Assembly (NCBI GenBank): GCA_035651675.1 | Contig: DASRFH010000019.1 | Location: 18,288 to 82,287, forward strand | Origin: Chloroflexota bacterium | GTDB taxonomy: Bacteria; Chloroflexota; UBA6077; FW602-bin22 | Reading direction: 5' to 3' | Length of the DNA: 64,000 nt | Part shown: positions 1 to 64,000 of the stretch, piece by piece | How positions within the stretch are numbered: the stretch's first letter is position 1 | Layout: each line of letters begins with the position of its first letter | Made by a program: the position numbers and the translations under genes | Notes under the pieces: generated by a model | Databases searched by the model: none | What the model was told of the DNA's origin: nothing | What the model saw: the letters and a program-made list of their open reading frames with translations, nothing else

Positions 1-483
1 GAAGACGTTGGGGTCGAAGTTGTCGCGCTTGTAGAGAGGCTCGAGGTCGAGGAGCACGCGCCGCACGGCCACGCGCTTGTAGTCGCGCGTTGCCGGGAGG
101 TTGAGCACCTCGCCGGGGTCGTTCGCCGCGAACATCGCCAGGATCTTCTGGGTCGACTCGTCGGTCGAGGGAGTGGTGATGTGCTCGAGGACGATGTTCG
201 GGTACTTCTCCTGGAAGGCCTTGGTCATCGGGTCGAGCCACTTCTTGATGGCATCCTGGCTGTTCGACATCACGAAGCGGATCTTCGTCTGGCCGGCCGC
301 GGCCGGTACGCTGGTCGCCGCCGCCGGGGCACTCGACCCGCCCGCCGTGGCTGGCTTCGTCGCGGCCGGAGCCCCCGCGGGTGCCCCCTGCGTGGCCGCC
401 GGTGCGGCCTGGCCGCACGCCGCCAGGACCGTGGCCGCTCCGAGACCGATCAACATCCGCCGCCGCGAATAGACGCACGCCAT
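1..483 (-). CDS. ABC transporter substrate-binding lipoprotein, N-terminal part (gene runs off the left edge)
   Basis: My own minus-strand translation from ATG 483..481 gives MACVYSRRRMLIGLGAATVLAACGQAAPAATQ...KIRFVMSNSQDAIKKWLDPMTKAFQEKYPNIVLEHITTPSTDESTQKILAMFAANDPGEV. It has a twin-Arg-like SRRRML, a lipobox LAAC, then a pattern typical of extracellular solute-binding proteins. The ORF is absent from the track because it is open at position 1. Confidence 0.55.
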   Translation of the reverse strand, partial: MACVYSRRRMLIGLGAATVLAACGQAAPAATQGAPAGAPAATKPATAGGSSAPAAATSVPAAAGQTKIRFVMSNSQDAIKKWLDPMTKAFQEKYPNIVLEHITTPSTDESTQKILAMFAANDPGEVLNLPATRDYKRVAVRRVLLDLEPLYKRDNFDPNVF

Positions 484-541
484 CGCTGCCTCCCGTTTTC
501 CTCGTCGCCCGGTATCATCCGCGTGCCGTGGCCGGCTGTCA

Positions 542-1702
542 ATGCGCGTAGAGGACGTCCGCGCCCACCCGATCCGGAACACCGACCGCGACCGCGTGCC
601 CGCCGCGGCGTCTCCCGGAGCGCCACGCCGCGCGCCGCCGGAGCCGGTCGCGCTCGTGGTCGTGGAGGTCGAAACGGACGACGAGCTCGTGGGCATCGGG
701 ACGGTCGGCGGCTTCTGCGCCGCGGCGGTGCCGATCATCCGCGGCCACTTCCGGGAGCTGCTGCTGCGCGAAGACCCGCGCGACGTCGAGCGGCTGTGGG
801 AGAAGCTGTACCGCGCCAGCCTGCGCTACGGCGGCCGGGGCGCCGCCATCCAGGCGCTCTCCGGCGTGGACATCGCGCTGTGGGACTTGCTGGGCAAAGC
901 GCTCGGACAGCCGGTCTACCGGCTCCTTGGCGGACGCACGAAGCCGCGCGTCCCCGTCTACTCCAGCCACCTGCGCGACGTCCTGGCGCCCGACGAGCTC
1001 GCGCGGCAGGCCAGGTCCGACGTCGAGGCCGGATTCCGCGCCGTCAAGCTCTTCTTGACCCACGGGCCGGAGGAGGGTCCTGCCGGCCTGCGCGCCTGCG
1101 TCGAGGCGACCCGGACCGTGCGCGACGCCATCGGTCCGGACGTCGAGCTGATGGTCGACGCCCACCTGCACTGGGACGTACCGTTCACGCTCGCCTACGG
1201 CCGTGCGACCGCCGAGCTCGGCCTGCGCTGGATCGAGGAGCCGATTCCGTTCGACGACCGCGAGGGCTACGCCCGTCTTTCGCGCGCGCTCGACGCACCG
1301 ATCGCGGCGGGCGAGCACGAGCAGACGCGCTTCCCCTTCGCCGAGCTGATCCGCGACGGCTGTCTGGGGGTGCTCCAGCCCGACGTCAACCGAGTCGGCG
1401 GGATCACCGAGTCCCGGCGGATCGTCGCGCTCGCGGCAGCGCACTCGCTGCCGGTCTGCTTCCACCAGGGCTGGCTGCACTCGTACCACCAGATCGCCGC
1501 CTTCCCGAGCTGCCCGATCGGCGAGTACTTCCCGCCGCCGGACCCGGCGGCCCCAGCCGGGAACCGCCTGAACTGGCTCGTGCTGCGCGGCGAGCCGCTC
1601 GCGGTGCAGGGCGCGGTCGACCTGCCGGAGGCGCCCGGCTTTGGCTGGGAGATCGACCGCGAGCAGCTCAGCTTGCTGGCCTCGCCGGCGGGCGGGTGGT
1701 AA
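542..1702 (+). CDS. Enolase-superfamily enzyme (mandelate racemase/muconate lactonizing enzyme family, sugar-acid dehydratase-like)
   Basis: 386-aa ORF. The N-terminal capping-domain pattern VVVEVETDDELVGIGT, followed by ALSGVDIALWDLLGK, FRAVKL, LRWIEEP and AAGEHE, is typical of the MR/MLE barrel with its metal-binding acidic residues. Confidence 0.8.
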   Translation: MRVEDVRAHPIRNTDRDRVPAAASPGAPRRAPPEPVALVVVEVETDDELVGIGTVGGFCAAAVPIIRGHFRELLLREDPRDVERLWEKLYRASLRYGGRGAAIQALSGVDIALWDLLGKALGQPVYRLLGGRTKPRVPVYSSHLRDVLAPDELARQARSDVEAGFRAVKLFLTHGPEEGPAGLRACVEATRTVRDAIGPDVELMVDAHLHWDVPFTLAYGRATAELGLRWIEEPIPFDDREGYARLSRALDAPIAAGEHEQTRFPFAELIRDGCLGVLQPDVNRVGGITESRRIVALAAAHSLPVCFHQGWLHSYHQIAAFPSCPIGEYFPPPDPAAPAGNRLNWLVLRGEPLAVQGAVDLPEAPGFGWEIDREQLSLLASPAGGW

Positions 1703-1748
1703 CCTCTTCGCATTCCCCAGCGCCGCGGCGCGGACAGTGGAGGCCACC

Positions 1749-1988
1749 ATGGGACGGATCATCGTCGCAAACCGGCATGGCGACCAGGTCCTCGAGTGGG
1801 ACCCGGCGGCCACGGATACGGAGGAGGCGCGCGCGCAGATCGCCGCGGCTGAGCAGATCCTGAGGGAAGCGCGCGAGCGCGGCTGCGCGGTGTCGAAGAA
1901 GGTCGACGGCCGCCACGTGATCGACAACTCGCCGTTCGATCCCCAAGCCGAGGAGTACCAGATCATCGCGCCGATCGCGGGCGGCTAG
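1749..1988 (+). CDS. Small hypothetical protein, ThiS/MoaD-like beta-grasp candidate with C-terminal Gly-Gly
   Basis: An internal ATG at 1749 is preceded by GGAGG (about 1738-1742). The 79-aa product is MGRIIVANRHGDQVLEWD...EEYQIIAPIAGG-stop. The predicted strand-strand-helix-strand-strand layout and the hydrophobic-P-x-x-GG terminus resemble sulfur-carrier and ubiquitin-like proteins. Confidence 0.5.
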   Translation: MGRIIVANRHGDQVLEWDPAATDTEEARAQIAAAEQILREARERGCAVSKKVDGRHVIDNSPFDPQAEEYQIIAPIAGG

Positions 1989-2000
1989 CCCGCCTGGCGC

Positions 2001-2525
2001 GTGCTCGCGCGGCTGCGCTCGGCCGGGCTGCGGCTCGGCAGCGCCTTCTGGTCGTTCTTCGGCTTCCCCGCTGACCAGACGGACGAGCGCTGGAACGAGG
2101 GCATCGAGCGGCCATGGATGGTGTCATGGCACGCGGTGCCCAAGCGCTCCGCCGGGACGGGGTTTTCGCCGTCCGATTACGCCCGCGCCCGGGAGCGGGG
2201 CGAGCGCGTCGCGCAGCTCACGCTCGGCGACGAGGTGTGGAACCAGCTTCGCCGCCGCGGCTACGTGGAGGTGCCCTCCCGGCTGTTCGAGGGTCTGACC
2301 TACCGGCTGCGCATCGGCCGCCGGGTCCAGCTCATCTGGGACACGCCCGCCCACGCGCTCCGCTCGCCCTGGCCGTTCGAGTGGCTATGCGTGAACCCGA
2401 CCTACCCCTTGCCGGCCGCCGAGTTCACCGCGCAGCTCTACCTATACCTGCGCGACCGCGAAGAGGACGTCGTGCGCATCGCCGCGCCGCAGCCGTTCGA
2501 CCAGGCACTAGGACGCTGCTTCTAG
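2001..2525 (+). CDS. Hypothetical protein (Trp-rich, no family recognised)
   Basis: 174-aa ORF starting at GTG 12 nt after the stop of the previous small gene. Composition is coding-like rather than the Arg/Pro shadow type. The start codon is uncertain; an alternative ATG lies at 2118. Confidence 0.45.
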   Translation: MLARLRSAGLRLGSAFWSFFGFPADQTDERWNEGIERPWMVSWHAVPKRSAGTGFSPSDYARARERGERVAQLTLGDEVWNQLRRRGYVEVPSRLFEGLTYRLRIGRRVQLIWDTPAHALRSPWPFEWLCVNPTYPLPAAEFTAQLYLYLRDREEDVVRIAAPQPFDQALGRCF

Positions 2526-2606
2526 GAGATCTCAACCGGACCACACCCCGGGGAGGCGTGCGTCGTCAATTGCCCGGCGCCAACCCTTTCTGCAAGAGTT
2601 GGCGCC

Positions 2607-3410
2607 GTGCCTCACAAGAACAAGGCTGGCCTGAACGGGCACAACGGCCAGACCGAGGACGAACGGCTCCTAACCTCTCCCGCCAAGCTCGTCCCGGCGC
2701 CCATCGACTTCACCCGCACCGATCCCTGGCGCGTCATGCGCATGACCGGCGAGTTCGTGGAGGGGTTCGACCGGCTCGCCCACCTCGGCCCCGCCGCGGC
2801 CGTGTTCGGCTCGGCGCGCATCAAGCCCGACCATCCGGACTACGAGCTGGCCAGGCGGGTCGGCCGCCTGCTGGCCGAAAACGGCTTCGCGACGATCACC
2901 GGCGGCGGGCCCGGCATCATGGAGGCGGCCAACCGCGGCGCGCGCGAGGGTGGTGGGCTCTCGGTCGGCTGCGGCATCCAGCTCCCGCGCGAACAGGGCC
3001 TGAACCCGTACGTCGACCTCGCGATCGTCTTCCGCTACTTCTTCGTGCGGAAGACGATGTTCGTTAAGTACGCCGAGGGCTTCGTCATCTTCCCCGGCGG
3101 CTTCGGGACGCTCGACGAGCTGTTCGAGGCCCTGGTCCTGATCCAGACCGGCAAGCTGCGGAACTTCCCGGTCGTGTTGTTCGGGCGCCGCTACTGGAGG
3201 GGGCTGCTCCGGTGGCTGCGCGACTTCGCGCTGGGCGAGGGGAAGATCTCGCCGCCCGACCTCCAGCGGCTGCTTGTGACCGACTCGCCCGAGGAAGCCG
3301 TGCAGGCGATCGTGGACTGCTACAACGACGAGTGCTGGCGCAACGAGGACCGTAGCGCGCTGAACGTCTTCGACGAGCTAGCCGACGAGCCGCGACCGAG
3401 GAGCGGATAG
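2607..3410 (+). CDS. LOG family / TIGR00730 protein (cytokinin riboside 5'-monophosphate phosphoribohydrolase-like, long type)
   Basis: Contains the LOG-family hallmarks: VFGSARI, TGGGPGIMEAANRGA and PGGFGTLDELFE. Confidence 0.85.
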   Translation: MPHKNKAGLNGHNGQTEDERLLTSPAKLVPAPIDFTRTDPWRVMRMTGEFVEGFDRLAHLGPAAAVFGSARIKPDHPDYELARRVGRLLAENGFATITGGGPGIMEAANRGAREGGGLSVGCGIQLPREQGLNPYVDLAIVFRYFFVRKTMFVKYAEGFVIFPGGFGTLDELFEALVLIQTGKLRNFPVVLFGRRYWRGLLRWLRDFALGEGKISPPDLQRLLVTDSPEEAVQAIVDCYNDECWRNEDRSALNVFDELADEPRPRSG

Positions 3411-3497
3411 CCGCTCCTGTCCAGCAGCGACGCCGAACGATCCCCGCCACCGGCCGTTGTTGCGAGCGGTCGAGGTCCCTCACTGCGCACGGGCGAC

Positions 3498-5588
3498 GTG
3501 ACATCGGCGGATGGCGTGACTATGCTGCCGCGCGTGCCGCTCCGCCTGACGCTCGCGCTGGTGGTGGCGACGCGACTGTTGGTGCTGTTGCTGTTGCGCC
3601 CGGGCGGCGGCCTGATCGATTCCTACGGCGACTTCGGGTTCTACCGCGACCTCGCCGAGCTGACCCTCGAGCGGCGCCCATTCGTCGACTTCTGGGTCGA
3701 GTACCCGCCGCTCTTTCCCTGGCTCCTGGCCGGTCTGTACCGGCTGGCGCTCCACCTGCCCGGCTGGCCATCGGCGACCGCGCCGCTCCAGGTGACGCTC
3801 GGCAGCTTCCTTCTGCTCTGCGACCTCGCCAACATCCTGCTGGTCCGGCGGATCGCGGCGCGCCTACACGGTTCCGAGCTCGGCGACGCGGCGGCCGCGC
3901 TCTACGCGCTGCAGCCGTTCGTGCTGCTGGCCGGTTTCGGCTGGTTCGACGCGTTCCCGCTCGTGTTCTTGCTGCTCGCGCTCGACGCGGCACTGGCCGG
4001 CCGGGCGTGGCTGGCCGGGCTCGCGCTCGGCCTGGGCGGGCTGGCCAAGCTCATCCCCGTCGTCGTCGCGCCGGCCGTGGTCCGCGCGCTCGGCTCGTGG
4101 CGGCGGGCCGCGGTCGCGGGTGCGGTGGGGGCAGCGGTCGCGGCCGCGGCGTTCGTGCCGCTCCTCGCGACGGGCAGCCCGTACGTCTGGGCGAGCCTGC
4201 GCGCGACGCTCGTCAACCGGTCGTCGTGGGAGACGGTGTGGGCGCTGATGGAGGGCTACTGGCGGGTTGGCACCGTGGCGCCGGTCCGCGAGCGGACGTT
4301 CGTCGACGCGGCCGACCGGCTGTTGCACCCCGCGACGCTGCCGTGGACGGCGATCGGGCTCGTACAAGCGCTGCTGCTCGCCTGGCTACTGTTCGCACCC
4401 GCGACGGCGCAGCGGCCGCGCGCGGTCGTCGCGCTCGGCGCGCTCGGCCTCTACGTCTTCCTACTGTTCGGCAAGGGCTACTCGCCCCAGTTCCTCGTCT
4501 ACGAGCTGCCCCTGCTGCTCGCGCTGTGGCCGAGCCGTCGGGGCCTCCTTTACACGCTCGGCCTGACCGCGCTCGGCGTCCTGGAGTGGCCGGTCGTGCT
4601 GTCGCTGTTCCCGGATCGCCACGACATGATCGCGCTGGTTGTGGGCGCGAGAACCGCCCTCTGGCTCGTGATCGTCGCCGAGCTTGCCGCCGAGGTCTGG
4701 CCCGCCTTCGCCCAGCTCTGGCGGCGGTTCGCTACACCGGCCGGTTGGCTTGCCAGCGCGGGCGTCGCGGCGACGGTGCTGGCGATCGGCTACCTGGGCG
4801 CCCTCCACCTTCCGGAGCGGGGGGAGCAAGCACCGGTGCTTGCCTACCTGCGCGGCTTCGCGGAGACGAGCCCCGTCTTCGCCTCTTCGCGGACCGCCTT
4901 CTACCGCTTCGCGCCCACGGTCGGCGCCGATCGCGCGGTGCTCGCCGCCGACGCCGTCGATCCGACCGCGGACGCGCGGATCGAGCGGCTCCGATCGATC
5001 GCCGCGGCCGCGCCGGACGGGTACTGGGTCGTCCTCGACCACTCGGAGGGCGATCCCGCCTGGCGGGATCGGCTCGAGCGGGAGCTCGCGGTCGCGGGAT
5101 CGCGCACGACCGACCGTTGGTTCGGCTACTACCATCTGCTCGGCTTCATCCGGCCCGACCCGTCACGCGCCGGGCTGCGCCCGCTCGACGCGGATTTCGG
5201 CGACCAGCTCGACCTGACCGGGTACAGCATCTCGGCCGACCAACTCGACAGCCAGGCACCGCTGCGCGTGCTGTTGGCGTGGCGCGTGCTGGCCAGGCCG
5301 GCGCGCGACTACAAGCTGTTCGTCCACCTGCTCGACGACGCCGACGAGCGCATCGTCGCCCAGGCCGACCACCCGCTCGATGTCGGTGGCAGGACGACGA
5401 GCGCGTGGTCGCCCGGCGAGCGGGCGCTCACCGGCGCCGACCTGCTCGCGCCGGCCACGGGTCTGCCAAGGGCTGGTCGGCTGCGCGTCGGCCTCTACGA
5501 CGGCGCAACCGGCGCCCGGCTCGCCGTCGCCGCCGGTCGTGATTACGTCGATCTACCTACGAGGCTGCCCGCGGCAGTGTCCGACTGA
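3498..5588 (+). CDS. Polytopic membrane glycosyltransferase-like protein (ArnT/PMT, GT-C fold-like) with a C-terminal soluble domain
   Basis: 696 aa. The first ~430 aa form about 10 or more hydrophobic segments with short loops, as in GT39/GT83-type enzymes. The C-terminal ~200 aa are soluble. The family assignment is approximate. Confidence 0.55.
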   Translation: MTSADGVTMLPRVPLRLTLALVVATRLLVLLLLRPGGGLIDSYGDFGFYRDLAELTLERRPFVDFWVEYPPLFPWLLAGLYRLALHLPGWPSATAPLQVTLGSFLLLCDLANILLVRRIAARLHGSELGDAAAALYALQPFVLLAGFGWFDAFPLVFLLLALDAALAGRAWLAGLALGLGGLAKLIPVVVAPAVVRALGSWRRAAVAGAVGAAVAAAAFVPLLATGSPYVWASLRATLVNRSSWETVWALMEGYWRVGTVAPVRERTFVDAADRLLHPATLPWTAIGLVQALLLAWLLFAPATAQRPRAVVALGALGLYVFLLFGKGYSPQFLVYELPLLLALWPSRRGLLYTLGLTALGVLEWPVVLSLFPDRHDMIALVVGARTALWLVIVAELAAEVWPAFAQLWRRFATPAGWLASAGVAATVLAIGYLGALHLPERGEQAPVLAYLRGFAETSPVFASSRTAFYRFAPTVGADRAVLAADAVDPTADARIERLRSIAAAAPDGYWVVLDHSEGDPAWRDRLERELAVAGSRTTDRWFGYYHLLGFIRPDPSRAGLRPLDADFGDQLDLTGYSISADQLDSQAPLRVLLAWRVLARPARDYKLFVHLLDDADERIVAQADHPLDVGGRTTSAWSPGERALTGADLLAPATGLPRAGRLRVGLYDGATGARLAVAAGRDYVDLPTRLPAAVSD

Positions 5589-6708
5589 GCGCCGCGGCCC
5601 CCAACGCCACCACCGCGAGCCCGCTGTACGCCGCGACGAAGCCGAACGCGTCGATCGCCTGGCCCGAGACGAGCGGCGAGAAGGCCGAGATGAGCGTTCC
5701 GAGACCCCAGACGACGCCAACCGCTACGCCCGTCCGCTGGCCGGCGGCGAGCTCGCTCGCGTAGACCATTGCGACCGGCGGCATGAGCGAGCTGCAGAAG
5801 CCGACGAGCAGCGAAAAGAGGATCATGAGCGGCAGCGCCTGACTCGTGAGGAACAGGGCGAGGAACACGCTGACCCCGACGAGCGAAAGGGTGACGACAC
5901 CGCGGCGGCCGAGGCGGTCGGAAAGCGCCCCACCGGACGGCTGGGCGAGCAAGCCGGCCAACGACATCAGCGCGGTGAGCAGCCCCGACTGCGCGAGGGA
6001 GTACCCCTGGGCCGCGTAGTAGGAGGGGAGCCAGACCTGGAAGCCAGTCTGGGCGCTCAGGGACAACCCGTTGATCACCGTCAGCAGGACAAGCGGCCTG
6101 GTCACGCCAGCCAGCAGCCCGCGGCCACCCTGGATCGCCGGCTCGCGCAGCGTGGCCAGCACGATCGCGGCGGCGAGCAATCCCGGAACCGCGAGCAGAC
6201 GAACGGCCACGTGCCACCCGACCGCGTCGATCAGGACGCCGACGACGAGAGGCGCCAGGAAGAAGCCGAGGCCGTTGCCGAGGCCGTGGATGCCCTGTGC
6301 GAAACCGCGCCGTTCTCGGAAGTAGTACACAAGGTAAGTCGCGCTCTGGGGGTGGTAGGCCGACGCGGCCAGCCCGAGCAGCGCGGCGGCGAGCAGCAGC
6401 GCGGAGTAGGAGCCGGCGGTGCTCAGCCACGCCGCGGCGACCGCGTACCCCACGAATCCAGCCACCAGCAGCCGCCGACGAAGGAAGTGCCGATCCGCCC
6501 AGTAACCAAGGGTTGGCTGGAGCAGCGCCGAGACGCCCGTGCTAACGAACGGGATGACCCCTGCCTGGCCGTAAGATAACTGAAACGCTGCCCTAAGAGC
6601 AGGAAGAAGGGGGGCCAGCAGTAGCCCGTAGAAGTCGTTGATCGTGTGCAGCGCGGTCAGGCTGGCGAGGACGCGCGCGCGCCCTCCGTTGCTGGTCGGT
6701 TCGGCCAT
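5557..6708 (-). CDS. MFS transporter
   Basis: 383 aa with about 12 hydrophobic helices. The loop motifs GYWADRHFLRRRLL and ALSDRLGRRGV match the MFS D-R-x-G-R-R signature between TM2/3 and TM8/9. Confidence 0.8.
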   Translation of the reverse strand: MAEPTSNGGRARVLASLTALHTINDFYGLLLAPLLPALRAAFQLSYGQAGVIPFVSTGVSALLQPTLGYWADRHFLRRRLLVAGFVGYAVAAAWLSTAGSYSALLLAAALLGLAASAYHPQSATYLVYYFRERRGFAQGIHGLGNGLGFFLAPLVVGVLIDAVGWHVAVRLLAVPGLLAAAIVLATLREPAIQGGRGLLAGVTRPLVLLTVINGLSLSAQTGFQVWLPSYYAAQGYSLAQSGLLTALMSLAGLLAQPSGGALSDRLGRRGVVTLSLVGVSVFLALFLTSQALPLMILFSLLVGFCSSLMPPVAMVYASELAAGQRTGVAVGVVWGLGTLISAFSPLVSGQAIDAFGFVAAYSGLAVVALGAAALSRTLPRAAS

Positions 6709-6825
6709 CGGCGCGGCATTCTAGAGGGGCGCCCCCCGCCGGGGCGTCGAGCGGAGGCTCGCTTGTTGAGCAGAGGGGCGTCTGATACTCTTGCCACTGG
6801 CGCAACGACTTCCTAATGCCGGGCG

Positions 6826-7932
6826 GTGCCGATGGCGCGCGTAATCTTCGACCGCGTCGCGAAGTACTTCGGTGACATCGTCGCGCTCCGCGAGCTCGAC
6901 CTCGAGGTGCACGACAGGGAGTTCCTGGTCCTGGTGGGCCCCTCCGGCTCCGGCAAGTCCACCGCCTTGCGCCTGGTCGCCGGCCTCGAGGAGGCGACCT
7001 CGGGGCGCATCTTTATCGGCGACCGGCTGGTGAACGAAGTGGCGCCGAAGGACCGCGACGTGGCGATGGTGTTCCAGAGCTATGCGCTGTACCCGCACAT
7101 GAACGTGTACGACAACCTTGCGCACCCATTGCAGTTGCGCCGGGTGCCGCGCGCCGAGATCGACCAGCGCGTCCGCCGAGCCGCCGACATGCTCGGCATC
7201 GAAGACCTGCTTGCCCGCAAGCCGAAGGAGCTGTCGGGTGGCCAGCGGCAGCGGGTCGCGCTCGGGCGCGCGATCGTGCGCGACCCCGAGGTCTTCCTGA
7301 TGGACGAGCCGCTATCCAACCTGGACGCGAAGCTGCGGGTGCGCACGCGCGCCGAGCTGATCCGCCTCCACGAGCGGCTGCGCGCCACGATCATCTACGT
7401 CACGCACGACCAGCAGGAGGCCATGACGCTCGGCGATCGCATCGCCGTGCTCAACCAGGGCACGCTCCAACAGCTCGGCGCGCCGCAGATGGTCTACGAC
7501 CACCCAGCCAACCTGTTCGTCGCCGGGTTCATCGGGTCGCCCTCGATGAACTTCTTCGACGCCAACCTGGTCGCCCGTGACGAGGCGCTCTACATCGAGG
7601 GTCCAGGCTTCGAGGTGCTGGTGCCGCCCGAGCGGGCGCGCAACCTCGACCGCCACGCGGGGCGTGACGTGATCCTAGGCATCCGCCCAGAGCACATGTA
7701 CGAGCAGAACGAGGTCGAGTCGGCGCCGCCCGGCTCGACGCTCCAGGCTGTCGTCGACGTCGTCGAGCCGATGGGCAACGAGATCTTCGTCTACCTGTCC
7801 ACCGCGGGCCAGATGTTCACCGCGCGCCTGAACGCCGACACCGACCTGCGGCGCGGCCAGAAGGTCAACATGGTGATCGACACCTACAAGATGCACTTGT
7901 TCGACCGACAGACCGAGCGCGCCTTGCTGTGA
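6826..7932 (+). CDS. ABC transporter ATP-binding protein, MalK/UgpC/MsmX type (no adjacent permease)
   Basis: Walker A GPSGSGKST, Q-loop, signature LSGGQRQRVALGRA, Walker B VFLMDEPLSNLD, and a C-terminal MalK-type regulatory/TOBE-like domain. Confidence 0.9.
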   Translation: MPMARVIFDRVAKYFGDIVALRELDLEVHDREFLVLVGPSGSGKSTALRLVAGLEEATSGRIFIGDRLVNEVAPKDRDVAMVFQSYALYPHMNVYDNLAHPLQLRRVPRAEIDQRVRRAADMLGIEDLLARKPKELSGGQRQRVALGRAIVRDPEVFLMDEPLSNLDAKLRVRTRAELIRLHERLRATIIYVTHDQQEAMTLGDRIAVLNQGTLQQLGAPQMVYDHPANLFVAGFIGSPSMNFFDANLVARDEALYIEGPGFEVLVPPERARNLDRHAGRDVILGIRPEHMYEQNEVESAPPGSTLQAVVDVVEPMGNEIFVYLSTAGQMFTARLNADTDLRRGQKVNMVIDTYKMHLFDRQTERALL

Positions 7933-7997
7933 GGCTCCTTCCGGCGGTCAGGACCGTGCTGAAGGCGTCTTATCTGGCCTTCGTCTTCCTGCTCGCT

Positions 7998-9356
7998 CTA
8001 ACCGGCTAGGTCGAGCAGCAGGTCGTGCATCACCCGCACGCCGAACTGGATCGACTTCACCGAGATCCGCTCGTCGTGCCCGTGGCAGAGCGCCATGTAG
8101 TCCGCGCCCGGCTCGTAGAGCATCGGTAGGAAGCCGTATACCTTCCCGCCGACCGTTCCCAGCCGTTTCGCGTCGGTGCCACCGGTCATCATGTACGGCA
8201 CGACTGTCGCGTCCGGCTCGTGCCGCTTCAGCGCCGCGGTCGCCGCCCGGGCGAACCGCTCGTCGAGCTCGCTCTCCGTTCCAGGCGTGAAGTCGGGGGC
8301 GACGACCTCGACCTCCCCGCCGACCACGCGCTGCAGCTCGCCGACGAAGCTCTCCTTCGTCTGGCCCGGAAGCGGACGGCCGCTCGTCCGCGCGCGCGCC
8401 TCGGAGGGGATGACGTTCCGTTTGGTGCCGGCCTCGAGCATCGTGAGCGCCGCGGTGTTGCGGAGCATCGCGTCGATCATCAGCCGCAGCCCGTCGTCGC
8501 ACGGCAGCCGGCGCAGGGCGTCGTCGCTCGTCTTCGGCTCCAGCACGGAGCGGAGCAGCGCGGCGACGTCCGCCGCGCCATGCGCGGCCTGGTCGGCCGC
8601 CATGCCCTCGACGAAGGCGCGAACGCTCGGGCCGACGTGCATCGGCATCTTCCGTTCGGCGAGGCGCACCATCGCGCGGGCCAGCTTGTGGATCGCGTTG
8701 TCGTCGTGCGGCACGGAGGCGTGGCCGGGCGCGCCGCGTGCCAGCAGGTCGGCCGAGCAGCCGCCCTTCTCGGCGGTCTGGATGACGTAGTAGCGGCGCC
8801 CGTTGAGCATGACTCCGAAGCCGCCCCCCTCGTTGATCGTGTACTCGGCCTCGATCAGCTCCGGGTGGTGCGTCGCGAGGTAGGCCGCGCCGTTCGCCGG
8901 GCCGCCCATCTCCTCCGACGCCGTCGCCGCGAGGACGATGTCTCGGGCCGGCCGCTGGCCCGATCGGGCGATCGCCAGCATCGCGGCAAGCTGCACCGTC
9001 GTGGTTAGCTTCGAGTCGACGGAGCCGCGCCCCCAAACACAGCCGTCCGCGAGCTCCGCCGCGAACGGCGGATGGGTCCACTTGCCTGACTCCGCCGGGA
9101 CGACGTCGAGGTGGGAGAGGAGCAGGATCGGCTTGCCCTCGCCACGCCCGCGCAGGCGCAGCACCGCGTTGCCACGGCCCGGCGCAGAATCGATCACCTG
9201 CGCCTCGAGGCCAGCCGCGCGCCCGACCTCGGCGACGTAGTCGGCGGCGGGCCGCTCAGCGCCGGGTGGGTTCGTCGTGTCGAAACGGATGAGCCGCTGA
9301 AGGTGGCCGACGGCTTCGTCTTCGATCGTCGCGAGCTGGCTGGGCGCGAGCGCCAC
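7998..9356 (-). CDS. M20 family metallopeptidase (ArgE/DapE/CPG2-like)
   Basis: 452 aa. LLSHLDVVP, GRGSVDSKL, ASEEMGG and a dimerisation-domain insert are typical of M20 peptidases and deacylases. Confidence 0.8.
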   Translation of the reverse strand: MALAPSQLATIEDEAVGHLQRLIRFDTTNPPGAERPAADYVAEVGRAAGLEAQVIDSAPGRGNAVLRLRGRGEGKPILLLSHLDVVPAESGKWTHPPFAAELADGCVWGRGSVDSKLTTTVQLAAMLAIARSGQRPARDIVLAATASEEMGGPANGAAYLATHHPELIEAEYTINEGGGFGVMLNGRRYYVIQTAEKGGCSADLLARGAPGHASVPHDDNAIHKLARAMVRLAERKMPMHVGPSVRAFVEGMAADQAAHGAADVAALLRSVLEPKTSDDALRRLPCDDGLRLMIDAMLRNTAALTMLEAGTKRNVIPSEARARTSGRPLPGQTKESFVGELQRVVGGEVEVVAPDFTPGTESELDERFARAATAALKRHEPDATVVPYMMTGGTDAKRLGTVGGKVYGFLPMLYEPGADYMALCHGHDERISVKSIQFGVRVMHDLLLDLAG

Positions 9357-9357
9357 G

Positions 9358-9759
9358 TCAGGCCAGCGCGGTGACGGTGATCTCGACCCGGGCCCCCGCC
9401 GGCAGCGCCGTGACGCCGACGGTCGTCCGTCCCGGCGGGTTGTGGACGAAGTACTCGGCGTATACCTTGTTCATCTCGGCGAACTCCGAGATGTCGGTCA
9501 TGTAGACGAACGACTGAACGGCGCGGTCGAAGCCGGTCCCGGCCTCGGCCAAGATGTTCTTGATGTTCTCGAGCGTCTGGCGCGTCTCGGCGGCGATGCC
9601 GCCTGGCACGATCTTGCCCGTCTTCGGGTCGATGCCCTTTTCACCCGCGACGAACACGAAGCCGTTAGCGCGGATCGCCTGCGAGTACGGTCCGATCGGC
9701 GCCGCTGCCTTGTCGGTCTGGATGACCTCGGTCGCGGAGCGGGTGCTGGTCTCGGCCAT
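9358..9759 (-). CDS. RidA/YjgF/UK114 family protein
   Basis: I trimmed the 301-aa track ORF to ATG 9759, which is preceded by AGGAGGAGCC. The 133-aa product contains PIGPYSQAIRANGFVFVAGEKGIDP...RTTVGVTALPAGARVEI, the classic RidA pattern. Confidence 0.85.
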   Translation of the reverse strand: MAETSTRSATEVIQTDKAAAPIGPYSQAIRANGFVFVAGEKGIDPKTGKIVPGGIAAETRQTLENIKNILAEAGTGFDRAVQSFVYMTDISEFAEMNKVYAEYFVHNPPGRTTVGVTALPAGARVEITVTALA

Positions 9760-9916
9760 TGGCTCCTCCTGAGCGGCTCTGGTGGGCCGGATGCTACCAC
9801 CGGCGACAGATCCATCGGGCCGCGAACCCACGTATAGAATGGCGTCAGGCCGGTAACCGGGTGAGCGCCCGCTTGCCGATGCGAGCCGAATTTTCGCGAA
9901 GAGGAGAGGACCTATC

Positions 9917-10453
9917 GTGCGCAAGCTCTCGTTGCTCATCGCGGCAGGTGCCCTGGCCGTCAGCACCACAGTTGCCTCGGCAGCCAACCTCAACCTCACG
10001 TTCGGCCCCGGCCGTGACGGGACCCAGGCGGGAACGGTGACGATCACCGACAACGGCGCGGCGGGCTTCGTGGTCGACCTCAACATGACGCAGCCGAGCC
10101 CGGCCGGCGCGGGCGTCTCGCAGCCGGCCCACATCCACGTCGGCACCTGCCCGGGCGTCGGCGCGGTCGACGTCCCGCTCACCACCGTCGCGAACGGCAA
10201 GTCGACGACGACCGTCACGAACAAGACGCTCGCCGACATCCTGTCGACGCCGCATTCGATCAACGTCCACTTCTCGACCTCCGATGCCGGGCACTACAGC
10301 GCCTGCGTGAACCTACCGGTTCAGGCGGCCGCCAACGTCGCGGCCGGCGGTGCAACCCAGCTCCCGCGCACGGGCGGCTTCGACCTCGGGCTCGTCGGCG
10401 CCCTCGGCGCGAGCTTCGCTGGACTCGGCGCGCTCATCCGCCGGCGCGGCTAA
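9917..10453 (+). CDS. Secreted CHRD-domain protein with a C-terminal LPXTG-type sorting signal
   Basis: GTG start after GAGGAGAGG. Signal peptide MRKLSLLIAAGALAVSTTVASA. CHRD-like AHIHVGTCPG...SINVHFS. The C-terminus is LPRTGG plus a hydrophobic stretch and RRRG. Confidence 0.65.
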   Translation: MRKLSLLIAAGALAVSTTVASAANLNLTFGPGRDGTQAGTVTITDNGAAGFVVDLNMTQPSPAGAGVSQPAHIHVGTCPGVGAVDVPLTTVANGKSTTTVTNKTLADILSTPHSINVHFSTSDAGHYSACVNLPVQAAANVAAGGATQLPRTGGFDLGLVGALGASFAGLGALIRRRG

Positions 10454-10473
10454 GCCGCTCAGTCTCTCGTTTC

Positions 10474-10506
10474 GGGCGGACCCGCGACCCGGGTCCGCCC
10501 TTTTTG
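10474..10506 (+). terminator. Rho-independent terminator after the CHRD gene
   Basis: 11-bp perfect GC-rich stem GGGCGGACCCG/CGGGTCCGCCC (10474-10500) with loop CGACC, followed by TTTTTG. Confidence 0.7.
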
Positions 10507-10507
10507 C

Positions 10508-13261
10508 GTGGCTAGAATCCCCACGCAGATGCCGCGGACGACTTCGACCGACGGCCCGCCCGTCTGGCAGCAGTACCAGCGCTTCAAGCGGCAGCACCCC
10601 GGCGCTCTGCTGCTGTTCCGGATGGGCGACTTCTACGAGACGTTCGACGCCGACGCGGAGATCGTCGCGCGCGAGCTCGACGTCGTCCTGACCGCTCGCG
10701 AGATGGGCAAAGGTCAGCGCCACCCGCTGGCCGGCATCCCCTACCACGCGCTCGACGGCCACCTCGCCCGCCTCGTCAACCGCGGCTACCGGGTCGCCAT
10801 CTGCGAGCAGATCGGCGATCCGGCCACGTCGCGTGGCCTGGTCGACCGCCAGGTCGTCCGCGTCGTGACGCCGGGAACGCTCGCCGAGCCGCACCTGCTC
10901 GAGGCGAAGGCGAACAACTTCGTCGCCGCGGTCTACCTCGAACCGACCGGCGCCGGGCTTGCACACCTCGACGTCAGCACCGGCGAGTTCGTCTGCTGCC
11001 AGATCGACGCCATGCGCGCGGGCCGACGCGCCCCCGAACCAGCGTCCGAGCTCGCGCGGCGTGCTGCCGAGGAGCTTGGGCGGATCGGCCCCGCCGAGGT
11101 GCTGGTGCCGACGGACGACCCTCGCGGTGGCGTGCCCGACGGGCTCCCACCTGAGCTGCGTCGGGGCTTCCACCTGACGCCCTACGAGCGGTGGCGCTTC
11201 GGCGAGGACGTCGCGCGGGAGCGCTTGCGGGGGCACTACGGCGTCGCGACGTTGGACGGCTTCGGCTGCGGAGATCGGCCGCTCGCCGTTCGCGCCGCCG
11301 GTGCGCTGCTCCAGTACGTCGCCGACACGACGCCCGGCGCGCTGCAGACGCTCCGTCCGCTGCGAACCGCCGAGGCGAGCCGCTATATGGTGCTCGACCC
11401 CGCTACGCGCCGGAACCTCGAGCTGACCGCCGGAGGCCGTGGCCGATCGGAGGGATCGCTCCTGGGAGTGCTCGACCGGACGCGCACGGCGATGGGCGGC
11501 CGGCTGCTGCGCCACTGGCTCGCCTTCCCCCTTCTGGAGCGAGCCGCGCTCGAAGAGCGGCTCGACGCGGTCGCGTCGCTCCACGGCGCGCCGAGCGTCC
11601 GCGCCCGGCTAGCAGGCCCCCTGGCGAAAGTTGGAGACCTCGAGCGGCTGGCCGCGCGGGTGGCGCAGGGCCAGGCCACCCCGCGCGAGCTCCTGGCAGT
11701 GTCGACCGGCCTGCGGGAGCTCCCGGCGCTCGCGGAGGCGTTGGGCGAGCTAGGCGCCGGCGGCGCCTGCCTCGCGCCCGTGGCCTCCGCGCACGTCGGC
11801 GCCGCCCTCGCCGAGCTCGCCGAGCTCGTCGCCCGCGCGATCGTGCCGGACCCGCCGCCGAGCCTCGCGGCTGGCGGGGTGATCGCTCGGGGCTACGCGC
11901 CAGAGCTCGACGAGCTGATCGCCTCGACCGCCGAGGCGCGCGAGTGGATGGCGACGCTCGAGGCGCGCGAGCGCGAGCGGACCGGCCTGCGCGGGCTGAG
12001 GGTCGGCTACAACCGCGTCTTCGGCTACTACCTCGAGGTTTCGTCGGCGGCGCTGCGGCTACCGCCCACCCCGGAGATCGCCGCCCGACTCGACGGTGGC
12101 CCGCCCGTCGCGACCGTCCAGGAGTTCCTCGAACGCCAGGCTGGCTACCTCCGCAAGCAGACGCTCGTCGGCGCTGAGCGGTACATCACCCCCGAGCTTA
12201 AGGAGAAGGAGCAACTCATCGCCGAGGCGCACGAGCGGATCGTCGCGCTGGAGCGGCGGCTGTTCGAGCGGCTCTGCCAGCAGGTCGCCGCGCACCATGC
12301 GGAGTTGGCGGAGACCGCCGGTCGGATCGCCTACCTCGACGTTTGCCTCAGCCTGGCCGAGGTCGCCGCCGCCAACCGCTACGTCCGTCCCCGGCTTGAC
12401 GAGGGGGACGCGATCGAGATCATCGGCGGCCGCCACCCCGTCGTCGAGCGGAGCGCGCTCGAGAACGGCTTCGTGCCGAACGACACGCGCCTATCGACCG
12501 GCGAGGAGCAGATCCTCGTCGTTACCGGCCCCAACATGGCCGGTAAGTCGACCTACCTGCGCCAGGTCGGCCTCATCGTGCTGATGGCACAGATCGGGTC
12601 GTTCGTTCCGGCCGACGAAGCGATGATCGGTCTCGTCGACCGGATCTTCACGCGGGTCGGCGCCCAGGACGACATCGCGACCGGCCAGTCGACGTTCATG
12701 GTCGAGATGGCCGAGACCGCGAACATCCTCCACCACGCGACGCGGCGATCCCTGGTCATCTTCGACGAGATCGGCCGTGGAACGTCGACCTACGACGGAA
12801 TGGCGATCGCCCGCGCGATCGTCGAGCACCTCCACGACGACCCGCGACTGGGTTGTAAGACCCTCTTCGCTACCCATTACCACGAGCTAACGGAGTTGGC
12901 TCGCGCACTGCCGCGCGTTCGGAACCTGCGCGTCGACGTGCTGGAGGACGGGGATAGCGTGGTCTTCCTCCACCGCGTGGTCCCCGGCGGCGCCGACCGC
13001 TCGTACGGCATCCACGTCGCTCGGCTCGCCGGAATACCGGGCGCCGTGCTCCAGCGTGCCAGGGCCCTCCTGCGGGAGCTCGAGAGCAAGCCGCGCCGAC
13101 AGCGGCTTGGCCAATCTGACAGTCCGGCCCGCGGCCTGTTCGACGGGCCCCGCGATCCATTGGTCGACGAGCTGGCCCAGCTCGATCCGGATGGTTTGAC
13201 GCCTCTACAGGCGCTCAATAAGCTATACGAGCTACGCGACCGCGCCCGCCTAACACCCTAG
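10508..13261 (+). CDS. mutS: DNA mismatch repair protein MutS
   Basis: 917 aa. Contains MGDFYETF, the N-terminal mismatch-binding domain, Walker A GPNMAGKST, STFMVEM, DEIGRGTSTYDG and THYHEL. An alternative start is ATG 10529, just downstream of a TAGAAT -10-like hexamer. Confidence 0.95.
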   Translation: MARIPTQMPRTTSTDGPPVWQQYQRFKRQHPGALLLFRMGDFYETFDADAEIVARELDVVLTAREMGKGQRHPLAGIPYHALDGHLARLVNRGYRVAICEQIGDPATSRGLVDRQVVRVVTPGTLAEPHLLEAKANNFVAAVYLEPTGAGLAHLDVSTGEFVCCQIDAMRAGRRAPEPASELARRAAEELGRIGPAEVLVPTDDPRGGVPDGLPPELRRGFHLTPYERWRFGEDVARERLRGHYGVATLDGFGCGDRPLAVRAAGALLQYVADTTPGALQTLRPLRTAEASRYMVLDPATRRNLELTAGGRGRSEGSLLGVLDRTRTAMGGRLLRHWLAFPLLERAALEERLDAVASLHGAPSVRARLAGPLAKVGDLERLAARVAQGQATPRELLAVSTGLRELPALAEALGELGAGGACLAPVASAHVGAALAELAELVARAIVPDPPPSLAAGGVIARGYAPELDELIASTAEAREWMATLEARERERTGLRGLRVGYNRVFGYYLEVSSAALRLPPTPEIAARLDGGPPVATVQEFLERQAGYLRKQTLVGAERYITPELKEKEQLIAEAHERIVALERRLFERLCQQVAAHHAELAETAGRIAYLDVCLSLAEVAAANRYVRPRLDEGDAIEIIGGRHPVVERSALENGFVPNDTRLSTGEEQILVVTGPNMAGKSTYLRQVGLIVLMAQIGSFVPADEAMIGLVDRIFTRVGAQDDIATGQSTFMVEMAETANILHHATRRSLVIFDEIGRGTSTYDGMAIARAIVEHLHDDPRLGCKTLFATHYHELTELARALPRVRNLRVDVLEDGDSVVFLHRVVPGGADRSYGIHVARLAGIPGAVLQRARALLRELESKPRRQRLGQSDSPARGLFDGPRDPLVDELAQLDPDGLTPLQALNKLYELRDRARLTP

Positions 13262-13297
13262 GCAACAAGCGCCTCCTTTCGGTACATTTCCACCGAT

Positions 13298-13816
13298 ATG
13301 GAAGTCACCGTCTACTCTACCCCCACTTGACCGTGGTGCCACCGGGCGAAAGAGTTTCTTTCGCAGAGGGGTGTCCCGTTCCGGGACGTGGACGTGTCGC
13401 AGGACCACGCCGCCGCCGTCGAGATGGTTCGCCGCTCCGGCCAGCAGGGCGTGCCGGTCATCACGGTCGACGACCAGGTCGTCGTCGGCTTCGATCGGCC
13501 GCGGCTCGAGCGGCTGATCGAGGGCGCCAGAGCACGCCGGCCGGTTTTCGGGGCGGCGGTCGCCGACGCCGCGAGCTACCTCGCTAAGCGCGGGGCCGTT
13601 CCGATCTTCGGCGCGTTCGTCGGCAAGGTGTCGCCCGGCTCGCCGGCCGATCGGATCGGGCTCCAACCCGGCGACGTGATCACGCAGATCGGCCTTCGCC
13701 CGATCACGAACGCCGAGGGTGTGGAGAAGGCGATCGAGGCGATCCAGCCTGGCGCCCGCATCCCGGTGACCTGGACGCGCGGCGGTCAGCAAATCACCCG
13801 CGAGGCGGCCTTCTAG
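13298..13816 (+). CDS. Glutaredoxin-like (NrdH/YruB-type) + PDZ fusion protein with in-frame TGA at the first redox-Cys position (candidate selenoprotein, alternatively a pseudogene)
   Basis: The track ORF starts at GTG 13388, mid-domain. Extending in the same frame from ATG 13298 gives MEVTVYSTPT-[TGA 13328-13330]-PWCHRAKEFLSQRGVPFRDVDVSQDH...GVPVITVDDQVVVGFD. This is a complete Grx fold with TGA in place of the first Cys of C-P-W-C. The C-terminal half is PDZ-like (GAFVGKVSPGSPADRIGLQPGDVITQI). Confidence 0.6.
13346..13364 (+). promoter_or_regulatory. Candidate bacterial SECIS hairpin downstream of the in-frame UGA
   Basis: 8-bp perfect stem GCGAAAGA/UCUUUCGC with loop GUU (or 7 bp with loop AGUUU). 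The apical loop begins 23 nt after the UGA and contains G and U. Confidence 0.4.
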
Positions 13817-13834
13817 GACGCGGCCGGCGGTTAT

Positions 13835-13858
13835 CCTCCCGGCGACAACGCCGGGAGG
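13835..13858 (+). promoter_or_regulatory. Hairpin pairing an anti-SD (CCUCCC) with the SD (GGGAGG) of the downstream dehydrogenase gene
   Basis: Perfect 10-bp stem CCTCCCGGCG/CGCCGGGAGG with loop ACAA. The 3' arm is the only SD-like element upstream of GTG 13865. No U-tract follows, so it is not a canonical terminator. Confidence 0.35.
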
Positions 13859-13864
13859 GCCGCC

Positions 13865-14833
13865 GTGCCGACAGCGCTCGTTCCCCAGTTCGTCCACGAG
13901 CCCGGCCCCAGCCTGCTCCGCGAGGCACTCGACGTCGAGTACTGGGAAGCCGACCGGCCGCCGCCGCGCGCCGAGCTCATCGCCGCGATCGCCGACGCCG
14001 ACGCGCTCATGTGCCAGTCGAACTGCCGCGTCGACGCGGCGGTCATCGGGGCGGCGCCGAAGCTAAAGGTCATCTCGAACGTCGCGGTCGGGTACGACAA
14101 CGTGGACGTGTCGGCCGCGACCGACCGCGGCATCGCCGTCTGCAACACGCCGGTCGCGGCGCTCCACGAGGCGACCGCCGACCTGACGTTCGCGCTCATC
14201 CTCGCGTCCGCCCGTCGGCTCGGCGAGGCTGAGCGCTACCTCCGGGCGGGCCGGTGGACGCACTGGTCGCCCCAACTGCTCGTCTCGGCCGACGTCCACG
14301 GCCGCACGCTCGGCATCGTCGGCCTCGGCCGCATCGGCCAGGCCGTCGCCCGGCGCGCCGGCGGCTTCGGCATGCGCGTCCTGTACACAAGCCGGCGGCG
14401 AAACGAGGCCGCGGAAGACGCACTGGGCGTGCGTTATGTACCGCTTGATGCCCTATTAGAGGAAGCCGATTTCGTCAGCCTGCACGTTCCGGCAACCTCC
14501 GCGACGCGAGGCCTGATCGGCGGTCGTGAGCTGCGGCTGATGAAGCCGACGGCGTTCCTGATCAACGCGGCGCGCGGGGCGGTCGTGGACCAGCGCGCCC
14601 TCTACGAGGCGCTACGGGACGGATGGATCGCCGGCGCCGGGCTGGACGTGTTCGATGGCGAGCCCATCGCTATGGACGACCCGCTGCTGACGCTCGACAA
14701 CGTGGTGCTCGTTCCGCACGTCGGCGGGGCCACCCTGCCGGCCCGGCAGGCGATGGCCGAGGCGGCCGCGAGGAACCTGCTGGCGGTGCTTCGCGGCGAA
14801 CGGCCCTTCTCATGCGTCAACCTGGCAAGCTGA
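13865..14833 (+). CDS. D-isomer-specific 2-hydroxyacid dehydrogenase (glyoxylate/hydroxypyruvate reductase-like)
   Basis: 322 aa. NAD-binding GIVGLGRIGQAVARRA, then NAARG..VD and VLVPHVGGAT with the catalytic His region. Confidence 0.85.
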   Translation: MPTALVPQFVHEPGPSLLREALDVEYWEADRPPPRAELIAAIADADALMCQSNCRVDAAVIGAAPKLKVISNVAVGYDNVDVSAATDRGIAVCNTPVAALHEATADLTFALILASARRLGEAERYLRAGRWTHWSPQLLVSADVHGRTLGIVGLGRIGQAVARRAGGFGMRVLYTSRRRNEAAEDALGVRYVPLDALLEEADFVSLHVPATSATRGLIGGRELRLMKPTAFLINAARGAVVDQRALYEALRDGWIAGAGLDVFDGEPIAMDDPLLTLDNVVLVPHVGGATLPARQAMAEAAARNLLAVLRGERPFSCVNLAS

Positions 14834-14854
14834 TATCTGTAAGGAGAGACGGTT

Positions 14855-15604
14855 GTGAACTTGAACGGTAAAGTGGCGCTCGTCACCGGCGGCGGGACAG
14901 GCCTCGGCAAAGAGATCTCGCTGCAGCTCGCACGCAAGGGGTGCCACGTCGCGGTCAACTACTCGCGGTCGGCCGCTGAGGCCGAGGAGACTGTCGGGGA
15001 GCTGAAGGCGCTCGGCGTCAAGTCGCTCGCCGTGCAAGCCGACGTCTCGAAGAAGGCCGAGGTCGACGCGATGGTCGAGCGGGTGGTCAAGGAGCTCGGC
15101 AGCCTTCAAGTGCTCATCAACAACGCCGGGACGACCGTGTTCGTGCCGTTCCAGGACCTCGACGGGATCAGCGAGGAGGACTGGGACCGCGTCATGGCTG
15201 TCAACACGAAGGGCTGCTGGCTGTGCACCAAGGCCGCCGCGCCGCACATGAAGCGCGCCGGCGAGGGCCGCGTGGTGATGACGACCTCGATCTCGGGCCT
15301 CCGGGCCGGCGGCAGCTCGATGGTCTACGCTGTCTCAAAAGCCGGCATCCAGATGCTGTCGCGCTGCCTGGCGCTGGCGCTCGCACCGGAGATCACCGTG
15401 AACACGGTCGCGCCGGGCATCATGGATACCCGCTGGGGCCTGCGCTGGGGGCAGGAGGCGCTCGACCGGATGGCCCAGGAGGCCCCGCTGAAGCGGTACC
15501 CCAGCCTGCACGACATCGCGGCCGGCGCGATCTTCCTCTGCGAGAACGACTCGATGACCGGCCAGACGCTCGTCATCGACGCCGGGCGGCACATGCCGCT
15601 TTAG
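14855..15604 (+). CDS. SDR family oxidoreductase (FabG-like)
   Basis: AAGGAGA RBS. TGGGTGLG cofactor motif, NNAG, and the S...YAVSK catalytic tetrad region. Confidence 0.85.
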   Translation: MNLNGKVALVTGGGTGLGKEISLQLARKGCHVAVNYSRSAAEAEETVGELKALGVKSLAVQADVSKKAEVDAMVERVVKELGSLQVLINNAGTTVFVPFQDLDGISEEDWDRVMAVNTKGCWLCTKAAAPHMKRAGEGRVVMTTSISGLRAGGSSMVYAVSKAGIQMLSRCLALALAPEITVNTVAPGIMDTRWGLRWGQEALDRMAQEAPLKRYPSLHDIAAGAIFLCENDSMTGQTLVIDAGRHMPL

Positions 15605-15924
15605 ATCAACCACGGCCCCAGGAACAGCAGGAGCGTCGCCAGACCCAGCAGCAGCATCTTCCAGGCGGTCCAGGCGTCGATCGACAGCGCGTACATCGCG
15701 AGGGCGCAGCCGATCGCAAGGCACGCCCAGCCGACCTGCGTCGAGTACTCGAATAGCTCGAGCGCGCGGAGCCATCCGACCGTGCGCCGCGGTGGCGGCG
15801 CTTTGCCCCGCAGCCGCGCGCTCGTCTCGTTCGTCCAGCGGATCCACCGCACGACCCGCCGCGGCCCGATCGCGATGAAGAGCACGTACACGATGACGAG
15901 GAGCTGCCAGAAGCCGATCGCCAT
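15601..15924 (-). CDS. Small membrane protein (3 predicted TM segments)
   Basis: I trimmed the track ORF to ATG 15924. The 107-aa product MAIGFWQLLVIVYVLFIAIGPRR... has three hydrophobic stretches and lies 5 nt downstream of the acyltransferase stop. No family recognised. Confidence 0.5.
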   Translation of the reverse strand: MAIGFWQLLVIVYVLFIAIGPRRVVRWIRWTNETSARLRGKAPPPRRTVGWLRALELFEYSTQVGWACLAIGCALAMYALSIDAWTAWKMLLLGLATLLLFLGPWLI

Positions 15925-15929
15925 CGCGG

Positions 15930-16730
15930 CTAGAGGGCCCGGACCGCGGCCTCGATCCGGCGCGTCACCACGACCGGGTCTTCGTCCCGCGCGAAGCACA
16001 TCGGGTCGCCGAAACGCACCTCGACGGCGCCGCGCCGGGGCCCCGCGCCCTCCCAGAAGCCCCGCCGGACGACGTCGACCCGCACGGGCACCACGGGGAC
16101 CCCCGTCTCGGTGGCGAGCAGCCCGATGCCCGCCTTGAACGGCTGCATAGGCCCGCAGACGGTCAGCCGTCCCTCCGGGAAGAGCAGCACCGACCACTCC
16201 CGGTCGAGCAGCGACTGGAGGTGGTCGATCCGCGCCGGGCCGCGGTCGCGCTGGGTAAACGGGAAGGCGTTGCCCAGGAGCTGGGCCAGGGTTCCCTTGA
16301 TCGGCAGGCCGAAGTGGCGCGGCCCGAAGATGTCCTTCGTCGCCGCCGCGATGGCCAGCCGGCGCCCCCACCGACCGGGGAGTGCGACGATGATGAAGGC
16401 GTTATCGAGGTGCGCGCAGTGGTTCGCCGCGAAGATCACCGGCCGGCGTGCCGGCAGGCGCTCGGCGCCGATCGACCGCACGCTGTAGACCAGGTGCACG
16501 AACGGCGCGATGAGCGTCGCCCACAGGAGGCGGCGGGCGAAGCGCGCTGGGCGCCCGATCGGCCAGCCGTGCGCAGGCTCGCGCGCGCCGCGAGGTCGGA
16601 AGCTCGGACGGTGCCGCGCCGCGGACGGCTGGGCGGGGGCGCCATCGGGCGTTCCCACCGACCCGCCGGCATGCGCTCCTGGCGGCCGCTCCTCAGACGG
16701 CCGACCCAGGGTGCGGAGCTGATGGCTCAC
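15930..16730 (-). CDS. Lysophospholipid/1-acyl-sn-glycerol-3-phosphate acyltransferase family protein (PlsC-like)
   Basis: H-x4-D motif NHCAHLD and FPEGRLT block. I trimmed the 407-aa track ORF to in-frame GTG 16730, which forms a GTGA overlap with the stop of the upstream MBL gene. The exact start is uncertain. Confidence 0.7.
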   Translation of the reverse strand: MSHQLRTLGRPSEERPPGAHAGGSVGTPDGAPAQPSAARHRPSFRPRGAREPAHGWPIGRPARFARRLLWATLIAPFVHLVYSVRSIGAERLPARRPVIFAANHCAHLDNAFIIVALPGRWGRRLAIAAATKDIFGPRHFGLPIKGTLAQLLGNAFPFTQRDRGPARIDHLQSLLDREWSVLLFPEGRLTVCGPMQPFKAGIGLLATETGVPVVPVRVDVVRRGFWEGAGPRRGAVEVRFGDPMCFARDEDPVVVTRRIEAAVRAL

Positions 16731-17458
16731 CCGATCTCCCCGTGGCAACTCTCGGCAAGGGCGGCGAGCTCGCGGCGCACCGCCCCCCGCCGGCAGCGGA
16801 AGTGGCTGAAGATCAGCACGTCGACGTCGAGCTGGCTCAGCCGTCCGATCGACCGGCACGCGCGGGGCATGTCCTCCGTGAAGAGGCGCGTCGGCGGTGT
16901 CAGGCGGCCGTGCTTGACCTGAAGAGCATCGCCGACGACCAGGGCGCGGCGGCTGGGGATGTACAGCGCGATCGAGCCGCGCGTATGACCCGGTACGTGG
17001 ACGACCTGCACGCCTCCGAGCATCGGCAGCCAGTCGCCGTCGCGCAGCTCGCGATCGACCGGCACCGGGCGCACGCGCACGACCGGTCGGAGGACGGAGT
17101 CCAAGAACGGGTTGGGGACAAGCTGCGGCGCCTGGACGCGCCCGGTCACCCACGCCGCGTCATCCGCGTGCGCCCAGACGACGGCACCCGTGGCCGCGCG
17201 CAGCTCCGCCAGCGACCCCACGTGGTCGAGGTGGCCGTGGGTCAACACGATATGGTCCACCTCGTCCGGCCGGCGGCCCAGGCCGACGATGTAGCCGAGC
17301 ACCCGTCCGGCGGAGCCCGGCGCCCCAGCGTCCACAAGGGTGAGCCGCTCCTCCTCGAACAGCAGCACCTTCGCGCCCACCGCGTCGATCGCGTGGACAC
17401 CGCGAACCACTTCCAGCGCCCGACTCCTGGCCAGGATGGTATCAAGGCGCGCGGTCAA
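16727..17458 (-). CDS. MBL-fold metallo-hydrolase
   Basis: 243 aa with LTHGHLDHVG (H-x-H-x-D-H) and a downstream HVPGHTRGS. Confidence 0.8.
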   Translation of the reverse strand: MTARLDTILARSRALEVVRGVHAIDAVGAKVLLFEEERLTLVDAGAPGSAGRVLGYIVGLGRRPDEVDHIVLTHGHLDHVGSLAELRAATGAVVWAHADDAAWVTGRVQAPQLVPNPFLDSVLRPVVRVRPVPVDRELRDGDWLPMLGGVQVVHVPGHTRGSIALYIPSRRALVVGDALQVKHGRLTPPTRLFTEDMPRACRSIGRLSQLDVDVLIFSHFRCRRGAVRRELAALAESCHGEIG

Positions 17459-18186
17459 GCCACCCAGTATCGCTCGCCGCTCGCGAAGTAGGCGCGCACG
17501 GCCTGTTCCATCGCCGCCCCGTCGCCGAAGAGCGTAGCGATCTGCGAACGGTAGCGGGCGATCGCTTCGACCTTCCGTTCGAGGAGGTCCGCGGCGAGCG
17601 ACACAATCGGACCCTCGTGGGCGCCCAGCTCGGCGACGCGTTTCGCCAGCGCATCCGGCTCGCGCGCCACGTACGGGAAGTCCTCGTAGAGCAACAGCCC
17701 AGGGAGCGCCGCGCTCGCGCGCAGCGCGATCTGGTGATCGACGTGGTTGCCGACGGCCATAGGCGCGCGCCAGATCGCCTCAGGGTGTAGGCGGGCCAGG
17801 TCGCTGAGCCGCGCGGCGATCTCGTCGACCAGCTTGGCGTCGCCGGGCTTGACGACGCCGAAGAGCTCATCGTCCGACCGGTATTGCTCGCCGCGGTAGA
17901 TCGCGTCGAGCCAGGGCATCGGCAACCAGTCGGCGCCGAGCAGGTCGAGCGCCGCCTGCTGCTCGGCCCGGCGCTGGGCGATCGGATCGTCGGCGGCACC
18001 CCAGCGCGCATGCTGGCCGGCCGCGAACTCGGTCACCACCGCCGCGCGCCCAGGGTCGCCGGCGAACAGCGTCACGACCAGCACGGGCTCGCCGCGCGCG
18101 GCGAAGACCTGCACGCTGCCACCGCAGGAGAGCGCGACGTCGTCGAAGTGCGGCTCCACGAAGACGTGTCGGTACCTCTCGGGCAT
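17455..18186 (-). CDS. PIG-L/LmbE family deacetylase
   Basis: The N-terminal VFVEPHFDDVALSCGGS (P-H-x-D-D signature) and a later HVDH are typical of LmbE-like N-acetylglucosaminyl deacetylases. It overlaps the next gene by 4 nt. Confidence 0.75.
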   Translation of the reverse strand: MPERYRHVFVEPHFDDVALSCGGSVQVFAARGEPVLVVTLFAGDPGRAAVVTEFAAGQHARWGAADDPIAQRRAEQQAALDLLGADWLPMPWLDAIYRGEQYRSDDELFGVVKPGDAKLVDEIAARLSDLARLHPEAIWRAPMAVGNHVDHQIALRASAALPGLLLYEDFPYVAREPDALAKRVAELGAHEGPIVSLAADLLERKVEAIARYRSQIATLFGDGAAMEQAVRAYFASGERYWVA

Positions 18187-20020
18187 GGCGAGCGGGGATT
18201 ATCCTCCGCCCGTGACCACGACGGCCGGCAAGATCCGCGTGCTCCCGCCGTCCGTCGCCGAGAAGGTGGCGGCCGGCGAGGTGATCCAGCGCCCGGGCGA
18301 CGTCGTGAAGGAGCTCGTCGAGAACGCGATCGACGCGATCGCCGAGGCGAGGGCCGCGCAGCCCAGCCGAGCCAAGCAGATCGGCTCGGTCCAGGTGGAG
18401 CTGCGCGGCGGAGGGCTCGACCTGATCCGGGTCGTGGACGACGGCTGCGGCATCCCGGCCGAAGACGTCGAGGCGGCGCTCGCGAGGCATGGCACGAGCA
18501 AGATCCGCGATCTGGACGACCTCGGCCGCGTCCGTACGCTCGGCTTCCGCGGCGAGGCGCTGCCGAGCATCGGCGCCGTCGCCGAGCTGAGCGTCCTCAC
18601 CCGTCCCTACGCCGCCGCCGTGGGTGCCTACGTGCTCGTGGAGGGCGGCGAGCGGCGTGGGGCCGGCCCGCGCGGCTGCCCGCCGGGCACCCAGGTGCAA
18701 GTGCGCCGCCTCTTCTTCAACCTGCCGGCCCGGCTGGCGTTCCAGCGCTCGCCGGCCGGGGAGGCGGCCCACATCGCCCACCTGGTCGGCGTCTACGTGT
18801 TGGCGTATCCCGACCTCCGGTTCCGGCTCGTGGTGGACGGCCGCCGCGCGATCGAGGCGACGGGCGGCACGCTGGCCGACGCGCTCGCCGCCGTCTACGG
18901 GCCCGAGGCGGGCGCCGCCGCGCTGCCGGTCGAGCTGGTCGACCCGGCCGGGGTCGCGGTACGCGGCGTAATCTGCCGGCCCCACCTCACCCGCGGCACC
19001 CGCGGCGACGTGACGCTCTTCGTCAACGGCCGCCCGATCGCGAACCGCAACCTGGCCCACGCCGTCGTCGACGCTTACCGCGGCTTCCTCCCGGACGGCC
19101 GCTTCCCGCTCGCCGCGCTGAACGTCGAGCTGGATCCCGCCGAGGTCGACGTCAACGTCCACCCCAGCAAGGCCGACGTCCGCTTCCGGCGCGACCGGCT
19201 CGTCTACGCGACGCTCCAGCGCGCCGTGCGCGGCGCGCTGCTCGCCCAGGCGCCAGCGCCGGTCGTGTCACGGCCGCTCGACGGCGCGGTCGCGACGCCG
19301 CGCCCCGCGCGTCCTCCGTCGGGCCGCCCCGAGCCCACCCAACGGCCGATCCCGTTTGCTGTCGAGATGAGGCCGAGGCCGCCCACCGCGGACCCGCCAC
19401 AGACCGCGCCGGCGACCTCGGCAGCACCCGTCACCACCGCCGGCTCCCGCCTGCCAATCCTTCGGATCGTCGGCCAGGTGCAGGGCACCTACATCGTCTG
19501 TGAGGGCCCGGACGGCGTCTACTTCGTCGACCAGCACGCCGCCCACGAGCGCGTGCTGTACGAGCAGGTGCTCGCGCAGCGCGCCGCTGGCGGGGTCGCG
19601 CGCCAGCAGCTCCTCGAGCCGCTCGCAGTCGAGCTCGGCGGCCGTCGCCTCGCGCTGATCGAGGAGCACGCGGCCGCGCTGGCGCAGCTCGGCTTCGAGG
19701 CCGAGCCGTTCGGCGGCGCGACCGCGCTGCTGCGCGCCGTGCCGACCGGCGTCAAGAGCGGGGACAGTGCCCGCGCCCTCGCCGACGTCCTCGACGCGCT
19801 CGCCGACCCGACGCCCACCGTCGACGGGCTAGACCGCGGCGCCGCGAGGGTCGCCTGCCACGCGGCCGTCCGGGCCGGCGACCTGCTCAGCCCCGAGCTG
19901 ATGCGCCAGGTGATCGAGCAGCTCGAGGAGACCGACGTCGGCAGCTTCTGCCCCCACGGCCGCCCGACCGTCGTGCGGCTTCCGGTCAGTCAGCTCGAGC
20001 GCGACTTCGGGCGGCGGTGA
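18185..20020 (+). CDS. mutL: DNA mismatch repair protein MutL
   Basis: IRVLPPSVAEKVAAGEVIQRPGDVVKELVENAIDA, DDGCGI and GFRGEAL (GHKL ATPase), followed by the C-terminal dimerisation domain ending in CPHGRPT. The true start may be GTG 18212. Confidence 0.9.
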   Translation: MASGDYPPPVTTTAGKIRVLPPSVAEKVAAGEVIQRPGDVVKELVENAIDAIAEARAAQPSRAKQIGSVQVELRGGGLDLIRVVDDGCGIPAEDVEAALARHGTSKIRDLDDLGRVRTLGFRGEALPSIGAVAELSVLTRPYAAAVGAYVLVEGGERRGAGPRGCPPGTQVQVRRLFFNLPARLAFQRSPAGEAAHIAHLVGVYVLAYPDLRFRLVVDGRRAIEATGGTLADALAAVYGPEAGAAALPVELVDPAGVAVRGVICRPHLTRGTRGDVTLFVNGRPIANRNLAHAVVDAYRGFLPDGRFPLAALNVELDPAEVDVNVHPSKADVRFRRDRLVYATLQRAVRGALLAQAPAPVVSRPLDGAVATPRPARPPSGRPEPTQRPIPFAVEMRPRPPTADPPQTAPATSAAPVTTAGSRLPILRIVGQVQGTYIVCEGPDGVYFVDQHAAHERVLYEQVLAQRAAGGVARQQLLEPLAVELGGRRLALIEEHAAALAQLGFEAEPFGGATALLRAVPTGVKSGDSARALADVLDALADPTPTVDGLDRGAARVACHAAVRAGDLLSPELMRQVIEQLEETDVGSFCPHGRPTVVRLPVSQLERDFGRR

Positions 20021-20026
20021 GCGGCG

Positions 20027-22000
20027 TCACTCGGCGCCCTCGCTCAGGATCCGCTCCTCGACCGCCCGGCAAATGATGTCGGGCAGCGCGTCGATCTTCG
20101 GCACGAGTGTCCCGCGCGAGCACGAAATCGGGAGGTCGTCGATCACCGGCTCGTAGGACGCTTTGAACTCGACCTCGGCCAGCCCGACGCCGAAGGCGAG
20201 CAGCCGCAGCCGCTCGCGCGGCGGCCGGACCGCGTTGCGCTCCTCGATCCCGACCAGCGCGTCGACCAACGCCGCGCGGTCGCTCGAGATGCCGTCGGTC
20301 ACGATGAGGATCGTCTTGAGCCCCGGCTGGCCGCCGATGTCGGCGACCGCCTGGCTGATCGCGCGCGCTTCCTGCGTCTCGCCATGGTCGAGCGCGTACA
20401 TGTCGCGGATCAAGTAGCTGAAGTCCTTGACCACGTAGTGGCTCGAGGGGTCGATCCGCATCGAGTCGTAGGCAATCTCCGAGAACGAGCGCATCACGCG
20501 CGGCGCGTCGGAGAACGCGATCACTTCGTACGGCAGCTTCAGCCGCTCGTGGATCTCGATGAACAACACCGCCGTCTCGACCACCTGATCGAACTTACGG
20601 CTCGGGTAGCCACGCTGCACGACCGACCCACTCACGTCGAGCAGGATCGCGTTCGCGAAGTCCTTGAGGCTATCCTGGCGCTGCTGCCGGACGCCCTTCA
20701 GGAAGGCGACCGCCGGGTCGATCAGCAGGTTCTCGGGCCGGTCCTCGTCGAGGTCGCCGGTGTCGCCCCGCCGGAAGCGGCGCGGCCGTCGGTACGGATC
20801 GGCAGTGCCGAAGCGGCGCAGCGTGAGAATCTGCGCCAGGCCGGGCGCGCCGCCGCGGCCGTGCACCGTCGCGTCGATCAGCGGCTCGAGTTGCCGCACC
20901 TTGCGCACGTAGTCGAACTGCTCGTAATCCGGCCCGCCGCGAGGCTTGAACCGCCGGATGCGCTGGATGACGCCACCCGCCCAGCGCGGCCCGGCGTCGA
21001 GCCCGCTCGGCCGCGGCAGCGGCTGGGCGGGCTCCCTGCCCTCTGCCTCGTCGGCGCTCCTCGGAGGCTTCGGCGCGCGCTCCTCGGTCTCCTCCGGGGG
21101 CAGGGCGCCGATCGGTGCATCTTCCCGGACGAAGAAGAACACGCCCTGGTCGCCGCCGGGGGGCTCCAGATCCTTCGTCTCGTCGGCCGCCGGCGGCATC
21201 CAGTCCTCGTCCGGCTCCTCGTCCGCCGGCGGTGGCTCGGGCTCGAGCTCGTTCGGTGGCGGCCGACGCTGCTCCTCCGCGAGCTCCTGCCGCGAGCGCT
21301 CGATAAGCTGGCCGTAGAGCGGCAGCAGCGCCGTGAGTCGCCCGGCGCATTCCGCCATGCTGTCCGCGTCGGCGGCGTGGGCCGCGTCGGGCCAGCCGCG
21401 CCGCACGGCGTCGGCCACGCGACCGTCGACGGACCGGTCGACGTCGGGCCATACACCGGCGATCCACCGCGCGATCAGACCGTCGAGGAACAGGTGGTGG
21501 CTTAGCGGACGCTCCGCGCTCCGCCGACCGCGCACGTCGTTCTTCGGGTGCAGCTCGGTGCCCTGCGCGTACAGCGACCGGAGGAAGAGCGACGCGCCGG
21601 GATAGGCACGCAGGTAGCGGTTGTTGACGCGGAAGTCGTTGACGACGTTCAGCAGAAGCACGGCGCTGCCGTGCTCGACCCGGTAGCGCGTCGCGTCGGT
21701 CGCGAATCGGTAGATCGCCTTGCCGGCCTCGGGCCCGGCGTACAGCGCCTCGGCGACTTCGTGGCAAAGCGCACCAACCGCGCGCACGCCCGACCATTCG
21801 TGTAGCAGGTGTGCCGGGTAGACGAGCGTCCCGGAGTCTGGGCCGTACGCCCACCATTCGCCCGCCACGAGACGAACCGGCTGGTCGCGGAGGAGCAGCC
21901 GCGCGATCGCCTCCAGCTCGGATGGCCGGTAATGGAGAGACTCGATCTCGGCGGCCAGCGCCTCGACGGTTGCCGCGACCGGCGGGCTACCCGACGCCAC
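20027..22000 (-). CDS. VWA-domain protein with acidic/Pro-rich central linker (CobT/NorD-like partner of the upstream AAA+ ATPase)
   Basis: 657 aa. The C-terminal VWA domain has MIDAS DVSGS and a later TDG. The central region ELEPEPPPADEEPDEDW...EETEER is strongly acidic. The N-terminal ~250 aa are uncharacterised. Confidence 0.7.
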   Translation of the reverse strand: MASGSPPVAATVEALAAEIESLHYRPSELEAIARLLLRDQPVRLVAGEWWAYGPDSGTLVYPAHLLHEWSGVRAVGALCHEVAEALYAGPEAGKAIYRFATDATRYRVEHGSAVLLLNVVNDFRVNNRYLRAYPGASLFLRSLYAQGTELHPKNDVRGRRSAERPLSHHLFLDGLIARWIAGVWPDVDRSVDGRVADAVRRGWPDAAHAADADSMAECAGRLTALLPLYGQLIERSRQELAEEQRRPPPNELEPEPPPADEEPDEDWMPPAADETKDLEPPGGDQGVFFFVREDAPIGALPPEETEERAPKPPRSADEAEGREPAQPLPRPSGLDAGPRWAGGVIQRIRRFKPRGGPDYEQFDYVRKVRQLEPLIDATVHGRGGAPGLAQILTLRRFGTADPYRRPRRFRRGDTGDLDEDRPENLLIDPAVAFLKGVRQQRQDSLKDFANAILLDVSGSVVQRGYPSRKFDQVVETAVLFIEIHERLKLPYEVIAFSDAPRVMRSFSEIAYDSMRIDPSSHYVVKDFSYLIRDMYALDHGETQEARAISQAVADIGGQPGLKTILIVTDGISSDRAALVDALVGIEERNAVRPPRERLRLLAFGVGLAEVEFKASYEPVIDDLPISCSRGTLVPKIDALPDIICRAVEERILSEGAE

Positions 22001-22035
22001 GTCTTCGCGGCCCGCAAAGATTGCTCACCGGCGGC

Positions 22036-24396
22036 TCACTCCACCCCGTACTGCAGCAGCACCGGCTCCAGGACTCGCCGGGCCGCGTCGCTCGCGCCTT
22101 CGAGCACGCCCGTCCGGAACCGCTGACCGAACTCGGCCGCGTCGCGGCTGGTCCGCGCGATGGCGACGAGCTCGGCGGTCGAGAGCGCCGCGCCGCGCGC
22201 CGCCTGCCGCAGTGCTTCCTGCGAGGCGCGACTGAGCCCCACGATGGAGCCAGGGTCGATCCGCCCGGTCGCGATCTGGCGGCAGTAATCGACCAGGCGC
22301 ACGCAGTTCTCGAGCGCGCGTGAGCCGGCCAGCCCGGGCGCGACGAATTGGAGGATCGCGACCTCCTCCGCGATCGGCGGGTAGTCGACGGCGACGATCG
22401 CGCCGAAGCGGTTCTCGACGGCCTCGTTCAAAGGCTTCACGCCCGGGCCCTCCAGCGAACCGGTCGCGATCACCCACGCGTCAGGGTGAACCCGGAACAG
22501 CGTGCCGTCCGGCAGCGTGACGCTCGCGCCTTTATCGAACAGGCCGTTGATCAGCGAGTGCACGTCGGGGTAGGCGACGTTGTAGTCGTTCACCAGCACG
22601 GCGTCGCCGCGGTCGAGCGCCTCGAGGAATGCCTGGGTGGTCCATCGGGTCACGCCGCCGACCAGCCGACGGCTGGCGGTCAGGTCGCCCTTGGCGGTCT
22701 CGCCGGTCAGCGAGAACTCGACTAGCCGCTTGCGGTTCAGCAGCGCGAGCGTGCGGGCGAGGCTCGACTTGCCCGCGCCGGTCGGTCCGGCGAAGAACAC
22801 GGGCCGGCCCATCAGCAGCGCGGCCTCGGCCAGCCGAAGCGCGCCGATCGAGCTCGCGGTCAGGCACGGCAGCGCCTCGGCGCGGGTCGGCGGCCGCCCA
22901 AGCCGCCACGGCACGTTGACGCCGTAGACGTCGCGCAGCTCCGCCTCGATCTCCTCCATGCGCCAACGGTCGCGGATCTGCCGGTTCTGGGAGTCGTAGG
23001 CGCGGAGCCGCAGCCCAAGGCCGACCCGGCCCCCGCCGTGGGGGTAAAACGGCTCGCCGACCAGCACGCGCGTGCCATCGGCCAGCCGCTTCTGGTAGCG
23101 GACCGCGTGGACCACGACCTCCTCGTGGGCGCGGCCGTTCCGAGGCCGGTGCAGGACGTGCGCGGGCGGCTGCACCTTGTCGATGGCGACCGCTTCGGCG
23201 GAGTGCACGTCCGGCCAGCGCGCGCGCAGGTCCGCCACCCGATCCGCTCCGCCGACCCGCGCGTCGGCCAGCGCCCTCCGGATCACGTCGAGCGCCCGCT
23301 CGCGGGCCTCGCGCGGCAGGGTCGTGAGGAGCGCTCGCTCGGCCACGTCGGCGAGCGGCCCGCCCGTGATCGCACTGAGCCCGGCCCAGTGGATCAATGC
23401 GCGGGTCGACAGTCGGTTGATGAGGACCGTCCCGATCTGCGCGTCCGAGCGCAGCTCCGCGGCGACGTCCGTGAGCCGTCGGGCGAGCGCGCGGTCGAGC
23501 CGCACGCCGCGCCCGCCGAACGGCTCCTGCGCGTCGAACTCCGCGACGATCGCGTCCGCCTCCTCGTCCGGCGGGATGAAGGTCATCTCGATGTAGCCGA
23601 GCCCCCGACCGAAGCGCCGCTCCATCGCGCGCCCGAGATCGAGCGTGCCGACGTAGTTGGGGTTCGCCGTGCCGATGATGCCGAAGTGGCGGTGAACTTC
23701 GACCTCCACGTTGCCCCGCTCGGTCCCGGAGACGATCAGCCGCCCGGTGTCCATCGCCTGCGAGAAGACGACGAGGATGTCGGCTGGCACCATGTTGATC
23801 TCGTTGATGAGCAGCTTTTTCCCGAGCAGCATCGCCTCGACGGCCGGGCCGGGCACGGTCACGGTGCTCTGCCCTCCCTGGCCGCGGATGACCTCGACCG
23901 AGCGGTAGAAGTCGTTCAGCGTCGTGTCGCCGCTGAACGAGAGCTCGGTGAGCGGCTGGCCGGCGAGCCAACAGTACGTCTTTGCGGTCGTGGTCTTGCC
24001 GCAGCCGGTCGGGCCGAAGAGCAGCACGAAACCGCGGTGCTCGCCTGAGCTCGTGTCGGCGGTGGCGATCCGGCGCAGGACCCGACCCATCGCCGGGGAG
24101 ACGTAGCCGAACACCTCGCGCTCGCTTGGGATGGCAGCCGTGAGGTCGGCGGGCTCGACGAGCCGGTCGAGCTGGGACGCCCAGTCCGGCGGCCGTTGGC
24201 GGCGTCTGGCCAGCGGCTCGAGCCCCGGCTCGGCGCGCAGCCGACGCCGCGGGAAGCTGACGCCGTCGACCTCGAAGTGGTCGTCGTAGAGAGCCGCCCC
24301 GGGGCCGAGCGACCGTGCCACGACCTGGGTCACAATAGGCGATCTTAGCATCGGCACACGGAATGCATTCCCCATCTTGGGGCAGCGACGTCCCAA
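22036..24396 (-). CDS. Tandem AAA_5 (MoxR/CbbQ/NorQ-class) AAA+ ATPase
   Basis: 786 aa with two P-loops, LLFGPTGCGKTT and FFAGPTGAGKSS. Each is followed by a Walker-B-like strand with non-canonical residues (LLINEIN and VLVNDYN). The start is uncertain; ATGs at 24396, 24375 and 24351 are all possible. Confidence 0.75.
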   Translation of the reverse strand: MGRRCPKMGNAFRVPMLRSPIVTQVVARSLGPGAALYDDHFEVDGVSFPRRRLRAEPGLEPLARRRQRPPDWASQLDRLVEPADLTAAIPSEREVFGYVSPAMGRVLRRIATADTSSGEHRGFVLLFGPTGCGKTTTAKTYCWLAGQPLTELSFSGDTTLNDFYRSVEVIRGQGGQSTVTVPGPAVEAMLLGKKLLINEINMVPADILVVFSQAMDTGRLIVSGTERGNVEVEVHRHFGIIGTANPNYVGTLDLGRAMERRFGRGLGYIEMTFIPPDEEADAIVAEFDAQEPFGGRGVRLDRALARRLTDVAAELRSDAQIGTVLINRLSTRALIHWAGLSAITGGPLADVAERALLTTLPREARERALDVIRRALADARVGGADRVADLRARWPDVHSAEAVAIDKVQPPAHVLHRPRNGRAHEEVVVHAVRYQKRLADGTRVLVGEPFYPHGGGRVGLGLRLRAYDSQNRQIRDRWRMEEIEAELRDVYGVNVPWRLGRPPTRAEALPCLTASSIGALRLAEAALLMGRPVFFAGPTGAGKSSLARTLALLNRKRLVEFSLTGETAKGDLTASRRLVGGVTRWTTQAFLEALDRGDAVLVNDYNVAYPDVHSLINGLFDKGASVTLPDGTLFRVHPDAWVIATGSLEGPGVKPLNEAVENRFGAIVAVDYPPIAEEVAILQFVAPGLAGSRALENCVRLVDYCRQIATGRIDPGSIVGLSRASQEALRQAARGAALSTAELVAIARTSRDAAEFGQRFRTGVLEGASDAARRVLEPVLLQYGVE

Positions 24397-24407
24397 AGGA
24401 GAATGCA

Positions 24408-24656
24408 GTGGCGGACAAAGAAAAGGTCAAGGGCAAGCTCAACGAGGCGGTCGGCTCGGTCAAGCAGGGCATCGGCTCGGCGACGGGCGACGAGCGCCTG
24501 CAGGCGGAGGGACAGGCCCAGGAAGCGAAGGGCAAAGGCCAGGGCCTCGTCGGCGATGTCAAGGACAAAGCGCGTGAGGCGAAGGAGACCGCCAAGGGCG
24601 CCGTCGGCGCCGTAAAGGACGCCGCGCACGACGAAGAGCGGAGCCGGCGCCCTTAA
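24408..24656 (+). CDS. CsbD family general-stress protein
   Basis: GTG 24408 follows AAGGAG. The product ADKEKVKGKLNEAVGSVKQGIGSATGDERLQAEGQAQEAKGKGQ... is the typical CsbD repeat pattern. Confidence 0.75.
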   Translation: MADKEKVKGKLNEAVGSVKQGIGSATGDERLQAEGQAQEAKGKGQGLVGDVKDKAREAKETAKGAVGAVKDAAHDEERSRRP

Positions 24657-26854
24657 CCCCGCGACCTGAACAGGGTGGCGATCAAGTTGTCCACGGGTGC
24701 GTACTGATCAGTCAGGACGATCTGCGGCCCGTCGGCGACGTAAGCGTCTAGCTGATCCTGGGGAAGCTCGGCGGTGATCCCGCCGAGCTTCTTGACGTCT
24801 ATGCCGTTCTCAGACCCGGCGATCACCCAAACGTTGGCGCCGCCGCTCTGCCAGGCCGGCCCGGCGGCGAGCAGCTGCACCCGTGGGAAGGCCTGGCGCA
24901 TCGTGCGCAGGGCCGAACGGAGGAGCTGGCCGTCGCGGTAGAGGTCGATGACGGTCAGCAGGTACGCGCCGCCGGGCTGCAGCAGCTCGCGCACGCGGTC
25001 GTCGTACTCCTTGGTCATGATGTGGTACGGCACCGAGAGGTCGTTCACGGCGTCCTGCACGACCAGCGTGTAGCCGCCTTTGGGCGCCTGCTCCTGGACG
25101 AACTGGCGGCCATCGAGGTTGTACGTGACCACCGGCGTATCGTCCGGCAGGTCGAGGTACCGGTGCGCCACCTGCGTCACACCCGGATCGATCTCGACCA
25201 CCTCGACCCCGACGCGCGGAAGTTGTGACGCCACCCAGCGCGGGTAGGTGTAGCCGCCGCCCCCGATCACAAGCACGCGCGGGTTCGCCTGGCCGTCGGT
25301 CAGGAAGCGGGTGATGTCGGCCTGGATCTGCTCGTGGACGTACCCGAGGTAGGTCGGGTCGCCTGGTTTGACGTAGGAGTGGACAAGATGGTCGAGCACG
25401 AGTGTCTTGACTGGCCCGGTGCCCGGTTGAACCGCGTCGCCGACCTTGATGCAGTAGTAATTCGTCTCGAGCGTGCAGCGCGACCGCGCCGCGTCGCGCG
25501 CCACCAGGAGCGCGATCGCACCGCCAGCCACCACGATGGCCGTGGCCAGCACGACCCGCCGCGACCAGAACCGTCCCACCACCATGCCGAGCAACAGCAG
25601 GAGGAGCGCCAGCCCGAACACCAACGTGTGCACGCCCACCGCCGACACGAGCCACCATCCGGTCGCGAAGGTGCCGACGATCGCGCCGGCCGTGGACCAC
25701 GCGTACACCTCGCCGGCCACGCGGCCCGAGCGCCGAACGTCGATCACCGCTAGCCGGATCACCTGCGGCGAGATGGTGCCCAGCAGCAGGACCGGGACGA
25801 AAAACACGGCCGCGGTCTCGGCGAGGATCCGCTCGACAAGCCCCATCGACGCCCACAGGGCCCCCTCGTCGAGCAGCTCGGCGAGTCGGAGGATTAGCAG
25901 CCCGCCCAGACCGCTGACGAACAAGCTGGCGCCGAGGACCCTGCGTCCGGGCCACCGGTCGGCGATCCAGCCGCCGAGGTAGTTGCCGAGCGTGATCCCG
26001 AGCAAGACCACGCCGATGATGCCGGTCCAGCTGTAGAGCGACAGGCCGAGGTACGGCGCCAGGAGGCGGCTGGCAGCGAGCTCGACACCCATGCTCGCGA
26101 AGGAGGCGACGAACACGGTGGCCGCCGCGGCGGCGAGGGGGAGCACGACGCCGGACGATCGGGCCAAGTCGGACGGCACGCCGCGCGGACCGACGAGCTC
26201 GCTCGGCCGCCACCACTCGCCTGCCAGGCCGCCGATCGCGATCAGCGCAAGGCCCACGCCGACGACGATCGTGTTGACCGGCAAGTAGGCGGTGAGCACG
26301 AACCCGGTCGCGAAGTTGCCGACGAGCGAGCCGAGCGTGGCGCACGCGTAGACGAGGCCGACCACGCGGCCGGTGCGGCCCACCTCCGGCAGTGCGCACC
26401 TGATCGCGATCGGCGGGACCATACCGAGCACAAGGTTCGGCGGCAGGAAGATGAGGGTGGTGAGCACGAAGATCCGGCCCAGAAGTGGCAGCGCTCGGAC
26501 CGGCGCCGAGCCGCCGAGGACGGCGACCAGCGGGATCGTCGCGAGCGACAGCGCTCCGCCGACCAGGAACAGCGCGCCGAGCCGCCTGGGGCTCGCGCCC
26601 CGATCGGCGTACCTCCCGCCCACGAAGTTGCCGATCGAGACCCCAGCGAGGACCACGCCGATGATCGACGTCCAGGTGTAGAGCGACACGCCGACGTACG
26701 GCGACAACATCCGCCCGGCGACCAGCTCGAGCACTAACGACGCCGCGCTCGCCACGAAGGCGAGAAAGTACGGATGAAGCGCCGATGCCGATCGCCCCTC
26801 CCGTCGGGGGGGAGCGAGCGTGAGGGCTCCTTGCTCCTGCGCGATCGCCGCCAT
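24653..26854 (-). CDS. Fused polytopic membrane (MFS-like) / spermidine synthase-like protein
   Basis: I trimmed the ORF to ATG 26854. About 500 aa of hydrophobic helices are followed by a class-I methyltransferase/spermidine-synthase-like domain (VLVIGGGGYTYPRW, VEVVEIDPGV, VQDAVND). Confidence 0.75.
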   Translation of the reverse strand: MAAIAQEQGALTLAPPRREGRSASALHPYFLAFVASAASLVLELVAGRMLSPYVGVSLYTWTSIIGVVLAGVSIGNFVGGRYADRGASPRRLGALFLVGGALSLATIPLVAVLGGSAPVRALPLLGRIFVLTTLIFLPPNLVLGMVPPIAIRCALPEVGRTGRVVGLVYACATLGSLVGNFATGFVLTAYLPVNTIVVGVGLALIAIGGLAGEWWRPSELVGPRGVPSDLARSSGVVLPLAAAAATVFVASFASMGVELAASRLLAPYLGLSLYSWTGIIGVVLLGITLGNYLGGWIADRWPGRRVLGASLFVSGLGGLLILRLAELLDEGALWASMGLVERILAETAAVFFVPVLLLGTISPQVIRLAVIDVRRSGRVAGEVYAWSTAGAIVGTFATGWWLVSAVGVHTLVFGLALLLLLLGMVVGRFWSRRVVLATAIVVAGGAIALLVARDAARSRCTLETNYYCIKVGDAVQPGTGPVKTLVLDHLVHSYVKPGDPTYLGYVHEQIQADITRFLTDGQANPRVLVIGGGGYTYPRWVASQLPRVGVEVVEIDPGVTQVAHRYLDLPDDTPVVTYNLDGRQFVQEQAPKGGYTLVVQDAVNDLSVPYHIMTKEYDDRVRELLQPGGAYLLTVIDLYRDGQLLRSALRTMRQAFPRVQLLAAGPAWQSGGANVWVIAGSENGIDVKKLGGITAELPQDQLDAYVADGPQIVLTDQYAPVDNLIATLFRSRG

Positions 26855-26889
26855 GGCGGCACAGTATAGGAACGAGGCTGCGTGCCGAC

Positions 26890-26918
26890 TTGTCAGTCGC
26901 CGCGGGCGACCGTACAAT
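26890..26918 (+). promoter_or_regulatory. Sigma-70-like promoter for gltB
   Basis: TTGTCA (26890-26895), a 17-nt spacer, then TACAAT (26913-26918), about 140 nt upstream of the gltB ATG. Confidence 0.45.
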
Positions 26919-26962
26919 ACGGGTAGTCTCGGAGGACGCGGGACACCGTAAGACGACGACGT

Positions 26963-27007
26963 CCACGGCCTGAGCCAGGTGCGGCCAGGCGGTGGGCGTT
27001 TTTGTTT
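26963..27007 (+). terminator. Terminator-like hairpin plus U-tract inside the gltB 5' leader (possible attenuator)
   Basis: Arms CCACGGCCTG (26963-26972) and CAGGCGGTGG (26986-26995) pair over 10 positions with one G-G mismatch. GCGTTTTTGTTT follows. It lies between the predicted promoter and ATG 27057. Confidence 0.4.
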
Positions 27008-27056
27008 CCCCCGGCAGGCTGGACCGCATCTCAAAAGCGGGGAAGAACGTATCCGG

Positions 27057-31580
<4,524 letters not shown>

Positions 31581-31606
31581 ACTCCCACCGATAAGGGAGG
31601 CACCTC

Positions 31607-32281
31607 TTGCTCCAAGGAAAGCTCGTTTCGCTGCGCGGGGTCGAAAAAGAAGACCTCGAGCAGATCCGCGAGTGGCTCACCGACCCCGAGCTTCTGCACC
31701 TGCTCGGCGCCCGCCCCATGCCGCTCGGCAACGTCGAAGCCGACAAGCTGCCCGAGCTGTTCCGCCTGCGGGAGGGCCGCGTCCTGGCCATCACGTCGAA
31801 AGACAAGGGGCTCGTCGGCCTCATCGCGGTCGGCAACTTCCACGAGTTCAACCGCACCGCCCAGGTGCTGGTGCTGGTCGGCGACCGCGGCGAGTGGAAC
31901 CGCGGCTACGGCACGGACGCGCTGCGCTCGGTGACGCGCTTCGTCTTCGAGGACCTGAACCTCAACTGCCTCGAGGCGCACATCCCCGAGTTCAACACGC
32001 GCGCGGTGCGGGCGTTCGCCAAGGTCGGCTTCCAGCAGGAGGGAAAGCTTCGCAGCCGACTGTTCCTGCGAGGGCGATACTGGGACGTCGTCGTCGCTAG
32101 CGCGCTGCGCGAGACCTGGAACGGCGAGCGCGCCGCCGACCCGACCGCCGCGGTCAGCCAGGCTGTCCCGCCGCCGCACTCGACACCCGAGCCGACACCG
32201 CAGCCGCCTGCCACGCCCCAGCCGGTCCAGATCGGCCAGAGCGACCAGCCGATTGCCCCACCGATCTCGCCGACCGTCTAG
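31607..32281 (+). CDS. GNAT family N-acetyltransferase (RimJ/RimL-like) with a Pro-rich C-terminal tail
   Basis: LRGVEKEDLEQIREWLTDPE and WNRGYGTDALRSVTRFVFEDLNLNCLEAHIPEFNTRAVRAFAKVGF match the acetyl-CoA binding core. Confidence 0.75.
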   Translation: MLQGKLVSLRGVEKEDLEQIREWLTDPELLHLLGARPMPLGNVEADKLPELFRLREGRVLAITSKDKGLVGLIAVGNFHEFNRTAQVLVLVGDRGEWNRGYGTDALRSVTRFVFEDLNLNCLEAHIPEFNTRAVRAFAKVGFQQEGKLRSRLFLRGRYWDVVVASALRETWNGERAADPTAAVSQAVPPPHSTPEPTPQPPATPQPVQIGQSDQPIAPPISPTV

Positions 32282-32286
32282 CCCCG

Positions 32287-32856
32287 GTGGTCCTGAGCGA
32301 CCGCTCCATTAAGGAGCTCGTCGGCGCGGGTCGCATCGAGATCGACCCGTACGACGAGCAGCGCGTCCAGCCCTCCTCCGTCGACCTGACGCTGGGGGAC
32401 CGCATCCGCGTCTTCGCGAACAACCACCGCCACGCGCTCGTGGACCTCCGGAAGCCCTCGGAGGACCTTACCGCGCTGGTCACGCTGGAGCCGGGTAAGC
32501 CGTTCATCCTGCACCCGCACGAGTTCGTGCTCGGCATCACCCACGAACGCATCGGGCTGCCCGACGACCTGGTCGGGCGGCTCGAGGGTAAGAGCTCGCT
32601 CGGCCGGCTGGGCCTGCTCATCCACTCGACGGCCGGCTTCGTCGACCCCGGCTGGCGCGGCCGCCTCACGCTCGAGCTGGCCAACATCCTCAACTTGCCG
32701 ATCACGCTCTACGCCGGCATGCCGGTCGCCCAGATTTCCTTCATGCGGCTGACGACACCAGTCGACCGCCCCTACGGCTCGGCGAGCCTCGCGTCGAAGT
32801 ACCAGGGCGACACAGACCCTATGCCGAGCAAGTACCACCTCAACTTCGGCGATTGA
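32287..32856 (+). CDS. dcd: dCTP deaminase
   Basis: LSDRSIKELV, VQPSSVDLTLG, GKSSLGRLGLLIHSTAGFVDPGWRGRLTLEL. Confidence 0.9.
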   Translation: MVLSDRSIKELVGAGRIEIDPYDEQRVQPSSVDLTLGDRIRVFANNHRHALVDLRKPSEDLTALVTLEPGKPFILHPHEFVLGITHERIGLPDDLVGRLEGKSSLGRLGLLIHSTAGFVDPGWRGRLTLELANILNLPITLYAGMPVAQISFMRLTTPVDRPYGSASLASKYQGDTDPMPSKYHLNFGD

Positions 32857-32909
32857 AGCGGAACCTTTCGCCGCCCCGCGGCGTCTAAAGTGGTGAGAGG
32901 TGGTCGTCG

Positions 32910-33647
32910 ATGTGGAAGCTAGCCCTCGCGCTCCCCTTGCTGGCGCTCGTCGCGGCGTGTTCGCAGCCGGCCAACGCGCAGGTTCCCGTGCAGCCGACCG
33001 CGGTCGGTAGCTACCCGTCCGCCATCACGGTGGTGGGCGAGGGAACGGCCAAGGCCGATCCCGACGTCGCGTACGTCACGACCGGCGTTCAGACGCGCGC
33101 GAAGACTGCCAGGGACGCTCAAGACCAGAACACGCAGACGATGTCGAGCGTGCTCGCGGCGGTGAGGGCGCTGGGCGTGGCCGACGCCGACATCCGCACA
33201 GTCGGGTTGTCGCTGCAGCCGAACTACAGCTCCGGTCCGAACCAGGCCAGCCAGATCGATGGCTACACGGCGATCAACTCCGTGACGATCAGCGTCCAGG
33301 ACGTCACGAAGGTCGGCGCGATCCTCGACGCCGCGGTCGGTGCGGGCGCCAACCAGAACGGCGGCGTCCAGTTCGGGCTGAAGAACGACGCGCAGGCGCG
33401 CGGGCAGGCACTCGGAGACGCGGTGCGCTCGGCGCGCACCCGAGCCGACGCGATCGCCTCCGCGGCTGGCGTCAAGATCACCGGCATCGTCTCCATCACC
33501 GACCTGTCGAGCGGCGCGACGCCCGTCCCACCACCACGCCCATTCGCCGTGAGCGGCGAGGCGGCCTCCGCCGCCGGGCCTGTACCGGTTCAGCCCGGCC
33601 AGCTCAACCTGACCGCACGCGTCCAGGTGATCTTCTCTGTCCAGTAG
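32910..33647 (+). CDS. SIMPL (DUF541) domain lipoprotein
   Basis: Lipobox LVAAC. ITVVGEGTAKADPDVAYVTTGVQT...GYTAINSVTISVQD...QPGQLNLTARVQVIF is the typical SIMPL/26-kDa periplasmic protein pattern. Confidence 0.75.
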   Translation: MWKLALALPLLALVAACSQPANAQVPVQPTAVGSYPSAITVVGEGTAKADPDVAYVTTGVQTRAKTARDAQDQNTQTMSSVLAAVRALGVADADIRTVGLSLQPNYSSGPNQASQIDGYTAINSVTISVQDVTKVGAILDAAVGAGANQNGGVQFGLKNDAQARGQALGDAVRSARTRADAIASAAGVKITGIVSITDLSSGATPVPPPRPFAVSGEAASAAGPVPVQPGQLNLTARVQVIFSVQ

Positions 33648-33887
33648 CGTGGCCGCGAGCTGTGACGAAGTTCACAGGCGCCGTGCGAACCGTGCGCGGC
33701 CGAGCGGCGTTATGGCAATGTACGATCCGACGGGACCACCATGGGAGAGTACGGTGCGTTCCATAGGGGCACGCACCACCGGCTGGCGGAAAGGACCTCG
33801 AGGGAAGCAGGGATGGCGGCGACGTCGAACAGGCTGTGGGTCGTCGTGATGGTGGCGGTGGTGCTGTTGGCGCCTGTGCTGTTCGAC

Positions 33888-36551
33888 TTAACCCAACGCG
33901 GTTAGCTGCTCTTCGAGCTTCTGCGCTCGCTCGCGCGTCTCGGCTAGCCGGGACCGCTCCCGCTCGACCACGTCCGGCCGCGCCCGCTGGACGAAGCCGG
34001 TGTTCGAGAGCAGCTGCTCCAGCCGGGCGAGCTGCTGACGCGCGCCGTCGAGCTCCTCGGCGATGCGCTTCCGCTCGGCCTCGACGTCGACCATACCCAC
34101 CAGCGGCAGGAAGACCTCCACGTCGCCCGCCAGGAGCTGGAGCGCCCCCCCGGGACGCTCGGGCAGCGTCGCCTCCACGCGGAGGTTGCCGAGCCCGGCC
34201 AGATGGGAGATGGTCGGCGCGTGCTCGACAAGCAGGTCACGCGCCGCCCCGGCCTGAACGATCGCGTCGATCTTCCGCGACGGCTCGACCTTGTATTCGG
34301 CGCGCGCGTTGCGGATCACCCGCACCGTCTCGACGATCTGCCCCATCGACGCCTCGGCCGAGGGGTCAGTTGCGCCCGCCTTCGGCCAGGGAGCGCCGAT
34401 CAGCAGCTCGCGGCCCTGTTTCCTGCTCTCTGGCAGGTATGACCAGACCTCTTCAGTCACGAACGGCATGATCGGGTGGAGCAGCAGGAGCGCCCGCTCG
34501 AGCGCGTAGTAGAGCGTCGCGCGGACCGCTGCCCGCCGCTGCGCGTCGTCCGAGCGCAGCCCGAGCTTGGCGATCTCGATGTACCAGTCGCACAGCTCGC
34601 TCCAGACGAAGTCGTAGACGAGCCGCCCTCCCTCGCCGAACTGGTACGTCTCGAAGAGCCGCGTGACCTCGGCAACGGTCCAGTCGGCGCGGCTGCGGAT
34701 CCAGCGGTCGGCCAGGCCCAGGACCTCCGTGGGCACCTCCTCCGCCTGGTCCCCGCAGGTGGTGACGACGAAGCGCGCCGCGTTCCACAGCTTGTTGGCG
34801 AAGTTGCGGGCACCCTCGATCCGCTCGAGCGAGATGCGCAGGTCGTTGCCTGGCGTCGAGCCGGTCGTGAGCGTGAAGCGCAAGGCGTCGGCCCCGTACT
34901 TCTCGATGACGTCGAGCGGGTCGTCGCCCGGCCGGTGATCGGACTTCGAGATCTTGGTTCCATCGGCGTGCCGGACCATGCCGTGCAGGTAGACGGTGTG
35001 GAACGGCACCTCACCCATGAACTCGAGGCCCATCACGATCATTCGCGACACCCAGAACGTAAGGATGTCGTAACCCGTCTCCAGCACCGAGGTCGGGTAG
35101 AAATAGCGGAGATCCTCGGTGTCGTCCGGCCAGCCCAGCGTCGAGAACGGCCAGAGCGCCGAAGAGAACCAGGTGTCGAGCACGTCCTCGTCCTGGCGCA
35201 GCGCGCCGCCGCACCTCGGGCAGGCGGTCGGATCTTCGCGCTCGACGACGACCTCCCCACACGCATCGCAGTACCAGACCGGGATGCGGTGGCCCCACCA
35301 GAGCTGACGGGAGATCACCCAATCGCGGATGTTCTCCATCCAGTTGAAGTAGTCGCGCTCCTTGCGCTGCGGAAGGATCTTGATGCGGCCATCGCGCACT
35401 GCCTGGATCGCGGGCTCGGCTAGGGGCTTCATCTTCACGAACCACTGCTCGGAGATCCGCGGCTCGAGCAGCGTGTCGCAACGGCTGCACTGCGCGACCG
35501 AGTGGACGTGGTCCTCGACCTTCTCGAGCAGGCCAAGCCGGTCGAGGTCGGCCACGATCCGCCGCCGCGCCTCGAAGCGGTCGAGCCCGGCGTAGGAACC
35601 GCCGTTGTCGTTGACCGTCGCGTCCGGGTTCATGACGTTGATCGCCGGCAGGTTCTGGCGCTGGCCGATCTCGTAGTCGGTCAGGTCGTGGGCCGGCGTC
35701 ACTTTGACGGCACCCGTGCCGAACCCAGGCTCGACCGCCGCGTCGGCGACCACCGGGATCAGTCGATCCATCAGGGGCAGCCGCACCTGCCTCCCGACGA
35801 GCGCCGTGTAGCGCGTGTCGTCGGGGTGCACCGCGACACCCGTGTCGCCGAGCATCGTCTCCGGCCTCGTCGTCGCGACGACCACGTAGCGTCCGGGCTC
35901 GCCCTCGACGGGGTAGCGCACGTGCCACAGCTTGCCCGGCTGCTCGACGTGGTCCACCTCGACGTCGGAGAGCACGGTCGTACAGCGTGGGCACCAGTTG
36001 ACGATGTAGGTGCCCCGGTAGATCAGGCCCTTGCGGTAGAGGCGCACGAACGCTTCGCGCACGGCGCGCGACAGGCCAGGGTCGAGCGTGAAGCGCTCGC
36101 GGGTCCAGTCGCACGAGGAGCCGAGGCGCTTGAGCTGCTCGACGATCCGTGAGCCGTACTCCTCCTTCCACTGCCAGACGCGTTCGACGAAGCGCTCGCG
36201 GCCGAGGTCGAAGCGGGTCTTGCCCTCCTTCGCCAACGCGGCCTCGACCACGTTCTGCGTCGCGATGCCGGCGTGGTCGGTGCCGGGGAGCCAGAGAGTC
36301 CGGTACCCTTGCATCCGGCGCCAGCGGATCATCAGGTCCTGGAGCGTCGCGAACATCGCCGAGCCGTGGTGGAGCGCGCCGGTGACGTTCGGCGGTGGGA
36401 TGACGATGCAGAACGGCTCGACCTCGGCGCGGCCGCCGGCCGGTACGGCCGGCGTGAACACACCCGAGGTCTCCCAGCGCTCGTAGAGCCGCTGCTCGAC
36501 CGCGAGGTGGTTGAACGCCCGGTCCATCGCCCGCTCGGCCGTCATCGCCAT
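33888..36551 (-). CDS. valS: Valine--tRNA ligase
   Basis: Class I HIGH (PPNVTGALHHGS) and KMSKS-like (KISKS) motifs, an editing domain and a C-terminal coiled coil. I chose start ATG 36551, 7 nt after GGAGGA; the track start at TTG 36572 lies inside the leader terminator region. Confidence 0.95.
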   Translation of the reverse strand: MAMTAERAMDRAFNHLAVEQRLYERWETSGVFTPAVPAGGRAEVEPFCIVIPPPNVTGALHHGSAMFATLQDLMIRWRRMQGYRTLWLPGTDHAGIATQNVVEAALAKEGKTRFDLGRERFVERVWQWKEEYGSRIVEQLKRLGSSCDWTRERFTLDPGLSRAVREAFVRLYRKGLIYRGTYIVNWCPRCTTVLSDVEVDHVEQPGKLWHVRYPVEGEPGRYVVVATTRPETMLGDTGVAVHPDDTRYTALVGRQVRLPLMDRLIPVVADAAVEPGFGTGAVKVTPAHDLTDYEIGQRQNLPAINVMNPDATVNDNGGSYAGLDRFEARRRIVADLDRLGLLEKVEDHVHSVAQCSRCDTLLEPRISEQWFVKMKPLAEPAIQAVRDGRIKILPQRKERDYFNWMENIRDWVISRQLWWGHRIPVWYCDACGEVVVEREDPTACPRCGGALRQDEDVLDTWFSSALWPFSTLGWPDDTEDLRYFYPTSVLETGYDILTFWVSRMIVMGLEFMGEVPFHTVYLHGMVRHADGTKISKSDHRPGDDPLDVIEKYGADALRFTLTTGSTPGNDLRISLERIEGARNFANKLWNAARFVVTTCGDQAEEVPTEVLGLADRWIRSRADWTVAEVTRLFETYQFGEGGRLVYDFVWSELCDWYIEIAKLGLRSDDAQRRAAVRATLYYALERALLLLHPIMPFVTEEVWSYLPESRKQGRELLIGAPWPKAGATDPSAEASMGQIVETVRVIRNARAEYKVEPSRKIDAIVQAGAARDLLVEHAPTISHLAGLGNLRVEATLPERPGGALQLLAGDVEVFLPLVGMVDVEAERKRIAEELDGARQQLARLEQLLSNTGFVQRARPDVVERERSRLAETRERAQKLEEQLTALG

Positions 36552-36570
36552 AGCGTCGTCCTCCACCGAC

Positions 36571-36611
36571 AAAAAACGGCTTTCACCCGCCCATCGGCCG
36601 GGGAAAGCCGT
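36571..36611 (-). terminator. Intrinsic terminator hairpin in the valS 5' leader (attenuator candidate)
   Basis: On the minus strand, ACGGCUUUC...GAAAGCCGU forms a 9-bp stem with an internal CCCG/CGGG extension, followed by UUUUU. It sits between the predicted promoter and the valS RBS. Confidence 0.55.
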
Positions 36612-36670
36612 CGGACCACATATGGGCCCTCAGTTAGCGACGGCTGTGTATAATGGCCGTTGCTGTCCGA

Positions 36671-36699
36671 ATTCTAGGTAGCGCCTGAAGAGGCGTCAA
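36671..36699 (-). promoter_or_regulatory. Sigma-70-like promoter for valS
   Basis: Minus strand: TTGACG (36699..36694), a 17-nt spacer, then TAGAAT (36676..36671). Confidence 0.5.
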
Positions 36700-36814
36700 C
36701 CGGACCGGGTTCGATCGGCATCCCTCGCGAGCGCAAGCTCATCGTCCGCATATCCGGTGAACGTCAAGCCGGTGCGTTGGGCACCTGACGAGGTACACGC
36801 CTTGGGGAAGGCCT

Positions 36815-37189
36815 CTGAACGCTCTGGGACGTCATCTCCTCATCGAGCTCTACGACTGTGACGCCGCGGCGCTCGACGACCTCGATCTAGTCCGCGACAC
36901 GCTCGTCGAGGCGGCCGACCGCCTCCGATCGTCCATCCTCCACGTGTGCACGCACAAGTTCGAGCCAGTCGGCGTCACGGCGGTCGTCATGATCGCCGAG
37001 TCGCACCTGTCGGTCCACACGTGGCCCGAGCACGGCTACGCTGCGATCGACATCTTCACGTGCAGCCCGACAATGCAGCCGGCCGACGTCGTCGGTTTCA
37101 TCAGCGCGCGCCTCCGATCCCGCAAGGTGGAAACCGTGGAGGTCAACCGCGGCATCCTGCCGCTGGTGCGCGCGGGGAGGCCGGGGTGA
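36815..37189 (+). CDS. speH: S-adenosylmethionine decarboxylase proenzyme (SpeH/SpeD class 1)
   Basis: My own translation gives LNALGRHLLIELYDCD...HKFEPVGVTAVVMIAESHLSVHTWPEHGYAAIDIFTC, with the ES self-cleavage site. The track starts at GTG 36944, mid-domain. The frame is open from 36761 but has no ATG, GTG or TTG before 36944. CTG 36815 aligns with the usual N-terminal Met, so the start is uncertain. Confidence 0.75.
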   Translation: MNALGRHLLIELYDCDAAALDDLDLVRDTLVEAADRLRSSILHVCTHKFEPVGVTAVVMIAESHLSVHTWPEHGYAAIDIFTCSPTMQPADVVGFISARLRSRKVETVEVNRGILPLVRAGRPG

Positions 37190-38085
37190 CGCCGCTGGCC
37201 ACTGTCGATCTCTGGCCCGGCGCCCAGTACCAGCTAACAGTGCGCCGGGAGATCGTCGCCAAGCAGACACGGTTCCAGTCGCTGGCGATCTGCGACACGG
37301 AGACCTTCGGACGAGCGCTCTTCCTCGATAGGAAGATCCAGTCAGCCGAGGCCGACGAGCACATCTACCACGAGGCGCTCGTTCACCCCGCGCTGATCGC
37401 GCACGGCGACCCGAAGAGCGTCTTCATCGCCGGCGGCGGCGAGGGCGCCACCCTGCGCGAGGTGCTGCGCTTTCCCAGCGTGCGCCGTGCGCTGATGGTG
37501 GACATCGACGAGGAGGCCGTCGCCTTCGCGCGTCAGCACATGGGCGCCTGGCACCAGGGCGCGTTCGACGACCCGCGCACGGAGCTGCGCTTCGACGACG
37601 CGCGCGCGGCCCTCGAGCGCTCGGTCGAGCGGTTCGACGCCATCGTCGTGGACGTCACCGACCCCGTGTCCGGCGGTCCCTCGTACCGCCTCTTCACCGA
37701 AGAGTTCTACCAGCTGGCGGTCGAGCGTCTGAACCCAGGCGGCGTGCTGGCGCTCCAGGCCGAGTCGACGGCGCTGCCGATCGTCGAGGGGCACGCCGCG
37801 GTGGCCAAGACCGTGCGGTCGGTCTTCCCGATCGCGCGCTCCTACGCCGTCTTCGTGCCGTCGTTCGGCGAGCCGTGGGGCTTCGTCGTCGCCAGCCGCG
37901 ACGTCGACCCGGCCGCGCTGCCCGACGACGAGGTCGAGCACCGCCTGCGCGAGCGCGGCCTCGCCAACCGCCACTACGACGGCGAGAGCCACCGCCACAT
38001 GTTCGCGTTGACGCGCGGCGTACGCGAGGCGATCGCCGCCGCGCCGCGCACCATCACGGACGATCGGCCGCTCGTTGTCAGCTGA
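37186..38085 (+). CDS. speE: Spermidine synthase (polyamine aminopropyltransferase)
   Basis: GTG 37186 forms a GTGA overlap with the speH stop. Motifs: LFLDRKIQSAEADEHIYHEALVHP, FIAGGGEGATLREVL, VDIDEEAV and VDVTDP. Confidence 0.85.
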   Translation: MTPLATVDLWPGAQYQLTVRREIVAKQTRFQSLAICDTETFGRALFLDRKIQSAEADEHIYHEALVHPALIAHGDPKSVFIAGGGEGATLREVLRFPSVRRALMVDIDEEAVAFARQHMGAWHQGAFDDPRTELRFDDARAALERSVERFDAIVVDVTDPVSGGPSYRLFTEEFYQLAVERLNPGGVLALQAESTALPIVEGHAAVAKTVRSVFPIARSYAVFVPSFGEPWGFVVASRDVDPAALPDDEVEHRLRERGLANRHYDGESHRHMFALTRGVREAIAAAPRTITDDRPLVVS

Positions 38086-39208
38086 GCTCCGGTTCGGGCC
38101 AGGCCTCGTCGCGGCGGCCCGCGCCCTCGACACCCCCTGCCTCGTGCTCGATCAGGACTTGCTGCTCCGTGCCTACCGCGCGCTCAGGTCGGCGCTGCCC
38201 GGCGCCGAGCTCTTCTACGCTATGAAGGCGAACCCGCACGACGCGGTCGTCGCGCCGCTCGCGGCCGACGGGTGCGGCTTCGAGGTCGCGTCGACCGCGG
38301 AGCTCGAGCTCGCCGCGCGGCACGGCGTGCCGCCGGAGCGGATCATCTCCTCCAACTCTGTCAAGACGATCGACCTGCTGCGGCGGGCGCGCGCACTGGG
38401 CGTCGATCGGTTCGCGTTCGACTCCGAAGACGAGCTTCAGAAGATCGGGCGCTTCGCGCCCGGCGCGCGCGTGTACTGCCGCGTGGTCGTCGACAACAGC
38501 GGCTCCGACTGGCCGTTGTCGCGCAAGTTCGGCGTCCCGGCCGGCGACGCGGTGCCCATGCTGCTCGACGCTGCCGCCCTCGGACTGCGACCGCACGGGC
38601 TGTCCTTCCACGTCGGCTCGCAGTGCCGCGACGTGGCGAGCTGGCGTCGCGCTATCGAGACGTGCGCGGCGATCTGGCAGGACGCCGCGCGGGCGGGCCT
38701 GCGCCTCGAGGCGCTCAACCTCGGCGGCGGCTTCCCGGTCCGGCACCTGAGGGAAACGCCGAGCTGGAACGCGATCGGCACGGAGATCGGCGCGGCGGTG
38801 GCGGAGCTGCTCCCACCCGGGGTACGGCTGGTCGTCGAGCCCGGCCGCGCGATCGTCGGCGGGGCGGCGGTGCTCGTGACGAGCGTGATCGGCAAGGCAC
38901 GGCGCGGCGACGAGCGCTGGATCTACCTCGACGCCGGTGTCTTCAACGGCCTCATGGAGGCGGTCGGCGGCCTCGGCTACGAGCTGCGCACCGAGCGCGA
39001 TGGTCCGACGAGTCGGCAGGTCGTGGCCGGGCCGACCTGCGACTCGATGGACGTGATCGCGACCGAAGTCGAGCTGCCGGAGCTCGAGGTTGGCGACCGC
39101 GTGTACGTCATGAACGCGGGCGCGTACACGCTCAGCTACGCGTCCCGGTTCAACGGGTTCGCGCCGCCGGAGCTCCACCTGCTACCCGGTGTGGCGCTCC
39201 CGCGCTAG
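38075..39208 (+). CDS. Group IV PLP-dependent decarboxylase (ornithine/DAP/arginine decarboxylase family; probably ornithine decarboxylase given the context)
   Basis: FYAMKANP (PLP lysine), GFEVAS, HVGSQ, a GGG loop and the C-terminal CDSMD motif. It overlaps speE by 11 nt. Substrate assignment is an inference from the operon. Confidence 0.8.
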   Translation: MSAELRFGPGLVAAARALDTPCLVLDQDLLLRAYRALRSALPGAELFYAMKANPHDAVVAPLAADGCGFEVASTAELELAARHGVPPERIISSNSVKTIDLLRRARALGVDRFAFDSEDELQKIGRFAPGARVYCRVVVDNSGSDWPLSRKFGVPAGDAVPMLLDAAALGLRPHGLSFHVGSQCRDVASWRRAIETCAAIWQDAARAGLRLEALNLGGGFPVRHLRETPSWNAIGTEIGAAVAELLPPGVRLVVEPGRAIVGGAAVLVTSVIGKARRGDERWIYLDAGVFNGLMEAVGGLGYELRTERDGPTSRQVVAGPTCDSMDVIATEVELPELEVGDRVYVMNAGAYTLSYASRFNGFAPPELHLLPGVALPR

Positions 39209-40099
39209 GCCCTGGCCGACCATCTGGGTGTAGATCTGGGTGGTCGCGATGTTGGCGTGGCCGAGCAGCTCCTGGACGTCGCGCAGGTTGGCGTTGTTGC
39301 TGAGTAGGTGGATGGCGAACGAGTGGCGGAGCGTGTGGGGCGTGATCGAGCCAGGCAGGTTGGCCGCCTTCGCGTAGCCCTTGAGGATGAGCCAGAACCC
39401 CTGGCGGGTGAGCCGCTCGCCGCGATGGTTGACGAACAGAGCCGGCGTCTCGCCGTGGCGCGTCAGGCTGGGCCGCGCGAGCGTCAGGTACTCCTCGATG
39501 ACCTGGTGCGTGCGGAAGTCGAACGGGATATGCCGCTCGCGGCCTGCCTTGCCCAGGCAGCGAACGTAATCGGACGCGAGGTCGACGTCGTCCACGTCGA
39601 GCCCCATCATCTCCGACACGCGCATGCCGGTCGCGTACAGGAGGCGCAGCATCGCTGCGTCGCGCGTCGCCTCGGGGCCGGTCTTCTGGAGCGGCGCGGC
39701 CAGCAGCGCATCGACCTCCTCGGGCGCCAGCGTTCGGGGGAGCGTCTTCCCGACCTTGGGCGAGTCGAGGTTGTCGGTCGGGTCGAACTTGATCAAACCC
39801 TCGGCGTGCAGCCAGTGGAAGAACGACTTGACCGCCGCGATCTTGCGCGCCAGCGTCGCAGACGCGTAGCCCTTCTCCTTCAGCCCGTCGAGGAACCCGA
39901 CCAGCCGCCCCTTGTTGACGCCGGCCCAGTTGAAGCTCTCGTCGGCGTCCTGACCGCCGGCGACGTACAGCGGGCGCCCGTTGGTGCGCAGGTAGTCGTA
40001 GAGCTGTGAGAGGTCGTTGCGGTAGGCGGCGATGGTGTTCTCGGAGCTCGACTTTTCGTTGACCAGGTACGACAGGTAGCGGTCGATTTCGCGCTGCAA
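39182..40099 (-). CDS. Site-specific tyrosine recombinase, XerC/XerD family
   Basis: TTG start 5 nt after GGAGGGA. The N-terminal SAM-like domain reads [23 protein letters not shown]. The C-terminal catalytic region reads [12 protein letters not shown]...[13 protein letters not shown]. Confidence 0.85.
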
Positions 40100-40211
40100 G
40101 CGAGTCCCTCCGGGATGCTGGGCAGCATTCTCAGGAGAGACCCGTAAGTCGCCCGTTGGAAGCAGGCGACCGGACGTTAAGAGAGGGCGCTAGTTATCTC
40201 GACCCGCGGCT

Positions 40212-41222
40212 CTAGTTGTCGACGACCGGTAGGTTGCGCCGCAGGACCTCGATGCGCTCGAGCGCCAGGCCAGCGCCGATCGCGACGCACGCGAGCGGGT
40301 TGTCGGCGACGTAACAGGGCACGCCGGTTTCGAGCGTCAACAGCCGGTCGATACCGCGGAGCAGCGCGCCCCCGCCCGTCAGGATGATGCCCTTGTCGAT
40401 CACATCGGAAGCGAGCTCGGGCGGCGTGAGCTCGAGGACGGACTTCGTGGCCGCTACGATCGCCGCCAGAGGCTCGGCGATCGCCTCGCGTACCTCGCTC
40501 GAGCGGACGGTGATCGTCTTCGGCAGGCCGCCGACCTGGTCGCGTCCGCGCACCTCCATCGTGAGCTCTTGCTCGAGCGGCAGCGCCGAGCCGATCTGGA
40601 TCTTGACCTCCTCGGCCATGCGCTCGCCGATCATCAAGTTGTACTTGCGCTTGATGTAGGTGGCGATCGCGTCGTCCATCTTGTTGCCGGCGACGCGCAC
40701 CGACCGCGCCTCGACGATGCCGTTCAGCGAGATGATCGCCGCCTCGGTCGTGCCGCCGCCGATGTCCACGACCATGTTGCCGCTCGCCACGTGGATCGGG
40801 ATCTTGGCGCCGATCGCCGCCGCCAGTGGCTCCTCGATCAGCCAGGCGTTGCGCGCCCCCGCCTGGATCGTCGCGTCGTGGACCGCGCGCTGCTCGACGC
40901 TCGTGACACCGGCCGGGATGCAGATCATCACGTCTGGCTTCACCAGGCTGAAAGCGCCCACCACGCGCTTGATGAAGTACCGAAGCATCGCCTCGGTGAT
41001 CACGTAGTCGGCGATGACGCCGTCGCGCATCGGCCGGACGACCGACACCGAGCCCGGCGTCCGACCGAGCATCGCTTGCGCCTCGCGGCCAACCGCCATG
41101 ATCGCGTTCTCGCTGGTCGAGATCGCGACGACCGAGGGCTCCTGGAGGACGATGCCTTTGCCGCGGACGTAGACGAGCACGTTCGCCGTGCCCAGGTCGA
41201 TGCCGATCTGCTTCGAGAACAT
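40212..41222 (-). CDS. mreB: Rod shape-determining protein MreB
   Basis: [48 protein letters not shown]. Confidence 0.95.
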
Positions 41223-41327
41223 TTAGGGGCGTGCTAATCCTGGGTCAAGATGCGCGCCGCGCGCCAGTCTACCACACGGCGGCCAGCAAGCCCGAGCGGG
41301 GGCTCGCCAGGCCGCCTCCTTGGTTCC

Positions 41328-42623
41328 TCAAGCAGGAACCGGCTCGGCCCGCGCTGCGGCGCCCATCCGCTCGATCCGGGCGCCCAGCGCCCGCAGCTTG
41401 GTGTCGAGCTGCTCGTACCCGCGGTCGACGTGGTAGATGTCCTCGATCTCGGTCGTGCCCTCGGCCGCCAGCCCGGCCACGATGAGCGCGGCCCCGGCCC
41501 GCAGGTCAGCGGCCCGCACCGTCGCCCCACGCAGCTTCGTCGGGCCGTCGATCTCGGCGGTCTGGCCGCCTGTCACACGGATCCGCGCGCCGAGCTTGCG
41601 CAGCTCCTTCACGTACCCGAGCCGGTCGTCGAACACGCGCTCGTGCACCAGGCTCGTCCCGTCGCACTGCGTGAGGAGCGTCGAGAACACCGACTGCAGG
41701 TCGGTCGGGAAACCGGGGTAGTGCAGCGCCTGGAGCTCGACAGCCTGCAGCCTGCCGGTAGCGCAGGCCCGCACCCAGGTCTCACCCTCTTCGACCATCG
41801 CGCCGACCTCGGCGAGCTTGTGGATCACCGGGTCGAGGTGCGGCACGACGACGTCTTGAACCGTGACGTCGCCGCCGGTCATCACGCCGGCCACCAGGAA
41901 GGTGCCGGCTTCGATCCGGTCCGGCAGGCAGCGGAGGTGGACGCCGTACAGCTCGCCGACACCCTCCACCTCGATGAGGCTCGTCCCAGCCCCGCGGATC
42001 TTGGCACCCATGCGGATCAGGCACTCCGCGAGCGCGGCGACCTCGGGCTCGGTCGCGGCGTGCTTGATGATCGTCCGCCCCTTGGCGAGGCTGGCGGCCA
42101 TCAGCAGGTCCTCGGTGCCGGTCACGCTCGGATAGTCGAGGTAGAGCCGCGCACCCACCAGCCGGTCGGCCTGGATCCGGTACGCCTCGCCGTCGTGCTC
42201 GACGTTCGCGCCCATCGCCGCGAAGCCCTTGACGTCGACGTTGACCGGCCTCCGACCGATCGCGCACCCGCCGGGTTGTGATGCGACGCCATGCCCGGCC
42301 CGTGCCAGCAGCGGCCCCATGGCGAGGAACGACGCGCGCATCGAGCGCGCCAGCCCGGCCGGGATCTCGTACGACCGAAGCCGGCGCGCCCGGATACGCA
42401 CCGAGTGCTCGAGCTCGTCGAGCTCGACCTCGGCGCCCAAGCTCTCGACGAGCTCGAGCATGTGCCGGATGTCCTCGATGAGCGGGAGGTTGTCGATAAC
42501 GACGTCCTCCCGGGTCAGCAGCGCCGCGGCGATGATCGGCAGCGCGGCGTTCTTGGCGCCCGAGATCTGCACGTCGCCGCGGAGCGGGACCCCGCCTTCG
42601 ATCACGAACCGATCATCGTTCAC
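41328..42623 (-). CDS. murA: UDP-N-acetylglucosamine 1-carboxyvinyltransferase
   Basis: 431 aa. Contains GAKNAALPI, the active-site loop QPGGCAIGRRPVN (Cys), and GFPTDLQ. Confidence 0.95.
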   Translation of the reverse strand: MNDDRFVIEGGVPLRGDVQISGAKNAALPIIAAALLTREDVVIDNLPLIEDIRHMLELVESLGAEVELDELEHSVRIRARRLRSYEIPAGLARSMRASFLAMGPLLARAGHGVASQPGGCAIGRRPVNVDVKGFAAMGANVEHDGEAYRIQADRLVGARLYLDYPSVTGTEDLLMAASLAKGRTIIKHAATEPEVAALAECLIRMGAKIRGAGTSLIEVEGVGELYGVHLRCLPDRIEAGTFLVAGVMTGGDVTVQDVVVPHLDPVIHKLAEVGAMVEEGETWVRACATGRLQAVELQALHYPGFPTDLQSVFSTLLTQCDGTSLVHERVFDDRLGYVKELRKLGARIRVTGGQTAEIDGPTKLRGATVRAADLRAGAALIVAGLAAEGTTEIEDIYHVDRGYEQLDTKLRALGARIERMGAAARAEPVPA

Positions 42624-42661
42624 CGGTCGGGGCCCCTCCTCGTGACGTGCCTTCTGACAGT

Positions 42662-42922
42662 CTACCCGGCCTCGACCGCCGAGTCGGCCAGCACGCGCAC
42701 CCGCGAGTGGTGGACCTCCAGGAACCCACCCGTGACCGCCACGCGCGTCTCACCGCCGCGCCGCCGCACGCGCAGCTCGCCAGCCTTCAGCAACGTGATG
42801 AGCGACGCGTGGCGCGGCAGGATGGTGATCTGGCCGTCCGCCGCCGGGGCAACGACCGAGTCGACGTCACCCTCGGAGAGCACCTGGCGCTCGGCGGTGA
42901 CGATCTCGAGCTCGAGGGGCAT
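42662..42922 (-). CDS. atpC: F1 ATP synthase epsilon subunit, short form (beta-sandwich domain only)
   Basis: The 86-aa product LELEIVTAERQVL...GQITILPRHASLITLLKAGELRV...VTGGFLEV...VLADSA matches the epsilon N-terminal domain. There is no room for the C-terminal helical hairpin before murA. Confidence 0.8.
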   Translation of the reverse strand: MPLELEIVTAERQVLSEGDVDSVVAPAADGQITILPRHASLITLLKAGELRVRRRGGETRVAVTGGFLEVHHSRVRVLADSAVEAG

Positions 42923-42925
42923 CGA

Positions 42926-44365
<1,440 letters not shown>

Positions 44366-44403
44366 TTACGCCCGACGATGTAGCGCAGAGCGTTGTACCG
44401 CAA

Positions 44404-45270
44404 TCATTCGCTCGCGGCTCGCAGGGCCTCCGCCCCGCTCGAGATCTCGAGGATCTCCTTCGTGATGCCCGCCTGGCGGGCCTTGTTGTAGGACAGCGTC
44501 AGCGACTTCACGATGTCCTTGGCGTTTTCGGTCGCGTTGTGCATCGCGATCATCCGCGCGCTCTCTTCGCTCGCCCGCGACTCGAGCAGCGCCTGGAAGA
44601 TCTGCACCTCGACGTAGCGGGGCAGCACCGCCGCCAGTACCTCGGCGGGGCTTGGCTCGAACAAGAAGTTGGCGAACCGCGCCGTGTCCTGCCCCTGCGG
44701 CGGACGGATCGGCAGCAGCTGGACGGTTTGGGGTCGCTGCTGCGAGTTGCTGATGAACTTCGTGTAGATCAGCGTGACCTCGTCGACGGTGCCGTCGCTG
44801 AACTCGTCGATCGCGATGCGAGCCGCCTCGCGGACGTCGTCCATCGTCGGCCGGTTCGGCACCGGCGTGAACTCGGCGATGACGTTCCGGTTGCGCCGGT
44901 GCAGCCAGTCACGCCCGCGCCGCCCGATCGCGACGATGCGAGGGTTGTGCTCGGCCGCGAAGTTGACCCCGGCGCGGAGCACGTTCCCCACCATCGCGCC
45001 GGCCAGCCCGCGGTCCGGTGTGATGAACACCAGCATCCGATCCTCGACCGGCCGGCTCAGCAGGAGCGGGTGCGGCTGGTCGTCACCGCCGCCGCTGGTC
45101 GCCAACGTGCTCACCAGCGCGGCGAGCTGCTCCGCGTACGGCCGACTGGCGAGCACGGCAGACTGGGCGTGGCGCAGCCGCGCGGCCGCCACCATCTCGA
45201 GCGCCTTGGTGATCTGTGAGGTGTTCCGGACGGAGCGAATCCGCCGGCGGATTTCGCGCGCGGACGGCAT
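44404..45270 (-). CDS. atpG: F1 ATP synthase gamma subunit
   Basis: MPSAREIRRRIRSVRNTSQITKALEMVAAARL and the C-terminal ITKEILEI are typical gamma termini. Confidence 0.9.
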   Translation of the reverse strand: MPSAREIRRRIRSVRNTSQITKALEMVAAARLRHAQSAVLASRPYAEQLAALVSTLATSGGGDDQPHPLLLSRPVEDRMLVFITPDRGLAGAMVGNVLRAGVNFAAEHNPRIVAIGRRGRDWLHRRNRNVIAEFTPVPNRPTMDDVREAARIAIDEFSDGTVDEVTLIYTKFISNSQQRPQTVQLLPIRPPQGQDTARFANFLFEPSPAEVLAAVLPRYVEVQIFQALLESRASEESARMIAMHNATENAKDIVKSLTLSYNKARQAGITKEILEISSGAEALRAASE

Positions 45271-46779
45271 CTAGTACGGCACGCTCTGCTTGAACTCGTC
45301 GAGCGCGGCGCGGAGCTGAGCGGTCGTCTCGTCGGTGAGCTGTTTCTCGTCGCGGATCTTAGCGAGCAGCTCGGGGTGGTTCGAGTCCATGAAGGGGTGG
45401 AAGGCCGCCTCGAACGCCTGCACCTTCTCCACGGGGACGTCGTCGAGGTAGCCGTTGGTGACGGCGAAGATGATCGCGACCTGCTTCTCCATCGGCAGCG
45501 GCTGGTACTGTGGCTGCTTGAAGACCTCGGTGATGCGCGCACCGCGGTCGAGCTGCCGACGTGTCGCCGCGTCCAGGTCGGACCCGAACTGCGCGAACGC
45601 GGCGAGCTCGCGGTACTGCGCGTACTCCAGCCGCAGGCGACCGGCGACCTGCTTCATCGCACGCACCTGCGCCGAGCCGCCCACGCGCGACACCGACAGA
45701 CCGACGTTCATCGCCGGCCGGATGCCGGCGTAGAAGAGGTCGGACTCCAGGTACACCTGGCCGTCGGTGATCGAGATGACGTTCGTCGGGATGTACGCCG
45801 AGACGTCGTTAGCCTGCGTCTCGATGATCGGAAGCGCCGTGAGCGAGCCGCCGCCGTTCTCCTTGTTCAGCTTGCAAGCGCGCTCGAGCAGGCGGGAGTG
45901 CAGGTAGAAGACGTCGCCCGGGTACGCCTCGCGGCCCGGAGGGCGGCGCAGCAGCAGGGACATCTGCCGGTAGGCCCAGGCGTGCTTGGTGAGGTCGTCG
46001 TACACGATCAACGCGTCGCGCCCTGCGTCGAGGAAGTATTCGGCCATCGCGCAGCCCGAGTACGGCGCCAAGTACTGCAGCGCGGCGGCGTCGGTGGCGT
46101 TCGCGACGACGACGATCGTGTTGTCGAGCTTCCCGAAGCGCTCGAGCGTCGCCACGGTCTGGGCCACCTTGGCGGCCTTTTGGCCGACGGCGACGTACAC
46201 GCAGACGACGTCGCCCTTCTCCTGGTTCAAGATGGTGTCGAGCACCACAGCGCTCTTGCCGGTCTGGCGGTCGCCGATGATCAGCTCCCGCTGGCCGCGG
46301 CCGATGGCCGTCATCGAGTCGATCGGCTTGATGCCGGTGTAGAGCGGCACGTTCACCGACTGACGGGTGACGACGTTCGGCGCGATGCGCTCCACCGGTC
46401 GACGCTCCGTGCCGACGATCGGTCCCTTGCCGTCGATCGGTTCGCCGAGCGCGTTCACGACGCGGCCGATCAGCGCCTCGCCGACCGGCACGTCGACGAC
46501 GCGGCCGGTCGAACGGACCTCGTCGCCTTCCTTGATGCCCGTCTCGTCGCCCAGCAGCACCGCGCCGACGGTGTCCTCTTCCAGGTTCAACGCCAGGCCG
46601 AAGATGTTGCCGGGGAACTCCAGCAGCTCGCCGGACAGAGCGGCCGACAGGCCGTAGATCTGGGCCACGCCGTCGTGGACTTCGATCACCGTCCCGACGT
46701 TCGTCGTCGTGACGGTCTGACCGAAGTGCTGGATCTGGTCCTTGATGATGTTCGTGATCTCTTCAGCCCGTACGGCCAT
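45271..46779 (-). CDS. atpA: F1 ATP synthase alpha subunit
   Basis: GDRQTGKS P-loop, 502 aa, and a typical alpha-subunit pattern throughout. Confidence 0.97.
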
Positions 46780-46808
46780 CGTCCCTCCGGAAGGTGCGCC
46801 GAAGCGCC

Positions 46809-47339
46809 CTAGACAAGCTGCCGGCGCAGCGCGGCGAGGCTCTCGGCCACGCTGCCGTTGATTAGTCTATCGCCCACCCTCGCGACGACACCGCCGATGA
46901 TCGAGGGATCGACCTGCCGCTCGAGGATTACCCTGCGGCCAACCAGCCTCGCGAGCAGCGCCGCGATGCGGTCGGCCTCCGCGTCGGAGATCGGCACGGC
47001 GGTCGTCACTGTCGCCTCGGCGACCCCCTGATGCTCGAGCATCATCGCACGAAACTCGCGCACGACGGCGCCGAGCAAGTCGATCCGCCCACGCTCGATC
47101 AGCACGTAGACGAAGTTGCGCCGCAGCGGATCGAGGCCGCTGAGCGCACGGTCGACCAGCTCGCGCTTCCGCTCGAACGAAAGCTTCGGCGAGACGAGCA
47201 CGGGCCGGACCGCCGGGTCCTCGATCGCCGCCTGGATCGCCTGGAGGTCGCTCAGCCAGCTCTCGAGCGGCTCGTCGCGCTCGAGCGCTAGCTCGAACAG
47301 CGCCCGCGCGTAGCGCCTGGCGACCGATTCCGCTGCCAT
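46809..47339 (-). CDS. atpH: F1 ATP synthase delta subunit (OSCP)
   Basis: 176 aa. Begins [13 protein letters not shown], ends [17 protein letters not shown], and sits in the expected operon position. Confidence 0.8.
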
Positions 47340-47377
47340 TCACACCTCTACCCGGCGGTGGGTCTTCCTCGGAAGAC

Positions 47378-47884
47378 TCACCGCACCCTGCCGGAGCCCG
47401 ACTCTGCCTCTTGAAGGACGCGCTCGATCAGATCGACGTGCTGCTTCGCGTCCAGGTCGCGCTGGACGACCCGGCTCGCCGCCAGGATCGCGAGCTCCGC
47501 CACTTGCTGGCGGAGCTGCGCCTGGGCTTGCTCGGTCTCACGCTGGATCTGCTCGCGCGCCCGTGCCAGGAAGGCCTCCGCGTCGCGGCTCGCCTTCTCG
47601 TGCGCCTCGGCCTGGATGCGCTGGGCGATCTGGTTGGCGTTGGCGACCACCTGCTGGCCCTCGCGGCGCGCCTCGGCCAGGCGCTCCTGGAACTGCTGCT
47701 CCATGCGCTCGGCGTCACGCTGGATCTGCTCGGCCTTCTCCATGCTCTCGCGGATCCGGTTCGCGCGCGCGTCGAGCATACCGACGACGCGCGGGAACAG
47801 GAACTTCCAGAGGATGAAGAGCAGGACCAGGAAGTTGATGAGCTGCGCGAGCAGCCCCGTCCCGTTGATGCCGAGAGCTTCCAC
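47378..47884 (-). CDS. atpF: Fo ATP synthase subunit b
   Basis: A single N-terminal TM segment (LLAQLINFLVLLFILWKFLF), a long charged helix, and the expected operon position. Confidence 0.8.
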   Translation of the reverse strand: MEALGINGTGLLAQLINFLVLLFILWKFLFPRVVGMLDARANRIRESMEKAEQIQRDAERMEQQFQERLAEARREGQQVVANANQIAQRIQAEAHEKASRDAEAFLARAREQIQRETEQAQAQLRQQVAELAILAASRVVQRDLDAKQHVDLIERVLQEAESGSGRVR

Positions 47885-47899
47885 CGACCGTTCCCGTTC

Positions 47900-48148
<249 letters not shown>

Positions 48149-49000
48149 CTAGTGGTGTGAGGCCTCGGCCCCGTGCGCGACGTCGCCATGCTCGTGGGCC
48201 GTCGTGGCCAACGTCATGAAAACGAGCGTCAGCACCGCGAACACGAACGCCTGAATGAACCCGACGAAGAGCTCGAGCCCGTAGAACGGCAGCGCCGCCA
48301 GCCAGGGCACGAGGAACACGATCACCGCCAGCAGCACCTCGCCGGCGAAAATGTTGCCGAAGAGCCGGAAGGTGAACGACACGATCTTGGCGAACTCGGC
48401 GATCAGCTCGAGCAGGCCGACGTAGATCCCGATCGGCCCACCACGGAAGTTGAAGAACTTCTCGACGTAGCCGCCACCGAGCTCTTTAAGCCCAAAAATC
48501 TGCGTCGCGACCACCGACGTGAGCGCGATCGCGAGCGTCGTGTTCAGATCGGTCGTCGCCGCGCGCAGCAGCGGAACGAACTCGGTCTCGCCCTCCGGCG
48601 TCGTCTCGCGGAAACCGATCGATCCGAAGCCCGGCAGCAGCCCCATCCAGTTCGACAGGATCACGAAAAAGAATATCGTCCCGACGATCGGGAAGAACTG
48701 GCGGCCCTTGCGAACTCCCGCCACGCTCTCGCAGAGGCCGAGGATCGCCTCGGTCGCGTACTCGACGAAGTTCTGTAGCCCGCTCGGCACCATCTGCGCG
48801 TTGCTCGTCGCCGCGTAAAAGACGACGATCAGCACGACGGTCGAGATCCACCCGGCCAGGATCGAGTTGGTGACCGTGAACCCGCCGATGTGGCCGATCG
48901 GCTCGGCGGCGAGCTGGATGTGCGCCAGGGGGACCGGCGCGAGCAACGCGCCGGCGATGATCGCCGCGACCACGACGACCGCGATGAGCAGGCCCTTCAC
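48149..49000 (-). CDS. atpB: Fo ATP synthase subunit a
   Basis: 283-aa polytopic protein. The conserved Arg region reads VSFTFRLFGNIFAGE. Confidence 0.85.
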   Translation of the reverse strand: MKGLLIAVVVVAAIIAGALLAPVPLAHIQLAAEPIGHIGGFTVTNSILAGWISTVVLIVVFYAATSNAQMVPSGLQNFVEYATEAILGLCESVAGVRKGRQFFPIVGTIFFFVILSNWMGLLPGFGSIGFRETTPEGETEFVPLLRAATTDLNTTLAIALTSVVATQIFGLKELGGGYVEKFFNFRGGPIGIYVGLLELIAEFAKIVSFTFRLFGNIFAGEVLLAVIVFLVPWLAALPFYGLELFVGFIQAFVFAVLTLVFMTLATTAHEHGDVAHGAEASHH

Positions 49001-49001
49001 G

Positions 49002-49232
49002 TCAACCCTTTCGTGTTTCCCGCATACCCAGCGACGCGCTGATCGTGCGGTAGACGAGCACCATCGCCAGGTTGGCAGCTACGACCGAACACACAAGCGT
49101 CAGGAACGGCCGCGTGCCCAGATGGCCGTCCAGGACGACGCCCGCGGCGAGCGCCCCGATCAGCACCGCAGCGACGACCATGCACAGGCCCACGGTGCCG
49201 GACCTGCTCAACGTCGTCGTTGGGGGCGTCAT
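49002..49232 (-). CDS. AtpZ/AtpI family small membrane protein
   Basis: 76 aa with two TM segments, immediately upstream of atpB (1-nt gap), which is the usual position of atpI/atpZ. Confidence 0.55.
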   Translation of the reverse strand: MTPPTTTLSRSGTVGLCMVVAAVLIGALAAGVVLDGHLGTRPFLTLVCSVVAANLAMVLVYRTISASLGMRETRKG

Positions 49233-49525
49233 TCAGGCGCCGCTCGGCGCGGGCGCGAGTATAGACACGATCAAATCGCTCCGCAAAAGGGGCGTGCTCC
49301 GGGGCATCGCACCATTCTCGCACGACCGACGCCATCGCGCCGGCGTTCTCTTGTCCTGCTGTCAGGTCACCGATAAACTCTGCGTATCTTCGAACGAGAA
49401 CGCCCCTCCAGAACAGAGATGGGAGCAGGTGCGTTCGCCGCGGTGCGCGCCGGTCGGATCGGGCCCAGCCCACGACGTCGAGGCTCGCTAGGCACCGCCG
49501 TGCCACGTAGAAAGGAACCGGCACC

Positions 49526-51451
49526 ATGCCCGAGCAAGAGGGCGGTTACGTCGCCCTATTCATCGACTGGGACAACTTAGCGATCTCGACCGCCGCCGAC
49601 CACGGCGGCGCGCCGCCCGACCTCCGCCGCATCGTCCAGGTCGCGCAGAGCTACGGCACCTTGCTGATCGCGCGCGCCTACGCCGAATGGGGCGTTACGA
49701 GCGAGCGGCTGAACGTCTACCGCGCCGGCGTGGAGCCGGTCTACGCACCGACCTTCCGCTTCTCCGAAGACGGCCCCGGGCGGCCGGCTGGCGGCAAGAG
49801 CCTTGCCGACCCCTGCCTCGTCTCCGACTGCATCGACATGCTGCACCTCCATCCGCAGCTCACCACGCTCGTGCTGGTGTCGGGCGACAAAGACCTGATC
49901 CCTATCGTTCGTCTGGCGCAGATGCGCGGCAAGAAGGTCGTGGTGATCGGTCCCGACCTCGTCGCGGCGGTCCTGAAGGACATGGCCGACGAGTACATCG
50001 CCTACCGCTCGCTGCTCGGCGGCGACGCGGCGCGCAGCGCCATCGTGCGCGCCGAGGCGGCCGAGCTCGGCCGGCGGCGGCGCCGCCGTGGCGGCCGCGG
50101 CCGGGGCGGCGCCGCCGCCGAGGGCGACGCGGAGACGCCGGAGCAACGAGCGGAGCCGAAGGCGCCGGGCCTGCCGCCGGCGCCGGGCCTGCCGCGTCCC
50201 CTGCACCGGGAGCGGCGGCCGTTCGCCGACCGTGCCGCCTTGCCGCGCCCTGAGCCGCCTGCCGAGCCGGTTGAGGAGGTACCGACACCACCGGCGCTCG
50301 GGGAGCCGACGCGGGTCGAGCCGCGCGTCGAGCCAATGCCGGAGCGGGCCGAGGTGCCGCCACCACCGGACCGGCCGGCGCCGGCCGAGGGCCCGGGGAG
50401 CCAGGCGTCGCCCGAGGAGCTGAGCGAGCTGTACGCCACCATCCAGACGATCCTGCGTGAGCGCACCAACGCGGGGCGGCCGCGGCTACGCGCCACGAAC
50501 CTGAAGGACCACCTCATCGCGCGCAAGCCCGGCTTCAACGAGCGAAAGTACGGCTTCAGCAGCTTCCGGGACCTGCTGGCCGCGGCGCGTGCGGCCAGCG
50601 TCCTGCAGATCACCGACGTCGGTCAGGTGCAGTGGATCTCGCTGCCGGACGTCCAGCCCGAGTCGGGCGGAACGCAGCCGGCGCCGCCTGCCCAAGCGCC
50701 AGCGCCGCCGGCCACGGAGCGGGCGCCGGCCATCGAGCTGGCCGAGGCGCTCCAGGCGATCGTCGAGATGCAGCACCACACGAAGCTGCTGACTCCGACG
50801 TACGTGACGAGCACGCTGAGCAACCTCATCAACGCCCGCAGCCCCGGCTATGGATCCGAGGACGCCCAGCGGCTCGTCGAGGCGCTGACCCGCTCGGGCG
50901 CCATCCGTGTCGACACCGAGCCCCAGGAGGTCGAGGTCGACGGCGCCAAGCACCGCGTCCGGCTGGTCCATCTGGTCGAGGAGAACCCAGAAGTGCAGCG
51001 GGCCGAGCAGGCCCGGCAGCAGCGCAACGGCGCGTCCGCGACCCGCGAAGGCTCCGCCGAGGTGACCGAGGCCGCGCCCGAGCCCGCCGCGAATGGACGG
51101 AACTCAAGCCGGCGCTCGCGGCGCGGTCGCGGCGGATCCAAGAAGGGTGCGGGGGACGAGGCCGGCGAGGCGGTCGCGGCCGAGCCGCCCGCCGCTGAGC
51201 CGACGGCGGAGAGCCCGCTCGACCAGGTCTTCGCCACGCTGGTCGATGCGGTCCGCGCAAGCATCCCGCCCGGCCGCGACACCGCCGGCGCTGCCGGCGT
51301 CAAGTCGCGCCTGTCCGCCGCGCTGCCGTCGTTCGACGAAAAGCAGCTGGGCTTTTCGAAGTTCAAGGACTTCCTGCTCGCCGCCGAGAAAGCCGGCAAG
51401 GTCCGCGTCGAGACGAGCGGCGCCGCGACGCGGGTCGGGCTACCCGGCTAA
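49526..51451 (+). CDS. NYN (LabA-like PIN-fold nuclease) domain protein with multiple OST-HTH/LOTUS domains and RGG/Pro-rich linkers
   Basis: The N-terminal ALFIDWDNL...ARAYAEW...[28 protein letters not shown] is a NYN/LabA pattern. OST-HTH-like modules occur near aa 293-365 ([26 protein letters not shown]) and aa 560-635 ([26 protein letters not shown]). The RGG tracts are [13 protein letters not shown] and [13 protein letters not shown]. Confidence 0.7.
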
Positions 51452-51452
51452 C

Positions 51453-53027
51453 GTGGTGGCCGAAGCGGCGCGCGAGGCGACGGCCACGCACGAGGCCGTC
51501 GCCATAGTCGACTTCGGGTCGCAGTACAGCCAGCTCATCGCGCGGCGGGTCCGCGAGCAGAACGTCTACTGCGAGCTGATCCCGCCGGACGCCACCGCCG
51601 ACGAGGTGGCGCGGCTCGACCCGAAGGCGTTCATCCTGTCCGGGGGTCCGGCCTCTGTCTACGAGCCGGGCGCGCCGCGGGCACCCGACTACGTCTTCGC
51701 GTCGGGCAGGCCTGTGCTGGCGATCTGCTACGGGATGCAGCTCGTCGCGCACCAGCTCGGCGGGCGGGTCAGCCCGGCGGCGAAGCGCGAGTTCGGGCAG
51801 GCCGAGGTCGAGCGGGTCGACGGCGCCCTCATCTTCGACGGCCTGCCCGAGAGCTTTCCGGTCTGGATGAGCCACGCCGACCACGTCGAACAGCTCCCAC
51901 CCGGCTTCCGCGCGCTCGCGCGCAGCCGCAACTCGCCGTACGCCGCGATGGGCAACGACCGCATCGTCGCGCTCCAGTTCCATCCAGAGGTGGTCCACAC
52001 GCCGCTCGGCGGCGAGATCCTGCGCAATTTCCTGTTCAAAGTCGCCGGGCTGCGCGGCGAATGGACGCCGGCCGCGTTCGTGGACGAGGCCGTCGAGCGC
52101 ATCCGCGCCCAGGTGGGCGACGGGCGTGCGATCTGCGGCCTATCGGGCGGCGTCGATTCGGCCGTCGCCGCGGCGCTGACGCACCGCGCGATCGGAGACC
52201 GGCTCACCTGCGTCTTCGTGGACCATGGGCTTCTCCGCAAAGGCGAGCGAGACCAGGTCGTCGAGACTTTCCGCGACCGGCTCGGCTTCAACCTCGTCGC
52301 GGTCGACGCCGCGAGCCGCTTCCTGGAACGGCTGGCCGGCGTCGAGGACCCGGAGGAGAAGCGGCGCCGCATCGGCCACGAGTTCGTGCGGGTGTTCGAG
52401 CACGAAGCGCAGCGGCTGACCGCGACCGTGGGCCAGTTCGACTTCCTGGTACAGGGCACGCTCTATCCCGACGTCATCGAGAGCGCGACGAAGCACAAGA
52501 CGGCGCAGACGATCAAGACGCACCACAACGTCGGCGGCTTGCCCGAGCAGATGGAGTTCGACCTGGTCGAGCCGCTCCGCCACGTCTTCAAGGACGAGGT
52601 GCGGCGCATCGGCCTGGAGCTCGGCCTGCCGGAGGACGTCGTGTGGCGCCACCCGTTCCCGGGTCCCGGCCTCGCCATTCGCATCCTCGGGGAGGTCACG
52701 CGCGAACGCGTCCGGACGCTGCAGGAAGCCGACGCGATCTTCGTCGAGGAGCTGCGGGCGGCCGGCCTGTACCGCGCGTGCGCCCAGGCGCTCGCAGTGC
52801 TGACCCCGCTCCGCACGGTCGGCGTCATGGGGGACGGCCGCACCTATTCCAACGTGGTGGCCTTGCGCGCGGTCACGACCGAGGACTTCATGACCGCCGA
52901 CTGGGCGCGCCTCCCGTACGACCTGCTGGGGCGCGTCTCGTCCCGCATCGTGAACGAGGTCGCTGACATCAACCGCGTCGTCTACGACATCTCGAGCAAG
53001 CCGCCGGCGACGATCGAGTGGGAGTGA
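51453..53027 (+). CDS. guaA: GMP synthase (glutamine-hydrolysing)
   Basis: I trimmed the ORF to GTG 51453, one nt after the upstream stop. GATase domain (ICYGMQL, HPE), ATP-PPase motif SGGVDSAV, and the C-terminal ...[12 protein letters not shown]. Confidence 0.93.
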
Positions 53028-53034
53028 CCTAGCC

Positions 53035-54300
53035 GTGCGCGTTCTCGTGATCGGCTCGGGGGGGCGGGAGCACGCGCTCTGCTGGAAGATTGCGCAGAGC
53101 CCGCGGTGCGACGCGCTCTTCTGCGCGCCAGGGAACGGCGGCACGGCCGCGATCGCCGAGCCCGTGCTGGCCGACGACCTGCCCGCGTGGGCCGCCGACA
53201 ACGGCATCGACCTCGCGGTCGTCGGTCCGGACGACCCGCTCGCGGCCGGCCTCGTCGATCGGTTCCAGGCCCGCGGCGTCCGCGCCTTCGGCCCGACGCG
53301 CGCAGCGGCCGAGATCGAGTGGAGCAAAAGCTGGGCGAAGCAGTTCGCCGCCGACCACGGCATCCCGACGGCGCGCTGGGCCGCCTTCGTCGACGCCGAC
53401 GCCGCGCACGCGTACGTCGACGCACATCCGCCGGGCCTGGCGGTCAAGGCCGACGGCCTGGCGCTTGGCAAAGGCGTCACCGTCTGCGCCACGCGCGAGG
53501 AGGCGCACCAAGCCGTCGACGCGTTGATGCGCGACCGCGTCCTCGGCGCGGCCGGGGCGCGCGTGGTGATCGAGGAGCGGCTGACCGGCCGCGAGGTGTC
53601 GGCGATCGCCGTCTGCGACGGCCGCGCATACCGGATGCTGCCTTTCGCCTGCGACCACAAAGCGGCTTACGATGGCGACCGCGGTCCCAACACCGGCGGT
53701 ATGGGCGCTTACTCCCCCGCGCCCTGGGTCTCGGGCGCACTGGCGGACGAGATCGCGCGGCGGATGATCGCGCCGGCCGTGCGCGGCCTGGCCGCGATCG
53801 GCCGTCCGTTCGTCGGATTCCTTTACTGCGGGCTGATGGTCACGCCGGCGGGGCCGCGCGTGATCGAGTTCAACGCGCGGATGGGCGACCCCGAGGCGCA
53901 GGCGATCTTGCCGCGACTCGACTTCGACCTGCTCGAGGTGCTCGACCTCGCGGTCGACGGTCGGCTCTCCGAGGCCCCCGATCGGCTGCCGATCTCGCCG
54001 TGGGCCTGCTGCTGCGTCGTGCTGGCGTCGAGGAACTACCCGGCTTCGTCCCCGACCGGGCTGCCGATAGAAGGGCTCGACCGCGTCGAGCCAGCCGTGC
54101 ACGTCTTCCACGCCGGAACGCGGCGGGAGGGCGAGCAGCTCGTGACGGCCGGGGGTCGGGTGCTCGGCATATCGGCGGTGGGTCCGACCGTGGAGGCCGC
54201 GCGTGAACGCGCCTACGCGAACGCGGCGCGCGTCCGGTTCGAGGGCGTTCGCTACCGACGCGACATCGGGGCCGCGGCCGTGCCGACGGCTGCTCGGTGA
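53035..54300 (+). CDS. purD: Phosphoribosylamine--glycine ligase
   Basis: MRVLVIGSGGREHAL, an ATP-grasp domain, and EFNARMGDPE. Confidence 0.95.
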   Translation: MRVLVIGSGGREHALCWKIAQSPRCDALFCAPGNGGTAAIAEPVLADDLPAWAADNGIDLAVVGPDDPLAAGLVDRFQARGVRAFGPTRAAAEIEWSKSWAKQFAADHGIPTARWAAFVDADAAHAYVDAHPPGLAVKADGLALGKGVTVCATREEAHQAVDALMRDRVLGAAGARVVIEERLTGREVSAIAVCDGRAYRMLPFACDHKAAYDGDRGPNTGGMGAYSPAPWVSGALADEIARRMIAPAVRGLAAIGRPFVGFLYCGLMVTPAGPRVIEFNARMGDPEAQAILPRLDFDLLEVLDLAVDGRLSEAPDRLPISPWACCCVVLASRNYPASSPTGLPIEGLDRVEPAVHVFHAGTRREGEQLVTAGGRVLGISAVGPTVEAARERAYANAARVRFEGVRYRRDIGAAAVPTAAR

Positions 54301-55109
54301 AGCTCCTGCACCGCGGGAAAGTCCGCGACGTCTACGAGCTCGACGGCGACCGGCTCGTGCTGGTGGCGAGCGATCGGATCTCGGCGTTCGACGTCGTGCT
54401 GCCGACGCCGATCCCCGGGAAGGGGATCGTCTTGACCCAGTTGTCCGCGTTCTGGTTCGAGCTCACGCGCCACCTGATCGATAACCACCTCATCTCCGTC
54501 GAGGGACGGTCGATGGTCTGCCGCAAGGCGAAGCGGCTCGACGTCGAGTGCGTCGTGCGGGGGTACCTGGCCGGCTCGGCCTGGGCCGAGTACCGACGCG
54601 CCGGGACGGTTGGAGGGCAGCCCGCGCCCGCCGGACTGAGCGAGAGCGCCGAGCTCCCCGAGCCGCTCTTCACGCCGACGACCAAGGCGGAGGCCGGCCA
54701 CGACCAGCCGATGTCCTACGCTGAGGTCGAATCCGCGATCGGCGCCAGGCTCGCCGCGCAGGTGCGGGAGTCGACGCTCGCGGTCTACGGCTGGGCACGG
54801 GCCTACGCGCGCGAACGGGGGATCATCATCGCCGACACGAAGCTCGAGTTCGGCCTTGTCGACGGCCGCCTCATCTTGATCGACGAGCTGCTGACGCCCG
54901 ACTCATCTCGCTTCTGGCCGGCCGCCGAGTACCAGCCGGGAGGACCGCAGCCAAGCTTCGACAAGCAGTACGTCCGCGACTACCTCGAGGCGACGGGGTG
55001 GGACAAGACGGCACCCGGCCCCGAGCTGCCACCTGATGTGGTCGCGAAGACCGGCGAGAAATACCGCGAGGCCTACCGACGGTTGGTGGGCCGCGAGCTG
55101 GAGCTCTGA
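54297..55109 (+). CDS. purC: Phosphoribosylaminoimidazole-succinocarboxamide synthase
   Basis: GTGA overlap with purD. GKVRDVYE, SDRISAFD, IIADTKLEFG, DSSRFW. Confidence 0.93.
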   Translation: MKLLHRGKVRDVYELDGDRLVLVASDRISAFDVVLPTPIPGKGIVLTQLSAFWFELTRHLIDNHLISVEGRSMVCRKAKRLDVECVVRGYLAGSAWAEYRRAGTVGGQPAPAGLSESAELPEPLFTPTTKAEAGHDQPMSYAEVESAIGARLAAQVRESTLAVYGWARAYARERGIIIADTKLEFGLVDGRLILIDELLTPDSSRFWPAAEYQPGGPQPSFDKQYVRDYLEATGWDKTAPGPELPPDVVAKTGEKYREAYRRLVGRELEL

Positions 55110-55112
55110 CCG

Positions 55113-55388
55113 ATGTGGCTGGCGCGCGTGTACGTCACGCTGAAACCGACCGTGAACGACCCGCAGGGCCTGGCGATCCGCGGCGGGCTGCTGCACCTCG
55201 GCTTCGACACGCTCGAGTCGGTGCGGGCTGGCAAATACCTGGAGTTGCGGATGACGGACCAGGATCGGGCGGACGCCGAGCGGAAGGTCGACCAGATGTG
55301 CCGGCAGCTCCTCGCCAACCCGGTGATCGAGGAGTACCGCTACGAGGTCGAGCCCCTGTCGACCACGCCCTTGGTCGAGGGGACCTGA
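55113..55388 (+). CDS. purS: Phosphoribosylformylglycinamidine synthase subunit PurS
   Basis: The 91-aa product [26 protein letters not shown]...LANPVIEEY matches the PurS pattern. Confidence 0.85.
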
Positions 55389-55963
55389 TCGCCTAGCCGC
55401 GGGTCGAGCCGCGTCGCCCCATCCAGCGCCCGACCGAGCGCCTTGAACAGCGCCTCGACTTTGTGGTGGCCATTCACGCCGGCCAGCACCGCCGCGTGGA
55501 GGTTCAAGCGCGCCTCGATCGCGAACGACTCGAGGAAGTGCCGGAACATGTCGCCGTCGATCCCGCCGATCCACGTGCGCTCGAGCGGTGCGTCGACGAC
55601 CGCGTAGCCGCGCCCGCCGCAGTCGATCACGACGCGCGCCAGCGCCTCGTCGAGCGGGACGTAGGCGTGGGCCGTGCGCACGATGCCGCGCCGCTCGCCA
55701 AGCGCCTCGTTCACGGCGCGCCCGAGCGCGATGGCCACGTCCTCGACCGTGTGGTGCGCCTCGACCGCCAGGTCGCCCTTCGCCTCGACGTTCAGGTCGA
55801 AGAGCCCGTGCCGCGCGAACGCGTCGAGCACGTGGTCGAAAAACGGCAGACCGGTCGACACCTCGGCCTGACCGGTGCCGTCGAGCTTGAGCGTCAGCCG
55901 GATCCGCGTCTCGCGCGTGTCGCGAGCGACGGTCGCGGCGCGTGGGTCAGGCACGCGGGGCAA
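55340..55963 (-). CDS. hisB: Imidazoleglycerol-phosphate dehydratase
   Basis: [31 protein letters not shown] and [15 protein letters not shown]. Its 3' end overlaps purS convergently by about 49 nt. Confidence 0.92.
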
Positions 55964-57311
55964 TCCTTTCCAGCCGGTGCTCGACGGCCGCGGCGTGCGC
56001 GGGCAGCCCTTCGGCGCGCGCCAGCGTCGCCGCCGGCGGGCCGAGGCGGTTCACGCCGTCCACGCCGATCGCGAACACGCTCGTGACTTTGAGGAAGTCG
56101 TTGGTCGTCAGGGGCGAGGAGAAGCGGGCTGTGCCGCCGGTCGGCATGACGTGGCTGGGTCCCGCCGTGTAGTCGCCGACCGCCTCGAGCGACGTCTCGC
56201 CGACGAACACGCCGCCGGCGTTCTTAACCTTGGCCATCGCCGCCCACGGGTCCCGCACGAGCAGGCACAGGTGCTCGGGGGCGTACTCGTTGGCCAGCTC
56301 GAGCGCGACGTCGACGGAGCCCGTGACGACGATCCCGCCGCGGCTCGCCAGGGAAGCGCGCGCGACGTCCGGCTTCGGAAGCCGCGCCAGCTGGCGCTCG
56401 ACCTGCGCGCCGACCAACTTGGCGACCTGCTCGCTGGTGGCGAGCAGGATGGCGCTGGCGAGGGGGTCGTGCTCCGCCTGGGCGAGCATGTCGGCCGCCG
56501 CCGCGCCTGGATCGGCCGACTCGTCGGCGATCAGCATCGTCTCGGTCGGCCCGGCGATCGCGTCGACGCCCACGACGCCGTAGACGCGCCGCTTGGCGAG
56601 CGCGACGAAGATGTTGCCCGGACCGACGATCTTGTCAACGCGGGGCACTGACTCGGTGCCGAACGCCATCGCCGCGATCGCCTGCGCCCCCCCGAGCTTG
56701 AAGACGCGGTCGACCCCGGCCAGGTCGGCCGCGACCAACATCGTGGGGTGCGCCGTCCCGTCCGGGCGTGGCGGCGTGCACATCACAACGCTCGAGCAGC
56801 CGGCGACGCGGGCCGGCACCGCGGCCATCACGACCGTGGACGGGTAAGCAGCGCGGCCACCCGGTGCGTGCAGGCCGATTCGCTCGATCGGCGTAACCCG
56901 TTGGCCGATCGCCCCATCGGGGCCAAAGTCGAGCCAAGACCGCGGCAGGTGCCGCTGGTGGAAGGTTCTGACCTGCTGGATCGCCAGCCGCAGCGCGTCG
57001 ACGACTTCGTCTGGCACGGCGCGGTACGCGGCTTCGACCTCCGCGCGCTCGACCTCGAAGCTCGCGAGGATCGCGCGGTCGAGCCTCGCCGTTACCTCGC
57101 GCAGCGCGGCGTCGCCGCGGGCGCGCACGTCGGCCAGGATGCGCTCGACCACCTGGTCCGGCGCGAGCCGCTCGCCCCAGACCCGCTCGCTCTGGTCGAG
57201 CAGTTCCGGCGTCACCTCGACGTCCTGGACGAGCCCCCGACGCAGCAGCGACCGCCGCGCCTCGGCCAGGTCGGCCACGATCCGAACGGACACGGCCGGG
57301 AATCCTAGCAC
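55947..57311 (-). CDS. hisD: Histidinol dehydrogenase
   Basis: [25 protein letters not shown] and the typical HisD C-terminus. The start is uncertain (GTG 57311 or GTG 57293). It overlaps hisB by 17 nt. Confidence 0.92.
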
Positions 57312-57340
57312 GCGACCTCGGCGGCCCTAGAATTCGAGCC

Positions 57341-58684
57341 GTGACGGAGACACCCAAGAAGCCATCCGCCCCGCCGCGCGTCCTACAAGGCATGCGCGAC
57401 TTCCTCCCCGAGCGCATGCTGCTGCGCCAGTGGGTGATCGGCGAGCTCCGCACCGTCTTCGAGAGCTTCGGCTTCGAGCCGCTCGACACGCCGGCCGTCG
57501 AGTACGCCGAGACACTGAAAGGCAAGTACGGCGAGGAAGCCGACAAGCTGATCTATGAGTTCGAAGACCGCGGCGACCGGCGCGTCGGCCTGCGCTACGA
57601 CCTGACCGTGCCGCTGGCCCGCGTCGCCGCGACGTACCCAGACCTCCCGAAGCCGTTCAAGCGCTACCAGATCGCGCCGGTTTGGCGGGCCGAGCGTCCG
57701 CAGAAGGGGCGCTACCGCGAGTTTTGGCAGTGCGACGTCGACACCGTCGGGTCGACCTCGCCGCTCGCCGACGCCGAGCTCGTGATGGTCGTCACCTCGG
57801 TGCTCGACCGCCTCGGCTTCGCCAACTACACGGTGCGGATCAACAACCGGAAGATCCTTGGCGCCCTCGCCGAGGGCCTCGGCGTCCGCGGCGAGGCCGC
57901 GCTCGCGCTGTTCCGCTCGCTCGACAAGCTCGACAAGATCGGCGCCGCTGGCGTCCGCGCCGAGCTTGTCCAGCGCGGCCTGTCAGAGGCGACCGCCGAC
58001 CGGCTGTTCGAGCTCGTCGAGACGTCCGGCTCGAACGAGGAGACCCTCGCCGGCCTGCGCCGGCGGTTCCAGGATGCTCCGCGAGCGATCGAGGGGGTCG
58101 CGGAGCTCGAGGCGATCGCCGCGGCCCTCGGCGCGAGCGGGGTCGGCGCTGACCGGTACCGCATCGACCTGTCGATGATCCGAGGCCTCGACTACTACAC
58201 CGGGCCGATCTTCGAGACGGTCGTTGACGAGCCAAAGATCGGCTCGATCTCGGGGGGCGGGCGCTACGACAACTTGATTGGCATGTTCGGCCGCGACCTG
58301 CCCGCCACCGGCGTCTCCCTCGGATTCGAGCGCGTCGTTGACGTGATGGAGGAGCTCGGCCTGGCACCCGAGCACCTCGCCCGCACGGTGACGCAGGTGC
58401 TCGTCACCGTCTTCGGCCCCGATACCGAGGCGGCCTCGCTGGGCATCGCCGCTGAGCTGCGGCGCGCCGGCGTGCGGACCGAGGTCGCGCTCACCGGCGA
58501 CCGGATCGGCAAGCAGCTCCAGTACGCCTCCCGCCGGCGGATCCCGACCGTCGTGATCGTCGGACCAGACGAGGTGTCGCGCGGCGTGGCCCTCGTGAAG
58601 GACATGGCGACCGGCGAGCAGCGGACGGTCGCCCGCCCGGACCTGGCAGGCACGTTATGCAAGCACTACGGCTCTATTACGTAG
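57341..58684 (+). CDS. hisS: Histidine--tRNA ligase
   Basis: GMRDFLP, class II motifs (FRYERPQ-like WRAERPQKGRYREFWQCD, GGGRYDNL), and a C-terminal anticodon-binding domain, which argues against HisZ. Confidence 0.85.
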   Translation: MTETPKKPSAPPRVLQGMRDFLPERMLLRQWVIGELRTVFESFGFEPLDTPAVEYAETLKGKYGEEADKLIYEFEDRGDRRVGLRYDLTVPLARVAATYPDLPKPFKRYQIAPVWRAERPQKGRYREFWQCDVDTVGSTSPLADAELVMVVTSVLDRLGFANYTVRINNRKILGALAEGLGVRGEAALALFRSLDKLDKIGAAGVRAELVQRGLSEATADRLFELVETSGSNEETLAGLRRRFQDAPRAIEGVAELEAIAAALGASGVGADRYRIDLSMIRGLDYYTGPIFETVVDEPKIGSISGGGRYDNLIGMFGRDLPATGVSLGFERVVDVMEELGLAPEHLARTVTQVLVTVFGPDTEAASLGIAAELRRAGVRTEVALTGDRIGKQLQYASRRRIPTVVIVGPDEVSRGVALVKDMATGEQRTVARPDLAGTLCKHYGSIT

Positions 58685-59973
58685 TCTTACTGCTCTTCAT
58701 CGCGACCACTGCCCGCGCGGCCGGGCAGTTCGTGCAAGTCCTGGTGGTGGATGGACCGATCACGCCGACGGTCGCCGGCTACGTCCAGCGCGGCATCGAC
58801 GATGCGGAGCGCAACGGCGCCCAGGCGGTCGTGCTTCAGCTCGACACACCTGGTGGCCTCGACGATTCGATGCGGAAGATCATCCAGCGCATCAACGCGA
58901 GCAAGGTGCCCGTCGTCGTCTACGTGTATCCGTCGGGCGGCCGAGCCGCGTCGGCCGGTATGTTCATCACCCAGGCCGCGCACGTCGCGGCGATGGCGCC
59001 GGACACCAACATCGGCTCGGCCCACCCGGTCCAGCTCGGCGGCGGTGGCCTCCTGGGTGGGGACAGCACGCCGGACCAGACGATGACCCAGAAGGTCGAG
59101 AACGACGCGGTGGCGCTGGTGCGCTCGCTCGCCGCGACGCACGCCCGCAACGCGGATTGGGCCGAGCAAGCGGTCCGGCAGAGCGTCAACGTCCCGGCCA
59201 GCGAAGCGCTCGAGAAGCACGTCGTCGACGTGATCGCGCCGAGCTACCCGGCGCTCCTCAACCAGATCGACGGGCGTGACGTGGCGCTCGGGGACGGCAG
59301 CCACGTCACGCTGCACACCGCGAACGCCGAGCTGCGGCAGGAGCCGATGACGTTCGCCGAGGGCCTCATCGCCCGGCTCAGCGACCCGAACGTCGCCTAC
59401 CTGCTCCTGACCCTCGGCTTTTATGGGCTCATCTACGAGCTCGCCAACCCTGGCACCTGGATCCCCGGCACAGTCGGCATCGCCGCGATCGTCGTCGCGC
59501 TCTACGCACTCGGCACGCTGCCCGTCAACTGGGCGGGCGTCGCTCTGATCGGCCTTGCGTTCGCGCTCTTCGCGGCGGACGTGCTGGTGACCTCCGGCCA
59601 CGGGGCGCTCACCGCCGCCGGCGCGCTGACGCTGCTGCTCGGCTCGCTGTTCATCTTTTCGGGGGCGACGCCGGGTATGCAGCTCTCGCCGTGGGTCGTC
59701 GGCGGCGTCGTGCTGGCGAGCAGCGGCTTCTTCGTTTTCGTCGTGGGCGCCGCCTACCGCACGCGGCGCCGGCCGGTCGCGGTTGGCGCCGAGGCGCTGC
59801 TGGGCCAGGTCGGGACGGTGATGGTCGAGCTCGCACCCGTCGGACAGATCGAGGTGGCCGGCGAGATCTGGCGCGCCGAGCTCGCCGGCTCCGGCGCTCC
59901 CGTACCGAGGGGCCAACGCGTGCGCGTCGTCGGACGCCACGGGCTAACCCTCGACGTCCAGCCCGCCGCATAG
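58657..59973 (+). CDS. NfeD family membrane-bound ClpP-class serine protease
   Basis: A signal peptide, a ClpP-like domain ([19 protein letters not shown]), four TM helices and a C-terminal OB-fold NfeD domain (VAGEIWRAE). Confidence 0.8.
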
Positions 59974-60037
59974 CATTGTTCGACCCGCGGTGTATCCACC
60001 TTCGGAAACACCGCACCCTGCCAGGGAGGAAGCGCCG

Positions 60038-60853
60038 GTGCAGACCCTGATCAACCTGGGCATTCTCATCGCGGTCATCGTCTTCGTCGTCCTGCCGCTG
60101 TTCGGGGCCGCTGTGCGCGTGGTCCAGGAATACGAGCGCGGCGTCATCTTCCGCCTCGGGCGGCTGGTCGGCGCCCGCGGGCCGGGTCTGTTCCTCATCG
60201 TGCCGTTCCTCGACCGGATGGTGAAGGTAGACCTGCGAGTCGTCACGATGGAGGTGCCGCCGCAGGAGATCATCACCCGGGATAACGTCACGCTCCGCGT
60301 GAGCGCGGTGCTCTACTTCCGCGTCGTCGACCCCGGCGCGGCGGTCACGCGCGTAACCGACTACGTGCGGGCGACCTTCCAGATCGCGCAGACGACGCTG
60401 CGTTCAGTGCTCGGCCAGTCGGAGCTCGACGAGCTGCTCGCCAACCGCGAGCACATCAACGAGCGTCTGCAGCAGATCATCGACACGCAGACCGAGCCGT
60501 GGGGGATCAAGGTAACGGCTGTCGAGGTGAAAGACGTCGAGCTGCCCGAGTCGATGCAGCGCGCGATCGCGCGGCAGGCCGAGGCCGAGCGCGAGAAGCG
60601 CGCCAAGATCATCCACGCCGAGGGCGAGCTACAGGCGTCGGAGACGCTCGCCAACGCGGCGCGCGTCATCGGCTCGCAGCCGCAGACGCTGCAGCTCCGC
60701 TACCTGCAGACGCTCACCGAGATCTCGGCCGAGCGGAACTCGACGATCATCTTCCCCGTCCCCATCGACCTGATCTCGGGCTTCCTCGAAGCGGCCGGCA
60801 TCGCCATTCGGGCTCCGCGCGGCGCCGAGTCGACCAATCGAGAAACCCCCTAG
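60038..60853 (+). CDS. SPFH/band-7 (stomatin-like) protein
   Basis: GTG 60038 lies 7 nt after GGGAGGA. An N-terminal TM segment is followed by [14 protein letters not shown], the SPFH core and the [11 protein letters not shown] coiled coil. This is the classic partner of NfeD. Confidence 0.85.
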
Positions 60854-60937
60854 AACTTTTTGCCCAGCCTGGCTCCCCCAACTGGCCAGCTCGCTCGCCA
60901 TCCTGCTCAATACAATTGCGCGCCTTAGTAGTACATT

Positions 60938-62032
60938 TTGGGCGTCACGGAGAACGACCTGAGCGACGGCCAGACCACCGCGCGCGAGCCCGCGACCGTC
61001 GAGGCGGCCACCGCGTTCCGCTCGGTCGAAGCACGGCTGCACGATCTCCTACAGGAAACCCGTGACGAGCAGGCGCGCTTCCTGGAGAAGCTGCGCGAAG
61101 TCGAATGGCAGCTCGGCACAACCGCCGCCCGGATCGACGCGCTCGCCGACGAGGCACAGTCGGCCGGCGTCGACGCGGCGAAGCGCGAGCTCGAGGCATC
61201 GGTCCTGCGCGAAAAGCACGAGGCGCTGCGCGCCCGGCGCGCCGCCATCGGGGAGCGGCTGAGCCAGCTGCAGCTCGCCGTTCGCAAGCTGCGCTCGGTG
61301 ATCACGCAGGCGCAGATGAGCGCCGACTACCTCGGAGGTGGGTTCGGCGATACGGACGAGGACCTACTCAGCCTGACCCAGGTCTGGGCGCTCGAGGCGC
61401 AGGAGGAGGAGCGCCGGCGGCTCGCCCGCGAGATCCACGACGGGCCGGCCCAGGTGCTCGCCAACGCCACGTTCCAGCTCGAGTACTGCCAGCGCCTGCT
61501 CGAGCGCGATCCGAGCCGGCTGCAGGCGGAGCTCCAACGGCTCGGCGACGACCTGCGCGACGGCCTGGCCGAGGTCCGCTACTTCATCTTCGACCTGCGG
61601 CCTGGCCCCCTGGCGGAGCTCGGCCTGAGTGCGACGCTGCAGAGGTACGCCGAGAACTTCCAGCAACGTTCCGGTATCGAGGTCGAGCTCGACCTCGAGT
61701 TCGAGCAAGCACGGCTCTCCCCGACCAAGGAGATGGCGGTGTTCCGCATCGTCCAGGAGGCGCTCCAGAACGTGCGCAAACACAGCGGCGCCAGGCACGC
61801 GCGCGTCGCGCTCGCGACGCGCCACGACGGGCTGCACGTCTCGGTGACCGACGACGGCGTCGGCTTCGACTCGAGCCGGCGAGCGGAGACGGGCGGCCGC
61901 CACTTCGGTCTTTCGAGTATGGAGGAGCGCGCGCGGCTGATCCGCGCCGAGCTCCACGTCACCAGCAAGCCCGGCCAGGGCACGTCGGTCAACCTGCGCG
62001 TGCCGACGGACGCCGCCGGCGAGGAAAGGTAG
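60938..62032 (+). CDS. Cytoplasmic sensor histidine kinase, DegS-like (coiled-coil N-terminus, HisKA_3 + HATPase_c)
   Basis: No TM segments. EERRRLAREIHDGPAQ (H-box), QEALQNVRKHS (N-box), DDGVGFD and GLSSMEERA. Confidence 0.8.
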   Translation: MGVTENDLSDGQTTAREPATVEAATAFRSVEARLHDLLQETRDEQARFLEKLREVEWQLGTTAARIDALADEAQSAGVDAAKRELEASVLREKHEALRARRAAIGERLSQLQLAVRKLRSVITQAQMSADYLGGGFGDTDEDLLSLTQVWALEAQEEERRRLAREIHDGPAQVLANATFQLEYCQRLLERDPSRLQAELQRLGDDLRDGLAEVRYFIFDLRPGPLAELGLSATLQRYAENFQQRSGIEVELDLEFEQARLSPTKEMAVFRIVQEALQNVRKHSGARHARVALATRHDGLHVSVTDDGVGFDSSRRAETGGRHFGLSSMEERARLIRAELHVTSKPGQGTSVNLRVPTDAAGEER

Positions 62033-62045
62033 GGGACAACAGCAC

Positions 62046-62729
62046 ATGGACCGCATTCGCGTACTGATCGCCGACGACCACCCCATCTTCCGGCAGGGCC
62101 TGCGCGGCATCCTGGAGGCAGAGCCCGACATCGACGTCGTCGGCGAGGCATCCGACGGCAAACAGGCGATCGCCCTGGCCCGCGCGGTCGCGCCCGACGT
62201 CATCCTGGTCGACGTGCACATGCCGAACAGCGACGGCCTGGAGGTCGCGCGGACGGTGAAGCTGCACCTCCCACGTGCTGGCATTATCCTGATGACCGCC
62301 TACGACGACGAGGAGCAGCTCTTCCAGGCGATCAAGGTCGGCGCGTCGGCGTTCTTCCTGAAGGACATCCGGCCGGACGAGATGCTCGACGGCATCCGCC
62401 GGGCCGCCGCCGGCGAGTACCTGATCAACGAGAGCGTTCTCACGAAGCCACTCGTCGCCTCGCGCGTGCTCAAGCAGTTCCGCGATCTGTCGATGGTGGG
62501 TCAGGAGATGGAGCCGCTCTTCGTGCCGCTGTCGGCGCGCGAGATCGAGGTGCTCGACTACATCGCCCGTGGGAACTCGAACAAGGAGATCGCGCGGGCG
62601 CTGAAGATCTCGGACCAGACGGTCAAGAACCACATCACCTCGATCCTGCGCAAGCTCGCCGTGAACGACCGTACCCAGGCAGTCGTCTACGCGCTGCGAC
62701 GCGGCTGGATCAAGATGCAGGAGCTCTGA
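62046..62729 (+). CDS. NarL/LuxR (DegU-like) response regulator
   Basis: The receiver domain (IRVLIADDHPIF, DVILVDVHMP) is followed by a LuxR-type HTH (LSAREIEVLDYIARGNSNKEIA...SDQTVKNHITSILRKL). Confidence 0.9.
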   Translation: MDRIRVLIADDHPIFRQGLRGILEAEPDIDVVGEASDGKQAIALARAVAPDVILVDVHMPNSDGLEVARTVKLHLPRAGIILMTAYDDEEQLFQAIKVGASAFFLKDIRPDEMLDGIRRAAAGEYLINESVLTKPLVASRVLKQFRDLSMVGQEMEPLFVPLSAREIEVLDYIARGNSNKEIARALKISDQTVKNHITSILRKLAVNDRTQAVVYALRRGWIKMQEL

Positions 62730-62781
62730 GCTGGACGCCGCCGCGCCCGACGAGGCCGTCGCCGAGCAGCTCCCGCCCGAG

Positions 62782-63432
62782 GTGGTCGCGGCTCGGCGCA
62801 TCGTCGCGCAGCGCGAAGCCGACCGGATGGTGCTCGCGCGGGCGCTGCACGACGAGGCGGCGCAGACGCTCGCGAACATCGCGCTCCATTTGCAGATCTG
62901 CGAGCGCGCGATCGCGGTCGACGTCGAGCGCGGCCGAGCGGAGCTCGCCGGCGCGCGCGCCGCGCTGGGCGAGGCGATCAACCGCCTCCGGGCGCAGGTC
63001 TTCCAGCTCCGCCCGCTGATCCTGGAGGAAGTCGGGGTCGGCCCAACGCTCCGGCGCTACGCCGGCACCCTGCCGAGCCGCGACGACCTCGCGGTCGAAG
63101 TCGTGGATGGACTCGGCGCCACCCGTCTCGATCAACGCGTCGAGCTGGGCCTCTACCGCATCGCCCAGGCCGCGCTCGACAACGCAGTCGCCCACTCCGG
63201 CGCGTCGGCGGTCGTCGCGGAGCTGCGCCCGGTCGGCGGCGCGGTGGAATTGCGCGTCCGGGACGACGGCGCCGGCTTCGACGCCGCCGGCGCGCTGGCG
63301 CAGATCGAGAGCAGCGACGCGATCGGAGGCCTCCGCACGATGGTCGAATGGTCGCGCGCGCTCGGCGCCGAGCTCGAGCTCACGAGCAGCGCCGAAGGAA
63401 CACTGGTCAGGGTCCTGGTACCCCTCTCCTAG
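62782..63432 (+). CDS. Short stand-alone histidine kinase core (HisKA_3 + HATPase_c, no sensor domain)
   Basis: 216 aa. ARALHDEAAQTL (H-box), AQAALDNAVAHS (N-box), DDGAGFD and GLRTMVEWS. No canonical start exists upstream of GTG 62782. Confidence 0.65.
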   Translation: MVAARRIVAQREADRMVLARALHDEAAQTLANIALHLQICERAIAVDVERGRAELAGARAALGEAINRLRAQVFQLRPLILEEVGVGPTLRRYAGTLPSRDDLAVEVVDGLGATRLDQRVELGLYRIAQAALDNAVAHSGASAVVAELRPVGGAVELRVRDDGAGFDAAGALAQIESSDAIGGLRTMVEWSRALGAELELTSSAEGTLVRVLVPLS

Positions 63433-63655
63433 GCGGGCCCTTTAGCCCAATTCGGCCAGCCGCCGGCTGGTCGGCTGTCGATCACCCACCGGTACTGGGC
63501 CCGCCTCCGACCGGGCCCCTGCCGACGTCCTAGCTGCATTGGGACGAGCGGGGCATTGTCCGTGTTAAGCGCGCATCGGAAACTGCGGCCACCTCGGACC
63601 GACACCCCGGAACACGGAGCGGCGGACCGAAGACACACGGGTGGAGGTGCGGCGG

Positions 63656-63853
63656 ATGGTGAAGGTCCGGCGGTGCGGCCCGCGCTCGGTCGGCGAGGCG
63701 GCGCGACCAGCCGGCGAGGAAGGACAAGGCCTGGTTGAGTACGCGCTCATCCTGCTGTTCGTGGCGGTTGCCATCGTCGGCGCGCTGGGGGCGTTCGGGG
63801 GTGGGCTGGCGGGGGAGTACTCCTCGATCGCCAGCACCGTCGCCAGCCTGTAA
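63656..63853 (+). CDS. Flp/Fap family type IVb pilin
   Basis: ATG 63656 lies 8 nt after GGAGG. The leader ends EEGQGLVEYALILLFVAVAIVGAL, giving the G/xxxxEY prepilin-peptidase motif plus a hydrophobic helix. Confidence 0.7.
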   Translation: MVKVRRCGPRSVGEAARPAGEEGQGLVEYALILLFVAVAIVGALGAFGGGLAGEYSSIASTVASL

Positions 63854-63920
63854 CCGGCTCGACGACCGTTCGTCGCACGTCCAACCCAAGACGCACCAAG
63901 AAGAAGGAGAACCAAGTCCG

Positions 63921-64000
63921 ATGCAGTTCCTGAACGAGCAGTACCTGAAGGCCGTCAACGCGCTGGAAGCCGGCGAGGAAGGGCAAGGCCTCGTCGAGTA
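63921..64000 (+). CDS. Second Flp family pilin (5' part, runs off the right edge)
   Basis: AAGGAGA RBS, then ATG 63921. My own translation, MQFLNEQYLKAVNALEAGEEGQGLVEY..., shows the same EEGQGLVEY motif as the upstream paralog. Confidence 0.6.
   Translation, partial: MQFLNEQYLKAVNALEAGEEGQGLVE

Follow-up and report, generated by a model that had tools for sequence, protein, structure and literature searches.

Known relatives of the Chloroflexota gene

Glutaredoxins (Grx) with a UxxC redox motif are an experimentally verified family of prokaryotic selenoproteins (PMC13188914). Examples of selenocysteine (Sec)-containing Grx (Sec-Grx) are known from Geobacter, Moorella and Alkaliphilus (PMC1794560), and Kim et al. 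(2011; cited in PMC13188914 and PMC9312934) characterised the protein of Clostridium oremlandii. In addition, a Trx7/PDZ selenoprotein with a CxxU motif has been predicted from metagenomes (PMC13188914, PMC9312934). Two further groups are relevant here: the UXX-star proteins (NF041212, NF041114, NF041211 and NF047338), which are the 'Distant Grx-like protein 1' (UxxT) of reviews, and the HtrA/DegP/DegQ/DegS proteases.

We analyzed a stretch of 64,000 nucleotides from a Chloroflexota bacterium (hereafter, the window) containing a gene in which a glutaredoxin domain interrupted by an in-frame TGA is fused to a PDZ domain (Grx-PDZ). By every sequence-level test, this gene falls within the Grx selenoprotein class. 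It shares with Sec-Grx the fold, the Pfam family (PF00462), the predicted use of Sec for the N-terminal Cys of CxxC, a hairpin of the bacterial SECIS type within the open reading frame (ORF) after the UGA, and the coexistence of Cys orthologs. However, Sec-Grx proteins are ~80 aa in length and come from Deltaproteobacteria or Clostridia, whereas the present protein comprises 172 aa with a C-terminal HtrA-type PDZ domain and belongs to Chloroflexota. Moreover, the Chloroflexota protein combines UPWC with an NrdH/YruB-like VVGFDRP motif in place of classical GSH-binding motifs; also unlike Sec-Grx, the Grx-PDZ family is about half Sec, as judged from the TGA codon, with frequent Sec/Cys switching.

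The other relatives were more distant at the level of profile models. The Trx7/PDZ protein (NF041199) is similar in that a predicted Sec-containing thioredoxin-fold domain, that is, a redox centre, is fused to a peptide-binding PDZ module; however, its redox domain is Thioredoxin_7 with CxxU and its model length is 390, whereas Grx-PDZ is shorter and has a Glutaredoxin domain with UxxC. The window protein scored 26.7 bits against this model (cutoff 300), with the match confined to residues 106-166 in the PDZ segment. UXX-star proteins share the small YruB-like glutaredoxin fold, and the score against NF041212 (64.6 bits) was just under the cutoff of 66; the match covered model positions 1-65 of 70, and where the last five positions were unmatched, the Grx-PDZ protein runs on into its PDZ domain. 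The motif also differs, as reviews give UxxT for UXX-star, compared with UxxC in Grx-PDZ. With the HtrA-type proteases, the likeness concerns PDZ1, by both sequence and fold and including the conserved x-F-G-x loop. The HtrA/Do model TIGR02037 matched at model positions 225-322 only (linker and PDZ1; 50.2 bits, cutoff 416), and whereas HtrA proteases have a trypsin-like domain, Pfam detected no such domain in the window protein, which also has no signal peptide. No NCBIfam model for the full Grx-PDZ architecture was present among the matches.

The selenoprotein literature searched did not mention a Grx-PDZ selenoprotein, and the PDZ-fused Chloroflexota form appears to be uncatalogued; BSepDB or a similar database may already include it under 'Grx'. 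The novelty attributed to the gene in the initial annotation was nevertheless overrated, as UxxC Sec-Grx proteins had already been verified (PMC13188914, PMC1794560) and the architecture is common in the phylum.

Reading frame and domain architecture

The features of the locus are summarized in Table 1. By direct translation, the ATG, the TGA and the terminal TAG are in a common frame: the product reads MEVTVYSTPT up to the TGA and PWCHRAKEF...REAAF thereafter (the part following the TGA codon is PWCHRAKEFLSQ...). The ORF list of the window contained only the interval 13388-13816, which starts from an internal GTG within the glutaredoxin fold. In the alignment, the N-terminal pattern M-x-V-x-V-Y-S/T-T-x-T was kept in both Cys and TGA forms, and C11 and C14 were present without exception in the Cys forms (70-sequence alignment). 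We found no clear Shine-Dalgarno sequence ahead of the ATG by direct reading, and a promoter and terminator scan of positions 13000-14100 found nothing. On the sequence evidence as a whole, we hold with high confidence that the segment is a single gene encoding a cytoplasmic 172-residue selenoprotein with Sec at the attacking redox position, and that the TGA very probably encodes selenocysteine. A cytoplasmic location without a signal peptide is most likely because the protein opens directly with strand β1.

Table 1. Positions of the features of the Grx-PDZ locus, numbered from the first nucleotide of the window
Feature	Position	Strand	Details
Predicted Sec-containing glutaredoxin-PDZ CDS	13298..13816	+	172 codons; UGA, predicted Sec, at codon 11; stop TAG 13814-13816
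Start codon ATG	13298..13300	+	36 nt past mutS stop; N-terminus conserved
In-frame UGA, predicted Sec codon, residue 11	13328..13330	+	aligns with N-terminal redox Cys of CxxC
Redox motif U-P-W-C	13328..13339	+	translation and homolog alignment
Glutaredoxin (thioredoxin-fold) domain, residues 3-62	13304..13483	+	PF00462, TIGR02196; YruB/NrdH-like
Bacterial SECIS-type hairpin inside CDS	13346..13364	+	codons for A-K-E-F-L-S-Q; stem 13346-13353 / 13357-13364; loop GUU 13354-13356
HtrA-type PDZ domain, residues ~93-167	13574..13798	+	Pfam PDZ models; Foldseek

For the domain searches, Cys was put at the TGA position of the translated window protein. Pfam Glutaredoxin (PF00462) matched residues 3-62 with an E-value of 1.7e-20 (73.4 bits, cutoff 22.9), and the NCBIfam model TIGR02196 (GlrX_YruB) scored 95.5 bits (cutoff 88.55), while the NrdH redoxin model TIGR02194 remained under its cutoff (52.2 bits, cutoff 85.75). 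A profile score over the cutoff, U11xxC14 and a cis-Pro loop, the elements of the glutaredoxin-family test, were all found. This domain includes the VVGFDRP motif as well as a cis-Pro loop, GVPV; V52-P53-V54 was invariant in the family alignment. In the C-terminal half, three Pfam models exceeded their cutoffs over residues ~93-167 (PDZ_6, 42.3 bits; PDZ_2, 37.4 bits; PDZ, 36.1 bits). The structural PDZ domain begins somewhat earlier, near residue 84, at a conserved F-G-A-A-V loop; this loop (F84-G85-A-A-V), in which G85 was invariant in the family alignment, occupies the place of the carboxylate-binding loop. The frame and the Pfam domains thus confirm the initial proposal that the TGA replaces the first Cys of a CxxC motif in one glutaredoxin-PDZ frame.

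The fold was modelled with AlphaFold (AF2) on P0001, a natural Cys homolog with 80% identity to the window protein. The model (mean pLDDT 86.5) contained a thioredoxin-fold domain at residues 3-63 with the topology β-α-β-α-β-β-α, a helix at residues 67-76 and a β-rich C-terminal domain. In Foldseek searches against the PDB, the C-terminal half resembled PDZ1 of DegQ, DegP, DegS, HtrA2 and HtrA3, with rmsd values of 2.1-2.8 Å over about 90-100 residues. The orientation between the two domains of the model was uncertain (pTM 0.53).

Codon 11 and the downstream hairpin across the family

We obtained 837 homologs by protein search, and their lengths were distributed bimodally: homologs of ~172 aa open with M-x-V-x-V-Y-T-T-P-T-C-P-W/Y-C, whereas shorter ones (121-157 aa) start at assorted internal Met or Val codons. 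We confirmed 183 Grx-PDZ loci in species-representative genomes, so that the fusion, which had been described as uncommon, is common within Chloroflexota. The best match to the window showed 68% identity in the scan of species-representative genomes and 71% in the metagenome scan. To compare the codons, we used DNA from 80 species-representative genomes, nearly all of them Chloroflexota. Among the species-level genomes and the window, the codon of the first Cys was TGA in 30 cases, TGC in 28 and TGT in 10; when metagenome contigs were added, the 85 intact family members comprised 41 with TGA and 44 with TGC or TGT, which is the split among orthologs that had been predicted at this codon. The frame was open through the PDZ domain in all 85 members, and the 41 TGA forms had ORFs of 150-230 aa; no further frame disruption was found in the TGA forms counted. 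TAA and TAG never appeared in the Cys column. This observation is weak evidence by itself because a single mutation converts TGY to TGA and two are needed for TAA or TAG, and we dropped it as a strong argument for that reason.

The two states were interleaved on the family tree, with at least 12 switches (neighbour-joining, parsimony), although the neighbour-joining tree is rough because the protein is short. The gene order mutS / Grx-PDZ / dehydrogenase / SDR was common to close relatives of both forms, including three syntenic TGA relatives (L167, 84% aa identity; L168 and L169, 77%) and a syntenic Cys relative (L170, 77% aa identity). Because TGA and Cys forms are found in the same gene order, Sec and Cys would alternate between true orthologs. 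In the 8 codons before the TGA, the entropy by codon position was 0.61/0.62/1.67 in the TGA forms and 0.67/0.34/1.71 in the same codons of the Cys forms, and the few differences among near-identical strains in the 10 codons before the TGA were synonymous (TCT/TCG, ACT/ACC). The entropies follow a coding pattern, and the short N-terminal segment is therefore predicted to be translated and under protein-level selection.

In the bacterial SECIS (bSECIS) model, the stem has 4-16 bp and the apical loop 3-9 nt, the first two loop positions contain a G, after which G or U is usual, the loop lies 16-37 nt from the UGA, and the free energy is -7.5 kcal/mol or lower (PMC13188914). The window hairpin, GCGAAAGA-GUU-UCUUUCGC, lies within every one of these limits: the loop is GUU, the 8-bp stem is perfect and starts 15 nt after the UGA, the apical loop follows at 23 nt, and the free energy is -10.9 kcal/mol (28-nt segment). 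Folding thus reproduced the hairpin and spacing reported in the initial annotation. A comparable hairpin follows 27 of the 541 TGA triplets (5%) on the + strand of the window; because at this chance level a hairpin in a single sequence is modest evidence, the case rests on the comparative data. An Rfam search of the whole window at gathering thresholds gave no match, a result that is uninformative for a SECIS-type hairpin.

We accordingly compared the same minimal 28-nt segment between the two forms and found that 26 out of 30 TGA forms passed all bSECIS criteria, compared with 1 out of 38 Cys forms (Fisher's exact test, P = 1.5e-13). The other four TGA forms fell narrowly short of the free-energy or stem criterion in this segment. 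On a fixed structure, 86.7% of cells were paired in the TGA forms, a value that none of 500 shuffles reached, whereas the Cys forms (45.6%) were indistinguishable from shuffled sequences, as 446 of 500 shuffles reached that value. Covariation was also observed. At pair 20:36, 11 sequences of the TGA set had U-A and 10 had C-G, and L168 and L169 exhibited a double change from A-U to U-A in the stem, in which Met replaces Lys in the 5΄ arm and the pairing is restored by a synonymous Leu codon in the 3΄ arm. The stem was lost in L170, the closest syntenic Cys ortholog. The expectation that TGA orthologs would carry a covarying hairpin and that Cys orthologs would not was therefore borne out. Synonymous variation was suppressed in the hairpin codons, with a third-position entropy of 0.76 in TGA forms and 1.33 in Cys forms. 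In the window, which has a GC content of 70%, the hairpin is made from three rare codons (AAA, 11.7% of Lys codons; TTT, 4.4% of Phe codons; CTT, 4.3% of Leu codons).

Pfam searches of predicted genes and ARAGORN detected no selA, selB, selD or tRNA-Sec in the 64 kb of the window; specifically, no SelA, SelB or SelD domain was found in 45 predicted window genes, and ARAGORN found no tRNA of any kind there. The window genes are of the housekeeping type (mutS, mutL, the ATP synthase operon, and purine and histidine biosynthesis), together with aminoacyl-tRNA synthetases, mreB and a xerC-like recombinase. Chloroflexi are among the phyla with the Sec-decoding trait (PMC1794560, PMC5322559), and BSepDB includes Dehalococcoidia genomes with 46-49 selenoproteins (PMC13326102), so that the Sec-decoding capacity of the source organism is supported at the level of the phylum. 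A scan of the window for other TGA-interrupted genes that look coding both before and after the TGA gave just antisense or adjacent-gene artefacts; Grx-PDZ is therefore the sole selenoprotein candidate in the window.

These observations bear on whether the UGA might be translated as a residue other than Sec, either independently of SelB, by a near-cognate Cys or Trp tRNA, or by SelB-delivered Cys at low selenium, or whether the hairpin might act mainly in pausing or regulation. The inserted residue cannot be told from sequence alone, the Sec machinery of the source genome is a prediction from its phylum, and the hairpin would slow ribosomes at the UGA under this explanation as well. However, the site is the catalytic Cys of CxxC, where Sec/Cys pairs are the rule (PMC1794560, PMC13188914), the hairpin fits the geometry and the GU loop rule of a SelB-type SECIS element, and Sec use is documented for the phylum (PMC5322559, PMC13326102). 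Moreover, TGA is the ordinary stop of 20 of the 51 genes predicted in the window, so that the code is not globally reassigned. We consider such non-Sec readthrough decidedly unlikely.

The possibility that the gene is a pseudogene, in which a nonsense mutation changed TGC or TGT of a Cys-containing Grx-PDZ to TGA and left at most a PDZ-only fragment expressed from an internal start, is highly improbable. It would take a single mutation, gene callers do report internal-start ORFs of 121-157 aa, and the window is devoid of Sec machinery. Nevertheless, the same TGA is found in 41 lineages across the family tree, none with another stop or a frameshift, purifying selection persists on the codons upstream of it, and it is accompanied by a structured element that is missing in the Cys forms. 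In addition, the internal starts vary among relatives (V or M, at different positions), and there is therefore no conserved alternative start. A sequencing or assembly error at a true TGC has virtually no chance of being correct: although TGA is one base from a Cys codon and local errors can occur in high-GC genomes, TGA was found at the same position in all six independent assemblies with 99.2-99.9% identity to the window (four Logan assemblies, built from separate SRA runs, and two metagenome assemblies from NCBI), as well as in 29 species-level genomes and further metagenome contigs. Both alternatives named in the initial annotation, nonsense mutation and sequencing error, are thus effectively excluded by these assemblies and the comparative data, and a Sec codon is the reading that we retain.

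Proposed expression, function and significance

If the UGA encodes Sec, the hairpin after it would recruit SelB carrying Sec-tRNA(Sec), which would recode the UGA; the same RNA doubles as code for part of helix α1. This UGA- and SECIS-dependent expression mechanism is well supported by the comparative sequence data, and we infer from it that selenium is actually inserted. In the mature protein, the selenolate of U11 would attack disulfides or sulfenates of client proteins and C14 would resolve the intermediate, after which thioredoxin reductase, as with NrdH-like redoxins, would probably return the oxidised Se-S centre to its reduced state. Thioredoxin reductase is favored over glutathione as the putative reductant because of the VVGFDRP motif, which we take to be similar to the WSGFRP motif of NrdH. 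A short helix-linker would join the glutaredoxin to the PDZ domain, which may tether clients or partners through their exposed C-terminal tails, as PDZ1 of HtrA does.

The protein may have a role in the redox repair of unfolded or damaged proteins, a role suggested by the chaperone genes that directly adjoin about a quarter of the family loci. We found dnaK, dnaJ or clpB within the retrieved flanks of 19 of 84 family loci (14 Cys and 5 Sec forms), and at the loci for which coordinates were read, the chaperone gene directly adjoins Grx-PDZ and shares its strand; several arrangements were seen. In the window, the neighbours of Grx-PDZ are mutS and a 2-hydroxyacid dehydrogenase, with no chaperone genes. 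The synteny with mutS was rejected as a functional clue, as it is confined to the closest relatives. In the most likely model, offered as a hypothesis, the protein is a thiol-disulfide oxidoreductase that depends on Sec and uses its PDZ domain to capture exposed C-termini of clients, possibly in protein quality control. This functional model rests on domain homology and partial gene neighbourhood; the proposed reductant, ligands of the PDZ domain and role in the cell are inferences.

A broader proposal is more tentative and, with all of its parts taken jointly, rather doubtful. It holds that Chloroflexota harbor an uncatalogued subfamily of Grx-PDZ selenoproteins, in which Sec is used by ~40-50% of species, Sec and Cys have been exchanged a dozen times or more, and databases systematically hide the Sec forms as truncated 'PDZ protein' or 'S1-C protease' entries; that these proteins would be PDZ-tethered redox co-chaperones working with DnaK, DnaJ and ClpB; and that a near-invariant 19-nt hairpin, GYGAARGA-GUU-UCUUUCRC, might represent the minimal SelB element of the phylum.

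In the TGA-bearing genomes examined, the gene call always began at an internal start, and the product was labelled a PDZ protein or a serine protease. The names given to the short ORFs were 'PDZ domain-containing protein', 'S1-C subfamily serine protease' and 'PepD', the last two from JGI; because the TGA truncates the ORF, the latter two are misannotations. This recurrent miscall would conceal a redox enzyme and, for Chloroflexota (a major phylum of soil, sediment and groundwater), one marker of selenium use; the main practical value of the finding is the correction of a systematic misannotation. Our understanding of Sec decoding itself is unchanged by it. For the evolution of selenoproteins, a family that is about half Sec and half Cys, with many independent switches and with same-locus orthologs that differ solely in Sec/Cys and the hairpin, would provide a clean case of Sec gain and loss, and illustrates how synonymous changes may create a SECIS element within a coding helix or remove it. 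Finally, the fusion to a PDZ domain and the recurrent adjacency to dnaK, dnaJ or clpB suggest a possible tie between Se-dependent thiol chemistry and protein quality control.

Inverted repeat between the Grx-PDZ and dehydrogenase genes

A perfect 10-bp inverted repeat lies between the stop codon of the Grx-PDZ gene and the next gene, which encodes a D-2-hydroxyacid dehydrogenase (Table). The sole Shine-Dalgarno-like sequence, GGGAGG, is located within the 3' arm of this repeat, 7 nt upstream of the GTG start codon, and the ribosome-binding site of the dehydrogenase gene could therefore be sequestered by the repeat. No T-run follows the repeat, and a terminator scan of positions 13000-14100 returned no match.

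Table. Features in the window and examples of neighbours in other family loci
Feature	Position	Strand	Remark
mutS	10508-13261		
Inverted repeat	13835-13858	+	CCTCCCGGCG-ACAA-CGCCGGGAGG
D-2-hydroxyacid dehydrogenase gene	start 13865		
mutL	18185-20020		
657-aa ORF	20027-22000	-	no Pfam match
786-aa AAA_5 (MoxR/dynein-like) ATPase	22036-24396		flanked by 657-aa and 793-aa ORFs
793-aa ORF	24653-27034	-	no Pfam match
1533-aa ORF	26979-31580	+	next in cluster
XerC/XerD-type tyrosine recombinase	39182-40099	-	Phage_integrase, SAM-like N-terminal domain
641-aa ORF	49526-51451		N-terminal NYN nuclease and OST-HTH/LOTUS domains
GMP synthase	51093-53027		over-long call; GATase domain begins only at residue 138
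Rubrerythrin-like or 2-oxoacid:ferredoxin oxidoreductase neighbours	L053 1796-2302; L060 3381-4085; L102 4992-5492; others		

Gene order in the window

The gap of ~5 kb between mutS and mutL holds the Grx-PDZ, 2-hydroxyacid dehydrogenase and SDR genes, a minus-strand stretch (occupied by an acyltransferase in relatives), a gene for a protein with the metallo-beta-lactamase fold, and one for a PIG-L deacetylase. This order was mostly retained in the close relatives L167 and L168 (TGA form) and L170 (Cys form); it was not retained across the wider Grx-PDZ family.

Elsewhere in the window, very large ORFs are clustered at positions 20027-31580, and the NYN/OST-HTH ORF and the GMP synthase call overlap by ~360 nt. 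The tyrosine recombinase gene, which mreB adjoins, probably encodes a chromosomal dimer-resolution recombinase rather than a mobile-element component.

Distribution and neighbours of the family

For four family members (L013, L015, L059 and L062), the MAG of origin carried a Rubrobacter, Sphingomonadaceae or Pirellulales label; apart from such MAGs, the family was confined to Chloroflexota. These four loci probably represent mis-binned contigs and not horizontal transfer. Clustering of neighbouring genes revealed that a rubrerythrin-like ORF (9 loci) and the beta subunit of a 2-oxoacid:ferredoxin oxidoreductase (7 loci) occur recurrently beside Grx-PDZ genes, neighbours that may indicate an oxidative-stress context for these genes.

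What the first reader, a model, noticed from the sequence alone, without database searches (positions are those of the whole stretch)
20027..24396. Tandem-AAA_5 ATPase with non-canonical Walker B motifs paired with a CobT/NorD-like VWA protein, no client gene in sight
Two co-directional genes, 35 nt apart, form an AAA+/VWA pair of the CobS-CobT, NorQ-NorD, CbbQ-CbbO and MoxR-VWA type. They differ from those systems in several ways.

- The ATPase is 786 aa and contains two complete AAA_5 modules (P-loops GPTGCGKT and GPTGAGKS). They are separated by an insert of about 110 aa and preceded by an N-terminal domain of about 110 aa.
- Both Walker B strands deviate from hhhhDE. The first is LLINEIN (Asp to Asn). 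The second is VLVNDYN (Asp to Asn, Glu to Asp).
- The partner has an uncharacterised ~250-aa N-terminal domain containing CHEVAE. A strongly acidic Pro-rich linker follows (EPEPPPADEEPDEDW...EETEER). The C-terminal VWA domain has an intact DVSGS MIDAS motif.

No cobalamin, nitric-oxide reductase, RuBisCO or gas-vesicle genes are nearby. The pair is wedged between mutL and csbD. It may be a distinct remodelling or metal-insertion machine with an unknown substrate.
Basis: partly seen in the sequence, partly recalled or inferred. Interest (0 to 1): 0.6.

Follow-up and report, generated by a model that had tools for sequence, protein, structure and literature searches.

The report
Chloroflexota double-AAA ATPase with CobT-like partner
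Two adjacent genes encode an uncharacterised protein-remodelling machine found only in Chloroflexota, in which an ATPase with two motor modules and an unusual, strictly conserved catalytic motif works with a metal-dependent adaptor protein on an unknown target.

Summary
On the minus strand, 22036..24375/24396 encodes a 779-786 aa protein with two AAA_5 modules, and 35 nt downstream 20027..22000 encodes a 657 aa protein built as N-domain, acidic Pro-rich linker and MIDAS-intact VWA domain.

- **Walker B.** The Asp-to-Asn change is not sporadic. It is present in both modules in essentially all 73 species-level orthologues (hhhNE; ND in module 2 is a local variant).
- **Linkage.** The pair is adjacent in 74 of 78 Chloroflexota loci and co-evolves (r = 0.98). 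No third gene is conserved beside it, and the window is otherwise core housekeeping.
- **Relatives.** The closest solved relatives are midasin (sequence, ATPase) and Rea1-MIDAS/NorD (fold, VWA). The partner matches phage CobT-like proteins over its full length.
- **N-domain.** It is a zincin-like domain. Distant relatives keep HExxH...E, whereas this family has HExxE...N.
- **Fusions.** Distant relatives include fusions of AAA_5 modules with this N-domain-VWA unit, one with six modules in one chain.

Best reading: a MoxR-class remodelling chaperone, probably a trimer forming a six-module ring, with a NorD/CobT-like adaptor and an unknown client. It is a new variant of a known kind, and its function is untested.

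The parts
22036..24396 (-). Tandem-AAA_5 ATPase gene. The mechanical ORF is 786 aa from TTG 24396. The likely start is ATG 24375, giving 779 aa, identical to database protein P0001.
24076..24375 (-). N-terminal region of the ATPase (~100 aa): a small three-stranded beta unit with the conserved motif LGPxV..F.V.G..FPRR, then the helix leading into module 1. Function unknown.
   Evidence: alignment A1; AF2 model
23992..24015 (-). Walker A of module 1, GPTGCGKT (73/73 orthologues).
23794..23814 (-). Walker B of module 1, LLINEIN: Asn replaces the canonical Asp and the catalytic Glu is kept (invariant N, E, N).
23659..23685 (-). Sensor-1 strand of module 1, FGIIGTANP (TANP in 73/73).
23602..23622 (-). 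ERRFGRG, candidate arginine-finger segment of module 1 (RRFG invariant).
   Evidence: assignment by analogy with AAA_5 proteins (inference)
23401..23415 (-). RLSTR, sensor-2 arginine of the module 1 lid (71/73). The lid gives a weak CbbQ_C match.
22858..23223 (-). Inter-module insert (~120 aa), predicted as a beta-sheet plus helix. Conserved motifs are LADGxRVL and LRDExGLNVP. Function unknown.
22765..22788 (-). Walker A of module 2, GPTGAGKS (GPxGxGKS in 73/73).
22579..22599 (-). Walker B of module 2, VLVNDYN. The Asn is invariant and the next residue is Glu in most orthologues, Asp here.
22441..22470 (-). Sensor-1 position of module 2, IATGSLEGPG. No Asn is present, so a canonical sensor 1 is missing.
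22168..22185 (-). LSTAEL in the module 2 lid. The sensor-2 Arg of module 1 (STR) is replaced by Ala-Glu here.
20027..22000 (-). Partner gene, 657 aa: zincin-like N-domain, acidic linker, VWA/MIDAS domain. It is CobT/NorD-like in layout.
21251..22000 (-). N-domain (~250 aa, pLDDT about 90): three short strands followed by the motif helix, then a helical bundle.
21749..21763 (-). HEVAE, at the position of HExxH in distant relatives (70 of 79). The second His is replaced by Glu.
21623..21658 (-). LLLNVVNDFRVN. Relatives have NxxEDxRVN, so the Glu that would be the third metal ligand of a gluzincin is Asn here.
20936..21250 (-). Disordered acidic Pro-rich linker (pLDDT below 40). Its length across the family is 93-130 aa, with median net charge -7 (-11 here).
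20666..20824 (-). Highly conserved basic segment [16 protein letters not shown](D/E).D ... AFLKG, lying just before the first VWA strand. Most of it (residues 402-445) is predicted disordered in isolation. It is the candidate 'finger' that enters the ATPase pore and contains an RGD-like motif.
   Evidence: the role is inferred from NorQD (PMC13036017)
20030..20665 (-). VWA domain. MIDAS residues D455, S457, S459 (20624-20638), T542 (HGETQ 20372-20386) and D569 (VTDGISSD 20279-20302) are all invariant.

Best explanation
The two genes encode a self-contained MoxR-class AAA+/VWA remodelling chaperone that is vertically inherited in a set of Chloroflexota lineages.

**Proposed mechanism (inferred unless marked as shown).**
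- Three copies of the two-module ATPase assemble into a ring of six AAA_5 modules that alternate module 1 and module 2, as the six modules of midasin or dynein do within one chain.
- Module 1 keeps every catalytic element except that the Walker B Asp is Asn. It has Walker A, Glu, sensor-1 Asn, Arg finger and sensor-2 Arg, and is the likely hydrolytic site.
- Module 2 has a P-loop and N-E/D but lacks sensor 1 and sensor 2. It is probably a nucleotide-binding regulatory or structural site.
- One partner protein docks its VWA domain on the ring. The conserved basic segment before the VWA domain inserts into the pore, as the NorD finger does.
- The intact MIDAS site grips an acidic residue of a client protein. 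The zincin-derived N-domain provides a second anchor, on the ring or on the client.
- ATP-driven movement of the ring stretches the acidic linker and remodels the client, for assembly, disassembly or cofactor loading.

**Shown here.** The domain composition, the conserved motifs, the strict gene linkage and co-evolution, the fused relatives, and the structural similarity to midasin, NorD and CobT-like proteins.

**Not shown.** The client is not encoded next to the pair and remains unknown. The stoichiometry, the finger, ATPase activity and the client are not established.
For: **Classification.**
- Two AAA_5 modules.
- The best PDB sequence relatives are midasin at 1.7e-31, then CbbQ, NorQ and CobS.
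- The whole tandem AF2 model (pTM 0.77) aligns over more than 750 columns to neighbouring AAA modules of dynein rings.
- Helix-2-insert and pre-sensor-1 hairpins are predicted in module 1.

**Partner.**
- The VWA fold is closest to Rea1/MDN1 MIDAS and NorD.
- Full-length fold matches to phage CobT-like proteins reach E 4e-13.
- All five MIDAS residues are invariant.

**Functional coupling.**
- The partner lies directly downstream in 74 of 78 loci.
- Identities of the two proteins correlate at r = 0.98.
- Distant relatives fuse AAA_5 modules with the same N-domain-VWA unit in one chain: P0204, P0205, P0252, and P0229 with 3 x 2 modules.

**Selection.** Motif conservation across 42-100% identity.

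**Housekeeping character.**
- One copy per genome.
- Flanks are core genes and GC is unremarkable.
- No specific PADLOC hit.

**Mechanistic template.** NorQD cryo-EM shows an NTD-linker-VWA adaptor with a finger in the pore and a stretched linker (PMC13036017).
Against: - No experiment or multimer model was available, so the trimer-of-dimers ring, the finger assignment and the division of labour between modules are inferences.
- A Walker B Asn could greatly slow or abolish Mg-ATP hydrolysis, so the machine could be a nucleotide-gated holder rather than a motor.
- Foldseek superpositions on dynein have high rmsd (9-18 A) and TMq of only about 0.45.
- One lineage (L017/P0065) has the ATPase but no partner within 8 kb.
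- No client, and hence no biological role, could be identified.
Confidence: 0.6

Rival explanations
1. A dedicated metal-cofactor insertase in the manner of CobNST, NorQD or CoxDE. The pair would load a specific metal or cofactor into one metalloenzyme encoded elsewhere in the genome. The remodelled His/Glu/Asn-Asp site of the N-domain would handle a harder metal than zinc. This is a special case of the best explanation rather than an alternative to it.
For: - The partner's overall fold matches CobT-like proteins, and weak CobT/CobT_C Pfam hits occur in some relatives.
- NorD and CbbO share the NTD-linker-VWA layout.
- There is a coupled change of two putative metal ligands, H to E and E to N.
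Against: - No CobN, Nor, Cox, RuBisCO or other candidate metalloenzyme was found in the window or recurrently in 78 loci.
- There are no CobS/CobT/NorQ equivalog hits.
- A subclade has QQxxE and lacks the paired His residues, so a conserved metal site in the N-domain is not universal.
Confidence: 0.25
2. An ATP-dependent proteolytic system. The AAA ring would unfold substrates recruited by the VWA domain, and the zincin-like N-domain would cleave them.
For: - The N-domain is homologous to domains with canonical HExxH plus Glu in 70 of 79 distant relatives.
- There is a weak profile match to the minigluzincin MJ1213 and to Ste24.
- One relative carries an extra M48 peptidase domain.
Against: - In this family two of the three zinc ligands are replaced (HExxE and N for E).
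- One subclade has QQxxE, so peptidase activity cannot be the conserved function.
Confidence: 0.05
3. An anti-phage or conflict system, or a domesticated phage module, related to vWA-MoxR ternary systems or to phage CobS/CobT-like pairs.
For: - Distant partner relatives sit on phage-like contigs next to a single AAA_5 gene (L080).
- BFVD top hits are phage proteins.
- Weak PADLOC mad3/mad8 hits cover the P-loop region only.
Against: - There is a single copy in a core housekeeping context, with lineage-wise conserved synteny and normal GC.
- There is no third VMAP-like or effector gene.
- The partner has no PADLOC hit.
Confidence: 0.07
4. A degenerating or catalytically dead ATPase pair kept by chance, with the Walker B changes marking loss of function.
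For: The Walker B Asp is absent from both modules, and module 2 also lacks sensor 1 and sensor 2.
Against: - The same Asn is invariant across about 73 species at 42-100% identity. P-loops, Glu184, the sensor-1 Asn of module 1 and the Arg residues are also invariant.
- The ORFs are intact with the codon bias of real genes, GC3 0.91.
- The partner co-evolves with the ATPase, r = 0.98.
Confidence: 0.03

Closest known systems
NorQ/NorD (and the related CbbQ/CbbO) MoxR-VWA chaperones
   Same: - An AAA_5 ATPase works with an adaptor built as N-terminal domain, long flexible linker and VWA domain with a MIDAS site.
- The VWA fold is among the best PDB matches (9qhd_G, E 8.8e-6).
- The genes are adjacent and co-directional.
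   Different: - Here there are two AAA modules per chain instead of one.
- Walker B is NE instead of DE.
- The N-domain is zincin-derived and shows no sequence match to the NorD or CbbO N-domains.
- No nor or cbb genes are nearby.
- CbbQ_C is only weak and below cut-off.
Midasin (Rea1/MDN1), eukaryotic ribosome-assembly AAA protein
   Same: - It is the best solved sequence relative of both ATPase modules (E 1.7e-31).
- The VWA domain is closest in fold to the Rea1 MIDAS domain (6qt8).
- The order of parts is the same: AAA_5 modules, then an acidic low-complexity stretch, then the MIDAS domain.
   Different: - Midasin has six modules, a large linker, a D/E-rich region and MIDAS in one chain of about 5000 aa.
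- Here there are two modules on one protein and MIDAS on another.
- There is no midasin linker domain.
- This system is bacterial, and Walker B is NE rather than DE.
Aerobic cobaltochelatase CobS/CobT and phage CobS/CobT-like pairs
   Same: - The partner matches phage 'CobT-like VWA' proteins over its full length by fold (E 4e-13, 717 columns).
- The layout of zincin-like N-domain, acidic linker and VWA is shared.
- The partner is paired with an AAA_5 ATPase (L080).
   Different: - CobS is a single module with a DE Walker B. The PDB CobS match is only E 2e-4.
- There are no NCBIfam CobS/CobT hits, and Pfam CobT (PF06213) is not detected in this family.
- No CobN was seen in the window.
Unnamed prokaryotic multi-AAA_5/VWA fusions (e.g. 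P0229, P0204, P0308) found here
   Same: - They carry the same N-domain-VWA unit (profile E 1e-27 to 1e-11), preceded by tandem AAA_5 modules and the midasin-type lid AAA_lid_7.
- The first modules of P0308-type proteins also carry an NE Walker B and group next to this family, with weak support of 40%.
   Different: - They are fused in one chain.
- They carry extra HEAT or TPR repeats or an M48 peptidase domain.
- Their N-domain keeps canonical HExxH.
- In most lineages the Walker B pattern is EE followed by DE.
- They come from other, unidentified taxa.

Membership tests
MoxR-class / helix-2-insert clade AAA+ (Pfam AAA_5) | Significant match to AAA_5, with Walker A GxxGxGK[ST] | tested here: met
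   AAA_5 E 1.3e-31 with two stretches. Both P-loops are present in 73/73 orthologues.
MoxR-class / helix-2-insert clade AAA+ (Pfam AAA_5) | Canonical Walker B hhhhDE | tested here: not met
   Both modules have Asn at the Asp position (NE, or NE/ND), aligned against the DE of midasin.
MoxR-class / helix-2-insert clade AAA+ (Pfam AAA_5) | Beta-hairpin inserts in helix 2 and before sensor 1 | tested here: inconclusive
   The AF2 model shows paired strands at 149-167 and 204-218 in module 1. The corresponding region of module 2 is low-confidence. This rests on a prediction only.
MoxR-class / helix-2-insert clade AAA+ (Pfam AAA_5) | Adjacent VWA/MIDAS partner gene | tested here: met
   The partner is 35 nt downstream and in the same position in 74 of 78 loci.
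MoxR-class / helix-2-insert clade AAA+ (Pfam AAA_5) | Ring (hexamer-equivalent) assembly and ATPase activity | not testable with these tools
   No multimer prediction or biochemistry was available.
CobS/CobT aerobic cobaltochelatase | Equivalog-level match to the CobS and CobT models | tested here: not met
   NCBIfam gives no CobS or CobT hit among the matches for the ATPase and zero families for the partner. Pfam CobT PF06213 is absent in 25 family members.
CobS/CobT aerobic cobaltochelatase | CobN subunit and an aerobic cobalamin pathway in the genome | not testable with these tools
   None was found in the 64-kb window. The rest of the genome is not available.
NorQ/NorD and CbbQ/CbbO | Single-module ATPase with a CbbQ_C lid, located in a nor or cbb gene cluster | tested here: not met
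   The ATPase has two modules. CbbQ_C scores 19.4 bits, below the cut-off of 20.6. No nor or RuBisCO genes occur in the window or in related loci.
Midasin (MDN1/Rea1) | Six AAA modules, linker, D/E-rich region and MIDAS domain in one polypeptide | tested here: not met
   There are two modules, and the MIDAS domain is on a separate protein. Only the order of parts and the sequence and fold similarity are shared.
Gluzincin metallopeptidases (for the partner's N-domain) | HExxH plus a downstream Glu as zinc ligands | tested here: not met
   This family has HExxE and N(D), and one subclade has QQxxE. Homologous domains elsewhere have HExxH in 70 of 79 cases, followed by ED.
Gluzincin metallopeptidases (for the partner's N-domain) | Zincin fold (mixed sheet followed by the active-site helix) | tested here: inconclusive
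   - The AF2 model shows three strands and then the motif helix, with pLDDT about 90.
- A profile gives only weak hits to minigluzincin 4qhi (E 0.07) and Ste24 (E 0.99).
- A domain-only fold search was not possible.
vWA-MoxR-VMAP ternary conflict systems | A conserved third (VMAP) gene and effector genes next to the pair | tested here: not met
   No third family occurs in more than 19 of 78 loci, and those that recur are housekeeping genes. PADLOC gives no specific hit.

The most novel reading that the evidence does not exclude
The family is an extant two-module stage on the route from single-module MoxR hexamers to single-chain six-module rings such as midasin and dynein.
- A trimer of tandem pairs would form the ring.
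- The MIDAS adaptor is still a separate gene.
- In other bacteria the same unit has been triplicated and fused (P0229: 3 x 2 modules + N-domain + VWA).

In addition, the invariant Asn-type Walker B, inherited by both modules from before their duplication, would define a distinct way of running the AAA+ cycle. Candidates are a slow or Mg-independent hydrolysis step, or a nucleotide-gated clamp.
Probability: 0.2. Interest if true: 0.75.

Novelty: new variant of a known kind. Interest (0 to 1): 0.55.

Why it matters
**A natural Walker B variant.** MoxR-VWA chaperones mature important enzymes such as RuBisCO, NO reductase and cobaltochelatase, but most members have no known client. This family adds a natural experiment: an AAA+ ring built from two-module chains in which the Walker B aspartate is replaced by asparagine in both modules, under clear purifying selection. 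That aspartate is normally considered indispensable. If module 1 still hydrolyses ATP, the result bears on what the Walker B Asp is needed for. If it does not, the family is a model for nucleotide-gated, non-motor AAA+ rings.

**Origin of midasin and dynein rings.** The relatives found here range from one module through two to 3 x 2 modules fused to the same zincin-VWA tail. They make the long-discussed origin of the six-module midasin/dynein ring from MoxR-like ancestors testable with bacterial proteins.

**Biology of the host.** The pair is a conserved, unexplained component of widespread uncultured Chloroflexota from groundwater, soil, lakes and sponge symbionts.

Tried and rejected
- **Orthology to known systems.** CobS/CobT, NorQ/NorD, CbbQ/CbbO and GvpN were rejected. 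Only sub-threshold or P-loop-only hits were found: GvpN 54.6 bits against a cut-off of 266.8, and CbbQ_C below cut-off.
- **Defence system.** PADLOC gave only P-loop-level hits for the ATPase and none for the partner.
- **Third gene.** tblastn of all window neighbours against 78 loci and de novo clustering of about 1060 flanking ORFs found nothing conserved beyond lineage-level synteny. The recurring flanking genes are 2-hydroxyacid dehydrogenase, lexA, RNR, S1, ClpC and nfo.
- **The upstream 793-aa gene as client.** It is separated from the pair by the opposite-strand csbD-like ORF and conserved only in the three closest loci.
- **Sequence search of the partner against PDB.** There were no hits as a single sequence, only integrin I-domain fragments as a profile, and only weak zincin hits for the N-domain profile.
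- **Pfam on N-domain relatives.** No family was found.
- **Promoter and terminator scan.** Nothing was found, which is uninformative at 70% GC.
- **Literature.** No description of this family or of 'bacterial midasin-like' proteins appears in the searchable library. Garbarino & Gibbons 2002 and Iyer et al. 2004 are not held, so earlier mention of multi-module bacterial AAA_5 proteins cannot be excluded.
- **Module tree.** Support for sisterhood of modules 1 and 2 is only 62%, and for the NE clade 40%, so the duplication history is tentative.

Full report
**What is there.** The window is about 70% G+C. On the minus strand there are two long ORFs with the codon bias of real genes, GC3 0.91.
- The upstream ORF (22036..24396 from a TTG; more likely ATG 24375, giving the 779 aa of the identical database protein P0001) encodes an ATPase with two AAA_5 matches (Pfam E 1.3e-31).
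- The downstream ORF starts 35 nt later, at GTG 22000. It encodes 657 aa with only a weak VWA_2 match.
- A small csbD-like ORF on the other strand (about 24408-24656) abuts the ATPase start, and mutL converges on the partner's end. The pair is therefore a two-gene unit.

**The ATPase.**
- phmmer against all PDB sequences puts midasin (Rea1/MDN1) first (E 1.7e-31), well ahead of CbbQ (3e-10), NorQ (3e-7) and CobS (2e-4). Both modules align to several midasin modules.
- In those alignments LLINEINM and VLVNDYNVA lie on midasin's LLLDEVNLA, IVLDELNLA and VLLDEMNLA. The Walker B assignment and the Asp-to-Asn change are therefore real.
- In an alignment of 24 orthologues (42-87% identity) the Asn is invariant in both modules.
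- A motif survey of 73 species-level genes gave these counts:

| Module | Motif | Count |
|---|---|---|
| 1 | GPTGCGKT | 73/73 |
| 1 | hNEhN | 73/73 |
| 1 | TANP (sensor 1) | 73/73 |
| 1 | R-h-STR (sensor 2) | 71/73 |
| 2 | GPxGxGKS | 73/73 |
| 2 | N(E/D)YN | 71/73 |

- Most orthologues have NE in module 2, so ND is a variant found in this organism and some relatives.
- Module 2 has no Asn at the sensor-1 position, and STAE where module 1 has STR.
- The two modules are 28% identical to each other (E 1e-12).
- The AF2 model (pLDDT 76, pTM 0.77) shows, in order: a small N-terminal beta unit; module 1 with hairpins at the helix-2 and pre-sensor-1 positions; a lid; a beta-rich insert of about 120 residues; then module 2 and its lid.
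- As a whole the model superposes over more than 750 columns on neighbouring AAA modules of dynein motor rings (TMq 0.44-0.47, E about 1e-13). This is what is expected if the two modules pack like adjacent ring protomers. The rmsd values are high, so this is suggestive only.

**The partner.**
- The AF2 model gives a confident N-domain (residues 8-245, pLDDT about 90), a disordered stretch (251-355, pLDDT 27-37), two helices, a second low-confidence stretch (402-445) and a VWA domain.
- In the family alignment the five MIDAS residues are invariant: D455, S457, S459, T542 and D569. Variants of the flanking residues do not touch them.
- The linker is 93-130 residues across 68 proteins, with median net charge -7 (-11 here, with 22% Pro).
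- The segment just before the VWA domain, [16 protein letters not shown](D/E).D...AFLKG, is among the most conserved parts of the protein and is basic.
- Foldseek against the PDB ranks the Rea1 MIDAS domain (6qt8) and NorD (9qhd_G) first, ahead of integrin I-domains, with about 310 aligned columns.
- Against predicted viral structures the whole protein, both domains included, matches phage 'CobT-like VWA' proteins (E 4e-13, 717 columns).

**The N-domain is zincin-derived.**
- A profile of the partner family searched against 1.84 billion representative proteins found 491 relatives.
- A profile of the N-domain alone recovers it in about 90 of the listed distant proteins (E 1e-24 to 1e-8).
- At the position of this family's HEVAE, 70 of 79 distant relatives have HExxH. 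Where this family has NVVND, they have NxxED. This is the pattern of a gluzincin: two His on the helix and a downstream Glu.
- The predicted topology of three strands followed by the motif helix agrees with this. So does a weak profile match to the minigluzincin MJ1213 (4qhi, E 0.07) and to Ste24.
- In the Chloroflexota family two of the three putative ligands are replaced (H to E, E to N). In one subclade the motif is QQxxE and the conserved His pair further on is lost.
- Peptidase activity is therefore unlikely to be the conserved function. [quoted passage not shown]
- Pfam has no model for it.

**Distribution and linkage.**
- A scan of one genome per species (GTDB r232) found 78 loci, all in Chloroflexota MAGs from groundwater, soil, lakes, sponges and the ocean. 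The scan used family-specific peptide patterns, so it only speaks for close relatives. All named hits of the protein searches are also Chloroflexota.
- The partner lies directly downstream in 74 loci. Three of the other four are cut by contig ends. One, L017, really lacks it within 8 kb.
- Identities of the ATPase and the partner to the window proteins correlate at r = 0.98.
- The other window neighbours are conserved only in the three closest loci.
- Clustering of all flanking ORFs finds no further family in more than 19 of 78 loci. Those that recur are housekeeping genes.
- The window itself is core chromosome: mutS, mutL, gltB, valS, mreB, the atp operon, and pur and his genes.
- There is thus no client in cis and no sign of a mobile island or defence locus.

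**Wider family.**
- Among the distant relatives of the partner are proteins of 1200-5200 aa in which the same N-domain-VWA unit follows AAA_5 modules and the 'midasin AAA lid' domain: P0204, P0205, P0214 and P0252.
- P0229, from a bacterial genome, has six AAA_5 modules arranged as three repeats (67-85% identical) of a two-module unit, followed by the N-domain and VWA.
- Unfused relatives sit next to a single AAA_5 gene on a phage-like contig (L080), a 1724-aa multi-module ATPase (L081), or a HEAT-AAA_5-AAA_lid_7-AAA_5 protein (L083).
- These fusions are Rosetta-stone evidence that the ATPase and partner act as one machine. The 3 x 2 protein supports the idea that three two-module chains make one ring.
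- In a neighbour-joining tree of 41 modules, module 1 and module 2 of this family each form a 100% clade and are sisters in 62% of bootstraps. The next group, at 40%, is the first module of the P0308-type fusions, which also has NE.
- This suggests, tentatively, that the Asn predates the internal duplication, which would explain why both modules share it.
- Other tandem lineages show EE in the first module and DE in the second. Variation at this position is therefore a recurrent trait of the multi-module forms.

**How it most likely works.**
- The best template is NorQD (PMC13036017). In that system:
  - the VWA domain of NorD sits on the NorQ ring with a finger in the pore;
  - the N-terminal domain binds a lid of the ring;
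  - ATP-driven rotation stretches the long linker between them, which is essential for iron insertion into NO reductase.
- The authors propose that this mode is general for AAA+/VWA pairs, including midasin.
- By analogy, and as inference, I propose the following:
  - a ring of three tandem chains, with module 1 as the hydrolytic site and module 2 as a nucleotide-binding regulatory site;
  - the conserved basic segment 393-445 as the pore-inserting finger;
  - the MIDAS site as the grip on an acidic residue of the client;
  - the acidic linker as the element that is stretched.
- The RGD-like motif in the basic segment could alternatively be an internal pseudo-ligand of the MIDAS site. This is speculation.
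- What the Asn does to the ATPase cycle cannot be told from sequence. Asn can still accept the hydrogen bond from the P-loop Ser/Thr and contact a Mg-bound water, so slow hydrolysis is plausible, but a non-hydrolysing clamp is not excluded.

**Comparison and novelty.**
- The pair works like NorQ/NorD, CbbQ/CbbO and CobS/CobT and resembles midasin in sequence. It fails the membership tests for each of them: module number, Walker B, lid and N-domain families, equivalog models and gene context (see the membership table).
- No paper in the searchable library describes it. Two key older papers could not be read.
- I rate it a new variant of a known kind, of moderate interest (0.55).
  - The class is familiar and the function is unknown.
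  - Against that, the conserved Asn-type Walker B in both modules, the remodelled zincin domain, and the link to one-, two- and six-module relatives are unusual and testable.

Noticed in passing
window 24653-27034 (-), with 36761-37189 (+) and 38012-39208 (+): A 793-aa protein has no Pfam hit at 1e-5. Its sequence reads as two blocks of transmembrane helices followed by a spermidine-synthase-like C-terminal domain. speD (AdoMet decarboxylase) and an Orn/DAP/Arg decarboxylase lie 10-12 kb away, so the window carries a scattered set of polyamine genes.
   Followed up: no
window ~24408-24656 (+): A csbD-like small ORF lies divergent from the ATPase gene, with only about 30-55 nt between the two starts. 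The mechanical TTG start of the ATPase overlaps it.
   Followed up: partly
L084 5001-18416 (protein P0229; bacterial assembly GCA_040960375.1): A 4471-aa single-chain bacterial protein carries six AAA_5 modules, arranged as three 67-85% identical repeats of a two-module unit (Walker B LEE then DE). TPR repeats are also present, and the same zincin-like N-domain and VWA follow at the C-terminal end. In layout it is a bacterial 'midasin-like' protein.
   Followed up: partly
L017 7845-10292 (P0065 lineage): An 815-aa orthologue of the tandem ATPase (50% identity, NE/ND motifs intact) has no VWA partner within 8 kb. An aldehyde dehydrogenase and an M3 oligoendopeptidase follow instead.
   Followed up: partly
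L080 5025-8023: A phage-like contig (many small unannotated ORFs, YopX, HNH) carries a single-module AAA_5 gene (376 aa, Walker B DE) directly upstream of a 618-aa relative of the partner that has canonical HExxH.
   Followed up: no
partner subclade in L026, L035, L048, L050, L053, L056, L064, L065, L070, L071, L073-L075 and others: About 14-16 partner orthologues have QQxxE instead of HExxE, ARxVNELRVN instead of LLLNxVNDxRVN, and lack the conserved His-His pair, while MIDAS stays intact. Their ATPases carry GKKLLLNEVNI.
   Followed up: partly
window 49511-51451 (+): A 646-aa protein has an N-terminal NYN nuclease domain and an OST-HTH/LOTUS domain, next to guaA.
   Followed up: no
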